Source of the DNA: Candidatus Magasanikiibacteriota bacterium
GTDB lineage: Bacteria > Patescibacteriota > Patescibacteriia > Magasanikbacterales > UBA922
Reading direction: 5' to 3'
DNA length: 54,625 nt
NCBI GenBank assembly: GCA_002716765.1
Contig: PBBY01000004.1
Location: 1-54,625 of the forward strand
Shown here piece after piece: positions 1-54,625 of the stretch. The notes under the pieces are model-generated. The model had not been told where the DNA came from, searched no databases, and was given only the letters and a program-made list of their open reading frames with translations. Both the position numbers and the translations under genes were made by a program. The first letter of the stretch is position 1, and each line of letters starts with the position of its first letter.

Positions 1-696
1 AGCCTTCGAGACGAGTCCTTCTGCGACGGCGACTCCAGCTTCGTATTGCTCCACCTTGGCCTCGAGCGAGCTCTTGGCCTCGGCGTCACCTTGCGTGGCG
101 GCCACGAACTGGCTAAACAGACCTCCCTTGGCGTTCTCGGCGATCTCCGGACGCTTGGGGTTGTAGGGCGGCAATGTGGCCATTCCCTTCACCAGCAGCA
201 TCGCGAAGTTCGACAGACGCTCGGGGGTTTGTTCTGAGCGAGGCCCATCGAGGATGACTGCATCAGAGTCGAGCTCGGGGTAGGTGATATCTAGTGCTTT
301 CATTACTCCAAGGAGTCCGTCAGGGTCTGGATCCGCAACAATAGCATCGACACCAGTAAACTCGCCAGCACTCATGAGAAGTGAGCAGGCTGGGTTTTCG
401 TCGCGGGTGCTGATGATGGCGTCATCTGCCAGATTACGCACGAGCTCTGCCGCTTCCTTGATTGCTTCCTCGCGAGGGTTCTGTGGATCAAGGACATTGT
501 GGTGATCGCGAACGATACACTCGACGCATTTGGCCTGCAGCTCGGTGATGCAATTGGCGAGATGCTCGGTGGATGGGGTGTCAACAAATAGCACTTTTTG
601 AGCGTTCGTCATGGCTTCAACCACTGATGTCACTGATTCTGTTGAGAAAAATTTGGTCATTAAGACCGGAATGTTTTTGATGATTAACTTAATCAT
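1..696 (-). CDS. DHH-like phosphoesterase, apparently with permuted motif order; 3' end runs off the window (absent from the ORF track)
   Basis: Hand translation from ATG at 696 (SD AAGGAG just upstream) is open for 232 codons to position 1: MIKLIIKNIPVLMTKFF...KVLFVDTP...CIVRDHHNV...NPACSLL...AIVADPDPDGLLG...; visibly higher GC than neighbours. Confidence 0.75.
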   Translation of the reverse strand, partial: MIKLIIKNIPVLMTKFFSTESVTSVVEAMTNAQKVLFVDTPSTEHLANCITELQAKCVECIVRDHHNVLDPQNPREEAIKEAAELVRNLADDAIISTRDENPACSLLMSAGEFTGVDAIVADPDPDGLLGVMKALDITYPELDSDAVILDGPRSEQTPERLSNFAMLLVKGMATLPPYNPKRPEIAENAKGGLFSQFVAATQGDAEAKSSLEAKVEQYEAGVAVAEGLVSKA

Positions 697-766
697 TGTT
701 TGTCTCCTTAAAGAGATGTCTGTGACCACACAACGTGACCGAAAAAAGTTAAACAACCCAACATGG

Positions 767-819
767 ACTGCCTAACGATGTAGATATAGTATGTTGCTAT
801 ACCCACATCGTTAGACAGT
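767..819 (-). other. Long RNA hairpin in the 5' leader of the DHH-like gene
   Basis: Minus strand ACTGTCTAACGATGTGGGTATAG-CAACATA-CTATATCTACATCGTTAGGCAGT pairs over 23 bp with G-U wobbles; pairing is continuous only on the minus strand. Confidence 0.6.
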
Positions 820-1030
820 ACTAAACCCTCTTAATCTTCATTATTTTCTTAATGTCTTTTTTTCTTTGTAATAAACACTTGTGGAAATCTCCACACAACA
901 GATGAGTACTGATCTGGGTGATACTTAGAGTTTAGCCCTTCTGGTACTAAGCATCTGTTGTGTAGTGACTTCTTTGTAAAGTGCCAACCTTTCGGGTTTT
1001 TCTCTTTGCCTTTTCTTAGGTTAACGGCAT

Positions 1031-1059
1031 ATTGTACCACAAATATCTTAAAATGTCAA
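1031..1059 (-). promoter_or_regulatory. sigma70-type promoter for the DHH-like gene leader
   Basis: TTGACA-17 bp-TACAAT with TG extension. Confidence 0.75.
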
Positions 1060-1155
1060 GACTTTGGTTACAATAATTTTAATAAAACTTAAAAAAAGGC
1101 TAAAATAAGCCAAAAAAGAAGTATATATATTGTGCAAAAAAGTGTAAATATAGTA

Positions 1156-1190
1156 TTGACAAAAAAAGAATAGTGTGGTATACTATTCTT
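1156..1190 (+). promoter_or_regulatory. sigma70 promoter of the TrmB-like gene with overlapping inverted repeat (candidate operator)
   Basis: TTGACA(1156)-17 bp-TATACT(1179); AAGAATAGT(1166-1174)...ACTATTCTT(1182-1190) palindrome covers the -10. Confidence 0.7.
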
Positions 1191-1284
1191 AAATAAGACA
1201 AAAAATTGTCAAAGTGCACCGAATTTTAGCATGCCTATTACATAAAAAAAATTTACTTTATTTGCTAAATTTAGCCAAAAATAT

Positions 1285-2064
1285 ATGGAAAACATCATCA
1301 GCCAACCTATTACCGAGACGCTTGTGGAGCTTGGATTAAGTGAAAATGATGCAATGTTGTATCAGATTTTGCTTAAATACCCAGAAGCAACTATTGTGCA
1401 ATTACAACAAAAAAGCCCGTTTAAACGGACAATGCTGTATTATATATTGGAAAGTTTGCAGGATGTGGATTTGGTATACACCAAAAAGCGTGGAAAAAAA
1501 ACGGTGTATATTGCAGAATCACCAGCAAAGCTTGATCAGTTTATGCGAGATAGGGAAAAAGATTTGCGCAAACAAAAAGATATGCTTGCAGAAGTTATGA
1601 AGCAAATGCATGGTACGTATATGTTGGCGCATAATAAACCCGGAGTGCGGTTTTTTGAGGGACCAGAAGGGTTTGAAGAGGCATTGCGTGATACATTGAC
1701 CACAAAAGAGACACTTCGAACAATTGTGGATTTCTCTTCTATTCGTTATGTGGAAGAAATTAATGCGCGGTATGTAAAACAAAGACGAGCACTTGGTATT
1801 GAAAAAAAGATTCTCGTGCCACATGCACCAGAAAATATTGCTTTTGGGAAAAAGCTTGGGAGTGCACTTACAGATACAAAGTATTTTCCAAAAGGGTTAA
1901 ATCCTTTTGGCACAGGAATGCAAATATATGATAATAAGATTTCGTATTTTACCCTAAGAAAAGAGTTTATTATTGCTATTATTATAGAAGATAAACACAT
2001 TTACGAAATGCATAAAAACATATATGATTATTTTTGGGAACATAATTCGGTATCTTTGGCGTAA
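1285..2064 (+). CDS. TrmB-family transcriptional regulator (N-terminal winged HTH)
   Basis: LGLSENDAMLY..L...ATI...RTMLYYILESL...LV...Y.AESP, then coiled coil and P.VRFFEG.EG motif typical of CPR TrmB-like proteins. Confidence 0.85.
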   Translation: MENIISQPITETLVELGLSENDAMLYQILLKYPEATIVQLQQKSPFKRTMLYYILESLQDVDLVYTKKRGKKTVYIAESPAKLDQFMRDREKDLRKQKDMLAEVMKQMHGTYMLAHNKPGVRFFEGPEGFEEALRDTLTTKETLRTIVDFSSIRYVEEINARYVKQRRALGIEKKILVPHAPENIAFGKKLGSALTDTKYFPKGLNPFGTGMQIYDNKISYFTLRKEFIIAIIIEDKHIYEMHKNIYDYFWEHNSVSLA

Positions 2065-2069
2065 AGATG

Positions 2070-4382
2070 TTATATGTTATCTAATTTTTCGCAAACATAA
2101 TACCGTGCATCAGCTTGTTCTGGATCAATAAAATAGCGCGTTACATGATAACCATTTTTTGTGTGATCATCAATTGTATCAACCATTTGATTATGTTGGT
2201 CTTTGCTAAAATGCTCAATAATAACAGCATTCGCAGCTTCTTTTGATTGTCTTTCTTTATGTAAACGAATAATGTCGGATTGTGCTATTTTTTTTGTAGT
2301 ATATGTTTTATTTTGTTGCACATCGAGTGAAATGCAAAAAAATGGTGTGTCTGATTCAAGAAAATTTGGTATTATTCCAGTAATAACAAAACCGTTTTCT
2401 TCGACATAATGTGTACCCGCTGTAAGTTCTGGCATAACGGTTGCTTCTAGTCGGGCTGTTTTACTTGCTTCTATTAAAATATTGCGGAGTACGGTTTCTC
2501 CAATAGCTGAGCCACGCATATTGTGGGCAATGTTCAAAGAACCAGCTTTTTTGTATGCTCCTCGCTCATCTTGCGCATCTTCAAAAGATACAAAACCAAT
2601 AATCTGCTGGTCTTTTCTTAGGATATAAAAATCTACGCCAGATTGTTTTTTTAGATGTGCTTCAAATGCTTCTAGGACTTTTTCTCCGGTTTTACCTTTT
2701 GAATCCCAGTTTTTTGTTGCTATGGTGCGCATAGTTTCTTTTGTACTTTCTTGTAATGTTTCGACGGCAGTTCTTTGGTACTCCATGCCGTGCAAATCTT
2801 GTATATGTGCTTCTGGGTTATTTTTAAGATAACCAATACATACACTTTTAAATACTTCTAAGTTTGTTTGCATGTCTTTTAAGGCTGTAATAATTGGAGT
2901 GGTGTCTATTTGGTTTGATGCGGTGGTTTGTTGTATTGTTTCAGAAAGTAGGTGTTGTGCACGGTGTAATAAAGCGTGTGATATTTTTTCTGTGTCTACA
3001 TGCTCTGTTTCGTGTGCAGTAAAGTATTGGCGCATAATACTCTGTTCTACATCTTGAGCTGCTTGAATTAATGCGCTATATGTGTGAAATAGTGTTTGTG
3101 CTTCGGTTTCTGGTAGCACTTCTCCGAGTGACACAATTTCTTTTCTAAATGTATCACCAAATTCTGCAGAAAAAAATGTTCTTGCGCCTTCTATGCCAAA
3201 TTTTTTTGTAAATTCCTGCACTTTTTTTTCTTGGTCTAAAGTATAACCTTTTAATGATTCTACAAACCAGATTTGTTCTCGTGTGGTCATTTCTCGTATA
3301 TTAAATCCAAAATCTTTCTCAATACCATCTAAAAGAGTTATATCGAGTAACATAATATAGTCTTTTTGGGCTTGCTCTTTTCGTTCTTTTTCCTTTTGAC
3401 CCATTTTTTTTGTTGGAGAAAGGCTGGGTAGTTCTGCGGGGTGAATAATATCATTAGTTGTAAGCGCTCTTTCATTGTTTTTTGTTGGAAGTAATCCAAG
3501 TAAAACACCGTTTAAGTTGTATGCACCGGTGTATTCAGAGGATACTGCCAGAAACCTGACTCGGCCAAAAAACTGTTCCTGGAGTTCATGAATTTCATAA
3601 TCATCTAAAAGTTCGTCCTTAAGGTCGTAGGCAGTTGGTTTACCCTTTTGGGCTACCAGAGATTCTGACTTTCTTTTAAGTAATGCATTTTGTGTTTCTA
3701 CGCTAAATATTTTAAGAGTGGTCATCATTTCTTCGTTGAAATCCGCTGAATAGCTGTCACGCATACGTGTTAGAAGTGCAATAATTTCAAGAAATTGAAT
3801 CTCTTCTTCTATTGTTTTTTTCCCAAGTTCTTGTATTTTTTCTTTAAAATAGCGTCTCAAGCCAAAAGTCCCTAAATAGTTTAAGCCGCTTAACAGTGTT
3901 ATTTTTGTATGTTGATCTGTTTTTGGGTGGTTTATAAGCTTTGCCGCAGTTTTAAGAAGGCTTTCTGCGCTTATTATTGGTTGTTGGTAAATGCGATTAA
4001 GTAGTTCTCGGACTATGTTTGGGTGGGTTTCGTAAAAATCTGGAAGTGCTTCTGTAAAAGTGTCAATAAAATCCCGATCAGAGTGTTTAGTTTCTGGCAT
4101 GTAAAGTTCTCCAAAATTCCACGCCAAAAGGCTAATATTTTTTTCTTCTGGATCAAGTTGAGAAAAATACTCAGCAACAAGCATCTTTTGTTCAGCTAAA
4201 GAGAGTTTGTTTATGTCTCCACTATGTCTCATATCCTTAATTATTTTCTCTTTTTCTTCTTTTGTTGCTGCTGACGCTAAAAGCTCCCATTGCGGTGTAT
4301 GGACTTCTTCTTGTTCTACTTCTAATTCCGATGGATCTTCTAAGATTGACTCAAGTTGATGTGTTGTAAATTCTTCCGACAT
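2070..4382 (-). CDS. Large helical protein with C-terminal GNAT acetyltransferase domain
   Basis: 770-aa ORF; IIGFVSF...GSLNIAHNMRGSAIGETVL acetyl-CoA binding motif A, then HYVEENGFVITG. Confidence 0.65.
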   Translation of the reverse strand: MSEEFTTHQLESILEDPSELEVEQEEVHTPQWELLASAATKEEKEKIIKDMRHSGDINKLSLAEQKMLVAEYFSQLDPEEKNISLLAWNFGELYMPETKHSDRDFIDTFTEALPDFYETHPNIVRELLNRIYQQPIISAESLLKTAAKLINHPKTDQHTKITLLSGLNYLGTFGLRRYFKEKIQELGKKTIEEEIQFLEIIALLTRMRDSYSADFNEEMMTTLKIFSVETQNALLKRKSESLVAQKGKPTAYDLKDELLDDYEIHELQEQFFGRVRFLAVSSEYTGAYNLNGVLLGLLPTKNNERALTTNDIIHPAELPSLSPTKKMGQKEKERKEQAQKDYIMLLDITLLDGIEKDFGFNIREMTTREQIWFVESLKGYTLDQEKKVQEFTKKFGIEGARTFFSAEFGDTFRKEIVSLGEVLPETEAQTLFHTYSALIQAAQDVEQSIMRQYFTAHETEHVDTEKISHALLHRAQHLLSETIQQTTASNQIDTTPIITALKDMQTNLEVFKSVCIGYLKNNPEAHIQDLHGMEYQRTAVETLQESTKETMRTIATKNWDSKGKTGEKVLEAFEAHLKKQSGVDFYILRKDQQIIGFVSFEDAQDERGAYKKAGSLNIAHNMRGSAIGETVLRNILIEASKTARLEATVMPELTAGTHYVEENGFVITGIIPNFLESDTPFFCISLDVQQNKTYTTKKIAQSDIIRLHKERQSKEAANAVIIEHFSKDQHNQMVDTIDDHTKNGYHVTRYFIDPEQADARYYVCEKLDNI

Positions 4383-4403
4383 AAAAGAATGGTTGTGTGT
4401 TGT

Positions 4404-5546
4404 TTACCTTTCCGTTTTTATTGGCCCGTCTATTGCTTCCACTTCTATTTGTCTTTCGCCTTTTGTGATTCGTACCACGTCTTTGTCTATTTTTCCAAGC
4501 TCTTTGTATGCAGCATTGTAATGATTGGTGGTGGTTTGCATACTGTTACCTAACTTTTGCATATACGCTTCGTATGCTTTTATGTGCTTTTGTAACAGTT
4601 CTACATTTTTTCGAATACTTTTGGCACTCTCTTCTATTTTTAATGCGCGCAGGCCTTGTAAAACAGTTTGTAAATAGGCGGCAAATGTTGTTGGCGACAC
4701 AATGATCACTTTCTTTTCTTTAAACGCGTATTCGATTAAATTTCGCGTATTTACTTTTACTGCACCAACTTCGTTTACGAGTAAATCATAATAAATAGCT
4801 TCGGCTGGAATAAACATAAAGGCAAAATCCATCGTGCCTGATTGTGTTTTTATATATTTCGACGTTTCGTCAATGCGTTTTTTTAAATCATTTTTAAATG
4901 CTTTTTCCAGCTCTGCACGCCGCTGTTTGTTTTCTTCGTCAACAAGTTTATTGTAATTTTCTAAAGGAAACTTTGCATCAACCGGAATAATGCCATCTTT
5001 GGTAAACACTGCTGCGTCAACCGTGTCTCCATCTTCAAATTCGTATTGCAAAGCAAAAGCACCGGGTGGTAATATGTTTTCCAAAACAAGTTGTAATCCT
5101 GCCTCACCTAAATTTCCACGTTGTTTTTGACTTGTAAGTACTTTTTCCAAATTTGTTAGTTGTGCAGAAAATCCAATTACTTGTTGATTAGTTTTATCTA
5201 AACTAGTAAGTTTTTCGGTAATTTCTCCTATCATTTTTGCGCTTTGGCCAGAAATGCCTTGAATGAGTCTGGTGTTTTGTGAAAATTGCTCTTGGAGTGT
5301 GTTGTGTAGATGTTGCTGTGAAGTACTCATGGCTTTTGTTGACTCTGCAATTTTTTGATCAAGTGTTTTGGTAAGGTCTTGCACACTTCGTGCTTGTTCT
5401 TGGATTTGATTTTGGATCATAATAAACAGGTTGTCGTCACCTTCTTTTGGTTTTTGTAAGTCAGTAAGTTTTTGTTGCATTGAAAAGATGAAATACAGTG
5501 TAATAAGTAGTATGACAAGAAGTACAAAAATAAGCATGATTTCCAT
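4404..5546 (-). CDS. rmuC: DNA recombination protein RmuC
   Basis: N-terminal TM helix, coiled coil, KQRGNLGE..L..VLE, PVDAKFPL, TMDFAFMFIPAEAIY, VSPTT motifs. Confidence 0.93.
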   Translation of the reverse strand: MEIMLIFVLLVILLITLYFIFSMQQKLTDLQKPKEGDDNLFIMIQNQIQEQARSVQDLTKTLDQKIAESTKAMSTSQQHLHNTLQEQFSQNTRLIQGISGQSAKMIGEITEKLTSLDKTNQQVIGFSAQLTNLEKVLTSQKQRGNLGEAGLQLVLENILPPGAFALQYEFEDGDTVDAAVFTKDGIIPVDAKFPLENYNKLVDEENKQRRAELEKAFKNDLKKRIDETSKYIKTQSGTMDFAFMFIPAEAIYYDLLVNEVGAVKVNTRNLIEYAFKEKKVIIVSPTTFAAYLQTVLQGLRALKIEESAKSIRKNVELLQKHIKAYEAYMQKLGNSMQTTTNHYNAAYKELGKIDKDVVRITKGERQIEVEAIDGPIKTER

Positions 5547-5636
5547 AACACGTTTTTAGTATATTAAATGTTGTAAATAGTTGTACTAGTATAGCATGGT
5601 TTTAGAGATTTGCATCTGCATTGGTTTTTTGCTCTT

Positions 5637-5666
5637 ATTTCTCACATCCCGTTCGAAATGACAGTA
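5637..5666 (+). repeat. 30-bp dispersed direct repeat, copy 1
   Basis: ATTTCTCACATCCCGTTCGAAATGACAGTA; 27/30 identical to 6800-6829. Confidence 0.7.
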
Positions 5667-5775
5667 TAAAACAAAAAAGACTACCTGTAATAGATAGTCT
5701 TGCACTTCTTCACAAAATAATCATTTTATAACCTAAAATAGGTGTTGTTTTGGAAGAATCTTAGCTGATCGACTC

Positions 5776-6390
5776 TTAATTGTCCCCGTTTTTGATCTCA
5801 TTCAGGAGCCAATTGACTGCCGGAAGAAGGGTATACTCGTCTAATTTCTGCACCTCAGGGTGCAGCGATGAGTACAGGGGAAAATCTTCACGTGCGTTTG
5901 GTCCATAAGGTCTGGAACCAACGCGAACTTCCCCTGCTTGGAAAGACACATGATTCAGTCTCATAAGCATGTCGACACTCTCAAAATCTTTTCCACTGAT
6001 AATCCCTTGCAGAAGATTTACCAGGTCGTCCTTAGTGGCGGCGTTCCCAAGAAGGAAGTCGCCAATTCCATAACACAAGACGAGTAACGGTACTAAATTC
6101 TTCCCCTGTGTCTCACTATCCAACTCCTCAAACGGAAGGTAAAGTGGATGGTAGACGTCATCACTTGGGTTGGCATCCAACAAAATGCCAAGGTCTGCCT
6201 TCTCTTTTACTGACAAATCGCCGACTTTTATTCTACTGGGTCCATAGCCTTGGAAGGGGTTATTGGGGTCCTTGAGACCCTCCTCCTTTGCTGTAAGCCA
6301 CCCTTGGTGGGCAAGCTCCGCTGGCTCCTCCAGTTTCTTTGTTGTCAGTATACCGTCTAAAAATTCATGTACGCTAAACTTTTTGCTCAT
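5776..6390 (-). CDS. RyR-domain (ryanodine-receptor repeat-like) protein with two repeats
   Basis: PAELAHQGW...YG...HPLYLPFEELDSETQGKN and LMRLNHVSF...YG...FPLYSSLHPEVQKLD match the RyR repeat pattern; SD AAGGAG. Confidence 0.6.
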   Translation of the reverse strand: MSKKFSVHEFLDGILTTKKLEEPAELAHQGWLTAKEEGLKDPNNPFQGYGPSRIKVGDLSVKEKADLGILLDANPSDDVYHPLYLPFEELDSETQGKNLVPLLVLCYGIGDFLLGNAATKDDLVNLLQGIISGKDFESVDMLMRLNHVSFQAGEVRVGSRPYGPNAREDFPLYSSLHPEVQKLDEYTLLPAVNWLLNEIKNGDN

Positions 6391-6602
6391 AATAACTACT
6401 CCTTAAAGTATTGAGCGGCTGGTAGTGTTATTGTACAAATATATGCACATGTTCTAGCTACTCGAAATAGAACTAACACTGTATAAAAAATAACAATGAT
6501 GAGTAGCATGATATATACAATATCTTGTATACAGTGTGCTGCTCATTAACAATCGATCTAATCTTCGTTATGATTAATGTTATTTCTTTGTCATGAGACT
6601 AC

Positions 6603-6631
6603 ACCTTATCACACTTTAAATTATTCGTCAA
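6603..6631 (-). promoter_or_regulatory. Promoter for the RyR-domain gene
   Basis: TTGACG-17 bp-TAAGGT with TG extension. Confidence 0.5.
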
Positions 6632-6688
6632 GTGTTTCACGCACCTACTTGTATAAAACCCTACTTATGGTACAATATGGCAGTAAAT

Positions 6689-6760
6689 GTCCCTGTAGTT
6701 TAATGGATAGAACACTCCCCTCCTAAGGGAGAAATCCACGTTCGATTCGTGGTGGGGACA
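6689..6760 (+). tRNA. tRNA-Arg (anticodon CCT)
   Basis: Cloverleaf: acceptor GTCCCTG/TGGGGAC, anticodon arm CTCCC-CT CCT AA-GGGAG, T-arm CCACG-TTCGATT-CGTGG; CCA not encoded. Confidence 0.95.
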
Positions 6761-6799
6761 CAAATAGTTCAATGTATAAAGCTTTTGCTTTTATTATAG

Positions 6800-6829
6800 A
6801 TTTCTTACATCCAGTTCGAAATGACTGTA
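6800..6829 (+). repeat. 30-bp dispersed direct repeat, copy 2
   Basis: ATTTCTTACATCCAGTTCGAAATGACTGTA; matches 5637-5666. Confidence 0.7.
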
Positions 6830-6864
6830 ACGCTATTCATTGAAATTTTCTTAGTCTATTCTTC

Positions 6865-7165
6865 TATTTGTATAGACTAGTATATACAAATATAAACTGT
6901 GGATAATTTCTATTTGAGTAGTCTAATCTAGACAAATAAATATGCAAATCATATATTTGAGTAGTCTAATCTAGACATTTATAAATAAAGTTTTTTTACT
7001 ATTTTTATTTACTTTTTTAAAAAAATACAAAATACACGAATATTTTCTTTATTTGAGTATTCTATTCTAGACAAATAGGATTTTGTAAAAAATCTTTTTG
7101 AGTAGTCTACTCTAGACAAAAAACTGTGGATAATCTCTATTTGAGTATTCTAATCTAGACAAATA
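6865..7165. repeat. Array of six 28-bp imperfect palindromes (consensus TATTTGAGTAGTCTAATCTAGACAAATA) with two DnaA boxes in spacers
   Basis: Copies start at 6865 (degenerate/inverted), 6911, 6954, 7050, 7095 and 7138; TGTGGATAA at 6898-6906 and 7125-7133. Confidence 0.9.
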
Positions 7166-7696
7166 AAAGATTTTTGCCTTTTTTCATGTTTTTCGAAGAA
7201 TTGTTGTATTTGTATTGATTGTTTAATTAAAGAAAGTCTAATGTTTCATGTGAAAGTATAACAGCTGTAGAACATCAGAATTTAGGCGATGTTTCATTAA
7301 CAATATGTGAACTCGACTGTTTTTATGTCTACTCTCCGCTGTGGCGGGAATGTGAAGAAACTGTAATAGTGTGGATTAAATATAGAATTTACACAAGATC
7401 CTCGGTAGATTCCGAATAAGAAGCTGTTTCCGGTGAAACACTCTACCATAACCAGGTCCGTTGATTGTTAATTGAATTAATGAATAAACAATAAAAAACT
7501 TGTTTCCGGTGAAACAGTAGTTTTTGTCTTGGAAACTATATAAAAGGTCAATTTAAAAATAGTGAGAGCTCAAAACAATTTTTTTATATGTTATACACAA
7601 TTTACTTATTTTATCCACAAGTTAATCCACAATTTGTTAATAAATAAGCAGTTTGTTGAATAAAGGACACTATACAAAACCCACCGGTTTCCCACA
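6898..7696. promoter_or_regulatory. DnaA-box cluster (candidate oriC or DnaA-binding locus)
   Basis: TGTGGATAA 6898 and 7125; TTATACACA 7591; TTATCCACA 7611; near matches TGTGGATTA 7370, TAATCCACA 7623, TTTCCCACA 7688; very AT-rich and gene-free. Confidence 0.65.
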
Positions 7697-7881
7697 ACTG
7701 TACACAGATAATAGTATTTTGAATTGTTTCATATGGAATTTTATAACAAAAAATATAATTTGGAGTGTCTAAAAATTTAATAACAAAGTAAGTTTGAGAA
7801 TTTATTGGCCAAGCAAACACGAGTAATTGTGGAATTTTTTGTAGAGTTTGAAAAAGAAAAAAGTATAGTTCACGTGAAACA
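7242..7881. promoter_or_regulatory. Four parS-like sites
   Basis: Against consensus TGTTTCACGTGAAACA: TGTTTCATGTGAAAGT (7242), TGTTTCCGGTGAAACA (7425 and 7501), TAGTTCACGTGAAACA (7866). Confidence 0.7.
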
Positions 7882-8323
7882 AATTGGGATAAAAAAAATA
7901 GTTTATTTTTGTGTTAAACAAAATCTAACGTAAATCTATTATATAATTACAGTCGTAAAATAAATATTAGGCTTCAATTATTTTTTTATGCTAGAAATGT
8001 GGCATAATATGTATTGTGTAGATATTGACCCAATTTGCTCACTAATTAAGAAAAAAAGACGAAAAAAAGGGGGTACAGTGGTACAAAAATAGTAAAAAAA
8101 CGTGTGATTTACCTACTTTTTTGGCTAAAAACACCTGTTTTGGGGGTAATTTTTTGGAAATTAGAGGTAGAATTATAAGTTTTATTATTATTTTTTAACT
8201 AAGATGGTTTGCGGAGTATAGTGTGGTGTAAAAAGGAGGACAATGTTTTACGTGGTTTTTATGTGGTATAAAAATTTAAAAAAAACACGGAAAGTGTTTT
8301 TTTATTAAAGCAATGTTGATTTG

Positions 8324-8352
8324 TTGACGCAATAGATAAAATGCAGTATACT
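8324..8352 (+). promoter_or_regulatory. Promoter of tRNA-His
   Basis: TTGACG-17 bp-TATACT. Confidence 0.65.
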
Positions 8353-8378
8353 TCTACCTGTAAATAAGCCCTTTTTGG

Positions 8379-8454
8379 GGTGGCCATGGTGAAACGGTTA
8401 TCACAGAGGTTTGTGGTACCTCTATTACGGGTTCGATTCCCGTTGGTCACCCCA
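8379..8454 (+). tRNA. tRNA-His (anticodon GTG)
   Basis: G-1, acceptor GTGGCCA/TGGTCAC, C73, encoded CCA, anticodon arm GAGGT-TT GTG GT-ACCTC, TTCGATT T-loop. Confidence 0.96.
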
Positions 8455-8465
8455 AAGTGGGTTTT

Positions 8466-9617
8466 TTATTTTTTGTGATGCAGTATTTGGTCTTTATATG
8501 CATCTAAAAGAAGGGATGTCATGTTTTTGGCAGAAAGTTTTTGTGCTTTTTCTGCCGCTTCTTTTACTTTTTTGTTGTAGAGTGTTTTATTGTTTAATAG
8601 TGTAACAACATGACTTACAAATGATTTTTTTGTTTCTTTGGTAAGGTATCCACCAGTATTTCCGGCCAATACATCACAAACACCCATACCATTTACGGCA
8701 ACCACCGGTATCTTCATTGCCATTGCTTCTAACAATACCAAACCCTGTGTTTCTGTTTTAGACGCAAATACAAATATTTTTGCAAGACTGAGTAATGCAA
8801 AAATATGGCGACGTTCTATGTAGCCAGTAAAAATAATTTTTCGTGAAATACCAAGTTTTTTTGCTAATTCTTGTAACGATTTTTTTTCTGGACCATCTCC
8901 TACAATAATAAGCCGCGTTTTTGGGTGAGTTTTTATCAATCCCGCAAAGGAGTTAAGTAAAAATGCGATATTTTTTTCTTTTCCAAGCCGAGAGACGGTA
9001 ATAAGATAGGTAAGATTATCTTTGATTGCGTATTTCTTTTTAATTGCCCTAATCGTGGCTGCGTGAGGTTTAATACAATCAATTCCTGTAGGAATAGTAA
9101 GAATAGGTGAGGTTATATTGTATGATGTAAGCTCTTTTTTTATTGCTTTTGATGGTGCAATAACTACATTATTGGTATTACAATATGATTTACTTACCCA
9201 CACGGCAAAGTTTTTTAGATAGTCAGAATGAACGGGAAGGTAATGGGTATATTCTATGTATAATGTGTGATATGTGTGAATTAATGGAATACGGTGTTTT
9301 TTTGCTAAATAGAGCGCAAGTAATCCAATTGTAAATGGGGTGTGTGAATGAATAATGTCTATTTCTAATTCCTGGAATTTTGCCAGTGTTCGGGAGTAGG
9401 GTAAGCTAATACGTGATTCTGGGTGAAAAAGTACTTTTGCCGAAGGAAAACGATACACATTTTTTGGATCATGACGTTTTCGTTTTGTGGTAAAAGCAGG
9501 GGCAAAAATATATACATTATGGCCCATTTTTTTGAGTTCTTTGCTAAATATTTGGATAGATGTAACAACGCCATTTATTTGCGGCGAATAGGTATCGGTG
9601 AAAAAGGCGATATTCAT
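8466..9617 (-). CDS. Glycosyltransferase family 4 (diacylglycerol glucosyltransferase-like subgroup)
   Basis: MNIAFFTDTYSPQINGV, HSHTPF, HTYHT, VSRLGKEKN, ETQGLVLLEAMA. Confidence 0.92.
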   Translation of the reverse strand: MNIAFFTDTYSPQINGVVTSIQIFSKELKKMGHNVYIFAPAFTTKRKRHDPKNVYRFPSAKVLFHPESRISLPYSRTLAKFQELEIDIIHSHTPFTIGLLALYLAKKHRIPLIHTYHTLYIEYTHYLPVHSDYLKNFAVWVSKSYCNTNNVVIAPSKAIKKELTSYNITSPILTIPTGIDCIKPHAATIRAIKKKYAIKDNLTYLITVSRLGKEKNIAFLLNSFAGLIKTHPKTRLIIVGDGPEKKSLQELAKKLGISRKIIFTGYIERRHIFALLSLAKIFVFASKTETQGLVLLEAMAMKIPVVAVNGMGVCDVLAGNTGGYLTKETKKSFVSHVVTLLNNKTLYNKKVKEAAEKAQKLSAKNMTSLLLDAYKDQILHHKK

Positions 9618-9728
9618 AAAAGGGAAAAAATAAGAAAGTTTCTTGTGTAATGATACGTGTTTTTTTGCTTTTTTGCAATGGTGGGGGGTTTTCTCGGTAT
9701 TATTTGAAATGGCGGTATCGCGCGAAAC

Positions 9729-9758
9729 AAAAAACCAGCGGTAATTGCTGGTTTTTTT
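9729..9758. terminator. Intrinsic terminator at the end of the pilin array
   Basis: AAAAAACCAGCG-GTAA-TTGCTGGTTTTTTT hairpin with A/T tails. Confidence 0.75.
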
Positions 9759-9762
9759 AGGA

Positions 9763-10287
9763 TTATAGCTGACTTCTGTTTGTGTTAAATTGGTTTTTTA
9801 TAAAGTCTCTTGTTTCTCTTTCTATAGCTTGTAGTTCGGATTCTTCGTTTCGGATGTTTGCATCTGTTTCATATTTTTCTATGAGTTGTCTATTGTCATC
9901 AGGTTCTCTTAGGAGTACTTGTGTCACAAAGACGGTGATTGAGTATGCCGATAGTACAATAACAAGACCAAGTGTGCTTATTTTTAAAATATTTTTTGCT
10001 TTTGTTACTTTTTCTTCTTCTCCAGCAGAGGTAAACATAAGGATTCCGGCATAAACTATGGTTAAGACAAAAAGTGTGCCAACAAAAGTAAGCCCATTTC
10101 GTATAATTGCTGCAATAACATCGCGTGGGTCTTTGGATTGGATTATGGCAAGGTCTTGCTCGGCGGCAGCTGAGCCAAGTTGTTTTACTAAATCTGTTCT
10201 GTAGTCAGCAGAAGTGCTGTCTACAAACATAAGAAAAGCCGCAAGCGTCATGGAAAAACAGAGGAGTGTGAAGATGTTTCTTTTCAT
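9763..10287 (-). CDS. TrbC/VirB2-like pilin (T4SS_pilin family) 16
   Basis: Signal peptide plus core YAGILMFTSAGEEEKVTKAKNIL...GLVIVLSAYSIT; charged helical C-tail. Confidence 0.85.
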   Translation of the reverse strand: MKRNIFTLLCFSMTLAAFLMFVDSTSADYRTDLVKQLGSAAAEQDLAIIQSKDPRDVIAAIIRNGLTFVGTLFVLTIVYAGILMFTSAGEEEKVTKAKNILKISTLGLVIVLSAYSITVFVTQVLLREPDDNRQLIEKYETDANIRNEESELQAIERETRDFIKNQFNTNRSQL

Positions 10288-10299
10288 ATATATAAAATA

Positions 10300-10803
10300 T
10301 TATCTACTTACGCAGTCGAATGAGCCTTTTTGCCAGAATTTCCATTTATTTACTTTGCACTGAACCGTTGGCGGTGCCTCTTGGTGAACCCGATCTTGCA
10401 AAGATTTAAGCATAACCTGGCTAACTATTGTAGTAATGGCATATGCAGAAAGGGTGACAAATAATCCAATAACGGCCATTTTTATGGTTGTGAGCGCTTT
10501 TGTTACTTTTTCTTGTTCTCCGGATGCGGTTAAGAGCATGATTCCGGAATAGAGTACAAGTAGTAAGAAGACGGTTCCAACCACAGTAAGAAGTGACTTA
10601 ATAAATTCGGCAATAACTACTTGTGGGTTTTCTCTTGCAACGCCCATTTCTGCACTTTCTGCGCCAGCTTTGAGTTGTTTTGTTACATTTGCCCCAAAAC
10701 CCTTCTGCTTTGTGTTTGTTTCAAGAGCGTTAGCATTTACGAATGAAAACGTAAAAAAGAAAAAAGAAAGACAAATGACTGAAATGAGTAGTTTTTTGTT
10801 CAT
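10300..10803 (-). CDS. TrbC/VirB2-like pilin 15
   Basis: Core YSGIMLLTASGEQEKVTKAL; short 2-Cys C-tail. Confidence 0.85.
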   Translation of the reverse strand: MNKKLLISVICLSFFFFTFSFVNANALETNTKQKGFGANVTKQLKAGAESAEMGVARENPQVVIAEFIKSLLTVVGTVFLLLVLYSGIMLLTASGEQEKVTKALTTIKMAVIGLFVTLSAYAITTIVSQVMLKSLQDRVHQEAPPTVQCKVNKWKFWQKGSFDCVSR

Positions 10804-10812
10804 AAAATAGTA

Positions 10813-11484
10813 TTAAAGTAATCCACCCGTGCCTTTTGTTTCGGATGCTTTGTTGAGTCGTTGGAAATTAAGACATTGTGATTCCCTGATTGTAACATAT
10901 TCGCAGTCTAGGGCGTCTGGGTTGTCTTGTTTTGTTTTGGAGGCACAGCCACCCCAATATGATTCACAATTAGATTCTTTTACATATGGAATAGTTTTAT
11001 ATACAGAGGTGGTATCAATGACAGCTTTTGGATCAAATTTTTCTAATAAACAACAGCCAATAATTGGGTCTTGTGCAGAAGACTTTCCTTCGCCGGTTGC
11101 CCGTTTTACAAATTGTGGTACCACAAAGTTGGTAATGGTGTATGCGCCGGTGGTTATAACAATACCAATAATAGCCATGCGAATAGTGGTAATGGATTTG
11201 GTTACTTTTTCGTCCTCTCCGCGTGCGGTTAAGTACAGAAATCCAGCGTAAAACATGAGTGCAAAAAAGAGAGTTCCAATAAATTGCAGGGCAAGGTTTA
11301 TTACTCTTCCAATATTTGTGGCTACACGTGTTTCGTCTGTTCCGGTTACATCAAATCCAGATTTCCTTGCAATGCTTGCACCAAGATCTTGACCAATATT
11401 TAGTTGAGCAAACACGGAGTTTGCAACAAAAAAAGAAAGGAGAAGTGCCAGGAGAATAAAAAGGTAGGTGGTGTTTTTTTTCAT
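10813..11484 (-). CDS. TrbC/VirB2-like pilin 14 with Cys-rich C-terminal domain
   Basis: Core YAGFLYLTARGEDEKVTK; tail GCC...C...C...C...C. Confidence 0.85.
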   Translation of the reverse strand: MKKNTTYLFILLALLLSFFVANSVFAQLNIGQDLGASIARKSGFDVTGTDETRVATNIGRVINLALQFIGTLFFALMFYAGFLYLTARGEDEKVTKSITTIRMAIIGIVITTGAYTITNFVVPQFVKRATGEGKSSAQDPIIGCCLLEKFDPKAVIDTTSVYKTIPYVKESNCESYWGGCASKTKQDNPDALDCEYVTIRESQCLNFQRLNKASETKGTGGLL

Positions 11485-11515
11485 AAGGATTTTGCTGGGT
11501 TAATTAGTGTGTTTA

Positions 11516-12055
11516 TTATCTTCTTTCAGGGGGAACACACTGGTTTTCTGGAATACGTTTTATTTCTCCGGCACAATTATTCTTTTCTTGCTGATTACTG
11601 GCTACGTTTGCGCCTGTTGGAATATTTTTTGTAAATGTTATACAACAATCAACTATTTTTGCTCCTTTTATGTCGGAGGTTTTTGACGTGATTCTTGGTA
11701 AAATAAAAGTAGTAAGGCTGTATGCGCCAATACATAAAACAAGACCAATTATGGATGTACGAATAGTACCTTTTGCTTTTGTGGCTTTTTCTTCGTTTTC
11801 TCTGGCAGTCATCCACATTAATCCGGCATAAACAGTAAGTGCAAGGAAAATGGTTCCGACAAAGGTAAGCAATACATTAATAGTAAACCCAATAGTAGCA
11901 GAAAGTGTTGTGTCTGTTGTTGATTTATCAAAACCAGCAGTTGCTGCTGCATTTCTGACTTTATTTGTACCAATGTCTACTACGGCAAAAGCGGGAAGAG
12001 TAACAAAAAATACCAATATAATGACAGAAATAAAGAGTGAAAGTTTTTTTCGCAT
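11516..12055 (-). CDS. TrbC/VirB2-like pilin 13 with Cys-rich tail
   Basis: Core YAGLMWMTARENEEKATKAK; tail DCC...C...C. Confidence 0.85.
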   Translation of the reverse strand: MRKKLSLFISVIILVFFVTLPAFAVVDIGTNKVRNAAATAGFDKSTTDTTLSATIGFTINVLLTFVGTIFLALTVYAGLMWMTARENEEKATKAKGTIRTSIIGLVLCIGAYSLTTFILPRITSKTSDIKGAKIVDCCITFTKNIPTGANVASNQQEKNNCAGEIKRIPENQCVPPERR

Positions 12056-12064
12056 AAAAATTAA

Positions 12065-12454
12065 TTAACCTATACTTCCTAATTGTGCGGTAATAAGGTA
12101 TGTAATAGCATAAGCACTTAACGTAATAACTAATCCAATAAGTGTGGTTCGAATTATTGTTTTTGCTTTTGTGGCTTGTTCTTCGTTTTCTCTGGCAGTC
12201 ATCCATAAATAGCCGGCGTAAACCATAAGAACAAGGAAAATAAGACCAATAAAAGACAACGCCACTTGAATAACATTTCCAATAATAACGTCGAGTGATG
12301 CGGTCTTCTTTGTTACCCCAGCCTTACCTGCAGAAGTTGTAAGTTTTTTTTCCCAATCTCCTAATGTTCCGGCAGCGTGTGCGGTGCTTGCGTAAATAAC
12401 TCCAGCAAAAGTAAGTGAAAGGGTGGTGAATTGTTTTTTATATTTGTTTGTCAT
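12065..12454 (-). CDS. TrbC/VirB2-like pilin 12 (minimal)
   Basis: Core YAGYLWMTARENEEQATKAK; no tail. Confidence 0.88.
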   Translation of the reverse strand: MTNKYKKQFTTLSLTFAGVIYASTAHAAGTLGDWEKKLTTSAGKAGVTKKTASLDVIIGNVIQVALSFIGLIFLVLMVYAGYLWMTARENEEQATKAKTIIRTTLIGLVITLSAYAITYLITAQLGSIG

Positions 12455-12505
12455 ATATTTGCTAACTTTTGTGTAAAGTATTAAACCTAAGATTTTTATT
12501 TATAG

Positions 12506-13207
12506 TTAATTTAGTTGCCAATTAGGTTCACTAAATAGAGTGGTCTGCAAGTCATCCCCGCCAAATTCATTGGCTTTATTGCATATATCTACACAAAGGC
12601 TGTAGCTGCTAAATGTAGAATTAAATCCCGAGGTTCCATTACCACAAACCGGGTCTCCAACCGAGCAGCTTTTTTGCTCTAGCACACACTCTTCTTTTGT
12701 TTTTATGGAACAGGAATATTCATTTGTACCCCAAGAGTCGTTAATCATGTTTATGCAACAACCATAAACCAGGTCTTTTGCTTCCTCAATTTTTTGGCCA
12801 CCTGTTGGTTTTGTTGTTCCGGTTGCACCTTGTAATACAACATTTGTAATAGTGTAGGAAGAAATGACAATAATTAGCCCGATAATTGCTGTTGTCATCA
12901 TGGTTCTGGCTTTTTTTGCTTGTTCTTCGTTTTCTCTTGCGATCATCCAGGTGTAGCCGGCGTATACCATAAGAATAAAAAACACGGCAGTAATAAGGGA
13001 AAGTGCAAGATTTATAATAGTTCCTGATTGGGATTCTACAGTTTGTGTCGCGTCTATTCCTGTGCCTGTTATAGAGGCTTCAAGGAAGTTTGTTGCGCCT
13101 CGTAGTGTTTTCTCATTTGCTTTTGTGTGTAATATGTTAAAAAATAACGAAAAACAGAAACAACTGGCAAGAAGAAAGAGAGTATTTCGTGATAGTTTTT
13201 TGTTCAT
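12506..13207 (-). CDS. TrbC/VirB2-like pilin 11 with Cys-rich C-terminal domain
   Basis: Core YAGYTWMIARENEEQAKKAR; tail starting GCC with 8 Cys. Confidence 0.85.
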   Translation of the reverse strand: MNKKLSRNTLFLLASCFCFSLFFNILHTKANEKTLRGATNFLEASITGTGIDATQTVESQSGTIINLALSLITAVFFILMVYAGYTWMIARENEEQAKKARTMMTTAIIGLIIVISSYTITNVVLQGATGTTKPTGGQKIEEAKDLVYGCCINMINDSWGTNEYSCSIKTKEECVLEQKSCSVGDPVCGNGTSGFNSTFSSYSLCVDICNKANEFGGDDLQTTLFSEPNWQLN

Positions 13208-13241
13208 AGCAGTGGTTTGAGGTTAAGGAAGGTGTGGGTTA

Positions 13242-13634
13242 TTATTGACTGCCATCAGTCGGAGGAGATGTATTCTCTTCTACGCTTGTAAAGACAAAAT
13301 TGGTAATGGCGTAGGCGGAAAGTACCACAACCAATCCTATAATTGCGGCAATAATGGTTTTTTGTGCTTCTTTTACACCCTCTTCGTTTCCTCTGGCGGT
13401 CATCCATTTAAATCCAGCGTATACCATAAGGATAAAGAAAATAACACCAATTATAGAAAGTATGGTTCCGATAAGGTTTCCAATAATAGCTTCTGGCTCC
13501 TCTTTAATGGTTAGTCCGGCATAATTGGCAGTAATCTCTAATCCACCAGCTTCTGCAGCAAAACTATGTGCCGCTGGAAAAAGTGTAAAAAGGAGAATAG
13601 TAAGACTGCTAAATAATATAATGGATTTTTTCAT
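13242..13634 (-). CDS. TrbC/VirB2-like pilin 10 (minimal)
   Basis: Core YAGFKWMTARGNEEGVKEAQ. Confidence 0.88.
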   Translation of the reverse strand: MKKSIILFSSLTILLFTLFPAAHSFAAEAGGLEITANYAGLTIKEEPEAIIGNLIGTILSIIGVIFFILMVYAGFKWMTARGNEEGVKEAQKTIIAAIIGLVVVLSAYAITNFVFTSVEENTSPPTDGSQ

Positions 13635-13700
13635 AGAGTTAAGTTAATGGTTTTTTTATATTTTTGTGTCGTTTTTTCATAATAGAGTTTCAATTCAATC

Positions 13701-14495
13701 CTAATTAGGTTCTCTGAGTTCTTGACAAATGCATGTTTCTTTATCATCAGTCAACTCACAATTACCAACCCATCCTTTGTTGGAGCATGCTTCTCCTACA
13801 TTCTTACCAATACAAGCATCCCAAGTTGAAAATGTGCCATCTGGTTGTGCTTTTACTTCTGTATTTGGACAAAGTCCTGGTACAAGAAGCTCGGTAAGTG
13901 CTTTTATGTCTTCGTTTTGTGGTGAACATTGTTCCGCATTATTTGTAGGATAAAATGTGTTGGCAAAATAATCAGTATTTTGACCCCTTGCACTATTAAA
14001 TGCATCATCACACTCTTTTTGGGTAAATAAACTTTCAATTAAGAAAATACCTTTTTCTTTATCTTTTGGGATCAGTACACAACACCCTTTATCTCCTTCA
14101 TTCTCACTCTCACCTTCTAAACTGGAAAACAAGAAATTTGTTAATGAATATGACGAAAGTACTATGATTAATCCAACCGATGCTGCAATTATGGTACTTT
14201 GTGCTTTTTTTGCTTGATCTTCTTTTCCTCTTGCTGTCATCCACAAAATTCCTGCATAAACCATTAGGATAAAAAATATTACGGCAACGGTGTAGAGTAA
14301 CGCGCCCAATGCTTTTCCGATCATTGTTGGGATGTCTCTATTTTTTCTAAAATCTGCATCTACTATGCTGTTTGTATCAGAAAATCCTTTTTTTACTTGT
14401 TCTATTGCGTTACTTTGTGCCAATGTGTGTTGAAATGGCGCAATACACAAAAATAATAGAAGTAATAGGAGTATATTTTTGTGTCGTTTTTTCAT
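13701..14495 (-). CDS. TrbC/VirB2-like pilin 9 with Cys-rich C-terminal domains
   Basis: Core YAGILWMTARGKEDQAKKAQ; GCC module plus CPNT...CIG...GE.C...C...C.C module. Confidence 0.87.
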   Translation of the reverse strand: MKKRHKNILLLLLLFLCIAPFQHTLAQSNAIEQVKKGFSDTNSIVDADFRKNRDIPTMIGKALGALLYTVAVIFFILMVYAGILWMTARGKEDQAKKAQSTIIAASVGLIIVLSSYSLTNFLFSSLEGESENEGDKGCCVLIPKDKEKGIFLIESLFTQKECDDAFNSARGQNTDYFANTFYPTNNAEQCSPQNEDIKALTELLVPGLCPNTEVKAQPDGTFSTWDACIGKNVGEACSNKGWVGNCELTDDKETCICQELREPN

Positions 14496-15107
14496 AACTA
14501 TTTATCAGTTATTAAGGATTTGGTTCGGCTGCTGCACAGCCGCAAACAGAGTCTTCTAACTCACATACACTACCCACTTTTTGGTCACAAATTTCTCCAA
14601 TCCTTCTTCCTATACAAAGATTTTGCCTTGGTTTTTCTGTGGAAACTTGTGTGTTTGGACAAAGTTCTGGTACAAAAAGGTTTGACTGTTCACTTGTTTG
14701 GAAGGCGGTTTCACAGTGACAGTGATTTGGAATATTTGTGTAGTTTTTTATTTGACAAGTACCTTGAATGTTACCCTGATTAGGAATAATAATGGTACAG
14801 ACACTGTCTATTGGTTTATTGTAGCAAGGTGTTTCCATGTTTCCTCCATGAACCACCTTAGATGAGCAGTTCTGTATACTCTCACCCTCCAAACTCGCAA
14901 ACAAGAAATTTGTTAATGAATATGACGAAAGTACTATGATTAATCCAACCGATGCTGCAATTATGGTGCTTTGTGCTTTTTTTGCTTGATCTTCTTTTCC
15001 TCTTGCTGTCATCCACAAAATTCCTGCATAAACCATTAGGATAAAAAATATTACGGCAACGGTGTAGAGTAACACACCCAATGCTTTTCCGATCATTATT
15101 GGGATGT
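14127..15107. repeat. 209-bp near-identical duplication of the pilin core (14127-14335 and 14899-15107)
   Basis: 4 mismatches in 209 bp by manual alignment; flanking domains diverged. Confidence 0.9.
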
Positions 15108-15258
15108 TTGTTTTTTTAAGGCCGGAGTCTGTTATTTGTCCTGCGGTTTGATCTAATCCAAGTTTGCCAAATTTTGTTACGGCAGCAAATGATTGAATTG
15201 GGGCAAAACACACAAAAAAGAGAAATATGATTGATACTATAATGAAACATTTTTTCAT
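14512..15258 (-). CDS. TrbC/VirB2-like pilin 8 with two Cys-rich C-terminal modules
   Basis: Core nearly identical to pilin 9; tail has two C..C..C..C..C.C modules. Confidence 0.87.
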   Translation of the reverse strand: MKKCFIIVSIIFLFFVCFAPIQSFAAVTKFGKLGLDQTAGQITDSGLKKTNIPIMIGKALGVLLYTVAVIFFILMVYAGILWMTARGKEDQAKKAQSTIIAASVGLIIVLSSYSLTNFLFASLEGESIQNCSSKVVHGGNMETPCYNKPIDSVCTIIIPNQGNIQGTCQIKNYTNIPNHCHCETAFQTSEQSNLFVPELCPNTQVSTEKPRQNLCIGRRIGEICDQKVGSVCELEDSVCGCAAAEPNP

Positions 15259-15290
15259 ACTTTTGTATGTGTTTTACGGGTTTTGCGCTG

Positions 15291-15707
15291 TTATTGTTGG
15301 TCTACTCTTTCTGTTTCTACGCCCGTTTCATAATCAATTCCTGTGGTTGCGCTATATAGTTGTGTAGTAACAAATCTGGAAATAGAGTAGGCGCTTAAAA
15401 TTAATGCTAAACCAATAACCGATGAAAAGAGTACTTTTTTTGCTTTTGCTACTTGATCGTCATTTCCTCCGGAAGTCATCCACATAAATCCTGCATACAC
15501 AATAAGAATGAGTGCGACAATACCAAGTAATCCAAGGGCAACGTTAATAATTTCTGCTGTTGTTGTTCGAATATCTTTTGCACCAAGACCAGAACGTGCA
15601 CCATGACGAACACCAAGTGGGTCAGCACCTTGAGCTTGGGTTGCGGTTGGTAAAACAGTGAATGAAAAGAAGAGAAAGGCACAAGCAAAAAGACAAGCTT
15701 TTTTCAT
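15291..15707 (-). CDS. TrbC/VirB2-like pilin 7
   Basis: Core YAGFMWMTSGGNDDQVAKAK. Confidence 0.88.
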   Translation of the reverse strand: MKKACLFACAFLFFSFTVLPTATQAQGADPLGVRHGARSGLGAKDIRTTTAEIINVALGLLGIVALILIVYAGFMWMTSGGNDDQVAKAKKVLFSSVIGLALILSAYSISRFVTTQLYSATTGIDYETGVETERVDQQ

Positions 15708-15755
15708 AGAAGTGTATTATGTAAATAATATGCGCATCACCTTGTAAAAGATGGT

Positions 15756-15815
15756 GTAAAAACTAGAAATTAGAGACTACTTTCCAGTTTTTAAAAGGGA
15801 ATAACCCCTTTTAAA
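15756..15815 (-). terminator. Double-hairpin 3' element after pilin 6 (duplicated at 16339-16398)
   Basis: TTTAAAAGGG-GTTATT-CCCTTTTAAA then AAACTGGAAAGTAG-TCT-CTAATTTCTAGTTT; 59/60 identical to the second copy. Confidence 0.65.
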
Positions 15816-15818
15816 TTA

Positions 15819-16277
15819 TTAAAAACTATATTGATTTGCTCCGGTAACAGCAGTGGCTTGACCAAGTTGAATAAGCACAAATCTGGCGATTGCCCAGGCA
15901 CTCATTATGATTGCCAAACCAATTATTCCAGATAAAATAAGTTTCTTTGCTTCTTCTACTTTGTCGTCGTTTCCTCCGGCAGTCATCCATTTAAATCCAC
16001 CAAGAAGAATTATAACAACAGCAACGATTCCAAGTAAGCTCAGCATAACATTTATGATTCTGGCAACGGTTGTTTGCAAATCTGCTTTTCCAAGTGCAGT
16101 GGTTTCGTGAATTGGATCAATACCAAAAACATCATCATTTTGTGCGGCACCTTGATTGTTTGGTTCAACCCCACCATCGTTTGCAAAAACATTTGATGCG
16201 GCTAATGTAGAAAATAGTACGGCTGCAATAATTGCAATAATAGTTTTGTATTTTACTAAACGCATTGCTAAATACAT
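15819..16277 (-). CDS. TrbC/VirB2-like pilin 6 (candidate major pilin)
   Basis: Core GGFKWMTAGGNDDKVEEAKK; full SD AAAGGAGGTGAT. Confidence 0.9.
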   Translation of the reverse strand: MYLAMRLVKYKTIIAIIAAVLFSTLAASNVFANDGGVEPNNQGAAQNDDVFGIDPIHETTALGKADLQTTVARIINVMLSLLGIVAVVIILLGGFKWMTAGGNDDKVEEAKKLILSGIIGLAIIMSAWAIARFVLIQLGQATAVTGANQYSF

Positions 16278-16338
16278 AATATCACCTCCTTTTTTGTGTG
16301 GTTTGTCATATATTTTTGTTCTTCACCTAAAAGATGAA

Positions 16339-16398
16339 GTAAAAACTAGAAATTATAGACTACTTTCCAGTTTTTAAAAGGGAATAACCCCTTTTAAA
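16339..16398 (-). terminator. Double-hairpin 3' element after pilin 5
   Basis: Copy of 15756-15815. Confidence 0.65.
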
Positions 16399-16402
16399 AT
16401 TA

Positions 16403-16912
16403 TTATAGTTCGTATGCTGTTGCTCCGGTAACATCTGTTGCTTGGCCAAGTTGAATAAGTACAAATCTGGCAATTGCCCAGGCACTCATTACAATAGCTA
16501 AACCAATAATTCCAGCTAAAATAAGTTTCTTTGCTTCTTCTACTTTGTCGTCGTTTCCAGCTGCTGTCATCCATTTAAATCCACCAAGAAGTATGATAAC
16601 TACTGCAACAATCCCAAGTAAACTTAATGCAACGTTAATGATTCTTGCAATAGTAGTTTGTAAATCTGCTTTTCCTAGTGCGGTTGTGCCATGAATGGAG
16701 TCCATACCAAATACATCAACTTGAGCTGCAACTTTACAAATACCATTGAAACAGACGTCGGTTTCTAATGTACAAGTATTTCCAGGTAGACACACGTCAT
16801 CTGTATCACCAGCTGCTGCAAAAACACTTGATGCGGCTAATGTAGAAAATAGTACTGTTGCAATAATTGCAATAATAGTTTTGTATTTTACTAAACGCAT
16901 TGCTAAATACAT
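16403..16912 (-). CDS. TrbC/VirB2-like pilin 5 (candidate major pilin; paralog of pilin 6 with a 4-Cys N-terminal insert)
   Basis: Same leader MYLAMRLVKYKTIIAIIA, same core, insert CLPGNTC...C...C; SD AAAGGAGGTGAT. Confidence 0.9.
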   Translation of the reverse strand: MYLAMRLVKYKTIIAIIATVLFSTLAASSVFAAAGDTDDVCLPGNTCTLETDVCFNGICKVAAQVDVFGMDSIHGTTALGKADLQTTIARIINVALSLLGIVAVVIILLGGFKWMTAAGNDDKVEEAKKLILAGIIGLAIVMSAWAIARFVLIQLGQATDVTGATAYEL

Positions 16913-16985
16913 AGTATCACCTCCTTTCGTTGTTGGGTTTGTTTCATATAATAATACAGTATGGGAATAATATAATAAAAAAACG

Positions 16986-17414
16986 CTAAAAAATCCCCAG
17001 TATTTGGTTTAGTATAGCATAAGAACCAAAAATCACAAAAAGACCAATGGTTGCGTATAACATGGTTTGTGTGCCTTTTTTTACTTTTTCTTGGTTTCCG
17101 GCAGAGGTAAGCCACATAAACCCACCAAACATAAATGCCAAAAGCGTTAATGATCCAATAATTCCTAATGCTGTTTGCGCAACTTTTCCTATGAGCTCCT
17201 GAGGTGTGGCAGATGCAATTGGGTTTTGAAGCTGTCTTACTTTAGGTGCTATCTTGCTAAGGACGGGTGTTTGTGCTTTCGTATTTTGAGGCACTGCTGG
17301 AGCTGTTGCTGTAGCAGCTGTTGCAAAAGAGGTAAAAGAAAAACAAAAGCCACTAATTAAAATAAGAAAAAGAAATAATTGAATAGGAGAAAGGAGTTTG
17401 CGTTTAGCAGTCAT
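16986..17414 (-). CDS. TrbC/VirB2-like pilin 4
   Basis: LQNPI...GGFMWLTSAGNQEKVKKG core. Confidence 0.88.
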   Translation of the reverse strand: MTAKRKLLSPIQLFLFLILISGFCFSFTSFATAATATAPAVPQNTKAQTPVLSKIAPKVRQLQNPIASATPQELIGKVAQTALGIIGSLTLLAFMFGGFMWLTSAGNQEKVKKGTQTMLYATIGLFVIFGSYAILNQILGIF

Positions 17415-17440
17415 AAAATACGTATAAAGTAATAGTTAAT

Positions 17441-17449
17441 AGTATAGCA
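17441..17449 (-). promoter_or_regulatory. Extended -10 element (TGCTATACT), internal promoter of the pilin array
   Basis: Same TGCTATACT motif lies upstream of rmuC (5588-5596) and of the pilV-like gene (26223-26231). Confidence 0.5.
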
Positions 17450-17503
17450 TTAACGTGTTGGAAAAAAAAGGCGTAGCACTGTGCAAAACACACACGTAAG
17501 TTG

Positions 17504-18262
17504 TTATTTTATTACGCGTACGTTTTCTTTTACGCCAGTTGTGTCTAAAACAATTTGTATTATTAAATGAGCAAAAATTGCGATACAAATACCAATAACC
17601 GCGGCAATCATAATACCTTGACCTTTTTTAAACTTTTCCGGGTTTCCAAAAGACATAATCATGGTAAATCCACCAAATAAAAACATAACAAAAGCAATGG
17701 AACCAATAATACTTAAAATAAATTCAGAAATGTTAATACCAATACATAAATAATCATTGAGATTTCTACAATTGCCATCTACGGCGCATTGTGGTAATAA
17801 TCCTTCCACTTTTTTGCATCTGTCTACAAGTGGTTCTTGGAGTTTTTTTGCAATTTCTTTTTCTGCTGGGCCAATGCTTGCGCTTATTGTTGTGATTTCG
17901 TCAAGTGTTTTATTTAAGACTTCAACACTTTTCAAAAAATCAATATTCTGGCTTAAGTTTAAGGGGTCTACTGTTAGAACTTCTAAAATAATGTTTTCCG
18001 CCTCAGTTAACAGATCTTTTACTTTTTCAATCACAAGTTTAGCTTCTGTTTGGTAGGCAAGGTCTTTTGTACTTGCTAATAACGTTTTAGCCTCATCCAT
18101 AATTCTTTCTGAGTCTGTTAAGATACTGTCTTCGTATGATCCTTCTACAAACAAATCAGAAATTTTTTGCGCCTTTACTACAAAAGGTAAAAATAGAGCA
18201 CAAATAATACTACATATAATGGTGTGTATAAAAAAGCGGGGGAGTGTGCGAGAGTGTGTCAT
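17504..18262 (-). CDS. TrbC/VirB2-like pilin 3 with helical N-terminal extension
   Basis: C..GLLPQCA.DGNC...C then GGFTMIMSFGNPEKFKKG core. Confidence 0.85.
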   Translation of the reverse strand: MTHSRTLPRFFIHTIICSIICALFLPFVVKAQKISDLFVEGSYEDSILTDSERIMDEAKTLLASTKDLAYQTEAKLVIEKVKDLLTEAENIILEVLTVDPLNLSQNIDFLKSVEVLNKTLDEITTISASIGPAEKEIAKKLQEPLVDRCKKVEGLLPQCAVDGNCRNLNDYLCIGINISEFILSIIGSIAFVMFLFGGFTMIMSFGNPEKFKKGQGIMIAAVIGICIAIFAHLIIQIVLDTTGVKENVRVIK

Positions 18263-18271
18263 ATAGTGGTA

Positions 18272-18985
18272 TTATTTTACAGCTCTAAAACTGTCATGTG
18301 TACCAAGAGTATCTAGAATAAGATCCACAATAAGATGTGCCGAAAGTGCAACAACAATTCCTACAACGGCCAAAACCATAATACTTCTACCTTTTTTAAA
18401 CTTTTCTGGGTTTCCAAAAGACATGATCATGGTAAAACCACCAAATAAAAACATCACAAAAGCGATGGAACCAATTAATTGAAGGAGGAGTTTTGATATA
18501 TTTATTCCCATGCAAACATAATCATCGGTATCAAGACAATTACCATCCAAAGCACATTGTGGTAATAAGCCTTTAATAGCTGCACATCGGTTTGGGAGGT
18601 TGTCTGATAAGGTGTTAAAACTAGCGCTTGTTTTGGTTCTTAATGCGGTAATTTTTGTTTCAATATTAAGTTTGTTAACTTCAAGAAGATCTGCTTGTTT
18701 GGAATTATTTTTTGCAAATGTATCCCACTTTTCTGCTAATTCTAACTCTGCTTCAAATCTTTTATAGGTAGTGTTTGCTGTTTCTTTTGTGGCAAAACGA
18801 GGTATGTCTCTTGCTGCATCTTGGGCGGCTTTTAGGTGTGTGTTAGCTTGGTCTATTGCTTTTTGTATTGCCGGATCTGTTATTGCTAAAGCAGTGTACT
18901 GAATGGCAAAAAAGGCACATATACAAAGAGTGGCATAAAAGAAATAATGGATTTTTTTAAAGCGAAAATAATTGCGCGTGATCAT
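18272..18985 (-). CDS. TrbC/VirB2-like pilin 2 with helical N-terminal extension
   Basis: Paralog of pilin 3; same Cys motif and core. Confidence 0.85.
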   Translation of the reverse strand: MITRNYFRFKKIHYFFYATLCICAFFAIQYTALAITDPAIQKAIDQANTHLKAAQDAARDIPRFATKETANTTYKRFEAELELAEKWDTFAKNNSKQADLLEVNKLNIETKITALRTKTSASFNTLSDNLPNRCAAIKGLLPQCALDGNCLDTDDYVCMGINISKLLLQLIGSIAFVMFLFGGFTMIMSFGNPEKFKKGRSIMVLAVVGIVVALSAHLIVDLILDTLGTHDSFRAVK

Positions 18986-19016
18986 AAAATGGAATTACAA
19001 TAAAAAGAGTAAAAGA

Positions 19017-20396
19017 TTAATTTGTTCCTTGCATTTGGTTTGGCAGGTTTTGTATAATGTCTTCTTGTCGTTTTTGTGCAATATCTTCTGGATATTCTTC
19101 TATAATGGTGTCTAAGTATTCTTTTATTTTTGTATACGCACCGGTTGCGTCTGTGCCACGATACCAATTTTTTGCGGTAAGAATTTGCGATGCAAATGGT
19201 CCTAAAAATGGATCTTCTGATTGTGCTGCAATTTGTGATCGTAATGGCGATGGTTGATTTGTTGCTTTGGAGTATTTTTCTATATTAGCAGGTAATGTAA
19301 TAAAGCGAACAAAATCCCATGCATGATCTTTGTGTTTGGATTTTTTTACGACACTTTCTATCCAATAAGACGCAACATTGACCGGTTCGGCTTCGTTGAG
19401 TTGGGGAAGTGGAATAATTTCTAAATTCATTTGTGGTGCTCTGGCGGTTATTCTGGATTTTTCAAAAGAAAACCCAATATAAAAGACGGATTTATTTTGG
19501 ACAAATGCATCAAATGCACGTTCTTTGTCTGTGCTCCAAGAATAGACTTCTTTTGTTGGCCTGGCAAAGTCCGTATAAAAACGGGTTACTTCGTATGCTG
19601 GATCATTTTTGTTTGCGCCAGTCATGCCACGAGTAAAGGATAAATACCCTCTTTGTGCGACATCTATTCCTTTTTGCATTAATAGTGCGGCAAAAATATC
19701 TGCTGAATTGGCAATATTACTCCCGGTGCCAAGCGCAATACCAGATTGTATAATATCGCCATTATTGTTATAAATTGTTGCTTTTTTTACGGCGTCTGTT
19801 AATTCTGTCCAATTTGTTGGTGGTGTAGGAATGCCGGCACGGTCGAGTAAATCTTTGTTGTAATATACAGCCAATGTGTCTACGGCCAATGGTAGTCCAT
19901 AAACGGTGTTTCCACTAATTACATCTTCTGAGACGGTTTTTATGTAATTACTTCTTATCCATGATTTGCTTGGTAGAGGGTTTGTTTCAAAGGTAACAAC
20001 CGGTTCCTGTGTGTATTTTCCTTTTATAAAAAAGTTTGCGGTTGTGGCTGAGTCTGGCATTTTGTCTATTCTTGATCTGTATTTTTCTAATTCTTTTATG
20101 GGAACAGAAATAATATCTGGTCCAACGTCGTCTGCAAGGGCATTAACAAATAATTCATCAAATTCCTCTAATCGTACGCGGCGAATATTGACATTTACGT
20201 ATGATCTTTGTGCATTATATTCTTTTGCAAAGTTTCGTAATTGGTTTACGTCATTATAAATAGTCCAATACGATAATTTTACTGGTCTAATTGCCGCCGT
20301 TTCTTTTTCCGAAAGGCCTTTGCAGCCAACACCAGACAAAAGAAGAACGGCACAGAGAATTCCGGTGGTAATATAACGAAATAAAGATCTTTTCAT
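19017..20396 (-). CDS. Extracellular solute-binding lipoprotein (sugar ABC SBP family 1 fold)
   Basis: Lipobox-like LSGVGC; GPDI, YGLPLAVDTLAVYYNKDLL...PPTNW.EL, AWDFVRF. Confidence 0.88.
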   Translation of the reverse strand: MKRSLFRYITTGILCAVLLLSGVGCKGLSEKETAAIRPVKLSYWTIYNDVNQLRNFAKEYNAQRSYVNVNIRRVRLEEFDELFVNALADDVGPDIISVPIKELEKYRSRIDKMPDSATTANFFIKGKYTQEPVVTFETNPLPSKSWIRSNYIKTVSEDVISGNTVYGLPLAVDTLAVYYNKDLLDRAGIPTPPTNWTELTDAVKKATIYNNNGDIIQSGIALGTGSNIANSADIFAALLMQKGIDVAQRGYLSFTRGMTGANKNDPAYEVTRFYTDFARPTKEVYSWSTDKERAFDAFVQNKSVFYIGFSFEKSRITARAPQMNLEIIPLPQLNEAEPVNVASYWIESVVKKSKHKDHAWDFVRFITLPANIEKYSKATNQPSPLRSQIAAQSEDPFLGPFASQILTAKNWYRGTDATGAYTKIKEYLDTIIEEYPEDIAQKRQEDIIQNLPNQMQGTN

Positions 20397-20417
20397 ACAA
20401 AAAGGGATAAAAATACA

Positions 20418-21458
20418 TTAAAATACATTTTTGAAAATAAAGTTAACAATAATATAACTGGTTAAAATAACAATCACACCAGCCGAAGTCCAAAAAATCA
20501 TATTCATTGCTTTTTTCTCTCGCTCGGCGTTTCCGGCAGCAGTCATCCACATAATGCCAGAAAAAACAAATAATACAAGTGTAATGGAACCAATAATTTG
20601 CATAATAAGTTTTATGGCTTTTCCGATTACTTTTGCTGGATCAGACATTTGACTAACGCGGATTGTACCAAGCAGGCTTTGATATTCTTCGATAACAAGT
20701 GGTTCTTCTGTAATTTGTGTGGTAATCGGTTTGTCTGAACATTGGTCTTTAACAATAAAACAGTCTACACACCGAATCCTTCCAAATTCCTTTGTTGAGT
20801 CAAGTGCACCACAATCATTTTCCTGGGATTTGTGAGTGGCATTATTGTAAAAAAACTTTGTTTGTGAATAATTTTTACCATTAATAACAAAAGTAAAAGA
20901 TTCACACGCTTCATTTCCCTGTAAAACAAAGTTGCCACAAGTGTCGCCACTTAGCCTATTAAGATTATCGATGATTTCTTCAGTATTTGCTACATATTTT
21001 TGTAATTGTTTTTCTAGTTTCATAAAACTAGTAGCCAAGTTAATACGTTTTTCTCTTGTGTCAGAATTACTGCAATAAAGATGTGGTTGAACTCTATCAA
21101 CCAGATCCTGAATTCTTCTTGGTCGATTCGCACTGGCACTTATACTATAAGATCTACTTTTTCTTATCTTTTCCTTAATACTCTCAATTTTAGTAGAAGT
21201 GGTTTTGTCGGGTTTTTGTGTAAGAAGTGTATCATACATAGTTTCTACCTCAGCAAGTAGTGTGTTTCTCTTTTGTATTTCCTGTGTCCATTTTGTATGA
21301 GCCTTTTTTGCAAAAGACATTTCTCTTGGAGTACACTCTGGATTTTCAATCCTTTTATACCGTTCTCCCAAAGCAAAAACCGGCGTAGCACTACTTAATA
21401 AAAAAAACACTCCGATCAAAAAAGAGAAAATATATAGTATGTTTTTTCTTTTAGTCAT
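20418..21458 (-). CDS. TrbC/VirB2-like pilin 1 with large N-terminal helical plus Cys-rich domain
   Basis: Start moved to ATG 21458 (signal peptide follows); C-terminal core SGIMWMTAAGNAEREKKAM. Confidence 0.82.
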   Translation of the reverse strand: MTKRKNILYIFSFLIGVFFLLSSATPVFALGERYKRIENPECTPREMSFAKKAHTKWTQEIQKRNTLLAEVETMYDTLLTQKPDKTTSTKIESIKEKIRKSRSYSISASANRPRRIQDLVDRVQPHLYCSNSDTREKRINLATSFMKLEKQLQKYVANTEEIIDNLNRLSGDTCGNFVLQGNEACESFTFVINGKNYSQTKFFYNNATHKSQENDCGALDSTKEFGRIRCVDCFIVKDQCSDKPITTQITEEPLVIEEYQSLLGTIRVSQMSDPAKVIGKAIKLIMQIIGSITLVLFVFSGIMWMTAAGNAEREKKAMNMIFWTSAGVIVILTSYIIVNFIFKNVF

Positions 21459-21510
21459 GTGAGTGTTTTTAGTGGCACTGTTTTTTTGTGCGCACAGATT
21501 ACCGCGCAAA

Positions 21511-22356
21511 TTACAACAATCCTTGTTTTTTTGCAAAATGCATGGTGGTTTTTAATAATGCAACCTTGTTTCCGGTGTCAAAATAAATTCCTTCGTATTC
21601 ATATGCCAAAAAGTCTTGTTCTTTAGCAAGGGAGTTTGCTGCATCGGCAACCCAAATTTCTTCATCTTTTCCAAATCCCTGTGCTTCTAAATGAGGCCAA
21701 ATATCTTTGGTAAAAATATACCTCATTCCTCCAACAATAAGGCCGTTCGGGGAAACATTTTCTACGCTTGGTTTTTCTTTAAATTCTGTTACGTTGTATA
21801 ATTTGTCTTCTTCTAATTTATTGCCGTAAATATTCCCGTATTTTGTCATGTCTTCTGGGTTTTCTATCTTTTGTACCCCAATTATTGGAGTATTGTGTGA
21901 GTTAAAGACAGAAATAAGCTGAGAAATAACAGGTGTTTTTGCATCTATAATACTGTCACCGTCGGAAAAGGCAAATGAATCGTTTCCTACAAAACCTTTT
22001 GCACAAAGAAGTGCGTGGCCATTTCCCAAAGGTTCTGATTGGCGAGTATAATAGAACCGTACTTTTTTACATAAATCTACTAATGGTTGTAATCTGTTTA
22101 ATTTACCTTTCCCTTCTAAGAAATGCTCAAAGTCTTTGTTTCTGTCAAAATGATCTTCGATTGCACGTTTTTGGGAACTGGTAACAAACATGATTTCTTC
22201 TATACCACTTTCTACCATTTCTTCTACAATATATTGTACGACTGGTTTATCTAAAACGGGTAACATTTCTTTTGGCATGGCTTTTGTGGCAGGCAAAAAA
22301 CGCGTGCCAAACCCTGCAACAACAATAACTCCTTTTTTTACCGATGTGCTATTCAT
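21511..22356 (-). CDS. galU: UTP--glucose-1-phosphate uridylyltransferase
   Basis: AGFGTRFLPATKAMPKEMLP..DKP, Q.EPLGNGHA, DTGNK. Confidence 0.93.
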   Translation of the reverse strand: MNSTSVKKGVIVVAGFGTRFLPATKAMPKEMLPVLDKPVVQYIVEEMVESGIEEIMFVTSSQKRAIEDHFDRNKDFEHFLEGKGKLNRLQPLVDLCKKVRFYYTRQSEPLGNGHALLCAKGFVGNDSFAFSDGDSIIDAKTPVISQLISVFNSHNTPIIGVQKIENPEDMTKYGNIYGNKLEEDKLYNVTEFKEKPSVENVSPNGLIVGGMRYIFTKDIWPHLEAQGFGKDEEIWVADAANSLAKEQDFLAYEYEGIYFDTGNKVALLKTTMHFAKKQGLL

Positions 22357-22417
22357 AGTTCTTTTATTAGTATATCAAAAATATCGTATATTTACTATAG
22401 TGTGTCTATTAGATATA

Positions 22418-23773
22418 TCATATTTCTATGTGTTCGTCAATTTCTATTGGTGCACCAAACCGACTACCTTGTCCTTTGGGGAATCCTGGAGGAGCATCTT
22501 CGAGGAGTTGTGGGTCAAAGGTATACTGCACCGTTTGGTACCCAGAGTAAAAGTCTCCGGCATTAGTTTTGTGCTTAAGACTTGGTAAAGAAGAGGCAAT
22601 ATATGTACCAAGCAAGTGAAAAGAGTTCCTGGTATTTTTTTCTAGTGCTGGGTCATATATATTTCGAAATAATCTTGATATTGATGGAGCCATCAATACC
22701 GCTTCTATTGTCATGTTATTTGGTGAATCATAAGGAATTATTAAAAATCCCCGAGTAAATAGTCCTAAAATATGATTACCGCTATTATCCTTTTTTGTAA
22801 TAGTATCATTAAGAAAAAACCCATATCCAATATTTGGGTTCGTAAAAAACGTTGCTTTTCCGTTTATAACACCATCTATCCATACATAATTATGAACATA
22901 AATAACACCGTTTTCTGGGAAGTCGTAGTGGCCAACAAATACTTCGTTTCCAATAGTGTTACAGTAACTTCTGGAGCAGTTGTGTTGATTGCAGTGGCAT
23001 TCTCGTGATGTTACTTTATACAAGTCAAAACCACCTGTTTCTAGTAACACCACATGCCAACCAAGCCCACCATGTGGTGCAGGAATTATTAATCCTTCAT
23101 CATGTTCTGCCATTGATGATAAGGTGTTAATGGTGTCTTGTCTGAGCCCAACAAAATCAATTGGTGGAACTGGAGAATGCCATAATTCGGCAGGACCACC
23201 AGAACCCTGAATCATATTTGCTTGTATTTCTTGGTTTATAAGTATATTACATGTCAAGGTATTATTACTGTGAACACTTCCAGAAATTTGCATGTCCGAG
23301 GATAATATGCCTGGGTTCTTAATGGTAAGGATATACGGAAATGCAAAACCACCTTCTCCTTGTGTTATTTTAAAAGTTTTTTTGATGTTTGGGTAATTGT
23401 GAAGCCATCCGGTAGATTGAATGCTTGTTGCATCATTTTCGTCCTGTGTAACGGAAATAGCATAAGAGCCGATTACATTGCCGTGTGCATCGGTGTAATC
23501 ATGAACAAATGGTCCTGGAGTTCCTGGTGGATTTCCATCCCATAAATCATCTGGGTTATTGTGTAGTACCCATGAATAATACGTGGTTCCAGCTTCTGCA
23601 ATCTCACGAATTTGTGCATGTTTTGTTATTTGAGTATTGTGTCGTAACACCATTGTGCCATACGCGCTTAACCCAAGCGTAAGACTTAAAAGTAGTGCAC
23701 TACCAAAAACAAGTACTAATAATAATGACGATCCTTTTGTATTAAATCTAAGTTGTGTTAAAAGATTTTGCAT
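22418..23773 (-). CDS. PilX-like type IV minor pilin / assembly protein
   Basis: KG-SSLLLVL class III-like leader lacking E5, IAEAG motif, C-terminal Y.FDP.L....PPGFP. Confidence 0.75.
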   Translation of the reverse strand: MQNLLTQLRFNTKGSSLLLVLVFGSALLLSLTLGLSAYGTMVLRHNTQITKHAQIREIAEAGTTYYSWVLHNNPDDLWDGNPPGTPGPFVHDYTDAHGNVIGSYAISVTQDENDATSIQSTGWLHNYPNIKKTFKITQGEGGFAFPYILTIKNPGILSSDMQISGSVHSNNTLTCNILINQEIQANMIQGSGGPAELWHSPVPPIDFVGLRQDTINTLSSMAEHDEGLIIPAPHGGLGWHVVLLETGGFDLYKVTSRECHCNQHNCSRSYCNTIGNEVFVGHYDFPENGVIYVHNYVWIDGVINGKATFFTNPNIGYGFFLNDTITKKDNSGNHILGLFTRGFLIIPYDSPNNMTIEAVLMAPSISRLFRNIYDPALEKNTRNSFHLLGTYIASSLPSLKHKTNAGDFYSGYQTVQYTFDPQLLEDAPPGFPKGQGSRFGAPIEIDEHIEI

Positions 23774-23785
23774 AATATCTAGTCA

Positions 23786-24391
23786 CTATGGGAGTTGCAC
23801 AAACGTTTGATAGGTTTTTGGTTTGGGATTGCTCATATTTTTTGACTCAACAATCAGTGTTACTGTAATTAATGATATTTGTGCTATATCTATTGGTTCT
23901 TCTAGTGGGTTATCTGTGTAAACGGATTGTCCGGCAGAATAAAAAGAAAATAATCCGGTTTGTGCGTGTTCATCATTAAGAGTAGTAAAAAGTACTGTTT
24001 CTACGGCGCCAGCTTCGTTATATGAATTAGTATTTTGGTCGTATGGTGTAATAATTTTACGAAGTATGTGGTTTTCCCTTTCGTATTGTATTTTTTTAGG
24101 GAACGTATGAGGTTTCTGTAAATAATAGAATGTAAGTCTGTTTTCTGAGGCAGTGGTAAGCGCAGCCTCTCCTGTTGCCCCCGATGTTATTCGTTTTATT
24201 TCTTCGGTTATTTCTGCAACAAATCGTCTCGCGGCAAATTCTGTGTCTAAGGTGGACTCTAGTTGTGTGCTTTGTGAACTGGCTGCAATAAAAAACTGTG
24301 AAACAGTAAGTATGATAAGTGTAGAAATAGCAATGCAGAGTACTAATTCCATGAGCGTAAATCCTTTTGTGTTTTTTTGCAGTAGTGTCAT
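23786..24391 (-). CDS. PilW-like type IV minor pilin (prepilin N-terminal cleavage/methylation)
   Basis: KG-FTLMELVL. Confidence 0.85.
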   Translation of the reverse strand: MTLLQKNTKGFTLMELVLCIAISTLIILTVSQFFIAASSQSTQLESTLDTEFAARRFVAEITEEIKRITSGATGEAALTTASENRLTFYYLQKPHTFPKKIQYERENHILRKIITPYDQNTNSYNEAGAVETVLFTTLNDEHAQTGLFSFYSAGQSVYTDNPLEEPIDIAQISLITVTLIVESKNMSNPKPKTYQTFVQLP

Positions 24392-24395
24392 ATGT

Positions 24396-26180
24396 TTAGC
24401 TTTTTGTCATAAACACCTGTTCGTTCATATTTCCTTGAATCGGCATGTTTTGTTGATGCATAATATATCCTGGGGCAGTAATAGTCATGGTATATACAGC
24501 ATTATTAAGATTATTAAAAAATACTTGGCCTGGCATGGTGCAATCAGAAGTTTTTTCAAATGAAATAGCGGAAAGCGCTGGAGAAAGTGTAGAGGATGGA
24601 GTGGAAAAATGTGCAAAATACCGAAGATAGCGATGATCTGTATCTAATTGTATTCCTTGTGATGTAATATAGTATGAATTTGGTGTACCGTCTGGACCAA
24701 GGTATTCCCAATCCTGCTCTATTGGTTCATCGCTTGTTGCTAACTGCATTTTGAGACTATTGTATGGTAAAAATCGGTTTTGTATTTTTGGATTTGGCAC
24801 AATCCGAACCAATTGCTGCGCTTCTTCTCCTAAATCTACAATAGATGACTCTATGTATCCGTTTGGTATGTATGATGTTCCTGCTTTGGTAAGGCGAATA
24901 TTTCCTGGCTCGGAAAACACATCTACTGTGGCGCTGTCGTCCCAATACTTACTTGTGTTAGTAAAAAGTAATTGGTTGTTGCCACCAGACCAATCTGTTT
25001 GTGTTATGACACTTCCTGCGGTGGTGTGTTCTGTGGTTTGGTTATTTACTGTAAGAGAAACGGTAGCATTTGGAATAATAGCATTGGTTTCTTGGTCTAA
25101 AACAGAAATACGTGCAGTATGTTCGGATCCTTCGCCAATAATAATAGATAAATCATGAATGGTGCCAGGGGCAAGCGGTGTTGGGGTTGGCGGAGACGAG
25201 CCAATAATAACAAAACCAGGAACTTGCGGTATAATACGTTCGGGCAATATATTTTCAAAAAAAGCAGTACCTGTATTATCTGATAATTGTGTGGTATTAA
25301 GTAAATAAATGTCAGGTTCTGTACCAAGAAGAGTTTCTCCGGTAAGACTTATTTCGGTATTTGCTTGCGGTACGCATGCTTGGTCACGAATATGTAACCG
25401 AAGCGTGGCTTGTGCATCTATAATAACGGTTTTTTCTGTTAGCTCGCCATCCGTAATGGTAAGTGGTGGATTTGTTGGGTTGGGATTTGCTTCTGAAGCA
25501 ATAATGGATTGGGCTGTGGTAAATCCGTTTTTTGTAACAGTAAATGCGTATTCGTTTATACCAATTGGAATTTGCGGTAACAATATTTTTCCTTCGGCAT
25601 TGGTAGAATCAATAATAGAGAGTGGGGGATTGAGTGAGCGTGACGTAATATGCACTTGGGCTTGCTGAATAGGTTGGCCAGCAGTATCGCGTACTATAAT
25701 GGTAAGTGCACCAGTATTTTCTGCAAGATCTTCATTTGGTGAAAATAAATACGCAGACGCGTGCCCGGTAAGTGTACTATTGCAATTGGTGCAGTGTGTT
25801 TCTACAAATATATGTTTATAATCAGCCGGTTGTGCGTCTGGTGGATTGCTTGTAGTAGTACCGTCTGTTGGGTGGTCTATAAAACGAACGGTTCGCGTGA
25901 TAATAATTTCTTGGTTTTGGAAGGTGTGTGTCTGGGTTTTTTGTAATATTCCGGCTGGGATTCCTTCTAAAATACCAATATCACTATAATTAAGGTTTTG
26001 TATTGCTACCAAATCATTTTTTGCTACTTGTGACAGTGTGGAATGTAAACTGGTGGTTTGTATTAGTTTTGCTACCATACGAACCCCAGCAATAACACCA
26101 AAAGCAAATAATATAAAAATACTAACAGAAACGAGTATTTCTATTGTGCTAAATCCACGAGTATTATATGTGTGTTTCAT
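24396..26180 (-). CDS. PilV-like prepilin fused to carboxypeptidase-regulatory (Ig-like) domains
   Basis: RG-FSTIEILV; G.L.I.V.D..G.PI..A.V-type repeats; start placed at ATG 26180. Confidence 0.8.
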   Translation of the reverse strand: MKHTYNTRGFSTIEILVSVSIFILFAFGVIAGVRMVAKLIQTTSLHSTLSQVAKNDLVAIQNLNYSDIGILEGIPAGILQKTQTHTFQNQEIIITRTVRFIDHPTDGTTTSNPPDAQPADYKHIFVETHCTNCNSTLTGHASAYLFSPNEDLAENTGALTIIVRDTAGQPIQQAQVHITSRSLNPPLSIIDSTNAEGKILLPQIPIGINEYAFTVTKNGFTTAQSIIASEANPNPTNPPLTITDGELTEKTVIIDAQATLRLHIRDQACVPQANTEISLTGETLLGTEPDIYLLNTTQLSDNTGTAFFENILPERIIPQVPGFVIIGSSPPTPTPLAPGTIHDLSIIIGEGSEHTARISVLDQETNAIIPNATVSLTVNNQTTEHTTAGSVITQTDWSGGNNQLLFTNTSKYWDDSATVDVFSEPGNIRLTKAGTSYIPNGYIESSIVDLGEEAQQLVRIVPNPKIQNRFLPYNSLKMQLATSDEPIEQDWEYLGPDGTPNSYYITSQGIQLDTDHRYLRYFAHFSTPSSTLSPALSAISFEKTSDCTMPGQVFFNNLNNAVYTMTITAPGYIMHQQNMPIQGNMNEQVFMTKS

Positions 26181-26301
26181 GAGAGTAAAAACCAAAAAAA
26201 CAAGACGTGGTTCGTCTTGCGTAGTATAGCATAAAAATATATTTCTAGCATTGCATATGTCGAAGATTTTTTTGTTGTATTACCTGTTCGTTCAACAATA
26301 A

Positions 26302-26769
26302 CTACGCTTCTATTGTTTGTGTTATGAGTTGGTCTACCATGTTTCGTGCTTTTTCTTCTGCATCATTGGTAGAAAGGTGTGGTTGCGTTGTTTGTATGTC
26401 TATAGTTTGTGCACGAATCAACTCTTCTTTCATGGATAACAATTCATTTCTGTATGCTGCAATCCGTTCTTTTAGTTTCTCTACTTGCTCTTCATCTTGT
26501 TGCACCGAACCTGCATCATTTGTTTGTGTTGTGGCAAGTTGTAACTGGGTGCGCAGTTGTTTTATGAGTTTTTTGACTTGTGCAATGTGTACTAAAATAT
26601 TCTTCATCATGGATTTGCTTGTTTTCATTTCCTTTACCAAATAATCTGCACGTTCTAATGTGGCAGCAGCACGTTCTTCTGGGCTTAGTTCCTGTTCTTT
26701 CGTTTCTTTTTTTTCTGCATCACTCTCACGTGATTCAAAGGATGGTTTTTTTTCAAATGTGTCGGACAT
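26302..26769 (-). CDS. Hypothetical coiled-coil protein
   Basis: 155-aa charged helical ORF, ATG start. Confidence 0.65.
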   Translation of the reverse strand: MSDTFEKKPSFESRESDAEKKETKEQELSPEERAAATLERADYLVKEMKTSKSMMKNILVHIAQVKKLIKQLRTQLQLATTQTNDAGSVQQDEEQVEKLKERIAAYRNELLSMKEELIRAQTIDIQTTQPHLSTNDAEEKARNMVDQLITQTIEA

Positions 26770-26848
26770 ACTATATAAAAAATAAATACAATAACTTTCT
26801 TATTGTAACACGATGCTACTTAGGCTGTATAGTAATGTGGAGAAAATA

Positions 26849-26876
26849 AAAAAACTCTTTTTATAAGAGTTTTTTT
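26849..26876. terminator. Terminator after rpsR
   Basis: AAAAAAACTCTT-TTTAT-AAGAGTTTTTT. Confidence 0.65.
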
Positions 26877-26882
26877 AGGTTT

Positions 26883-27098
26883 TTATTTTGGGACAAATGG
26901 AATAAGTCCGGCGATTCGTGCTTTTTTTATGGCTTTTGCCACCTTTCTTTGGTATTTTGCCGAAAGACCACTTCTTCTTCGTGGGCGGATTTTTCCATAT
27001 GAAGAAAGGAATCTTCGTAACACATCAACGTCTTGAAAGTCGACGGTAGGAATGTTGTTTGCCTTAAAAAAACACTTTCGTTGTCGTTTCTTTTGCAT
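26883..27098 (-). CDS. rpsR: 30S ribosomal protein S18
   Basis: VDFQDVDVLRRF.S..GKI.PRR.SG..AK.QR.VA.AIK.AR...L.PF. Confidence 0.97.
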   Translation of the reverse strand: MQKKRQRKCFFKANNIPTVDFQDVDVLRRFLSSYGKIRPRRRSGLSAKYQRKVAKAIKKARIAGLIPFVPK

Positions 27099-27118
27099 AA
27101 TATTTAGTAAATGTATGG

Positions 27119-27559
27119 TTAAAATGGTATATCTTCTACTTTAATTTCGTCTGTGCCAACGTCTGGGGTTTGTGGACCTGGATCGATTGGTGTAGGAGGA
27201 TTATCTTGGGATGGTGCGACTCCGGAACCTTTTGGTCCATCGAGCATAATGAGGTTGTCTACGACTATTTCTGTTCGGTATCGTTTTGAACCATCTTGTG
27301 CGTCCCAGCTTCGTGTTTCAATTCTGCCTTCTATATATACTCGTCTTCCTTTAGAGAGATATTGTCCGGCAATGTCTGCGAGCTTTCCCCACAAAACACA
27401 ATTGTGGAACTCTGTTCGTTCTTGTTTTACCCCACTTTGATCGGTCCAAATTCTTCCGGTTGCAACGGCAAATGAAGCAACATTTCGACCATTTGGTGTG
27501 GTACGAACTTCTGGGTCTCTGGTAAGGCGTCCAAGTATTGATGCGCGATTAAGGTCCAT
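27119..27559 (-). CDS. ssb: Single-stranded DNA-binding protein
   Basis: LN...LGRLTRDPE.R; C-terminal EDIPF. Confidence 0.97.
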   Translation of the reverse strand: MDLNRASILGRLTRDPEVRTTPNGRNVASFAVATGRIWTDQSGVKQERTEFHNCVLWGKLADIAGQYLSKGRRVYIEGRIETRSWDAQDGSKRYRTEIVVDNLIMLDGPKGSGVAPSQDNPPTPIDPGPQTPDVGTDEIKVEDIPF

Positions 27560-27585
27560 AGAATAAAACTATTAGATAGATAAAA

Positions 27586-28149
27586 TTAAATGTCAGCGAT
27601 GTCTTTTTCTAGAATTTCATCTAGTTTTTTATTAATATCTTCTATGTCTTTTTCTTCTTGTGGAGCAACGTCTTCTTCTGGTGTCGATACTTCCTTTTTT
27701 GTTTCAGGTGCTTTTTCTGTTTTTTCCTGTTTTACTTCTTCTTTGACTACGTTTTTCTTTTCTGGTTTAACTGTATCTTCTTTTTCAGCCTTCTTTTGAG
27801 AAAATTTTTCACTCCTTTGCTTCATTTGTTGAATCTTTGCCTCTTTTTTATTATGCTCTTCTTCATTGTATACATGAAGCATGGTACGAAGTATGTCAGT
27901 TACAAGACGTAGTTTTTCTTTTATGGTTGCAACTTGCGTAGTTTCTGAACTGAATAGTATGGTGTAAAAATAACCATATCGAATGTGCTTCATTGGGTAG
28001 GCAAGTCGGCTTTTTCCCCCTTCTTTTGTTTTTATGTCTTCTGCACCATTTTCTTTCATGATGTCTAAGATTGACTGGATTTTTGCATTGCTTTCTTCTT
28101 CTGTAAGGGTTCCTGGTAAAATACAGAACAATTCATACATGTGTTTCAT
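27586..28149 (-). CDS. rpsF: 30S ribosomal protein S6 with long charged C-terminal extension
   Basis: YEL..I.P...G.SRLAYP....GY; rpsF-ssb-rpsR synteny. Confidence 0.95.
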   Translation of the reverse strand: MKHMYELFCILPGTLTEEESNAKIQSILDIMKENGAEDIKTKEGGKSRLAYPMKHIRYGYFYTILFSSETTQVATIKEKLRLVTDILRTMLHVYNEEEHNKKEAKIQQMKQRSEKFSQKKAEKEDTVKPEKKNVVKEEVKQEKTEKAPETKKEVSTPEEDVAPQEEKDIEDINKKLDEILEKDIADI

Positions 28150-28352
28150 AGTCAGTTTGAATTATACATTATTATGTATTGTATTATAATATATGAGTAT
28201 ATTTGTGCGCATACTATACCAATTCTTATTTTTTTTGTCAAGACGCCAAAAAGGGTTTGTTTTGTATAATCTTGTGCTATGGTATACTGTATCATATATT
28301 ATACCCCAAGAGTAGTATAAAACTCTTCTTTTTGTGTATAATAGTCAATTAT

Positions 28353-29024
28353 ATGCATATTTCAAGCAAAATACAAGGTGGCATTGTATTATTGAGCACC
28401 TTTTTCCTTTTTGGTGCCACAACACCATTAACTAGTCAGATAAGTGGTGGGGATTACACTATTTATGCTGATTCTTTTGGTTTTGCCGAAAACACTTCAG
28501 TTTCTGGTGGGGATGTTACTCTTTATCACACAGGAGGAGAATTTGGTGTGGCGTCATCCACTGGTGGTACATTTGTATTACGGCCTGGATATCAGGCATT
28601 AGAACGAGGTACTATTTCATTTTCCTCTAAAAATGGCGAAAATGCTGTGGCATTTGGTCAAGCGCTTGATTCTGCGGTTTCTGCTAGCTCATTAGTTTTT
28701 TCTGTTACATCAGAATCATTATCTGGATATACTGTTACTGTAACAGAAGATGGAAACCTTCGTGATGGAGAAAATGATATAGATGATGTTGTCGATGGTG
28801 AAGTGACTGCAGGATCGGAAGAATATGGTATCCGAACCGTTGGTGGCGATGGTGATTTGGTGGCAGATACAGCTATTACCAATAATTTGGTAGTAATAAG
28901 TAATGATAACCCAGTAGAAAACCGTGAAACAACTGTAGAATTTCGTGTTGCAATAGATAATGACGTGACAGTCGAGGGGGATTATGCACACACCATAACA
29001 TTTACCGCGACCGCAAATCCATAA
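28353..29024 (+). CDS. Secreted WxL-like / beta-rich cell-surface protein
   Basis: Start at ATG 28353; signal peptide; GYTVTV..DGNL and C-terminal G.Y...ITFTAT strand reminiscent of WxL domains. Confidence 0.55.
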   Translation: MHISSKIQGGIVLLSTFFLFGATTPLTSQISGGDYTIYADSFGFAENTSVSGGDVTLYHTGGEFGVASSTGGTFVLRPGYQALERGTISFSSKNGENAVAFGQALDSAVSASSLVFSVTSESLSGYTVTVTEDGNLRDGENDIDDVVDGEVTAGSEEYGIRTVGGDGDLVADTAITNNLVVISNDNPVENRETTVEFRVAIDNDVTVEGDYAHTITFTATANP

Positions 29025-29027
29025 TAT

Positions 29028-29915
29028 ATGACTCGTATCCAGTATTATATTCTTATTTGTTTTGTGGCGGTGGTTTTTTTTTCTGATACCAAACAAAGTC
29101 ATGCGATCACTATTTCCCCATTACGTCATGCTATTGTTTTAGAAAAAGGAGAAGAAAGAACTGTCTCGCTTGCGGTATATAATGAAACGGCAGAGGTTGT
29201 GACTGTTGTACCAGAAGTAGATGCGTTTTCTATTCATCCAAAAACAGGGGTTGCCCAGTTTGGGGCACCAGACAAAGCTAAAACATGGATAAGTGCGGCA
29301 CAAAAAAACCAAACCATTGTACCGGGCGACCAAAAACAATTAGACTTTCTTATTCGTGTACCAAAAGACGCAAAAGCAGAATCACACCATATTGGATTAT
29401 TTGCAACACAGCCGTCTACTTTGGGTGCGGTAACGATCGGTTCTCGAACAGGTTCGTTATTATCACTACACATTGCCGGAGAGGTAGAAGAGTCTATAGC
29501 CTTACGTGATTTTTCTGTAGAAAAAAAATTGGTTACCACACCAAAAACAACTCTGTTTCTTCATCTTAATAATGCGGGGACAATTCACCTGGTACCAACT
29601 GGCGGTATTCGCCTAATAAACAGAAAAGGAGAGATATTGGAAGATATATCGATCAACCCAGAAGAAAGTAGTGTGTTAAACGGAGAGCAATTTGTTCGTA
29701 ACTATGCCACATCTCAGCTATCTGTTAAAGATGTGGGAAAAATACGCGTACAACTATATATGAAATATGGTATTACACACCGTGAAATGAGTCATGAAAT
29801 TGCCTTTTGGTATATACCAAAAATACTTTTTTATGGCGGTATTTTTTTTGGTATTAGTATATTAATAGGTATGGTTAGTGTGTGGTATAAAAAATTATTA
29901 TACGCCAATGACTAA
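29028..29915 (+). CDS. DUF916/DUF3324-like (WxL-interacting) membrane-anchored protein
   Basis: Signal peptide, ISP, W+, I.PG......F.I.VP.DA, N.G.IH..P.G, C-terminal TM. Confidence 0.65.
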   Translation: MTRIQYYILICFVAVVFFSDTKQSHAITISPLRHAIVLEKGEERTVSLAVYNETAEVVTVVPEVDAFSIHPKTGVAQFGAPDKAKTWISAAQKNQTIVPGDQKQLDFLIRVPKDAKAESHHIGLFATQPSTLGAVTIGSRTGSLLSLHIAGEVEESIALRDFSVEKKLVTTPKTTLFLHLNNAGTIHLVPTGGIRLINRKGEILEDISINPEESSVLNGEQFVRNYATSQLSVKDVGKIRVQLYMKYGITHREMSHEIAFWYIPKILFYGGIFFGISILIGMVSVWYKKLLYAND

Positions 29916-32900
29916 ACAGAAAAATAATTCACTTGGATTTATGTATGGATTTTTTTTCTCTGTATTTTTTGGTACATTTTTTTTGGGGCAAACTGTTTTT
30001 GGTTTTGCTGTAGACGTTACAACAAGTGTGACTTATGGTTGTGGTAATGGGGTAAAAGAAGCGGGAGAAGAATGTGAAGGAAATGATTTTGGTGGAAAAA
30101 ATTGTTTTAATAGAGGATTTAATGGTGGTACATTACAATGTATTAACTGTCGTATAGATACTAGTAATTGTGAGGTTGCGCCAGGTCAGGGTGCGCCAGC
30201 TGCACCACCTCAGCCACCAGACCCAGTTTGTGGAAATGAAATAGTGGAATTCGGAGAAGTATGTGACGATGGAAATGACATAGAAACTGATGCATGTCTT
30301 TCTACTTGTGTTGCTGCAGCATGTGGTGATGGATTTATTCAGGAAGGTGTTGAAGTATGTGACGATGGAAATGACATAGAAACTGACGCATGTCTTTCTA
30401 CTTGTGTTGCTGCAGCATGTGGTGATGGATTTATTCAGGAAGGTGTTGAGGCGTGCGATGATGGGAATATTGCCAATAATGATGGGTGTTCCAATATTTG
30501 CGAAGAAGAAGCGCCTGCGGTAAATTGTGGAAATCAAGAAATTGACGAAGGAGAGGAGTGTGATGACGGGAATATACTTCCAGGAGATGGTTGTGATATT
30601 GCTTGCATTGTTGAAGTCTGTGGTAATGGTGTTGTGCAAGCTGGCGAGGATTGTGACGATGCTAATCAGGATAATACCGATGCCTGTTTAAATAATTGTA
30701 CCGCTGCTTTTTGTGGTGACGGTATTGTTCATGCAGAAGTGGAAGCGTGCGATGATGGGAATATTGAGGATGGAGACGCATGTAATGCAGAATGTGAAAT
30801 TCCAGAAGTGGCGATTTGTGGAAATGGTATACAAGAAGCCGAAGAAGCTTGTGATGATGGAAATCAAAATAATGGAGATGTATGCACCAACTTATGTAGT
30901 GTGGCGGTGTGTGGCGATGGTTTGGTTCACGAAAACGTAGAGGCCTGTGATGATGGAAATCAAAATAATGAAGATGTTTGTACGAATCAATGTGTGATTG
31001 CGGTTTGTGGTGATGGTATTGTTCGTGCAGAAACAGAAGAGTGCGACGATGGAAATAATATTAACAATGATGGGTGTTCGGCGCAATGTACTAATGAAGT
31101 GGAGCCGGTTTGTGGTGATGGTATTTTGCAATTTTTAGAAGAGTGCGACGATGGTAATAATGACGATACAGATAATTGTACCAATAATTGTGCTTTTGCA
31201 ATTTGTGGAGACACCATTATTCGTGCTGGCGTGGAACAATGCGACGATGGTAATAATGACGATACCGATGTGTGCACCAATCAATGTTTGGTTGCAATTT
31301 GTGGTGACGGATCGGTGCATGTTGGTGTGGAGCAGTGTGATGATGGAAACGTGCAAGATAACGATGGTTGTTCTGCGCAATGTGTAAATGAGGTTCAGCC
31401 AGCATGTGGTGATGGTATTGTTCAACCCCCGGAAGAGTGTGATAGTAATTTGTTTGGTGGAAATAGTTGTATTACCAAAGGGTTTGTTGGAGGAGATTTG
31501 TTGTGTGATGCTGTGTGTAGAATCAAAACAGATAATTGTTTGCCAAGAGTCTTACGTGAACAAGATCCAGAAAATCCTATTATTGCACTAGAAGAACCAT
31601 TAGAAGAACCAGAAATTCCTCGTATTGGGTTAGGAAATATTATTATTACCATTGGAAATGGAAAAATTCGTGCAGGGACACAAGAGCGTCGTATTACGAC
31701 ATTGGTTGGCGATACCATTACATTTGCTGCCGAAAACAAACTTTTCGAGGATTTTGATATTACACGTATCACTATTGTTGGTAACGGACAAGCAAAAGAA
31801 TTACGTTTTCGCGCAGATAAAAATAGATATCTTATTACACACACCGTTGACCGGGTTGGAGAAACACCGCTTCAAATGATTGTAGAATATGGCGATGGTG
31901 AATCAATTCCAACCCCTTTTGCAGTTATTGGAGAAATGCGTGGTAGTATTAGCGACGAAAATGGTAACGGAATTGTTGGTGCAACTATTACGCTTATAGA
32001 TGAAAAAACTGACAATGAATGGAATGGGCAATTATATAATCAACAAAACCCGGCCGCAACACAAGCACCAAATGGAACCTATGGATTTATTGTTCCAAAT
32101 GGAAAGTACATCATGCGTATAGAAAAAGAAGGGTTTCACACAAAAGAAACATTTACGCTTCGCATTACTGATAATATTGTACAGCAGTCATTTACTTTGG
32201 TAGCATTATTACCGCCGCTACAAGAAGATATTGCAGAAATTTTGGCACAAGATATTCCTGCGGTTGCAAAAATAGGACAAGTTGCCGAAGTAATTACCAA
32301 AAAATTAGGAGAAAATACTAAACTTGCTGCACAGGCTGTAGTAGAAACAGCGCAACTTATAGATGAAATTGCCGACGACCCATTGGTAGAAGAAATTACC
32401 GAAGAAGTTGTTGTTCCGGCTGGTGGAAGTGCTGTTACGGTTGTAATGGCACCATCACTGTGGAACATTATTTTACCATTAACACGATTTTTATTTTTAC
32501 AACCACTGCTATTATTATCCAGAAGGAAAAAACGTGAATGGGGAATGGTCTATAATAGTTTAACAAAGCTACCTATAGATTTGGCTGTCGTTCGCATTAT
32601 TGATGCAAAAACAAAAAAAGTAAAACAATCTCGGGTAACCGATGGAAAAGGAAGGTTTTTGTTTATTGCCGAACCGGGGTCATATATTTTGGAGATTGCA
32701 AAAAGTGGTTTTTCGTTCCCTTCAACTATTTTACAAAATACGAAACAAGATGGTGCATTTGCCGAGGTGTATCATGGAGAACCAATTGTGGTGACAGAAG
32801 AAGGTGTTGGTGTCACGCCAAACATCCCACTTGATCCAGCTGGTGCAGAAAAAACACCAAAAAGAATTATTTGGGAAAAGCGTATGCGCATTGTACAGCA

Positions 32901-33414
32901 TGGATTTTCTTTGTCCGGAGTATTTTTTACGTCGATCTCGGTATATGTAACACCAACACCAACTGTTTTTGCTTTTCTTGGGTTACATATACTTCTGTAT
33001 TTTGGATTTGTCCATTTTGTTAAACCAAAAAAACCAAAAGGGTGGGGAATTATTTACGATACCAATTCCAAAGAACCGCTTTCACAAGCTGTTGTTCGGT
33101 TGTTTACCAAAGAATATAATAAATTGGTTTCTACGTTTGTTACAGACAGAAAAGGACGATACGCCTTTTTGGTTGGGCCAAGTACTTATTTTTTAACCAT
33201 GCAAAAAAAGGGATATACAAACGAATCAATTGATCCAATTGTGGTAAAAGCAAAAAAAGGTGAAGAGGGTATTATTAAAACAGATGCTGCATTACAAAAA
33301 GAAAATGGTAACAATGCGTCTACAAAACCTGCAGAAGCTCCAGAAAAATTACCAGTAGTACCGACAGAGGGTGAGTTAAAAATAGAAGAAGAGTTACCGC
33401 AAGAAAAAAAGTAG
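29908..33414 (+). CDS. Large surface protein: ~14 myxobacterial-type Cys-rich repeats (DUF4215-like), carboxypeptidase-regulatory-like domains and TM segments
   Basis: Repeats CG[DN]G.....E.CDDGN....D.C...C; ATG 29908 overlaps the upstream stop. Confidence 0.85.
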   Translation: MTKQKNNSLGFMYGFFFSVFFGTFFLGQTVFGFAVDVTTSVTYGCGNGVKEAGEECEGNDFGGKNCFNRGFNGGTLQCINCRIDTSNCEVAPGQGAPAAPPQPPDPVCGNEIVEFGEVCDDGNDIETDACLSTCVAAACGDGFIQEGVEVCDDGNDIETDACLSTCVAAACGDGFIQEGVEACDDGNIANNDGCSNICEEEAPAVNCGNQEIDEGEECDDGNILPGDGCDIACIVEVCGNGVVQAGEDCDDANQDNTDACLNNCTAAFCGDGIVHAEVEACDDGNIEDGDACNAECEIPEVAICGNGIQEAEEACDDGNQNNGDVCTNLCSVAVCGDGLVHENVEACDDGNQNNEDVCTNQCVIAVCGDGIVRAETEECDDGNNINNDGCSAQCTNEVEPVCGDGILQFLEECDDGNNDDTDNCTNNCAFAICGDTIIRAGVEQCDDGNNDDTDVCTNQCLVAICGDGSVHVGVEQCDDGNVQDNDGCSAQCVNEVQPACGDGIVQPPEECDSNLFGGNSCITKGFVGGDLLCDAVCRIKTDNCLPRVLREQDPENPIIALEEPLEEPEIPRIGLGNIIITIGNGKIRAGTQERRITTLVGDTITFAAENKLFEDFDITRITIVGNGQAKELRFRADKNRYLITHTVDRVGETPLQMIVEYGDGESIPTPFAVIGEMRGSISDENGNGIVGATITLIDEKTDNEWNGQLYNQQNPAATQAPNGTYGFIVPNGKYIMRIEKEGFHTKETFTLRITDNIVQQSFTLVALLPPLQEDIAEILAQDIPAVAKIGQVAEVITKKLGENTKLAAQAVVETAQLIDEIADDPLVEEITEEVVVPAGGSAVTVVMAPSLWNIILPLTRFLFLQPLLLLSRRKKREWGMVYNSLTKLPIDLAVVRIIDAKTKKVKQSRVTDGKGRFLFIAEPGSYILEIAKSGFSFPSTILQNTKQDGAFAEVYHGEPIVVTEEGVGVTPNIPLDPAGAEKTPKRIIWEKRMRIVQHGFSLSGVFFTSISVYVTPTPTVFAFLGLHILLYFGFVHFVKPKKPKGWGIIYDTNSKEPLSQAVVRLFTKEYNKLVSTFVTDRKGRYAFLVGPSTYFLTMQKKGYTNESIDPIVVKAKKGEEGIIKTDAALQKENGNNASTKPAEAPEKLPVVPTEGELKIEEELPQEKK
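30256..30449 (+). repeat. 96-bp tandem duplication (32 aa) inside the Cys-repeat gene
   Basis: Two copies, 1 mismatch. Confidence 0.9.
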
Positions 33415-33495
33415 AAGAATAATCAGAAAACCCTTTTAATTTATCATATAACAATGAAGAAGGTAAAACAAAAGAGGGGTAAAAAAATAGTCATG

Positions 33496-34398
33496 TTACC
33501 ACATGACTATTTTTTGTTTCCATGCTTCTTTGTAAATATAATATCGTTTGAGTAAAAAATATATTGGCCATTTTGAAACAAACAGTTGCATGTTTCTTTT
33601 TCCATTATATACAAAACGAAAAAAAAGAATGGGAAAAAGAATTGGAAAAAAAATAAGATAGATATATTCTTTTGGCTGAATTATTTTTTCAAAAAGAATT
33701 GGTGGAGAAAAAATAGTAAAGTGGTTTGGGTATTTCTTTTTTAGTATTGGCCAAACTGATGCATTTTTTGCCGAAGCAAAAAGTGTTTTACTTGTCCAAA
33801 AACTTTGTTGATGAAAACATAATGCTTGTGGTTCGTAAGAAAAAGAAAAGTCGTGTGCAACTGCGCGAATTGCCATTTCCGAATCTTCATTATGATATGC
33901 ATCAAACACCGAATCAAAACCACCAGCTTTTTCAAATACCTCTTTTTTGTATAAAATATTTCCTGCGCCAGGCCACCGTGAAATAGACACGATTTTTTCT
34001 GGAAAACGTGCGGTATTATTTTTTTGCATATAATGTGTTTTACCAAAAACAATGTCGCTTTGTGACAATCTTCCTGTTTTTGTTATACGGGAAAGCCAGT
34101 TTTTATCCACAACACAATCATCGTCGGTAAATGCAATAAGATTGTGTGTTGTGTTAGCAATGCCGGTATTTCTTGCGCAACTTATGCCACGATTTTTATT
34201 ATGATGAATAACACGGAATCGCTTCGTTTTTATCTGGCTTAGATAATACCTTGTATTATCTGTTGATCCATCATTAACCACAATAATCTCACATTTTTCT
34301 TTTGGATAGTGTAAATTGTGGAGCGATTGCAGGCATTTTTTCAGTTGTTTTTCTCTATTATACGTACAAATTACAATAGAACAGAAGGGAATTGGCAT
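33496..34398 (-). CDS. Glycosyltransferase family 2
   Basis: SIVICTYNR, VNDGSTD, ARNTG, FTDDDC, GGFD, ED. Confidence 0.92.
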   Translation of the reverse strand: MPIPFCSIVICTYNREKQLKKCLQSLHNLHYPKEKCEIIVVNDGSTDNTRYYLSQIKTKRFRVIHHNKNRGISCARNTGIANTTHNLIAFTDDDCVVDKNWLSRITKTGRLSQSDIVFGKTHYMQKNNTARFPEKIVSISRWPGAGNILYKKEVFEKAGGFDSVFDAYHNEDSEMAIRAVAHDFSFSYEPQALCFHQQSFWTSKTLFASAKNASVWPILKKKYPNHFTIFSPPILFEKIIQPKEYIYLIFFPILFPILFFRFVYNGKRNMQLFVSKWPIYFLLKRYYIYKEAWKQKIVMW

Positions 34399-34522
34399 AT
34401 GGTAGTTGTGTATTGTGTAGGTAGTGTATCACAAACTATTCGTGTTGTTGAGTCGGTAATCTTGACAAAAATTTGCATATATGATACGGTTTTTGTGTAC
34501 CCAATCTTTAAAGGAGGTTATT

Positions 34523-35083
34523 ATGGTACGATTAAAAAAAGTTAGTGTAGGCACAATTGTGTGGCTATATATTATTACAAAGGGGAAACCCTTCCGAGTT
34601 ACTACTGTGATATGGCGTGGGGATAAATATATTGATGCAAACTTTGGTCTGGTGTCCGAATATGTCGCAAACCAAGAAATTGAACACTTTCCTGTAACAA
34701 AGTCTGTGTCCTCTTTTAACAGGCTCATTAAAATTCTTGTCGCCGAAGGCACGCTCTCTGTCGTACGTAAAGTAAACGGTATAAGAGTAGGAAAAGTGTA
34801 CTCTTGGGAACTACCTAAACAAGAATTATTGGAGCGGCTGAAACTAGATAGAGAAAGTTGTGGCTTAGTGGATTCTTTGCTTAATAAAAAACCACAGAAA
34901 AAAGGTCCAAAAAACATTGATACACTAACACTTAATGAGCTAAATAATGAGCTTTCACAAAATGCGCAGAGAAGAGAGTTGTTAGAAGAGCGAAAAAGGG
35001 TTATTATGAGACAAATGATATTAGAAATCCTTCAGGATCAGCTTGATCTTACAGAACGCGAGGTAATTGAATATTTACGCTAA
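34523..35083 (+). CDS. Hypothetical protein, possible winged-helix plus coiled coil
   Basis: SD AAAGGAGG before ATG 34523; TTGACA promoter at 34462; SVSSFNRLIKILVAEGTL..RK...G.VY. Confidence 0.6.
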   Translation: MVRLKKVSVGTIVWLYIITKGKPFRVTTVIWRGDKYIDANFGLVSEYVANQEIEHFPVTKSVSSFNRLIKILVAEGTLSVVRKVNGIRVGKVYSWELPKQELLERLKLDRESCGLVDSLLNKKPQKKGPKNIDTLTLNELNNELSQNAQRRELLEERKRVIMRQMILEILQDQLDLTEREVIEYLR

Positions 35084-35197
35084 GTTAAGCGGCACTAGGT
35101 AAGAGGGGATTCACATAGCACGTAATAGTGCTTTTTTATTTACTTATTTTTGCTTTGTTGACTTTTACTCCTTTTGTGATACGATATATATACAATT

Positions 35198-35380
35198 ACA
35201 GAGACGTCATACCTGTTATCAGCAGGGAATTGCTTCTACAATACGTCGAAGAAAGAACAGTATATTATTACTTAGTAGACTCTTCCGGATAAGCCCGTAA
35301 ACGCCGTAATAAAGCGCCACGATGGAATCGAGATGGTACCGCCCAAATTTGGGTTCTCGAACTGTGTGGTTTTTTTATTT
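35198..35380 (+). ncRNA. T-box riboswitch (Ile) upstream of ileS
   Basis: AATCGAGA-TGGTACC-GC T-box; antiterminator CGAGA/TCTCG with GCCCA/TGGGT; GCCGTAA F-box-like; U-run; candidate ATC specifier at 35218-35220. Confidence 0.75.
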
Positions 35381-35392
35381 AATTCTATTTCT

Positions 35393-38305
35393 ATGGCATA
35401 TAATGCACACAAAAATGAAGAAAACATTGCTGATTTTTGGGAAAAAGAAAGTATATTTCAGAAGTCTATTGAGCAGCGTTCTAAGGACAGGCCGTATGTT
35501 TTTTATGATGGACCTCCTTTTGCCACAGGTTTGCCACATTACGGACATATTGTTGGGAGTATTCTCAAGGATGCGATTTCGCGTTATGCAACAATGCAAG
35601 GGTGTCGTGTAGAAAGAAAATGGGGGTGGGATTGTCATGGTTTGCCTATTGAGAATATTGTAGAAAAAGAATTAGAAACAAAAAGTAAAAAAGATATTGA
35701 AACTCTCGGTGTTGATGTGTTTAATCAAAAGTGTCGGACAAAAATAGCAGGATTTGTTGATGGGTGGAAAAAAACAATGCGTTCACTTGGTCGTTGGGCT
35801 GATATGGAAAACGCCTACAAAACAATGGACGTTGAGTATATGGAAAGTGTTTGGTGGGTATTTAAAACGTTACACGAAAATGGGTATATTTATAAAGGGC
35901 ACAGATCAATGCATGTATGTCCACGTTGTGAGACCACACTATCTCAGCAAGAAGTTAGTGAGGGGTACAAGACAATAAAAGATATTAGTGTGACAGCAAA
36001 ATTCAAGATTACTTCTTCTACAAAAGAGATTGTCAATGAAGATGCAGATGTATATGTTCTTGCTTGGACTACAACACCATGGACACTACCGGGAAATGTA
36101 TTGCTGGCATTTGGGGAACATATTACATATTGTGTGGTAAAAAGTGATGGTGCCTATTATATTTTGGCAAAAGATTTGGTTGAAGATAATTTTGCTGAAA
36201 AAGAGTATGAAGTAATTGGAGAACATGATGGAAAAACATTTGAAGGGTTTACATATGAGCCACTTTTTCCATATTATAAAGAAACAGAGAAGGCATTTAC
36301 TACGGTTTTGGCAGATTTTGTTACTGCAGAAGATGGTACGGGGATAGTCCATATTGCGCCAGGTTTTGGTGATGATGATTACAGGCTTGCAAAAGCGTTT
36401 GGTGTTCCTTTTGTGCAGCATGTTTCAATGGGCGGTCAGTTCGTTGATACGGTGGTGGATTTTGCTGGTGTACAGGTCAAACCAATCGGAGATCATATGG
36501 CAACCGATATTCTTATGGTAAAATGGCTCGCACATAACGGAAAATTATTCTCAAAAAAGAAGTATGAACATAGCTATCCACACTGTTGGAGATGTGATAC
36601 GCCGCTTTTGAATTACGCAACAGATTCTTGGTTTGTTGCGGTAACAAAAATAAAAGCACAAGCATTAGAAACAGCAAAAAATATTTCATGGATGCCTGAA
36701 CATATAAAAGGCGGTCGTTTTGGAAAATGGCTAGAAGGTGCGAAGGACTGGTCTATTTCCCGTCAACGGTTTTGGGCATCGTGTATTCCTGTTTGGGAGT
36801 GTGAATGTAAGTGCGGTGAGCAGATTGTTATTGGTTCGATTGCTGAGCTTGAGAAACGTTCTGGTGTGGTGGTGACCGATTTACACAAAGATGTATTAGA
36901 TCCAATTACCTTTCCTTGTGGTTCTTGTGATAAAGTGATGAGGCGTGTGCCAGATGTCCTGGATTGTTGGTTTGATGCCGGGTCTATGCCTTATGCACAG
37001 GCACACTACCCCTTTAAGAATAAGGAGGAATTTGATAAAGCGTTTCCAGCAAATTTTGTTGCGGAAGGGATTGACCAAACTCGGGCATGGTTTTACTATC
37101 TTCACATTTTGTCAAACGGTGTTATGGGGAAGAATGCCGTGGATAATGTTGTGGTTAATGGTATGGTTTTGGCGGAGGACGGAAAGAAGATGTCAAAAAA
37201 ATTACAAAACTATCCTGACCCAGTAGAGGTGATGAAAAAATACGGTGCGGATGCTTTGCGCTGCTATATGCTTAGCTCTCCGGTAGTTCATGCAGAAGAT
37301 TTGCATTTTTCCGAACACGGTGTTCGTGATATGTTTAATAAAACCACAAATTCATTGGCAAATGTATTATCATTTTATATGATGTATTATGATGAGCAAA
37401 ACACTGTTTCGCACACGAACACAACACACGTTTTAGATAAGTGGGTCTTGGCACGGTTAGATGAGACAAGATTAGAGGTAGAAAAGTACTTTGAAACATA
37501 TGACCTGTCGGCTCAGATGAGAACGGTGGTTGCGTTTATCGGTGACTTATCACAATGGTATGTGCGCAGAAGTAGAGAAAGGTTTAAAGGATTAACACAT
37601 AAGGAAGATGCAGGGTTTGCACTTGCTACACTAAAACACGTATTACTTGAAACAAGTAAATTTATTGCACCATCAATGCCGTTTATTGCAGAACATATAT
37701 ATCAGGAAATGAAAAAATTAGATAATACAGAAAACAATTGTGAATCTGTACATCTTGAGTTGTGGTCAAAAAGTAACAGTGTATTAGAAAATAAAGAATT
37801 ATTAGAACAAATGAATCATGCGCGGCAAGTGGTGGAGTTGGTCTTGTCACTCAGAAAAGAAACAAAGATAAAAGTACGACAACCACTTGCGCAAATTAGT
37901 GTTTCTGGAGTAACACTTTCCAAGGATTTACACTCTATTATTTTAGAAGAAGTGAATGTGCATGATTGTGTTCAAGATGTTTCTTCCGAAGATGTTGTAA
38001 CAAAAACAGAGTATGGCATAACCGTTTCGCTCGACACTACTATTACAGAAACATTAAGAAAAGAAGGGCTACTTAGAGAAATTGTCCGTGCTATTAACCT
38101 ACTAAGAAAAGAGCAGGGATTTACTGTTGAAGATAAGGTTATGGTCGAATATTTTACAGAAGACAAGTATATTGCTGCAGTTTTTGTAGAATATAGTCAA
38201 GAATTACAAAATCAAGTACTTGCAGAAAGTGTTGTTGAGAATAAAAGTGGAGAAGTGGTGGAAATAGAAAAGATTCCTGTGTATCTTACAGTTAAGAAGG
38301 TATAA
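35393..38305 (+). CDS. ileS: Isoleucine--tRNA ligase, type 2 (eukaryote/archaea-like clade)
   Basis: DGPPFATGLPHYGH, GWDCHGLP, WTTTPWTLP, DWSISRQR.W, KMSK; no C-terminal Zn finger; start moved to ATG 35393. Confidence 0.96.
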   Translation: MAYNAHKNEENIADFWEKESIFQKSIEQRSKDRPYVFYDGPPFATGLPHYGHIVGSILKDAISRYATMQGCRVERKWGWDCHGLPIENIVEKELETKSKKDIETLGVDVFNQKCRTKIAGFVDGWKKTMRSLGRWADMENAYKTMDVEYMESVWWVFKTLHENGYIYKGHRSMHVCPRCETTLSQQEVSEGYKTIKDISVTAKFKITSSTKEIVNEDADVYVLAWTTTPWTLPGNVLLAFGEHITYCVVKSDGAYYILAKDLVEDNFAEKEYEVIGEHDGKTFEGFTYEPLFPYYKETEKAFTTVLADFVTAEDGTGIVHIAPGFGDDDYRLAKAFGVPFVQHVSMGGQFVDTVVDFAGVQVKPIGDHMATDILMVKWLAHNGKLFSKKKYEHSYPHCWRCDTPLLNYATDSWFVAVTKIKAQALETAKNISWMPEHIKGGRFGKWLEGAKDWSISRQRFWASCIPVWECECKCGEQIVIGSIAELEKRSGVVVTDLHKDVLDPITFPCGSCDKVMRRVPDVLDCWFDAGSMPYAQAHYPFKNKEEFDKAFPANFVAEGIDQTRAWFYYLHILSNGVMGKNAVDNVVVNGMVLAEDGKKMSKKLQNYPDPVEVMKKYGADALRCYMLSSPVVHAEDLHFSEHGVRDMFNKTTNSLANVLSFYMMYYDEQNTVSHTNTTHVLDKWVLARLDETRLEVEKYFETYDLSAQMRTVVAFIGDLSQWYVRRSRERFKGLTHKEDAGFALATLKHVLLETSKFIAPSMPFIAEHIYQEMKKLDNTENNCESVHLELWSKSNSVLENKELLEQMNHARQVVELVLSLRKETKIKVRQPLAQISVSGVTLSKDLHSIILEEVNVHDCVQDVSSEDVVTKTEYGITVSLDTTITETLRKEGLLREIVRAINLLRKEQGFTVEDKVMVEYFTEDKYIAAVFVEYSQELQNQVLAESVVENKSGEVVEIEKIPVYLTVKKV

Positions 38306-38327
38306 GAATTTCAGAAACTAGAAAATA

Positions 38328-38354
38328 TAAAACACACCTTTTGGGTGTGTTTTT
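38328..38354. terminator. Bidirectional terminator
   Basis: AAAACACACC-TTTTG-GGTGTGTTTTT. Confidence 0.75.
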
Positions 38355-38373
38355 GGTAAAACAATTAGCGTTA

Positions 38374-38781
38374 CTATTTAGATAAAATGGTCATATACAG
38401 AACAGGAAACGCTGTGTCTATGTTTTTGTTTTGGTGAACTCCAACACAGGTGTAGGTGTTTGGGAGAAAAGAGCGATGGACATGAACCGCATGGATCGGT
38501 TGGTGCTTGACATACGAATAGGAAGCAAACAAAGAAAATGCTGCTTTTATTGGAACGGGAATACCTAGCCATCTTCTTGATGCACAAAGAGGTAATGGCC
38601 GAATAGAAAGGATTTGCACACAATCACTTTTTACGGTTTCTGCAAGTAGTGAAAAACTTTCTTTTTTCGATTGTTTACCAAATACAACGGTCAACAGAGG
38701 TTGAGATTTAATAGAGCGTGGTGGAAAAAAGGAGCTATACTTGATCCACATATAATAGAAATAGGAATGAATTTTATGCAT
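38374..38781 (-). CDS. Hypothetical protein
   Basis: ATG overlaps the upstream stop (TAATG coupling); no recognisable motif. Confidence 0.4.
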   Translation of the reverse strand: MHKIHSYFYYMWIKYSSFFPPRSIKSQPLLTVVFGKQSKKESFSLLAETVKSDCVQILSIRPLPLCASRRWLGIPVPIKAAFSLFASYSYVKHQPIHAVHVHRSFLPNTYTCVGVHQNKNIDTAFPVLYMTILSK

Positions 38782-39521
38782 TATTTCAATATTCTCCGAA
38801 CGTGACGCTCATACCCTTCGGCGATAACATATTCTTCTCCACATCTGTGATAAGAAAAACAGAGCGCACCTTTTACAAACTCCAGCTTTCTTTCTGAAAG
38901 GTTTATTAAGCCAGGTCTAAACCTATCCAATTCATCTTCAATAGTTTTTTGAAAGACATGAATATTGTGTAATTGTGCTGTTTCTGGATCACATATTTCG
39001 TTGTACACTTGAGGTTGCCCACCTTTTGGGTTTTGTGCAAACTGGATGTAGTGTGCACTGCCAAGTTCTGCATGAAAGCCAAGAATAAAGAATAATACAG
39101 AATGATGCGCATCTGACCCAACTCTTTTTTCTAGTGCATAAGAGAGTCGTGGATTATTTGAAATAATGTCTTTGAAAAAGTAATATCGACTAGACGCCTC
39201 ATTTTGCATGAGTCGTTCAAATGGGTCAGCTGGTGGCATATGCATTAGGTGTGCAAAAGGGTCAAATGTTCTTGTACAGATCATTTGTTGCTCATGTGCA
39301 TTTTGCATTGCACCGCTACAAAGAGTCAAAATCCGAGACAGCTTTTGACTAAATGTTAGGTAGCGTAAACGTCTTGCTTGGCGTGTAAGTTCTTCAAGAA
39401 TTCTACACGAGGAAATCAGAATTCCAGCCGGCATAAGATTGAGATATGTTTGGTATATTTGCATACCACCCCTTTCTTTTCGTTGTAAAAAAGAACAAAA
39501 AACATGTATATACGGTATCAT
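38781..39521 (-). CDS. Hypothetical protein
   Basis: Long ORF; true start may be the later ATG after AAAGGGGTGGT (MQIYQ...). Confidence 0.6.
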   Translation of the reverse strand: MIPYIHVFCSFLQRKERGGMQIYQTYLNLMPAGILISSCRILEELTRQARRLRYLTFSQKLSRILTLCSGAMQNAHEQQMICTRTFDPFAHLMHMPPADPFERLMQNEASSRYYFFKDIISNNPRLSYALEKRVGSDAHHSVLFFILGFHAELGSAHYIQFAQNPKGGQPQVYNEICDPETAQLHNIHVFQKTIEDELDRFRPGLINLSERKLEFVKGALCFSYHRCGEEYVIAEGYERHVRRILK

Positions 39522-39628
39522 GTTGTGTGTATATCAGCAAGCAATTGTATAAGTATAAAAAACCTCAGCAATATTGCTGAGGGCTAAAAAAGAACAAGAA
39601 TAAGATTAAGAGAAAGGGTTAAAGTGTA

Positions 39629-41005
39629 CTATTCGTTCGTCGCAAGAACGCTTTTGCGAGATGTTTTGGCAATAGTGACCCATGTGTTACCTTGTAATCT
39701 AAAAGAGAAAATAATAGTAACAATGATAATTTCTATGGCAATACCAAGCCAGCCACCTACGACACCATATCCCATTTTTATTCCCACCAGCCACATAATT
39801 GGAGGTGCTACACACCATGCCGTTATCGATGAAACCCATGCGGTAAAACGTACATCGCCAGCAGCACGAAGTGTGTTTGATACTGGTATTAATATGGCGT
39901 CAGCTATGTGAAATATTGCGACAATGACAAAAATTTGTGCTGCACGTTTTTTCACAGAAGCATCTTCGATAAATAGTGACGCAAGCTCTTCTCCAAAAAA
40001 TAAGAACATGGTGACACCAAAAAAGCTAAAGATGAGTCCAAAGCATAATGCATGTTTTGTGGTCTTTTTAATGAGCTCAAACCGATCAGCTCCACATGCT
40101 TGTGCTACAAGAGTGTTAAGGGAAGAGGCGATTGCTAGAACCGGTAACAACACTAAGTGCTCGACATTGAGGACAATTTGTTGGGCTGCCATGTCGGTTG
40201 CACTAAAGAGGCTTACTAATATGCTCAGTAGAGTAAAACTACCAGTTGCAAGAAAGTTTACAATGATTTGAGGTTTTCCAAGTCGCCACACTTGTTTTAT
40301 GTGTAACATATTTTTTATGCGCCAGTTCAAACAGTTGAGTGTGTGGTTTTTCTGAGTATATAACAATACACAGAGTTGTAAGATGGTACCAATATTTGTT
40401 GCATAAGCAATACCATCAACACCGTACGTAAAATACACGATGAAGACGTAGTCAAAAATGGCATTACATGTATTGCCTAAAATTGCCGCAATCATGGGTG
40501 CACGTGTGTTGCCTCTGGCTTCAAAATTCTTTTCACATACTGCAATCAAAAATATGGCAGGATAGATAAGTACTCGTGTGAAATAGTACGTACTTGCTGC
40601 ATTTGCTTGAGCAGGATTTTCTGAGAGGTGGTCAATGCCTTGTAAAATACCAAAAATACTTACAAGTGTCATTAACATGCCGACTGTTAGGGCAATATAA
40701 ATACTTGCAACGAAGTATTGGTTTGCTAAGCCAGTCTTTCTGTCTCCAATTGCATTGGCTATTGTTGTTTTTGTACCATCGAGAAGGCCAAAAACTGTTG
40801 ATATTATGAGCCACAGCAAGGAGCATGCGAGTCCAGTGCCAGCCAACTCATTTTTTCCTAAGTATTTTCCAATAAAGAACGTGTCTATTGTACACATGAG
40901 TGCAAACGAGAGTAGGGAGATTGCAGATGGCCAAGAAAGTTGCCAAAGTCGTTTTGGTATGTTTTTTTCCCAATTTTTTGGGTTGTTAAGATCGATTTCT
41001 TGCAC
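39629..41005 (-). CDS. MATE family efflux transporter
   Basis: ~12 TM; D.FF.G..LG...LAG, RGNT..PM, N..FDY.FI...GV.G.A.AT, LR.AGD; GTG start with SD AAGGAG. Confidence 0.93.
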   Translation of the reverse strand: MQEIDLNNPKNWEKNIPKRLWQLSWPSAISLLSFALMCTIDTFFIGKYLGKNELAGTGLACSLLWLIISTVFGLLDGTKTTIANAIGDRKTGLANQYFVASIYIALTVGMLMTLVSIFGILQGIDHLSENPAQANAASTYYFTRVLIYPAIFLIAVCEKNFEARGNTRAPMIAAILGNTCNAIFDYVFIVYFTYGVDGIAYATNIGTILQLCVLLYTQKNHTLNCLNWRIKNMLHIKQVWRLGKPQIIVNFLATGSFTLLSILVSLFSATDMAAQQIVLNVEHLVLLPVLAIASSLNTLVAQACGADRFELIKKTTKHALCFGLIFSFFGVTMFLFFGEELASLFIEDASVKKRAAQIFVIVAIFHIADAILIPVSNTLRAAGDVRFTAWVSSITAWCVAPPIMWLVGIKMGYGVVGGWLGIAIEIIIVTIIFSFRLQGNTWVTIAKTSRKSVLATNE

Positions 41006-41211
41006 GAGTGGTTACTCCTTGGTGCAAAGATTTTGGAGAGACAACGGTTTTGGGTGTGGTACGCGTTGCCGTAAAGGATGTTATACACAATGTATTATAT
41101 ACAATATCCAATACAGCAGGGTCGTACTATCTGATACCGTCGGTAGTTTCTTTAGTAAGTTTCATAGTCGTTTCTTGCTAAATATGTGCGGAAATGTGTT
41201 CCGTAAAAAAA

Positions 41212-41240
41212 ACTATACACGCTCTAATTAATTTTGTCAA
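41212..41240 (-). promoter_or_regulatory. Promoter of the MATE gene (about 200-nt leader)
   Basis: TTGACA-17 bp-TATAGT. Confidence 0.65.
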
Positions 41241-41321
41241 GTTTTTGTTAAACAGGCATTGACTTTTTTATCATTATTTGGTATTGTTTCTTTGTCTTTT
41301 GTTCTTGAAAAAGGAGTTTCT

Positions 41322-41675
41322 ATGAAAAAAGATATTCAGGTGACACAACTACCTGCCGAGCTGTTTGATGATGAGCGTCGTATTGTAAGAAGAAGGGTGC
41401 TGAGAGGTTGTGTATGTTGGTTGCCAAGTATTTTATTGTTTGGTTTTCTACTACTTGTTAGTGGGTGTGATCCGCTGATTTCAGTTGGTGTTATGTTTAT
41501 TATCATTATTCTTTTATCCTTAAGGGGGATGTTTATTTTACTTCAAGAGTTTGAGGCTATAAGAAAGCTATACACCAACCCAGATTTGTTGGACAAGCTT
41601 AACATGGAGATCAATGCTCAGGTTGAGCAGATCAGAAATCAGTCGCGACCTGCCTCAGAAAACCACAAGGACTAG
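41322..41675 (+). CDS. Small two-TM membrane protein
   Basis: SD AAGGAG before ATG 41322; two hydrophobic segments. Confidence 0.65.
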   Translation: MKKDIQVTQLPAELFDDERRIVRRRVLRGCVCWLPSILLFGFLLLVSGCDPLISVGVMFIIIILLSLRGMFILLQEFEAIRKLYTNPDLLDKLNMEINAQVEQIRNQSRPASENHKD

Positions 41676-41750
41676 CCGTCCTTTAGTGAAAGAAAATTCT
41701 TTCACTTTTTTATTACAAAAAAAGACCGGTCTGGTCTTGTGAGTTTTATA

Positions 41751-42788
41751 TTATAGTGGAATGTTCATTCTCCACTGTGAGAACTGTCTAAGGATCGGGT
41801 GGTCAACACCACATTGGATGTCTTCTAGGGCGTTTCGTAGTCGTTGAGTGATTTCACCAACGGTACCGTCATTATACATTACGTCTTTGTTTTTGTAACT
41901 AATTCTTCCAACCGGTGCAACGCCTGCTGCGGTCCCAGTACAAAAACACTCTTGAGCACGAAGAACGTCCGTAATTTTTAGAGGTGCTGCAGCAACGATA
42001 ATACCTAGTGCTTTGGCAATATGAATAATACTGTCTCGTGTAATGCCAGGAAGGATTGTGTCATTGAGTGGTGCTGTGTATAGCACTCCGTCTATCATGG
42101 CAAAAAAGTTTGCTGCTCCACACTCTTCAACATATTTGTTTTGTCGCGCTTCAAGATATAGTAACTCATCAAAACCTTCTTTTTTTGCCTCTAGGACATG
42201 GAGCATTCCTGGTCCGTAGTTTCCTATCGCTTTTATACCACCTGTCCCACCAGGTGCTGTGCGGTGAATGTTTTCTGGGACTTTAAGAGAGATGGGTGTG
42301 ACACCGTCTTTGAAGTACGGGCCAACAGGGCACACAAAAACAATAAATGTGTAGGACTGAGAGGGGCCAATACCTAGTTTTGCTCCAGAGCCAATCAGTA
42401 GAGCCCTAACATATAAAGATCCTTTTTCTGTGGGGGGAACGTGTTTTATGTTTTTTTGTACAACCTGTTTTACGGCTTGAGTGAATTGTTCTGTGTGGAC
42501 GCTAGGCATGCACATTCGCCTTGCGCCATTTTGAAATCGTTCTGCGTTCTGCTCAGGACGGAAAAGCGTAACATGGCCGGTCGTTGTTCTTTTTGCTTTT
42601 AATCCTTCAAATATGCCTTGTCCATAGTTTAGTGCACTGGCAGCAGGATGTAAAGAAAAATCTTCAGGAACAACAATATCAGGGTCCTGCCACTCTTGAT
42701 CGTACACTTGCACATACATGGCTTCTGTGTCTCTGTATGAGAAGTCTAGCGAATCCCAATCGTGTGGTATGGTTTTTTTGGCTATCAT
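41751..42788 (-). CDS. ilvE: Branched-chain amino acid aminotransferase
   Basis: LNYGQGIFEGLKA, LFRP..NA.R, K.IGNY (PLP Lys), EECGAAN, ILPGITR, GTAA; SD GGAGGT before ATG 42788. Confidence 0.95.
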   Translation of the reverse strand: MIAKKTIPHDWDSLDFSYRDTEAMYVQVYDQEWQDPDIVVPEDFSLHPAASALNYGQGIFEGLKAKRTTTGHVTLFRPEQNAERFQNGARRMCMPSVHTEQFTQAVKQVVQKNIKHVPPTEKGSLYVRALLIGSGAKLGIGPSQSYTFIVFVCPVGPYFKDGVTPISLKVPENIHRTAPGGTGGIKAIGNYGPGMLHVLEAKKEGFDELLYLEARQNKYVEECGAANFFAMIDGVLYTAPLNDTILPGITRDSIIHIAKALGIIVAAAPLKITDVLRAQECFCTGTAAGVAPVGRISYKNKDVMYNDGTVGEITQRLRNALEDIQCGVDHPILRQFSQWRMNIPL

Positions 42789-42921
42789 TGGCACCTCCTT
42801 TTTGATATATATATTGTAGCCACGTCTGTACCGTATCACGGATTCGTTATTTCGTCAATTATAAAAAAATCCTAGTTTTGACTAGGATTGCGATTATTTC
42901 CCCCCTTTTTTCTTAAGGTGC

Positions 42922-43260
42922 TTATTTGGTTTCTTGATTTTCTAGTGAACTAAAGTATGCTTTTTTTATTTCATCTATTGTAGGGGGCTCCTCTCTACTT
43001 TTTCTCAAGGTTCGTAAAAAATTTTTTTTGTGGTTGCTGTCCTGAAAACTCGTAATAGTATTTTCAACCATTGAGAGAATGTGTTGTGCAGCGATTTGTC
43101 TTCTTGGTTCTTCTGGGGTTTTGTATTCACTTATGTATTGTAGGAGTGTGTCCCTGCTGTGAGGGTGCAACTTATCAATACCATACATAACCAGAGAAGT
43201 TTCTGTGTATTTTTTCTCTCTTGTCTGAGAGAGGTTGAAAAAATTACCAAGTAGGCCCAT
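42922..43260 (-). CDS. Hypothetical protein
   Basis: SD GGAGG, upstream TTGACA promoter, downstream terminator. Confidence 0.6.
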   Translation of the reverse strand: MGLLGNFFNLSQTREKKYTETSLVMYGIDKLHPHSRDTLLQYISEYKTPEEPRRQIAAQHILSMVENTITSFQDSNHKKNFLRTLRKSREEPPTIDEIKKAYFSSLENQETK

Positions 43261-43395
43261 GCGTTTCTTTTCCTCCGTTTTTTGAAATGGGCTTCTTATT
43301 TTATGCTATATTGCAAATTTTGTCAAGTGCTGACCTTCCTGTGTTTTTGCATTGTTTGTGCTTCTTGTGTTTTTTTTGTGATATACTAAGGATAT

Positions 43396-43935
43396 ATGAA
43401 AATAGCGATTATAGGGACTCACTCAACTGGAAAAACGTCAATAATTAGGCAACTATCATTAGGATTGCAGGAGAAAGGGAAACGTGTTTTTGTTGTTTCT
43501 GAGCTCTCTCGTTTGGCACCAGGCGAGATAAATGAGGGCGCAAAAATAGAGACACAACTCTGGATTCAGCAAAAGCAAAAAGAGGAGGAATTAAAATACG
43601 CCTTATATAATGGACACGTTTTGTGTGATAGATCTACGGTAGATAATTTTGCTTATCTTCAGCGTATTGCCAACGGAGTTGATGTTTCAGAAATAGAGAA
43701 GGAGGCGGTGCGCCACATGCAAACCTATGATTTTGTCTTTAAAACCAAAAAACTATCGTTAGCCGCTGTAGACGATGGTATTCGGAGTGTGGATGATGTT
43801 TTTAGGGACGATATAGAGCGTCGTATCGAGTTGTTGTTGAAAAAACATGATATTTCTTTTTATCACCTGCCAGAAACTTTGGAGTATAAAAAGATTGTTC
43901 GCTACATTGAAGAGGTTGCTGGTCTCAGACAGTGA
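43396..43935 (+). CDS. P-loop nucleoside/nucleotide kinase-like protein (AAA_28/NadR-like)
   Basis: GTHSTGKT Walker A, V.E..R, CDRS..D..AY, DDG.R. Confidence 0.85.
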   Translation: MKIAIIGTHSTGKTSIIRQLSLGLQEKGKRVFVVSELSRLAPGEINEGAKIETQLWIQQKQKEEELKYALYNGHVLCDRSTVDNFAYLQRIANGVDVSEIEKEAVRHMQTYDFVFKTKKLSLAAVDDGIRSVDDVFRDDIERRIELLLKKHDISFYHLPETLEYKKIVRYIEEVAGLRQ

Positions 43936-43946
43936 CTTTCTTCGTG

Positions 43947-44525
43947 TTATTGCATGAGCTTTAGTGCTTTTTTTAGGAGTGATGGTGTGGTTTCTTTGGG
44001 TGAAAAAATACTCTTAACGCAAGTGTTTGATTCCTGCTTACTATACCCAAGTGCTACAAGAGCATCGATTGTTTCATAAAAAACAGAAGCTTCTTTTTCC
44101 GTCAGAGGTTCTTTTGATGTGAGTGATTCAATTTTTGTATGAAGCTCTACCACAAGTCTTTCAGCTGTTTTTTTTCCAAGTCCTTGTACTGTCGAGAGGT
44201 GTTTTGCATCTTTTCTTGCGATAGCGTCTTTTGTTTCTTGTATTGGTCCAAGACCAAGAATATGCATCGCGCTTTTTGGGCCCACAGATTTGACACCAAG
44301 AAGGAGTGAAAAAAAATCTTTTTCTTCTTGTGATGAGAAACCAAAGAGTTCCATGGATTTTTCCGAAACTTTAAGATGGGTAAAAATCTTTACTTCCAGG
44401 TCTATTGGGTATTTTTCTCTATGTGTTTTTGGTATTTGTATACCATACCCAACACCTCCTTTTGTAAGCAGGACTAGTGTGTTTTTTGTAAGCGCAACGA
44501 CTTTCCCCTCCAAGAATGTGATCAT
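43947..44525 (-). CDS. ruvA: Holliday junction branch migration protein RuvA
   Basis: MITFLEG, GVGY, LFGF, V..VGPK.A, GLGKKTAER..EL, AL.ALGY. Confidence 0.96.
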   Translation of the reverse strand: MITFLEGKVVALTKNTLVLLTKGGVGYGIQIPKTHREKYPIDLEVKIFTHLKVSEKSMELFGFSSQEEKDFFSLLLGVKSVGPKSAMHILGLGPIQETKDAIARKDAKHLSTVQGLGKKTAERLVVELHTKIESLTSKEPLTEKEASVFYETIDALVALGYSKQESNTCVKSIFSPKETTPSLLKKALKLMQ

Positions 44526-44533
44526 AAGATTTT

Positions 44534-46027
44534 TTAGACTGACTGAAGGTAGGTGATCACTGTTTGAACACCAAAACCGTTTGCACCACCACGTATCCAT
44601 GGTTTACCTTTTTCTCCATAGCTTGAACAAGAAAGGTCAATATGTGTCCAAGGGTAGTCGGTAAAATATTCAAGAAATGCCGCGGCAGTGCTTGCGCCTG
44701 CATAGCGTGGTCCACCAACTCCGCCTATATTTTTCACATCAGCAACTTCACATTTCATGGCTTCGGAATATTCTTGACCCAAGGGGAGTCGCCATAGTTT
44801 TTCGCCAGACTGTGTTGCTGCGTTTTGTAGTGCAGTAGACATGGCATCGTCTTTTGTAAACAGTCCTGATCGTTCGTTTCCTAAAGCAACCACACATGCT
44901 CCTGTGAGTGTGGCAAAATCTATTACATGTTTTGGGGTGTACCGACTTGCGTAACTCAGAGCATCAGCAAGAATAAGCCGCCCTTCTGCGTCAGTATTTT
45001 GAATAAGTACTGTTTTTCCGTTCATTGCACGTAATATGTCATCTGGTCTGTACGAGCTACCACTTGGCATGTTTTCACATGTTGGAACAAGTCCTACAAT
45101 GTTTTGCTTTATATTTAGGGCGGCCACAGCGCGCATGATGCCGATAACTGTTGCGGCACCAAGCATGTCAAATTTCATATCACGAATATATGGGTCTGGT
45201 TTGAGAGAGAGACCGCCAGAGTCAAAAGTAATACCTTTGCCCACAAAAACAATCGGCTTTTCTTCTTGTGCACCATTCATGTGTTCCATGATAATAAATT
45301 TTGGCTCAAGAATGGATCCTTGGGAAACACCAATAAGACAACCCATGCCATGTTCTTCAATCTGGGTCCTGTCTAGAACATTCACTGATAGTTTTGGAAA
45401 TGTTTTTCCTAGTTCTTCTGCTTCTTTAGCTAGGGAGGCGGGGGTCATTTCACTTGGTGGTGTGTTTCCAAGGTGTCTTGCGAGGTTTACTGATTCTGCA
45501 ATATGCACAGCATTTTGGGTTGATAATTCCCACAGCTCTTTGTCGGCAGGGTTTTGGTGGTCCCAATAAATTGTCATCACTTTGGTTGTTTCTGCTTCTT
45601 TGTCTTTGTGTGTGTCAAAACTATATGTCGCAATATGTGCAGCAATAACACTTTCTGTAATACTGTGATTTTTTTTAAAATGTTCAGTAGCCCATTCCGG
45701 GAAGTGTATGGTAATTATTGTTGATTTTTTGTCTTGTGCTGTGCGAACTGCAGTACCAATTGTTTTTTTCCATGCTTCAATTGTTAGATCTTCTTTTTTC
45801 CCCACACCAATCAAAAGAATACGTTTATGTCCGCTATTCTTTTCATAGACTGTTGCTTGCTGTAGCGCCTTTGCTTCAAAATCTTTTGTTTCAACTAAGG
45901 TAGTTATTGTTGGGTGGAGCATCTCATATTTTTCTGGAATTTGTGTAATAATTTCTTCATTTTCTACTATTGGTATAATAAGACAGTCTGTATATGTGTT
46001 GTCTTTGTACGGTTGGTGTTCTGGCAT
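44534..46027 (-). CDS. pepA: Leucyl aminopeptidase (M17)
   Basis: VGKGITFDSGG, MKFDM.GAA, NTDAEGRL.LAD, ATLTGA. Confidence 0.96.
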   Translation of the reverse strand: MPEHQPYKDNTYTDCLIIPIVENEEIITQIPEKYEMLHPTITTLVETKDFEAKALQQATVYEKNSGHKRILLIGVGKKEDLTIEAWKKTIGTAVRTAQDKKSTIITIHFPEWATEHFKKNHSITESVIAAHIATYSFDTHKDKEAETTKVMTIYWDHQNPADKELWELSTQNAVHIAESVNLARHLGNTPPSEMTPASLAKEAEELGKTFPKLSVNVLDRTQIEEHGMGCLIGVSQGSILEPKFIIMEHMNGAQEEKPIVFVGKGITFDSGGLSLKPDPYIRDMKFDMLGAATVIGIMRAVAALNIKQNIVGLVPTCENMPSGSSYRPDDILRAMNGKTVLIQNTDAEGRLILADALSYASRYTPKHVIDFATLTGACVVALGNERSGLFTKDDAMSTALQNAATQSGEKLWRLPLGQEYSEAMKCEVADVKNIGGVGGPRYAGASTAAAFLEYFTDYPWTHIDLSCSSYGEKGKPWIRGGANGFGVQTVITYLQSV

Positions 46028-46150
46028 ACGAGATTTTTATGTAGGTTAGTGTCTGTATTGTATAGTATGATGATTGTTGGGTCAACACAGTCTATGCTTG
46101 CAAAAATTTCTGTGTTCTTTATACTGTAACTATATAGTATTTTTGAATTT

Positions 46151-46954
46151 ATGAAATCAGCAGAGTATCATTGGGTTTTAGAGAGGGCTAGTTGGGATAG
46201 TGCGGCACAGCACATATTGTTTTTGAAACAAAGAAAGGCGTATGAATACGCTGCAACATTTGTTTCAGGAAAAAAAGTGCTAGATTATGGTGTCGGTAGT
46301 GGTTTTGGTACGCTTTTGTTGTCTGAGCATGCGTCACATGTGTGTGGGGTTGATGTTTTTCCAAAGACTATAGCGTATTGTAAAAAATTTCACCAAAAAG
46401 AAAATACAAAATTTATACGTATTCCAGATAGTTATACGACGCCATTTCCGGATAATCATTTTGATGTTGTCACTTCGTTTCAAGTAATAGAGCACATTCC
46501 TAACGTGGGGGATTATTTGCGTGAACTTGCTCGTGTACTTAAGCCAGGTGGGACCATTATTATTACCACACCAAATAGAGGCTATCGCCTACTCCCTTTT
46601 CAAAAACCGTGGAACGAAGAGCATGTACGCGAATATCATGGACCACAATTACAAAAAGAGGTTGAAGAGGTTTTTTCTTCTGTTGATGTACGAGCTATTT
46701 CCGGCGTGAAGGAGGTTGTGTCGATTGAGCATGCGCGGGTTAAGCAATCACCGGTTGCTGTCTATTTGCGTAATCCAATAAAACGGTTGATGCGTTTGGT
46801 AGTCCCAGACTTACTTAATCGTTTTGCTGGTGCTAGTGTCAAAAAAGAAACCTCTTTGAGCCATTACACTCCGACATACACAACAGCTGATTTTTTCGTT
46901 GGTGAGCAGGTTGAAAATCCTCTCGATTGGATTGTGGTAGGGAAAAAACAATAG
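46151..46954 (+). CDS. Class I SAM-dependent methyltransferase (Methyltransf_11)
   Basis: VLDYGVGSGFG, FDVVTSFQVIEH, RVLKPGG. Confidence 0.92.
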   Translation: MKSAEYHWVLERASWDSAAQHILFLKQRKAYEYAATFVSGKKVLDYGVGSGFGTLLLSEHASHVCGVDVFPKTIAYCKKFHQKENTKFIRIPDSYTTPFPDNHFDVVTSFQVIEHIPNVGDYLRELARVLKPGGTIIITTPNRGYRLLPFQKPWNEEHVREYHGPQLQKEVEEVFSSVDVRAISGVKEVVSIEHARVKQSPVAVYLRNPIKRLMRLVVPDLLNRFAGASVKKETSLSHYTPTYTTADFFVGEQVENPLDWIVVGKKQ

Positions 46955-46966
46955 ACATGCGCGTAT

Positions 46967-46995
46967 AAAAAAACCAGACTAAGTCTGGTTTTTTT
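46967..46995. terminator. Bidirectional terminator
   Basis: AAAAAAACCAGAC-TAA-GTCTGGTTTTTTT between convergent genes. Confidence 0.8.
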
Positions 46996-47016
46996 ATTGC
47001 ATGATTTTGCTCTGAA

Positions 47017-48156
47017 TTATTCGACTGACTTTTCTACTTTTTTTTCTACTTTTTTTTGTGCGTAGGCTCTTTTTACTCCTTCTACACGTAAGCCAAGTCT
47101 GTGCTCTGTTGGGTCAATTGTAATAATTTCAAATTTTTTGATTTCACCAATACTGAACATTTCTTTCAGTTGTGCAAGGTCGTGCACTGGTGTGTTTGAC
47201 ACCTCAGAAATATGAGCAAGTCCGTGGATGTGGTCATCCAGCTTTACCATTAGTCCGAATGGTTCAATCTTGTGAATAGTTCCGTCAACCTTTTGACCTT
47301 CTGTGTATGTTTCTTTTACTGTCTTCCAAGGGTCGTCTTTGAGTCTTTTTACTGAAAGATATATTTTTGATTTATTAAGGTCGATAATTTGTGCTTTTAC
47401 TTTGTCGCCAATTTTTAAGACATCTTTCGGGTGGTCAATTCTTTGCCAGACAATTTCTGATATATGGATAAGACCCTCAAGGTTTTGTCCAAATTTGATA
47501 AATGCACCAAATGAGGTTAGCGCGCTAATTTCTCCCTCTACAATGTCGCCAATTGTGTATTTATCAAGGATAGATTTTTGTGCATCTTCCCACACTGCTT
47601 TTTCTGATACAATTAATTTTTCATCATTTCGTTGGATGTCGAGTATCTTGACTTGCAATGTTTGGCCAATAAGTTTTTGTAATTGCTCAAGGATGCGATT
47701 CTTGTCTCCGCCTGGAACACGTGGGTAGTTGTTTGGGGCAAGTTGTGAGACAGGCATGAATCCGTCTATACCACAGACTTTCATCATTAAACCACCTTTG
47801 TTAGCGTGTACAATCTTTGCGTCAATAACGGCTTCTTTTTCAAGATATTCCGCCAAATTTTCCCAAATTTTTTGGTGACCAGCAATACGAAATGACAGTT
47901 CCATCTCACCGTTTTCGTTTTCTTGTTCGATAACCGTTGCTTGTACTTTGTCTCCAACCTTAACATTTGCATATTCAGGGGACTCTGCAAAAAGCTCTTG
48001 CCCGCGAACAATACCAACAATAAGTCCGTTAATGTCGATTCGGACAGCACCATTGCTAATAGAAATAATAGTACCTTCTACAAGGCTATTTACGGCTGGG
48101 ATCTGTGTAAAGTATTCTTGTAAGAGTACTCCAAAATCTTCTGTTTTTTTTGCCAT
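47017..48156 (-). CDS. rpsA: 30S ribosomal protein S1 (four S1 domains)
   Basis: NKGGL...GF.P.SQ, FGAF...EGLIHISE, GLAHISE; start placed at ATG 48156. Confidence 0.92.
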   Translation of the reverse strand: MAKKTEDFGVLLQEYFTQIPAVNSLVEGTIISISNGAVRIDINGLIVGIVRGQELFAESPEYANVKVGDKVQATVIEQENENGEMELSFRIAGHQKIWENLAEYLEKEAVIDAKIVHANKGGLMMKVCGIDGFMPVSQLAPNNYPRVPGGDKNRILEQLQKLIGQTLQVKILDIQRNDEKLIVSEKAVWEDAQKSILDKYTIGDIVEGEISALTSFGAFIKFGQNLEGLIHISEIVWQRIDHPKDVLKIGDKVKAQIIDLNKSKIYLSVKRLKDDPWKTVKETYTEGQKVDGTIHKIEPFGLMVKLDDHIHGLAHISEVSNTPVHDLAQLKEMFSIGEIKKFEIITIDPTEHRLGLRVEGVKRAYAQKKVEKKVEKSVE

Positions 48157-48409
48157 ATATTTTTTTGGACCGTTTTTATGTATGTGGCCCATTGTTTGTC
48201 TTACCCCACACATACAAGTGAGGTCCCTATTGTGAGTCAGGGTGAATAAATAATTTGTGTTACTATAGCACAGAAGAGAAGATTTTGCAAGGGGTTGTTT
48301 GTGGACATTTTTTCCTAAATCCTAGGCTAATTTAATCTTGCAACAACCATGGTGTTGGGGTATACTGTATCTACGTAGTTTACTGAAGCACTTACTTAAA
48401 GACAAAATT

Positions 48410-49024
48410 ATGCATATTTCTTGGCTTGGCGGTACCGCAATTAAGATTCAAACAAAGACATCTGGAGAGGATGTTACTGTCTGTATTGATCCATATAAAC
48501 CCAAGGTTGGGGCTTTCCTAAAGAGTACTGCAGCGAGTATTGCGCTGTACACTAGGGGGTCTGGCGGGTCTATTCCCGTGTCTGGAAAACCATTTATTTT
48601 GGCGGGCGCTGGTGAGTGTGAGGTCAAAAATGTGCTTATTCATGCGGTTCAAGGTCATGCGGCAAAAGATTGTTTGTTTCGCCTTGATCTAGAGGGGATG
48701 AGTCTTGGGCATCTTGGTCAGTGTGGGGCTGCGCTAACAAATGAACAGCTTGAGGCGTTTGTTGGTGTAGACATACTCTGTATTCCTGTTGGAGGTGCTC
48801 CTGGCTTTACACCAGAACAGGCTTCGGCATGTATACAGAAAATAGAACCCCGTGTAGTCGTTCCTATGGCTTTTCTTTCAGAAAACGACCCAGAAGCATC
48901 TTCTCTTGAGTCTTTTGTTAAGGCCGTGGGTGTTGCCCCGCAAGAACCGATGAAGAAGTTGGTAATAAAGAAAAAAGATTTACCACAAGAAGATATGCAT
49001 GTTGTTGTCCTGAATAAGGAGTAA
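48410..49024 (+). CDS. MBL-fold (Lactamase_B_3-like) protein with degenerate metal site
   Basis: I.WLG, IDPY, GE.EV, HLG, VDIL.IPVGG, IEPR.V.PM; HxHxDH absent. Confidence 0.8.
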   Translation: MHISWLGGTAIKIQTKTSGEDVTVCIDPYKPKVGAFLKSTAASIALYTRGSGGSIPVSGKPFILAGAGECEVKNVLIHAVQGHAAKDCLFRLDLEGMSLGHLGQCGAALTNEQLEAFVGVDILCIPVGGAPGFTPEQASACIQKIEPRVVVPMAFLSENDPEASSLESFVKAVGVAPQEPMKKLVIKKKDLPQEDMHVVVLNKE

Positions 49025-49055
49025 TCGGTGTTATTATTCATATAATATTAGCATT

Positions 49056-49829
49056 ATGCCAGCAAAAAAAAGGAGTAAAAAAGAGGCTTTAGAAAGTGAA
49101 AGCCCGAAGAAGGTGGCAAAGAAAAAGACTGCCAGTTCTGTCTCTAAAAAAAGACGCAAAACTGTCGATGCTAAGAAAAAAAAACCGTCCCGTGTGTCTG
49201 TTGTAAAATCGACCGGTAAAAAGAAGCGTGTTGCTAAAAAAACAACAGCAAAAAAAGGTGTAGTGAAAAAAACAAAAACAACAAGAAGGAGTGTGTCCAA
49301 AGAGGATCACAAAGATATGCGTGCGGCCGTTGAGGCGATACCAAGCTTAATTTTTGAGGAGGTTTTATTTGATACATCTGCTCAAGAGGTGTTGGCTGAT
49401 TCGAAGAAACAAAAAATATTTCTTTCAGATACCATAGTTGAGGATAGAAAGAGAAAGCATAGAATACTTGTGGTAGGAGTAACCTTTTTGTCAACACTGA
49501 TTTTTTTGGTCTGGGGTTTTGGATTGCGGCTTCAGATTGGGAACATTTCTGCGCAGGAACATTTTTTTGATAAAGAGGTTGAAGGATCATTGTCAGAGGG
49601 TTATTCGGAGCTTTCTAGTGCAATCTCAGCAATTCGCGAACAAAAAGATGCTGCGGTGGGTTTACTTGAAAAAGTTGAGGAGGGTAATCAGAATACTGAT
49701 TCTTTCACAGAGAAAGATGTTGCTGTTTTTGATGAGGCGGCGCTTGCATCTGTGTTAGAAAAAATACAGCATAACACAGAAGATTCCGCTACTTCTTCAG
49801 AACGTGTAGAGGTGGGTGATTCATTATAA
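49056..49829 (+). CDS. Membrane protein with histone H1-like Lys-rich N-terminus
   Basis: About 80 aa of K/R/S/T/A repeats, one TM, acidic C-terminal part. Confidence 0.7.
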   Translation: MPAKKRSKKEALESESPKKVAKKKTASSVSKKRRKTVDAKKKKPSRVSVVKSTGKKKRVAKKTTAKKGVVKKTKTTRRSVSKEDHKDMRAAVEAIPSLIFEEVLFDTSAQEVLADSKKQKIFLSDTIVEDRKRKHRILVVGVTFLSTLIFLVWGFGLRLQIGNISAQEHFFDKEVEGSLSEGYSELSSAISAIREQKDAAVGLLEKVEEGNQNTDSFTEKDVAVFDEAALASVLEKIQHNTEDSATSSERVEVGDSL

Positions 49830-49906
49830 TTATCTTAATACATGTAATATAGTGTAGGCAGTGTGATATTTCGTACTGTGTCCGTTGTATTATATGAATT
49901 TTAGCT

Positions 49907-52399
49907 ATGTCAAAACAAAATCCCGAAGCGGTGTTGCCTGGTGGTGGTGCTGCTGATTCAGCAGGTGAAAGAATTGTCCCAATTCATTTGGTTGATGAAA
50001 TGAAAACGTCTTATCTTGATTATGCAATGAGTGTGATTGTTGCGCGTGCACTACCTGATGTTCGTGATGGGTTAAAACCAGTGCATCGGAGAGTCTTGTA
50101 TTCTATGTGGAAACTAGGATTAAAGCATGGGGCAAAGTTTAGAAAATCTGCTCATGTGGTGGGTGATGTTATGGCAAAGTACCATCCGCACGGTGATGCA
50201 TCTATTTATGATTCTCTTGTTCGTATGGCGCAGGATTTCTCTATGAGAAGTCCTATGGTTAATGGTCAAGGAAACTTTGGGTCGATGGACGGTGATAGTG
50301 CGGCTGCGATGCGTTATACGGAGGCAAAATTGCAGCACGTTGCAGAAGAGATGTTGCTTGATATAGAAAAAGATACCGTTGACTTTGGACCAAACTATGA
50401 TGGTTCAACAAAAGAACCACGAGTTCTTCCGAGCAAGCTCCCACATTTGCTTTTGAATGGAAGTATGGGTATTGCCGTGGGAATGGCAACAAATATTCCC
50501 CCACATAATCTGGGTGAACTGTGTGATGCGGTCACGCATATTATTGACAATCCAAGTACAACGATTGAAGGGCTTATGGATTTTGTACAAGGACCCGACT
50601 TCCCAACAGGTGGTATTATTTATGATAAAAAAGATATTCTCACAATGTATGCCACAGGAAGAGGTGGGGTTGTGTTGCGTGCAAAGGCTGAGATTGTCGA
50701 GGCAAAGTCTGGATTGTTTAAGATTGTTGTCAAAGAGATACCTTATCAGGTAAATAAGGCAAACCTGATAGAAAAGATTGCTAGACTTGTTCAGGAGAAA
50801 AAGATTATTGGGATTAAAGATTTGCGAGATGAGTCAAATAAAGACGGTGTCCGTATTGTTATTGAGCTTAAAAAATCTGCATATCCCAAAAAGGTGCTTA
50901 ACAAGTTGTATAAAATGACTGATTTGCAGACCACGTTTCATATGAATATGATTGCGCTTGTCGATGGGATTCAGCCAAGGCTCATGACACTAAAATCAGT
51001 ATTGGAGGAGTATGTAAAACATCGACAAATTGTGGTTCGCAGAAGGACGGCGTTTGACTTAAGAAAGGCTGAAGAGCGTGCTCATATTTTGGAAGGTCTT
51101 TCAAAAGCTTTGGACAAGATAGATCAGGTAATCAGTGTTATACGAGCATCAAAAGACAAGGAAGAGGCAAAGCAAAATTTGATGAAAAAATTTAAATTTA
51201 CCGAAAGGCAGGTTGTCGCAATACTTGACATGCGTTTACAGCAGTTGGCAAACCTAGAAAGAAAAAAAATAGAGGACGAGTTAAAAGAAAAACTTGCACT
51301 TATTAAGGAGTTACAAGGAATACTTGCAAGTGAGAAAAAGATTTTAGGTATCATTAAAGACGAGGTGTCTGATGTTCGGGCGAAGTTTGCTAACCCACGT
51401 AGAACAAAGGTGGTTGCCAGAGGGATTAAGGAGTTTACCATAGAAGACTTAGTGCCAAATGAGCCTACAATTATTATGGCTACACGTGATGGGTATATTA
51501 AGCGTATGCCAATTGACACCTTCAAAACACAGGCTAGAGGAGGTAAGGGGGTAATTGGGTTAACAACAAAAGAGGAGGATGTGGTCGAGCATTTGCGGAC
51601 AACCAACACACACGATAGTTTGTTATTTTTTACGACTCGCGGACGTGTGTTTCAATTGCATGCTTATGAAATTCCAGAGGCATCTCGTACAGCAAAAGGT
51701 CAGGCATTGGTAAACTTTTTACAACTTGCTCCACATGAAAAGGTTGCGGCAATACTCTCTATGGAAGATATGACGAAGTATGAGTATCTTGTCATGGTTA
51801 CAAAAAAAGGTGTTATTAAGAAAACAAAAATTAGTGATTTTAAGAATGTGCGCAGGTCTGGTTTAATTGCACTAAAGATTAAGTCTGAAGATATGCTTGA
51901 GTGGGTTCGACCATCAGGCGGTAAAGATGACATTGTTCTGGTTACTCAGTTTGGGCAAGCAATTAGGTTTAAAGAGGCTGATGTTCGTGCAATGGGAAGG
52001 ACAGCTGCAGGTGTTCGCGGTATCAAGCTTAAATCCGAGGATGATGTTATTGGTATGGGGGTTGTGTCTCCTGCTTTGGTTAAGAAAAAAGTGATGGAGC
52101 TCTTGGTTGTTTCTGAGAATGGTCTTGGAAAACGAACAAAAATATCCGAGTATAAGGTTCAGGGTCGCGGCGGAAGTGGTATAAAAACAATGAATGTTAC
52201 CGACAAAACAGGAAGAATTATGAGCGCACGAGTGATTAACAATACAGAGCCAAACGATTTGCTTATTATTTCAAAAAATGGGCAGGTTGTACGAATACCA
52301 CTTAAGACCGTCTCTACTTTGGGTCGGGCAACACAAGGTGTAAGGATTATGCGTTTTAAGAAGTCTGGTGATATTGTGGCTGGGATTACGGTCCTTTAG
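49907..52399 (+). CDS. gyrA: DNA gyrase subunit A
   Basis: RDGLKPVHRR, HPHGD, AAMRYTE, GyrA-box QARGGKG. Confidence 0.98.
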   Translation: MSKQNPEAVLPGGGAADSAGERIVPIHLVDEMKTSYLDYAMSVIVARALPDVRDGLKPVHRRVLYSMWKLGLKHGAKFRKSAHVVGDVMAKYHPHGDASIYDSLVRMAQDFSMRSPMVNGQGNFGSMDGDSAAAMRYTEAKLQHVAEEMLLDIEKDTVDFGPNYDGSTKEPRVLPSKLPHLLLNGSMGIAVGMATNIPPHNLGELCDAVTHIIDNPSTTIEGLMDFVQGPDFPTGGIIYDKKDILTMYATGRGGVVLRAKAEIVEAKSGLFKIVVKEIPYQVNKANLIEKIARLVQEKKIIGIKDLRDESNKDGVRIVIELKKSAYPKKVLNKLYKMTDLQTTFHMNMIALVDGIQPRLMTLKSVLEEYVKHRQIVVRRRTAFDLRKAEERAHILEGLSKALDKIDQVISVIRASKDKEEAKQNLMKKFKFTERQVVAILDMRLQQLANLERKKIEDELKEKLALIKELQGILASEKKILGIIKDEVSDVRAKFANPRRTKVVARGIKEFTIEDLVPNEPTIIMATRDGYIKRMPIDTFKTQARGGKGVIGLTTKEEDVVEHLRTTNTHDSLLFFTTRGRVFQLHAYEIPEASRTAKGQALVNFLQLAPHEKVAAILSMEDMTKYEYLVMVTKKGVIKKTKISDFKNVRRSGLIALKIKSEDMLEWVRPSGGKDDIVLVTQFGQAIRFKEADVRAMGRTAAGVRGIKLKSEDDVIGMGVVSPALVKKKVMELLVVSENGLGKRTKISEYKVQGRGGSGIKTMNVTDKTGRIMSARVINNTEPNDLLIISKNGQVVRIPLKTVSTLGRATQGVRIMRFKKSGDIVAGITVL

Positions 52400-52549
52400 G
52401 TTCGGTTTTTAGGACAACATATTCTTTTTATTTGCCTCTTAGGAGATACCATTCTTTTGGTTGACAAAAAGGTATTTCTTCTTTATACTATTGGTCATAC
52501 TTATGATAAAAATTTATTTATCATCATCCAATAGTTAACACGTATATTT

Positions 52550-54415
52550 ATGAAAAAATTATTACAAAATTTTGGTATTATTATTCTTACACTCGTACTA
52601 CTTGCCGGTGTTATGAGTGTGCTCCATGCAGGAGAAGAAAAACCAAAAGATGTTGGAATAAACACACTTGTTTCTTATGTTATAGAAGATAAAGTAGAAA
52701 AAGTAGAGGTTGAAAAAGATACCATTCTTGTTACGGTAAAAGATGTCGATACCGTTGATATGGAGGAGCGAGGAAAGCAGTTAAAAATAAAAAAAGAGTT
52801 TGGTCAATCTTTTACTGAGTTGATGGAGAATGTTGGTGTGTCAGGTGAAAAACTTCAGGCATTAGATATCAGAATTAAAGAGGATCCGGTTTGGAAGACT
52901 ATTCTTATAGGTATGGCACCATTTTTGTTTCCATTTCTTATTATTGGTGTGTTTTTATACTTTATGACAAGACAGGTGCAAGGGGCTAATAGCAAGGCGA
53001 TGGGTTTTGGGGCAAGTTCTGCAAAGCAAGCAAAAACTGACGAAAAAAGTAAAAAAACATTTAAAGATGTTGCTGGGGCTTATGAAGCAAAAGAAGAGTT
53101 AGAAGAGGTCGTTGACTTTTTAAAACATCCGCAAAAGTTTACCGATATGGGGGCAAAAATTCCACGCGGTGTGTTGCTTATGGGTTCACCAGGAACAGGA
53201 AAAACATTATTAGCAAAAGCTGTTGCTGGCGAGGCGCAGGTGCCATTTTTTCACATTTCTGGTTCAGAATTTGTAGAAATGTTTGTTGGTGTGGGTGCAA
53301 GTCGTGTTCGAGATTTGTTTAATAAGGCTAAAAAAGCTGCACCTGCAATTGTGTTTATAGATGAAATTGATGCTGTAGGAAGAAAGCGTGGTGCTGGCCT
53401 TGGCGGGTCTCATGATGAGCGCGAGCAAACATTAAATCAAATTTTGGTAGAAATGGACGGGTTTGATCCAAATGTTGGTATTATTGTGATTGCCGCAACT
53501 AATAGACCAGATGTATTAGACAAAGCTTTATTGCGACCAGGTCGGTTTGATCGACGTGTGGTTATTGCTTTACCAGACATTAAAGAGCGTGAAGAAATTC
53601 TTGGTGTACATGTTAAAAACAAACCGCTTGCAAAAGAGGTGAGTGTCAAAAGTTTGGCAGAAAGGACCCCGGGTTTTTCTGGTGCGGATTTGGAAAACCT
53701 GCTTAATGAGGCAGCAATTCTTGCAGTGCGGAAAAAATCAAAAACTATTACAGAAGAGATGGTGCGAGAAAGTGTAGATAAGGTGTTACTTGGACCAGAA
53801 AAAAAGTCACGACTTATGACAGAAGAAGACAAGGAGATGACAGCGTATCATGAAGCAGGTCATGCAATTGTAGGTCACTTCCTTGAAAATTGTGATCCAG
53901 TGAGGAAAGTGTCTATTATTGGGCGTGGTATGGCAGGTGGGTATACGCTTTCGATGCCAGACAAGGATAGACATTATCGAAGACTTGTTGAGTTCAAGGA
54001 TGATATGGCAATGATGATGGGTGGGTACGTTGCAGAAGAAATGCAGTACGGAAGAGACAGGCTCACTACCGGACCGTCGAGTGATTTGAAAAAAGCAACA
54101 CAGCTTGCAAAGAAAATGGTTATGCAATATGGTATGAGCGAAGAGCTTGGCCCGCGCGTATATGGTGATAATGAAGAACTTATTTTCCTTGCACAAGAAA
54201 TTCACGATAAGAAAAATTATTCCGAAAAAACGGCAGAAATTATCGATAGAGAAATTAATGAACTCCTTAAAAATGCAAAAAAAGAAGCAGAGCGTATATT
54301 AACCAAACACAAAGATGAGACAGAACGATTAGTCAAGAAACTTCTAGAGGTGGAAACAGTAGAACAAGAAGAGTTTAATGCTATTATGGAAGGAAAGGGT
54401 GTGGAGAAAAAATAA
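52550..54415 (+). CDS. ftsH: ATP-dependent zinc metalloprotease FtsH
   Basis: 2 [25 protein letters not shown]. Confidence 0.98.
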
Positions 54416-54431
54416 AAAAAAGACGAATCAT

Positions 54432-54463
54432 AAAAAACACCAGGTAGTTAAGTGGTGTTTTTT
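54432..54463 (+). terminator. Terminator after ftsH
   Basis: AAAAAACACCA...TGGTGTTTTTT. Confidence 0.7.
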
Positions 54464-54559
54464 ATTTTTTGGGTACAAGCTTGACAAAAATACTATCATT
54501 TGCTAAGGTCAGAGGGTTGGGTAATTCTGCCTAATAACCTCATTGAGAGGATTGTGTAA

Positions 54560-54625
54560 ATGAGTGTAAATAATTCAAACAAAGAAGAAGTAACCTGGAA
54601 TCCTGAGCATCTTGCAAATGCTCTT
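54560..54625 (+). CDS. 5' fragment of the next gene (MSVNNSNKEEVTWNPEHLANAL...)
   Basis: TTGACA-17-TAAGGT promoter at 54481, GAGG SD, open to the window end. Confidence 0.5.
   Translation, partial: MSVNNSNKEEVTWNPEHLANAL

Follow-up and report, generated by a model that had tools for sequence, protein, structure and literature searches.

Conjugative systems normally have a single VirB2 pilin, and VirB2 is oriented with both of its ends outside the cell. Loci with several pilin genes are a recognised trait of the CPR, as the initial annotation had stated: the survey by Quinonero-Coronel et al. (2025, PMC12102498) describes Patescibacterial arrays of 2–11 pilin genes in 383 assemblies, with whole-protein identity averaging 25% within arrays, and relaxases in only 103 of 3,035 genomes. 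The six-pilin array of Southlakia epibionticum ML1 is essential (Wang et al. 2023, PMC10633639; review PMC12857230). VirB2 paralog expansions also occur in the type IV secretion systems (T4SS) of Anaplasma, Bartonella and Rickettsia, as cited in PMC12102498.

Here we describe a locus from a Magasanikiibacteriota bacterium, an ultra-small, marine and probably host-dependent organism. The window, i.e. the whole stretch of DNA that was analysed, comprises 54,625 nucleotides. The locus most likely represents an enlarged chromosomal pilin array of a Patescibacterial type IV secretion-like system; such arrays have already been published, among which the present one stands out for its size and elaborate make-up.

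Sixteen genes with a common pilin core

Positions 9763–21458 contain 16 co-oriented pilin-family genes (g1–g16; ORF list and hmmscan), all on the minus strand, as are all features given below. The array of 16 genes originally proposed is therefore present in full, but its run is broken: g1–g15 are consecutive, whereas g16 (20418–21458) is set apart by a single gene (19017–20396) encoding a solute-binding lipoprotein of 459 residues (SBP_bac_1, 76.8 bits). All 16 genes are complete and have a start and a signal peptide of their own; the array contains no silent cassette, and the spacers of 9–125 nt between the genes look operon-like. For g16, the start called by the ORF finder (TTG at 21536) was rejected, because it overlaps the upstream gene and the ATG at 21458 begins a signal peptide. 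Terminator-like hairpins are found directly 3′ of g11 (15775–15822; −12.6 kcal/mol, z −2.8; part of repeat D8) and directly 3′ of g12 (16358–16406; −13.5 kcal/mol, z −3.2), with the latter being 96% identical to the former. The array is chromosomal, its neighbours in the window are housekeeping genes (Pfam on 30 other window ORFs), and a tblastn search of 72,556 plasmids gave no match.

PF18895 (T4SS_pilin, VirB2-like) is the top match for each of the 16 proteins, with E-values down to 3e-13. With hmmscan, 14 of them exceed the cut-off of 26.6 bits and two fall just below it (g3, 24.4; g9, 23.8), and in a six-frame search of the genome all 16 window copies are above it (27.4 and 27.5 bits for g3 and g9). 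PF04956 (TrbC/VirB2) is matched below threshold by g7, g10 and g11 (23.9, 24.6 and 25.8 bits; E 1.3e-5 to 4.9e-5). The two-helix core of 76 residues aligns without gaps in all 16 proteins, at a mean pairwise identity of 35% (range 17–95%) and with a dN/dS of about 0.1, and both glycines of the core motif given in the initial annotation are invariant. The proteins are of the Sec-exported type, each with a signal-peptide-like start, and the loop between the helices carries 2–4 Lys/Arg. AF2 models confidently predict helical hairpins (pLDDT 80–93; in g7, helices 47–79 and 84–122 at 83–93), in line with the fold that had been expected. Solved structures yielded no sequence match to the array pilins, and Foldseek returned generic helical hairpins only, with the archaeal conjugation pilus 8dfu at rank 18 and a non-significant E-value of 1.6. 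These profile matches support the view that the array encodes VirB2-like pilin-family proteins. Short two-helix membrane proteins do draw many weak chance matches (here DctQ, VKOR and Cyt_bd), which could mean that unrelated small membrane proteins, for instance of the holin or immunity-protein kind, merely resemble pilins; with PF18895 ranking first in 16 of 16 cases, a loop motif common to all and co-occurrence of the trait with VirB4 (see below), this seems hardly credible.

Outer modules and their cysteines

Five of the 16 proteins are bare pilins, i.e. g5 (129 aa; 12065–12454; PF18895 31.8 bits), g7 (130 aa; 13242–13634; 44 bits), g10 (138 aa; 15291–15707; 40.9 bits), the candidate major subunit g11 (152 aa; 15819–16277; 48.9 bits) and g13 (142 aa; 16986–17414; 36.8 bits), which has an Ala/Pro/Thr-rich N-terminal linker. 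The other 11 carry extra modules. At the C-terminus, these are a charged, Cys-free tail of ~46–50 aa in g1 (174 aa; 9763–10287; 32 bits), a short tail in g2 (167 aa; 10300–10803; 35.9 bits), modules beginning with GCC in g3 (223 aa; 10813–11484) and DCC in g4 (179 aa; 11516–12055; 30.3 bits), a compact, conserved ‘GCC’ domain on a flexible linker in g6 (233 aa; 12506–13207; 29.1 bits), and Cys-rich modules in g8 (264 aa; 13701–14495; 29.8 bits) and g9 (248 aa; 14512–15258). At the N-terminus, g12 (169 aa; 16403–16912; 50.1 bits) has an insert with four Cys that separates the signal peptide from the hairpin, g14 (252 aa; 17504–18262; 31.3 bits) and g15 (237 aa; 18272–18985; 32.3 bits) have a helical domain and a 4-Cys knot ahead of the hairpin, and g16 (346 aa; 29.6 bits) has a domain of ~254–272 aa with eight Cys, followed by a C-terminal hairpin. 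Like architectures sit side by side along the array; in the paralogs g14 and g15 the cores are 70% identical and the knot is common to both, whereas the helical N-domains cannot be aligned. Both the classes of decoration and their adjacency had been correctly described before.

The number of outer cysteines from g1 to g16 is 0, 2, 6, 4, 0, 8, 0, 10, 12, 0, 0, 4, 0, 4, 4 and 8, i.e. ten modules contain Cys and all counts are even. Together with two VKOR and three DsbA-like proteins encoded in the genome, this is consistent with the earlier proposal that the outer domains are stabilized by disulfides. In g6, the AF2 model shows a hairpin (57–92/94–128), a low-confidence linker (132–140) and an alpha/beta domain (148–233, pLDDT 75–92), which is thus predicted to be compact and flexibly attached. 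In an alignment of 32 sequences, C205 of this domain is invariant and C150, C151 and C174 are nearly so; as a domain, the g6-type tip is conserved at the sequence level. For the C-module of g8 (residues 129–264), a search of proteins returned only g8 itself. A location of the decorations on those ends that the hairpin topology puts outside the cell is supported.

Conserved order and local turnover

In three relatives of the same family (L001, L002 and L003), best matches follow the array order for 16, 14 and 13 of the 16 genes, respectively, and the embedded SBP gene recurs at the matching gap in all three at 49–50% identity (tblastn). A tree of 55 cores contains position-specific clades (g14/15, 100/99; g11/12, 100/99; g1/2, 98/80; g3/4, 94/93), and at least eight paralog lineages hold their order across four genera. 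Only the central g6–g9 zone, which includes a genome-specific duplication, turns over. The arrays of relatives are nevertheless not invariant, with decorations at orthologous positions varying between related genomes. In the g13 linker, a related strain has 34 nt in place of 91 nt, in frame, and the g12 ortholog in another genome (G010) carries an insert of the same kind.

Adjacent paralogs are mosaic, with sharp boundaries of identity. A core tract of 240 nt in g8 (14106–14345) is 95% identical to its partner in g9 (14878–15117; repeat D2), with a dS of 0.10 in the core versus 0.94 and 1.14 in the flanks, which we read as gene conversion. Between g11 and g12, dS is 0.04 in the signal peptide and 0.86 in the core, and g12 is a recent duplicate of g11. 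The initial annotation had regarded the outer domains as swappable, which is supported in part: the g8/g9 mosaic and modules that differ between genomes speak for it, the old orthogroups with their fixed order and the conserved g6-type tip against it.

Such mosaicism, the variation of outer modules between genomes and a g8 tip without relative among the proteins searched might be expected from an antigenic or phage-evasion repertoire modelled on Neisseria pilE/pilS or the Anaplasma/Bartonella VirB2 paralogs, in which one or few of many interchangeable variants are expressed and recombination shuffles them. Yet the genes are all complete and operon-like in spacing, silent cassettes are absent from the array, the lineages are conserved in order and turnover is confined to g6–g9, which renders such a repertoire very improbable. 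Because old orthogroups keep their order across the family and the g6-type tip is conserved, the array is, as far as sequence comparison goes, not freely shuffling. Rather, conserved order, position-specific clades and low core dN/dS suggest that its subunits are most likely non-redundant and not spare copies. Its evolution would have involved duplication in tandem, gene conversion on a local scale and exchange of outer modules, while the old paralog lineages were retained as a fixed set in fixed order.

Secretion machinery and known systems

As stated in the initial annotation, VirB4 and VirD4 are absent from the window; Pfam on 30 other window ORFs and whole-genome searches revealed neither on the array contig. 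The non-conjugative nature deduced from this absence stands for the window only, since other contigs encode PrgI (PrgI/VirB3-like, 37 bits), a VirB4-like ATPase (P-loop_TraG, 94.5 bits) and two VirD4-like proteins (TrwB_AAD_bind, 50 and 44 bits; TraG-D_C), which makes membership of a T4SS-like system the best reading of the array. A search for VirB6 with the TrbL model gave a sole, spurious match of 15.5 bits inside g6. The array (contig C4) and the VirB4 locus (contig C20) are unlinked; the latter reaches the end of its contig. Within the order, a VirB4-like protein is present in 37 of 41 genomes at 64–85% identity and PF18895 in all 41. Where a VirB4-like gene was not found (protein query and PF19044), three genomes have 15–17 pilin matches, including one that is 99% complete (G024), and just one pilin match comes from the fourth, G012, which is 94% complete; gaps in MAGs may explain these absences.

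With coupling proteins, a VirB4-like ATPase and pilins related to TrbC/VirB2, the array might also supply pilins for DNA import or export through a T4SS, as in classical conjugation or T4SS-based competence. However, no relaxase with PF03432 or PF01076, the only families searched, is found in this 89.7%-complete genome, the genes reside amid chromosomal housekeeping genes, the system is inherited order-wide, and sixteen pilins contrast with the one VirB2 of conjugative systems; DNA transfer is thus improbable. The rarity of relaxases in the published survey (PMC12102498) points in the same direction.

Elsewhere in the genome, an array-type hairpin also begins two proteins with adhesin-type domains (Big_5, TIG, DUF4215) that are 749 and 4,564 residues long, and relatives throughout the order repeatedly show pilin matches within open frames of similar length. 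These hairpins are 46–53% identical to g10–g12, i.e. above the array mean of 35%: the array member nearest to that of the 749-residue protein is g11 (48%), and for the giant protein g11 is 53% identical, with g10 (46%) marginally ahead by E-value. A 19th pilin-like gene has one of the VKOR or DsbA-like genes directly upstream. Of the 150 top-scoring relatives of g6 in a representative library, 149 have a core domain, and 37 of these 149 fuse 2–15 hairpins per chain (summed scores bias this list towards proteins with several domains), which suggests packing of hairpins against each other and hints at co-assembly of subunits.

Do these proteins form a filament at all? The hairpin could simply be a two-helix membrane anchor, perhaps a sorting tag, displaying outer domains without polymerization and independently of a T4SS. 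The adhesin-type fusions, the pilin-rich relatives with VirB4 undetected, the lack of linkage to the VirB4 locus and fold evidence no more specific than ‘helical hairpin’ all fit this idea, but the five bare hairpins would have nothing to display, conservation of loop and helices (gap-free core, invariant glycines, dN/dS) exceeds the needs of an anchor, orthogroups keep a fixed order throughout the family, fused chains suggest packing, and VirB4 and pilins occur together in 37 of 41 genomes. We consider pure anchoring rather unlikely and moderately favour a surface structure of mixed composition that is linked to the T4SS, its shaft being made of bare subunits and its contacts with the host of decorated ones. 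After cleavage of the signal peptide, each protein would reside in the membrane, its short charged loop facing inwards and its two ends outwards, and the VirB4-type ATPase would pull the hairpins from the membrane into one mixed pilus or stalk. Its bulk would be of the bare g10–g12 type, with decorated paralogs as low-copy subunits presenting disulfide-bonded outer domains to a host cell; the 749- and 4,564-residue proteins might fill the same role. A passenger of 4,400 residues cannot fit every subunit of a helical pilus, however, and at least some family members may therefore be plain membrane anchors.

With canonical VirB2/TrbC/TraA (PF04956; Agrobacterium T-pilus, F-pilus), the array proteins share the signal peptide, two hydrophobic helices, a short charged loop and sub-threshold PF04956 matches of 24–26 bits. 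The canonical pilin, however, is small, undecorated and encoded once per system, beside virB3–virB4 in diderm hosts, whereas here PF04956 stays below cut-off and plasmids give no match. In type 1 pili, FimH combines a pilin domain with a lectin domain, and type IV pili have minor pilins. As there, one assembly module would be common to many subunits, of which few bear a binding domain; folds and assembly machines are unrelated, the likeness is one of logic only and assigns no tip position here. Anaplasma, Bartonella and Rickettsia likewise have a non-conjugative T4SS with more than one VirB2 paralog in tandem, which may serve to vary surface contact, but theirs are few, undecorated and from intracellular animal pathogens, in contrast to the 16 paralogs with modular outer domains and conserved order described here.

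The closest likeness is to the Patescibacterial arrays, which are also chromosomal, of PF18895 type, arranged in tandem or with one non-pilin gene interposed, low in member identity (35% in the core here versus 25% for whole proteins in the survey, PMC12102498), without a relaxase found, and accompanied in the genome by MPF-FATA-like PrgI and VirB4. The present array differs in having 16 genes rather than 2–11, in not being next to virB4, in an order fixed across the family with an embedded SBP gene, and in outer modules on 11 of 16 members, of which no mention was found in the main text of the survey (PMC12102498). To these published arrays the locus thus adds its sheer number of genes, an order common to three same-family relatives with the SBP gene in the same place, genome-specific duplication in a central zone, patchy conversion between adjacent paralogs, and an array-type hairpin that also begins very long proteins elsewhere in the genome.

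A tandem array of hairpin pilins

On the minus strand between 9763 and 21458, 16 open reading frames of 129–346 residues each, separated by spacers of 9–125 nt, encode proteins for which PF18895 (T4SS_pilin) is in every case the top Pfam family. Numbered g1–g16 by rising coordinate, they form a run of 15 consecutive pilin genes, followed by a single gene for a 459-residue SBP_bac_1 lipoprotein (19017–20396, minus strand) and then by one further pilin gene, g16, whose signal peptide opens with the ATG at 21458, i.e. the very position at which the initial annotation had ended the array. In hmmscan, the PF18895 gathering score of 26.6 bits was exceeded by 14 of the 16 proteins, with g3 (24.4 bits) and g9 (23.8 bits) slightly below, and in a six-frame search of the genome all 16 copies exceeded the cut-off. 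The second pilin model proposed for this check, TrbC/VirB2 (PF04956; gathering score 27.9 bits), gave only sub-threshold matches, the best three being g11 (25.8 bits), g10 (24.6) and g7 (23.9) with E values of 1.3e-5 to 4.9e-5. A core of 76 residues aligns without gaps across all 16 proteins at a mean identity of 35% (17–95%), and both glycines of the core motif recognized earlier by eye are invariant. With this core and the common top family, the array of 16 pilin-family genes is confirmed; these genes take up approximately 1.1% of the 886-kb genome (22 contigs, 89.7% complete).

All 16 proteins start with an n-region containing 2–4 Lys/Arg, followed by a hydrophobic stretch of 12–15 residues, which a crude rule-based check, i.e. 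neither SignalP nor any other trained predictor, calls a signal peptide. In the AlphaFold2 model of g7, the signal helix is followed by a disordered linker and then by two long helices (residues 47–79 and 84–122; pLDDT 83–93). The hairpins of g7 and g6 are predicted with pLDDT 80–93. Comparing both models with the PDB by Foldseek yielded no match at E <= 0.001 (at rank 18 stood the archaeal conjugation pilus 8dfu with E 1.6, a helical hairpin being too simple to discriminate), and a profile of the 16-protein alignment found chance matches only among PDB sequences (E 0.37 and above). In VirB2, the loop between the helices is inside and both ends are outside. Here, the inter-helix loop carries 2–4 Lys/Arg, and by the positive-inside rule and the analogy to VirB2 it would be cytoplasmic, with both ends of the mature protein outside the cell.

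It is on these ends, which the hairpin topology puts outside, that the decorations fall. C-terminal modules are found in g2, g3, g4, g6, g8 and g9 and N-terminal modules in g12, g14, g15 and g16; g1 has a charged tail without cysteine, and g5, g7, g10, g11 and g13 are undecorated. From g1 to g16, the outer parts contain 0, 2, 6, 4, 0, 8, 0, 10, 12, 0, 0, 4, 0, 4, 4 and 8 cysteines. Since all ten non-zero counts are even and the genome encodes two VKOR and three DsbA-like proteins for disulfide formation, it is plausible that the ectodomains of the decorated pilins are disulfide-bonded. The ‘GCC’ module of g6 is a conserved domain, with C150, C151 and C174 nearly invariant and C205 invariant in an alignment of 32 sequences; AlphaFold2 predicts it as a compact alpha/beta unit (residues 148–233, pLDDT 75–92), with a linker of low confidence between this unit and the hairpin. 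For the C-terminal module of g8, a homolog search of a large protein collection matched the g8 protein alone. By eye, a CGN...GNE.CE stretch in the N-domain of g16 resembles a DUF4215 repeat, with no Pfam match at this place. Five cysteine-rich DUF4215 repeats, together with three CarboxypepD_reg domains, occur in a 1,178-residue protein encoded at 29878–33414 on the plus strand.

Conserved order and changing outer parts

PF18895 is present in all 41 genomes of the order, with a median of 16 matches (range 1–30) among 25 same-family genomes and 6–15 in other families, where match counts are not exact copy numbers. In three same-family relatives, the array loci L001, L002 and L003 comprise at least 15, 13 and 11 genes, and the best matches of g1–g16 lie in array order in 16, 14 and 13 of 16 cases, respectively. 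A maximum-likelihood tree of 55 cores, which rests on few alignment columns and leaves 18 of its 52 forks unresolved, contains position-specific clades spanning all four genomes for g14/15 (100/99), g11/12 (100/99), g1/2 (98/80), g3/4 (94/93) and g13; in the central g6–g9 zone, genome-specific duplicates are found. That each lineage stays in place across genera shows that the paralogs of the array are not redundant. The SBP gene occurs at the matching array position in all three relatives (49–50% identity), and the NTP-transferase gene upstream of the array is kept in two of the three. The embedded solute-binding protein is possibly a part of the apparatus. In the array, no transporter gene stands beside it.

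Among the relatives, the extensions are mostly not conserved, and alignments end at the core. At the g14/15 position, the same-genus genome has no N-domain at all, but in the two other relatives the N-domain is 410 residues long with 18 cysteines and 258 residues long with 14 cysteines, respectively. In one relative (G013), the pilin at the g16 position (L003:12588–13946, minus strand) carries a 378-residue N-domain that by eye resembles an SGNH/GDSL-type hydrolase. The pilins evolve much faster than the VirB4-like protein, since in the same-genus genome the latter is 83% identical but the best pilin matches 28–62%.

Traces of how the array changes are preserved in two neighbouring gene pairs. 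Between g8 and g9, a stretch of 240 nt is 95% identical, and dS is 0.10 in their core, 0.94 in the signal peptide and linker and 1.14 in the C-terminal part; as purifying selection alone cannot lower dS to this extent, either the core was recently homogenized or the tips were exchanged. The pair g11/g12 displays the opposite pattern (signal peptide dS 0.04, core dS 0.86), with nearly identical flanking intergenic DNA that includes a terminator-like hairpin, and g12 has a 4-Cys insert that is absent from g11 and of the same type as in the ortholog from genome G010. The comparison of core and tip dN/dS suggested in the initial annotation was informative for the g11/g12 core (approximately 0.1), whereas for the tips (dN 0.69–0.77, dS 0.94–3.0) saturation and unreliable alignments led us to make no claim of positive selection. 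In the g13 linker (17231–17323), a related-strain contig of sequencing run X4, whose shorter flank at the joint spans 168 nt, has 34 other nt in place of 91 nt, i.e. an in-frame change by 19 codons in the Ala/Pro/Thr-rich stretch between signal peptide and hairpin. The runs compared consist of contigs throughout, with depth unable to rank genes; short contigs end at the repeats shared by g8/g9 and by g11/g12, in keeping with real repeats. Joints with sides below 30 letters or matched at 80% likeness were set aside, e.g. one from 16025 to 16557 merging g11 and g12.

Such paralog mosaics would be consistent with an antigenic-variation repertoire. This is contradicted by the conserved gene order, and the genes are complete and closely spaced: none of the 16 is truncated, each has a start codon and a signal peptide, and none resembles a silent cassette of the pilE/pilS type. 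We therefore regard antigenic variation as highly improbable.

Secretion genes and pilin hairpins elsewhere in the genome

Ordinary chromosomal DNA makes up the window, with genes for tRNAs, SSB, S6, IleRS, GyrA, FtsH, RuvA and glycosyltransferases, and a tblastn search with g11 against 72,556 plasmids gave no match. Type IV pilus-like genes (22418–26195, minus strand) lie just upstream of both the array and the NTP-transferase gene. Their products have 201 aa (bearing an N-terminal methylation motif), 451 aa (without family) and 599 aa (a CarboxypepD_reg protein), and the 451-aa and 599-aa proteins also adjoin the array in L003. A 770-residue open reading frame without Pfam match (2070–4382, minus strand) adjoins an RmuC gene. 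Scanning for promoters was uninformative (52 sites versus 38.8 +/- 7.1 in shuffles), and scanning for terminators (12 versus 8.2 +/- 2.7) was informative solely for the hairpins after g11 and g12.

As noted before, the window contains no gene for VirB4, VirD4 or a relaxase. Of the components expected elsewhere, a VirB4-like ATPase is indeed encoded at the start of contig C20, split into proteins of 230 and 625 aa (the latter P-loop_TraG, 94.5 bits) and preceded by a PrgI/VirB3-like gene (37.2 bits); array and ATPase genes are on different contigs of one genome. VirB6 did not turn up with the TrbL model, whose single match (15.5 bits, inside g6) was taken as spurious. TrwB_AAD_bind/TraG-D_C proteins resembling VirD4 are encoded on contigs C16 (857 aa) and C12 (610 aa). 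VirB4 and VirD4 were detected solely through PF19044, PF12846 and PF10412, searches with PF03135 and PF02534 giving no matches. The two VirD4-like proteins are the coupling proteins that a conjugative T4SS has, which speaks for conjugation, but with the two relaxase families searched (PF03432 and PF01076) no relaxase was found in this 89.7%-complete genome, and a conjugative role is unlikely.

Three further PF18895 matches lie outside the window in the same genome. On contig C14, the first 130 residues of a 4,564-residue Big_5/TIG/DUF4215 protein (29262–42956, minus strand) comprise a signal peptide followed by a PF18895 hairpin, and its neighbour, a 749-residue Big_5 protein (43019–45268, minus strand), starts in the same way. 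Their hairpins are 46–53% identical to g10–g12 and thus closer to these than array members are to each other on average (35%). The third, a sub-threshold hairpin, belongs to a 282-residue cysteine-rich protein encoded directly downstream of a DsbA-like (Thioredoxin_4) gene at a contig end (C3:59508–60859, plus strand). Across the order, pilin matches recur in open frames of approximately 640–810 and 2,550–4,660 residues, with several large pilin-fused frames side by side. The 150 top-ranking relatives of g6, a selection that favours multi-domain proteins, include 149 with a core domain, and 37 of these 149 are chains of 2–15 fused hairpins; in the metagenomic proteins P0003, P0004, P0006, P0010 and P0034, one signal peptide precedes 4 to 15 fused hairpins, with 15 in P0006.

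The hairpin fusion of 4,564 residues speaks for a plain membrane anchor, our main rival explanation. The same is suggested by three relatives (G020, G024 and G034) that keep 15–17 pilin matches and in which, as in G012, two queries found no VirB4-like gene; G012 has a single match, so that pilins and VirB4 are both nearly absent there. We consider a mere anchor rather unlikely.

Possible roles and known arrays

The conserved core, the bare members and the fixed-order orthogroups, together with the co-occurrence of VirB4 and the natural chains of 2–15 fused hairpins, argue for a mixed surface structure linked to the T4SS, in which bare pilins would provide the shaft and the decorated paralogs low-copy subunits. 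This we hold to be probable, if by no means secure. A bolder and quite improbable reading sees the hairpin as a general loading module, by which a VirB4-driven machine would extract tagged proteins of 129 to 4,564 residues and stack them, in an order mirroring gene order, into a mixed stalk serving as host-contact organ; the array SBP would belong to this organ and capture host-derived metabolites at the contact site, and the metagenomic chains of 2–15 hairpins would be the stalk as a single polypeptide.

At this locus, old paralogs make up a conserved scaffold, distinct from a second set that changes fast, is rich in cysteine and putatively faces outward. This distinction yields concrete candidates: g3, g4, g6, g8, g9, g12, g14–g16 and the two large pilin-fused proteins for host contact, and g10–g12 for a shaft subunit. 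As the organism is uncultured, the locus is a source of hypotheses rather than their direct test.

In the one species tested, S. epibionticum, the six pilins are reported as essential (PMC10633639, PMC12857230), and without T4SS and pilin array the species is reported not to grow on its host (PMC10633639). What the T4SS does in Saccharibacteria was described as ‘completely unknown’ in a perspective of 2024 (PMC11665869). Assembly of pilins into an extracellular pilus is not shown for any Patescibacterium in the parts of these three papers covered here. In the literature covered, which includes the main text of PMC12102498, we found neither ectodomain-bearing pilins nor an array of 16, although its supplements may cover lengths and array sizes, nor collinearity throughout a family that includes an SBP gene inside the array.

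The kind of array itself is already known. Published VirB2-like pilin arrays of Patescibacteria have at least two pilin genes, either in tandem or with a single non-pilin gene in between. The locus belongs to this class, and it shows the extent to which the pilin side of the Patescibacterial T4SS can be elaborated: the 441 arrays described for 383 assemblies in the main text of PMC12102498 comprise 2–11 genes, whereas the array described here has 16.
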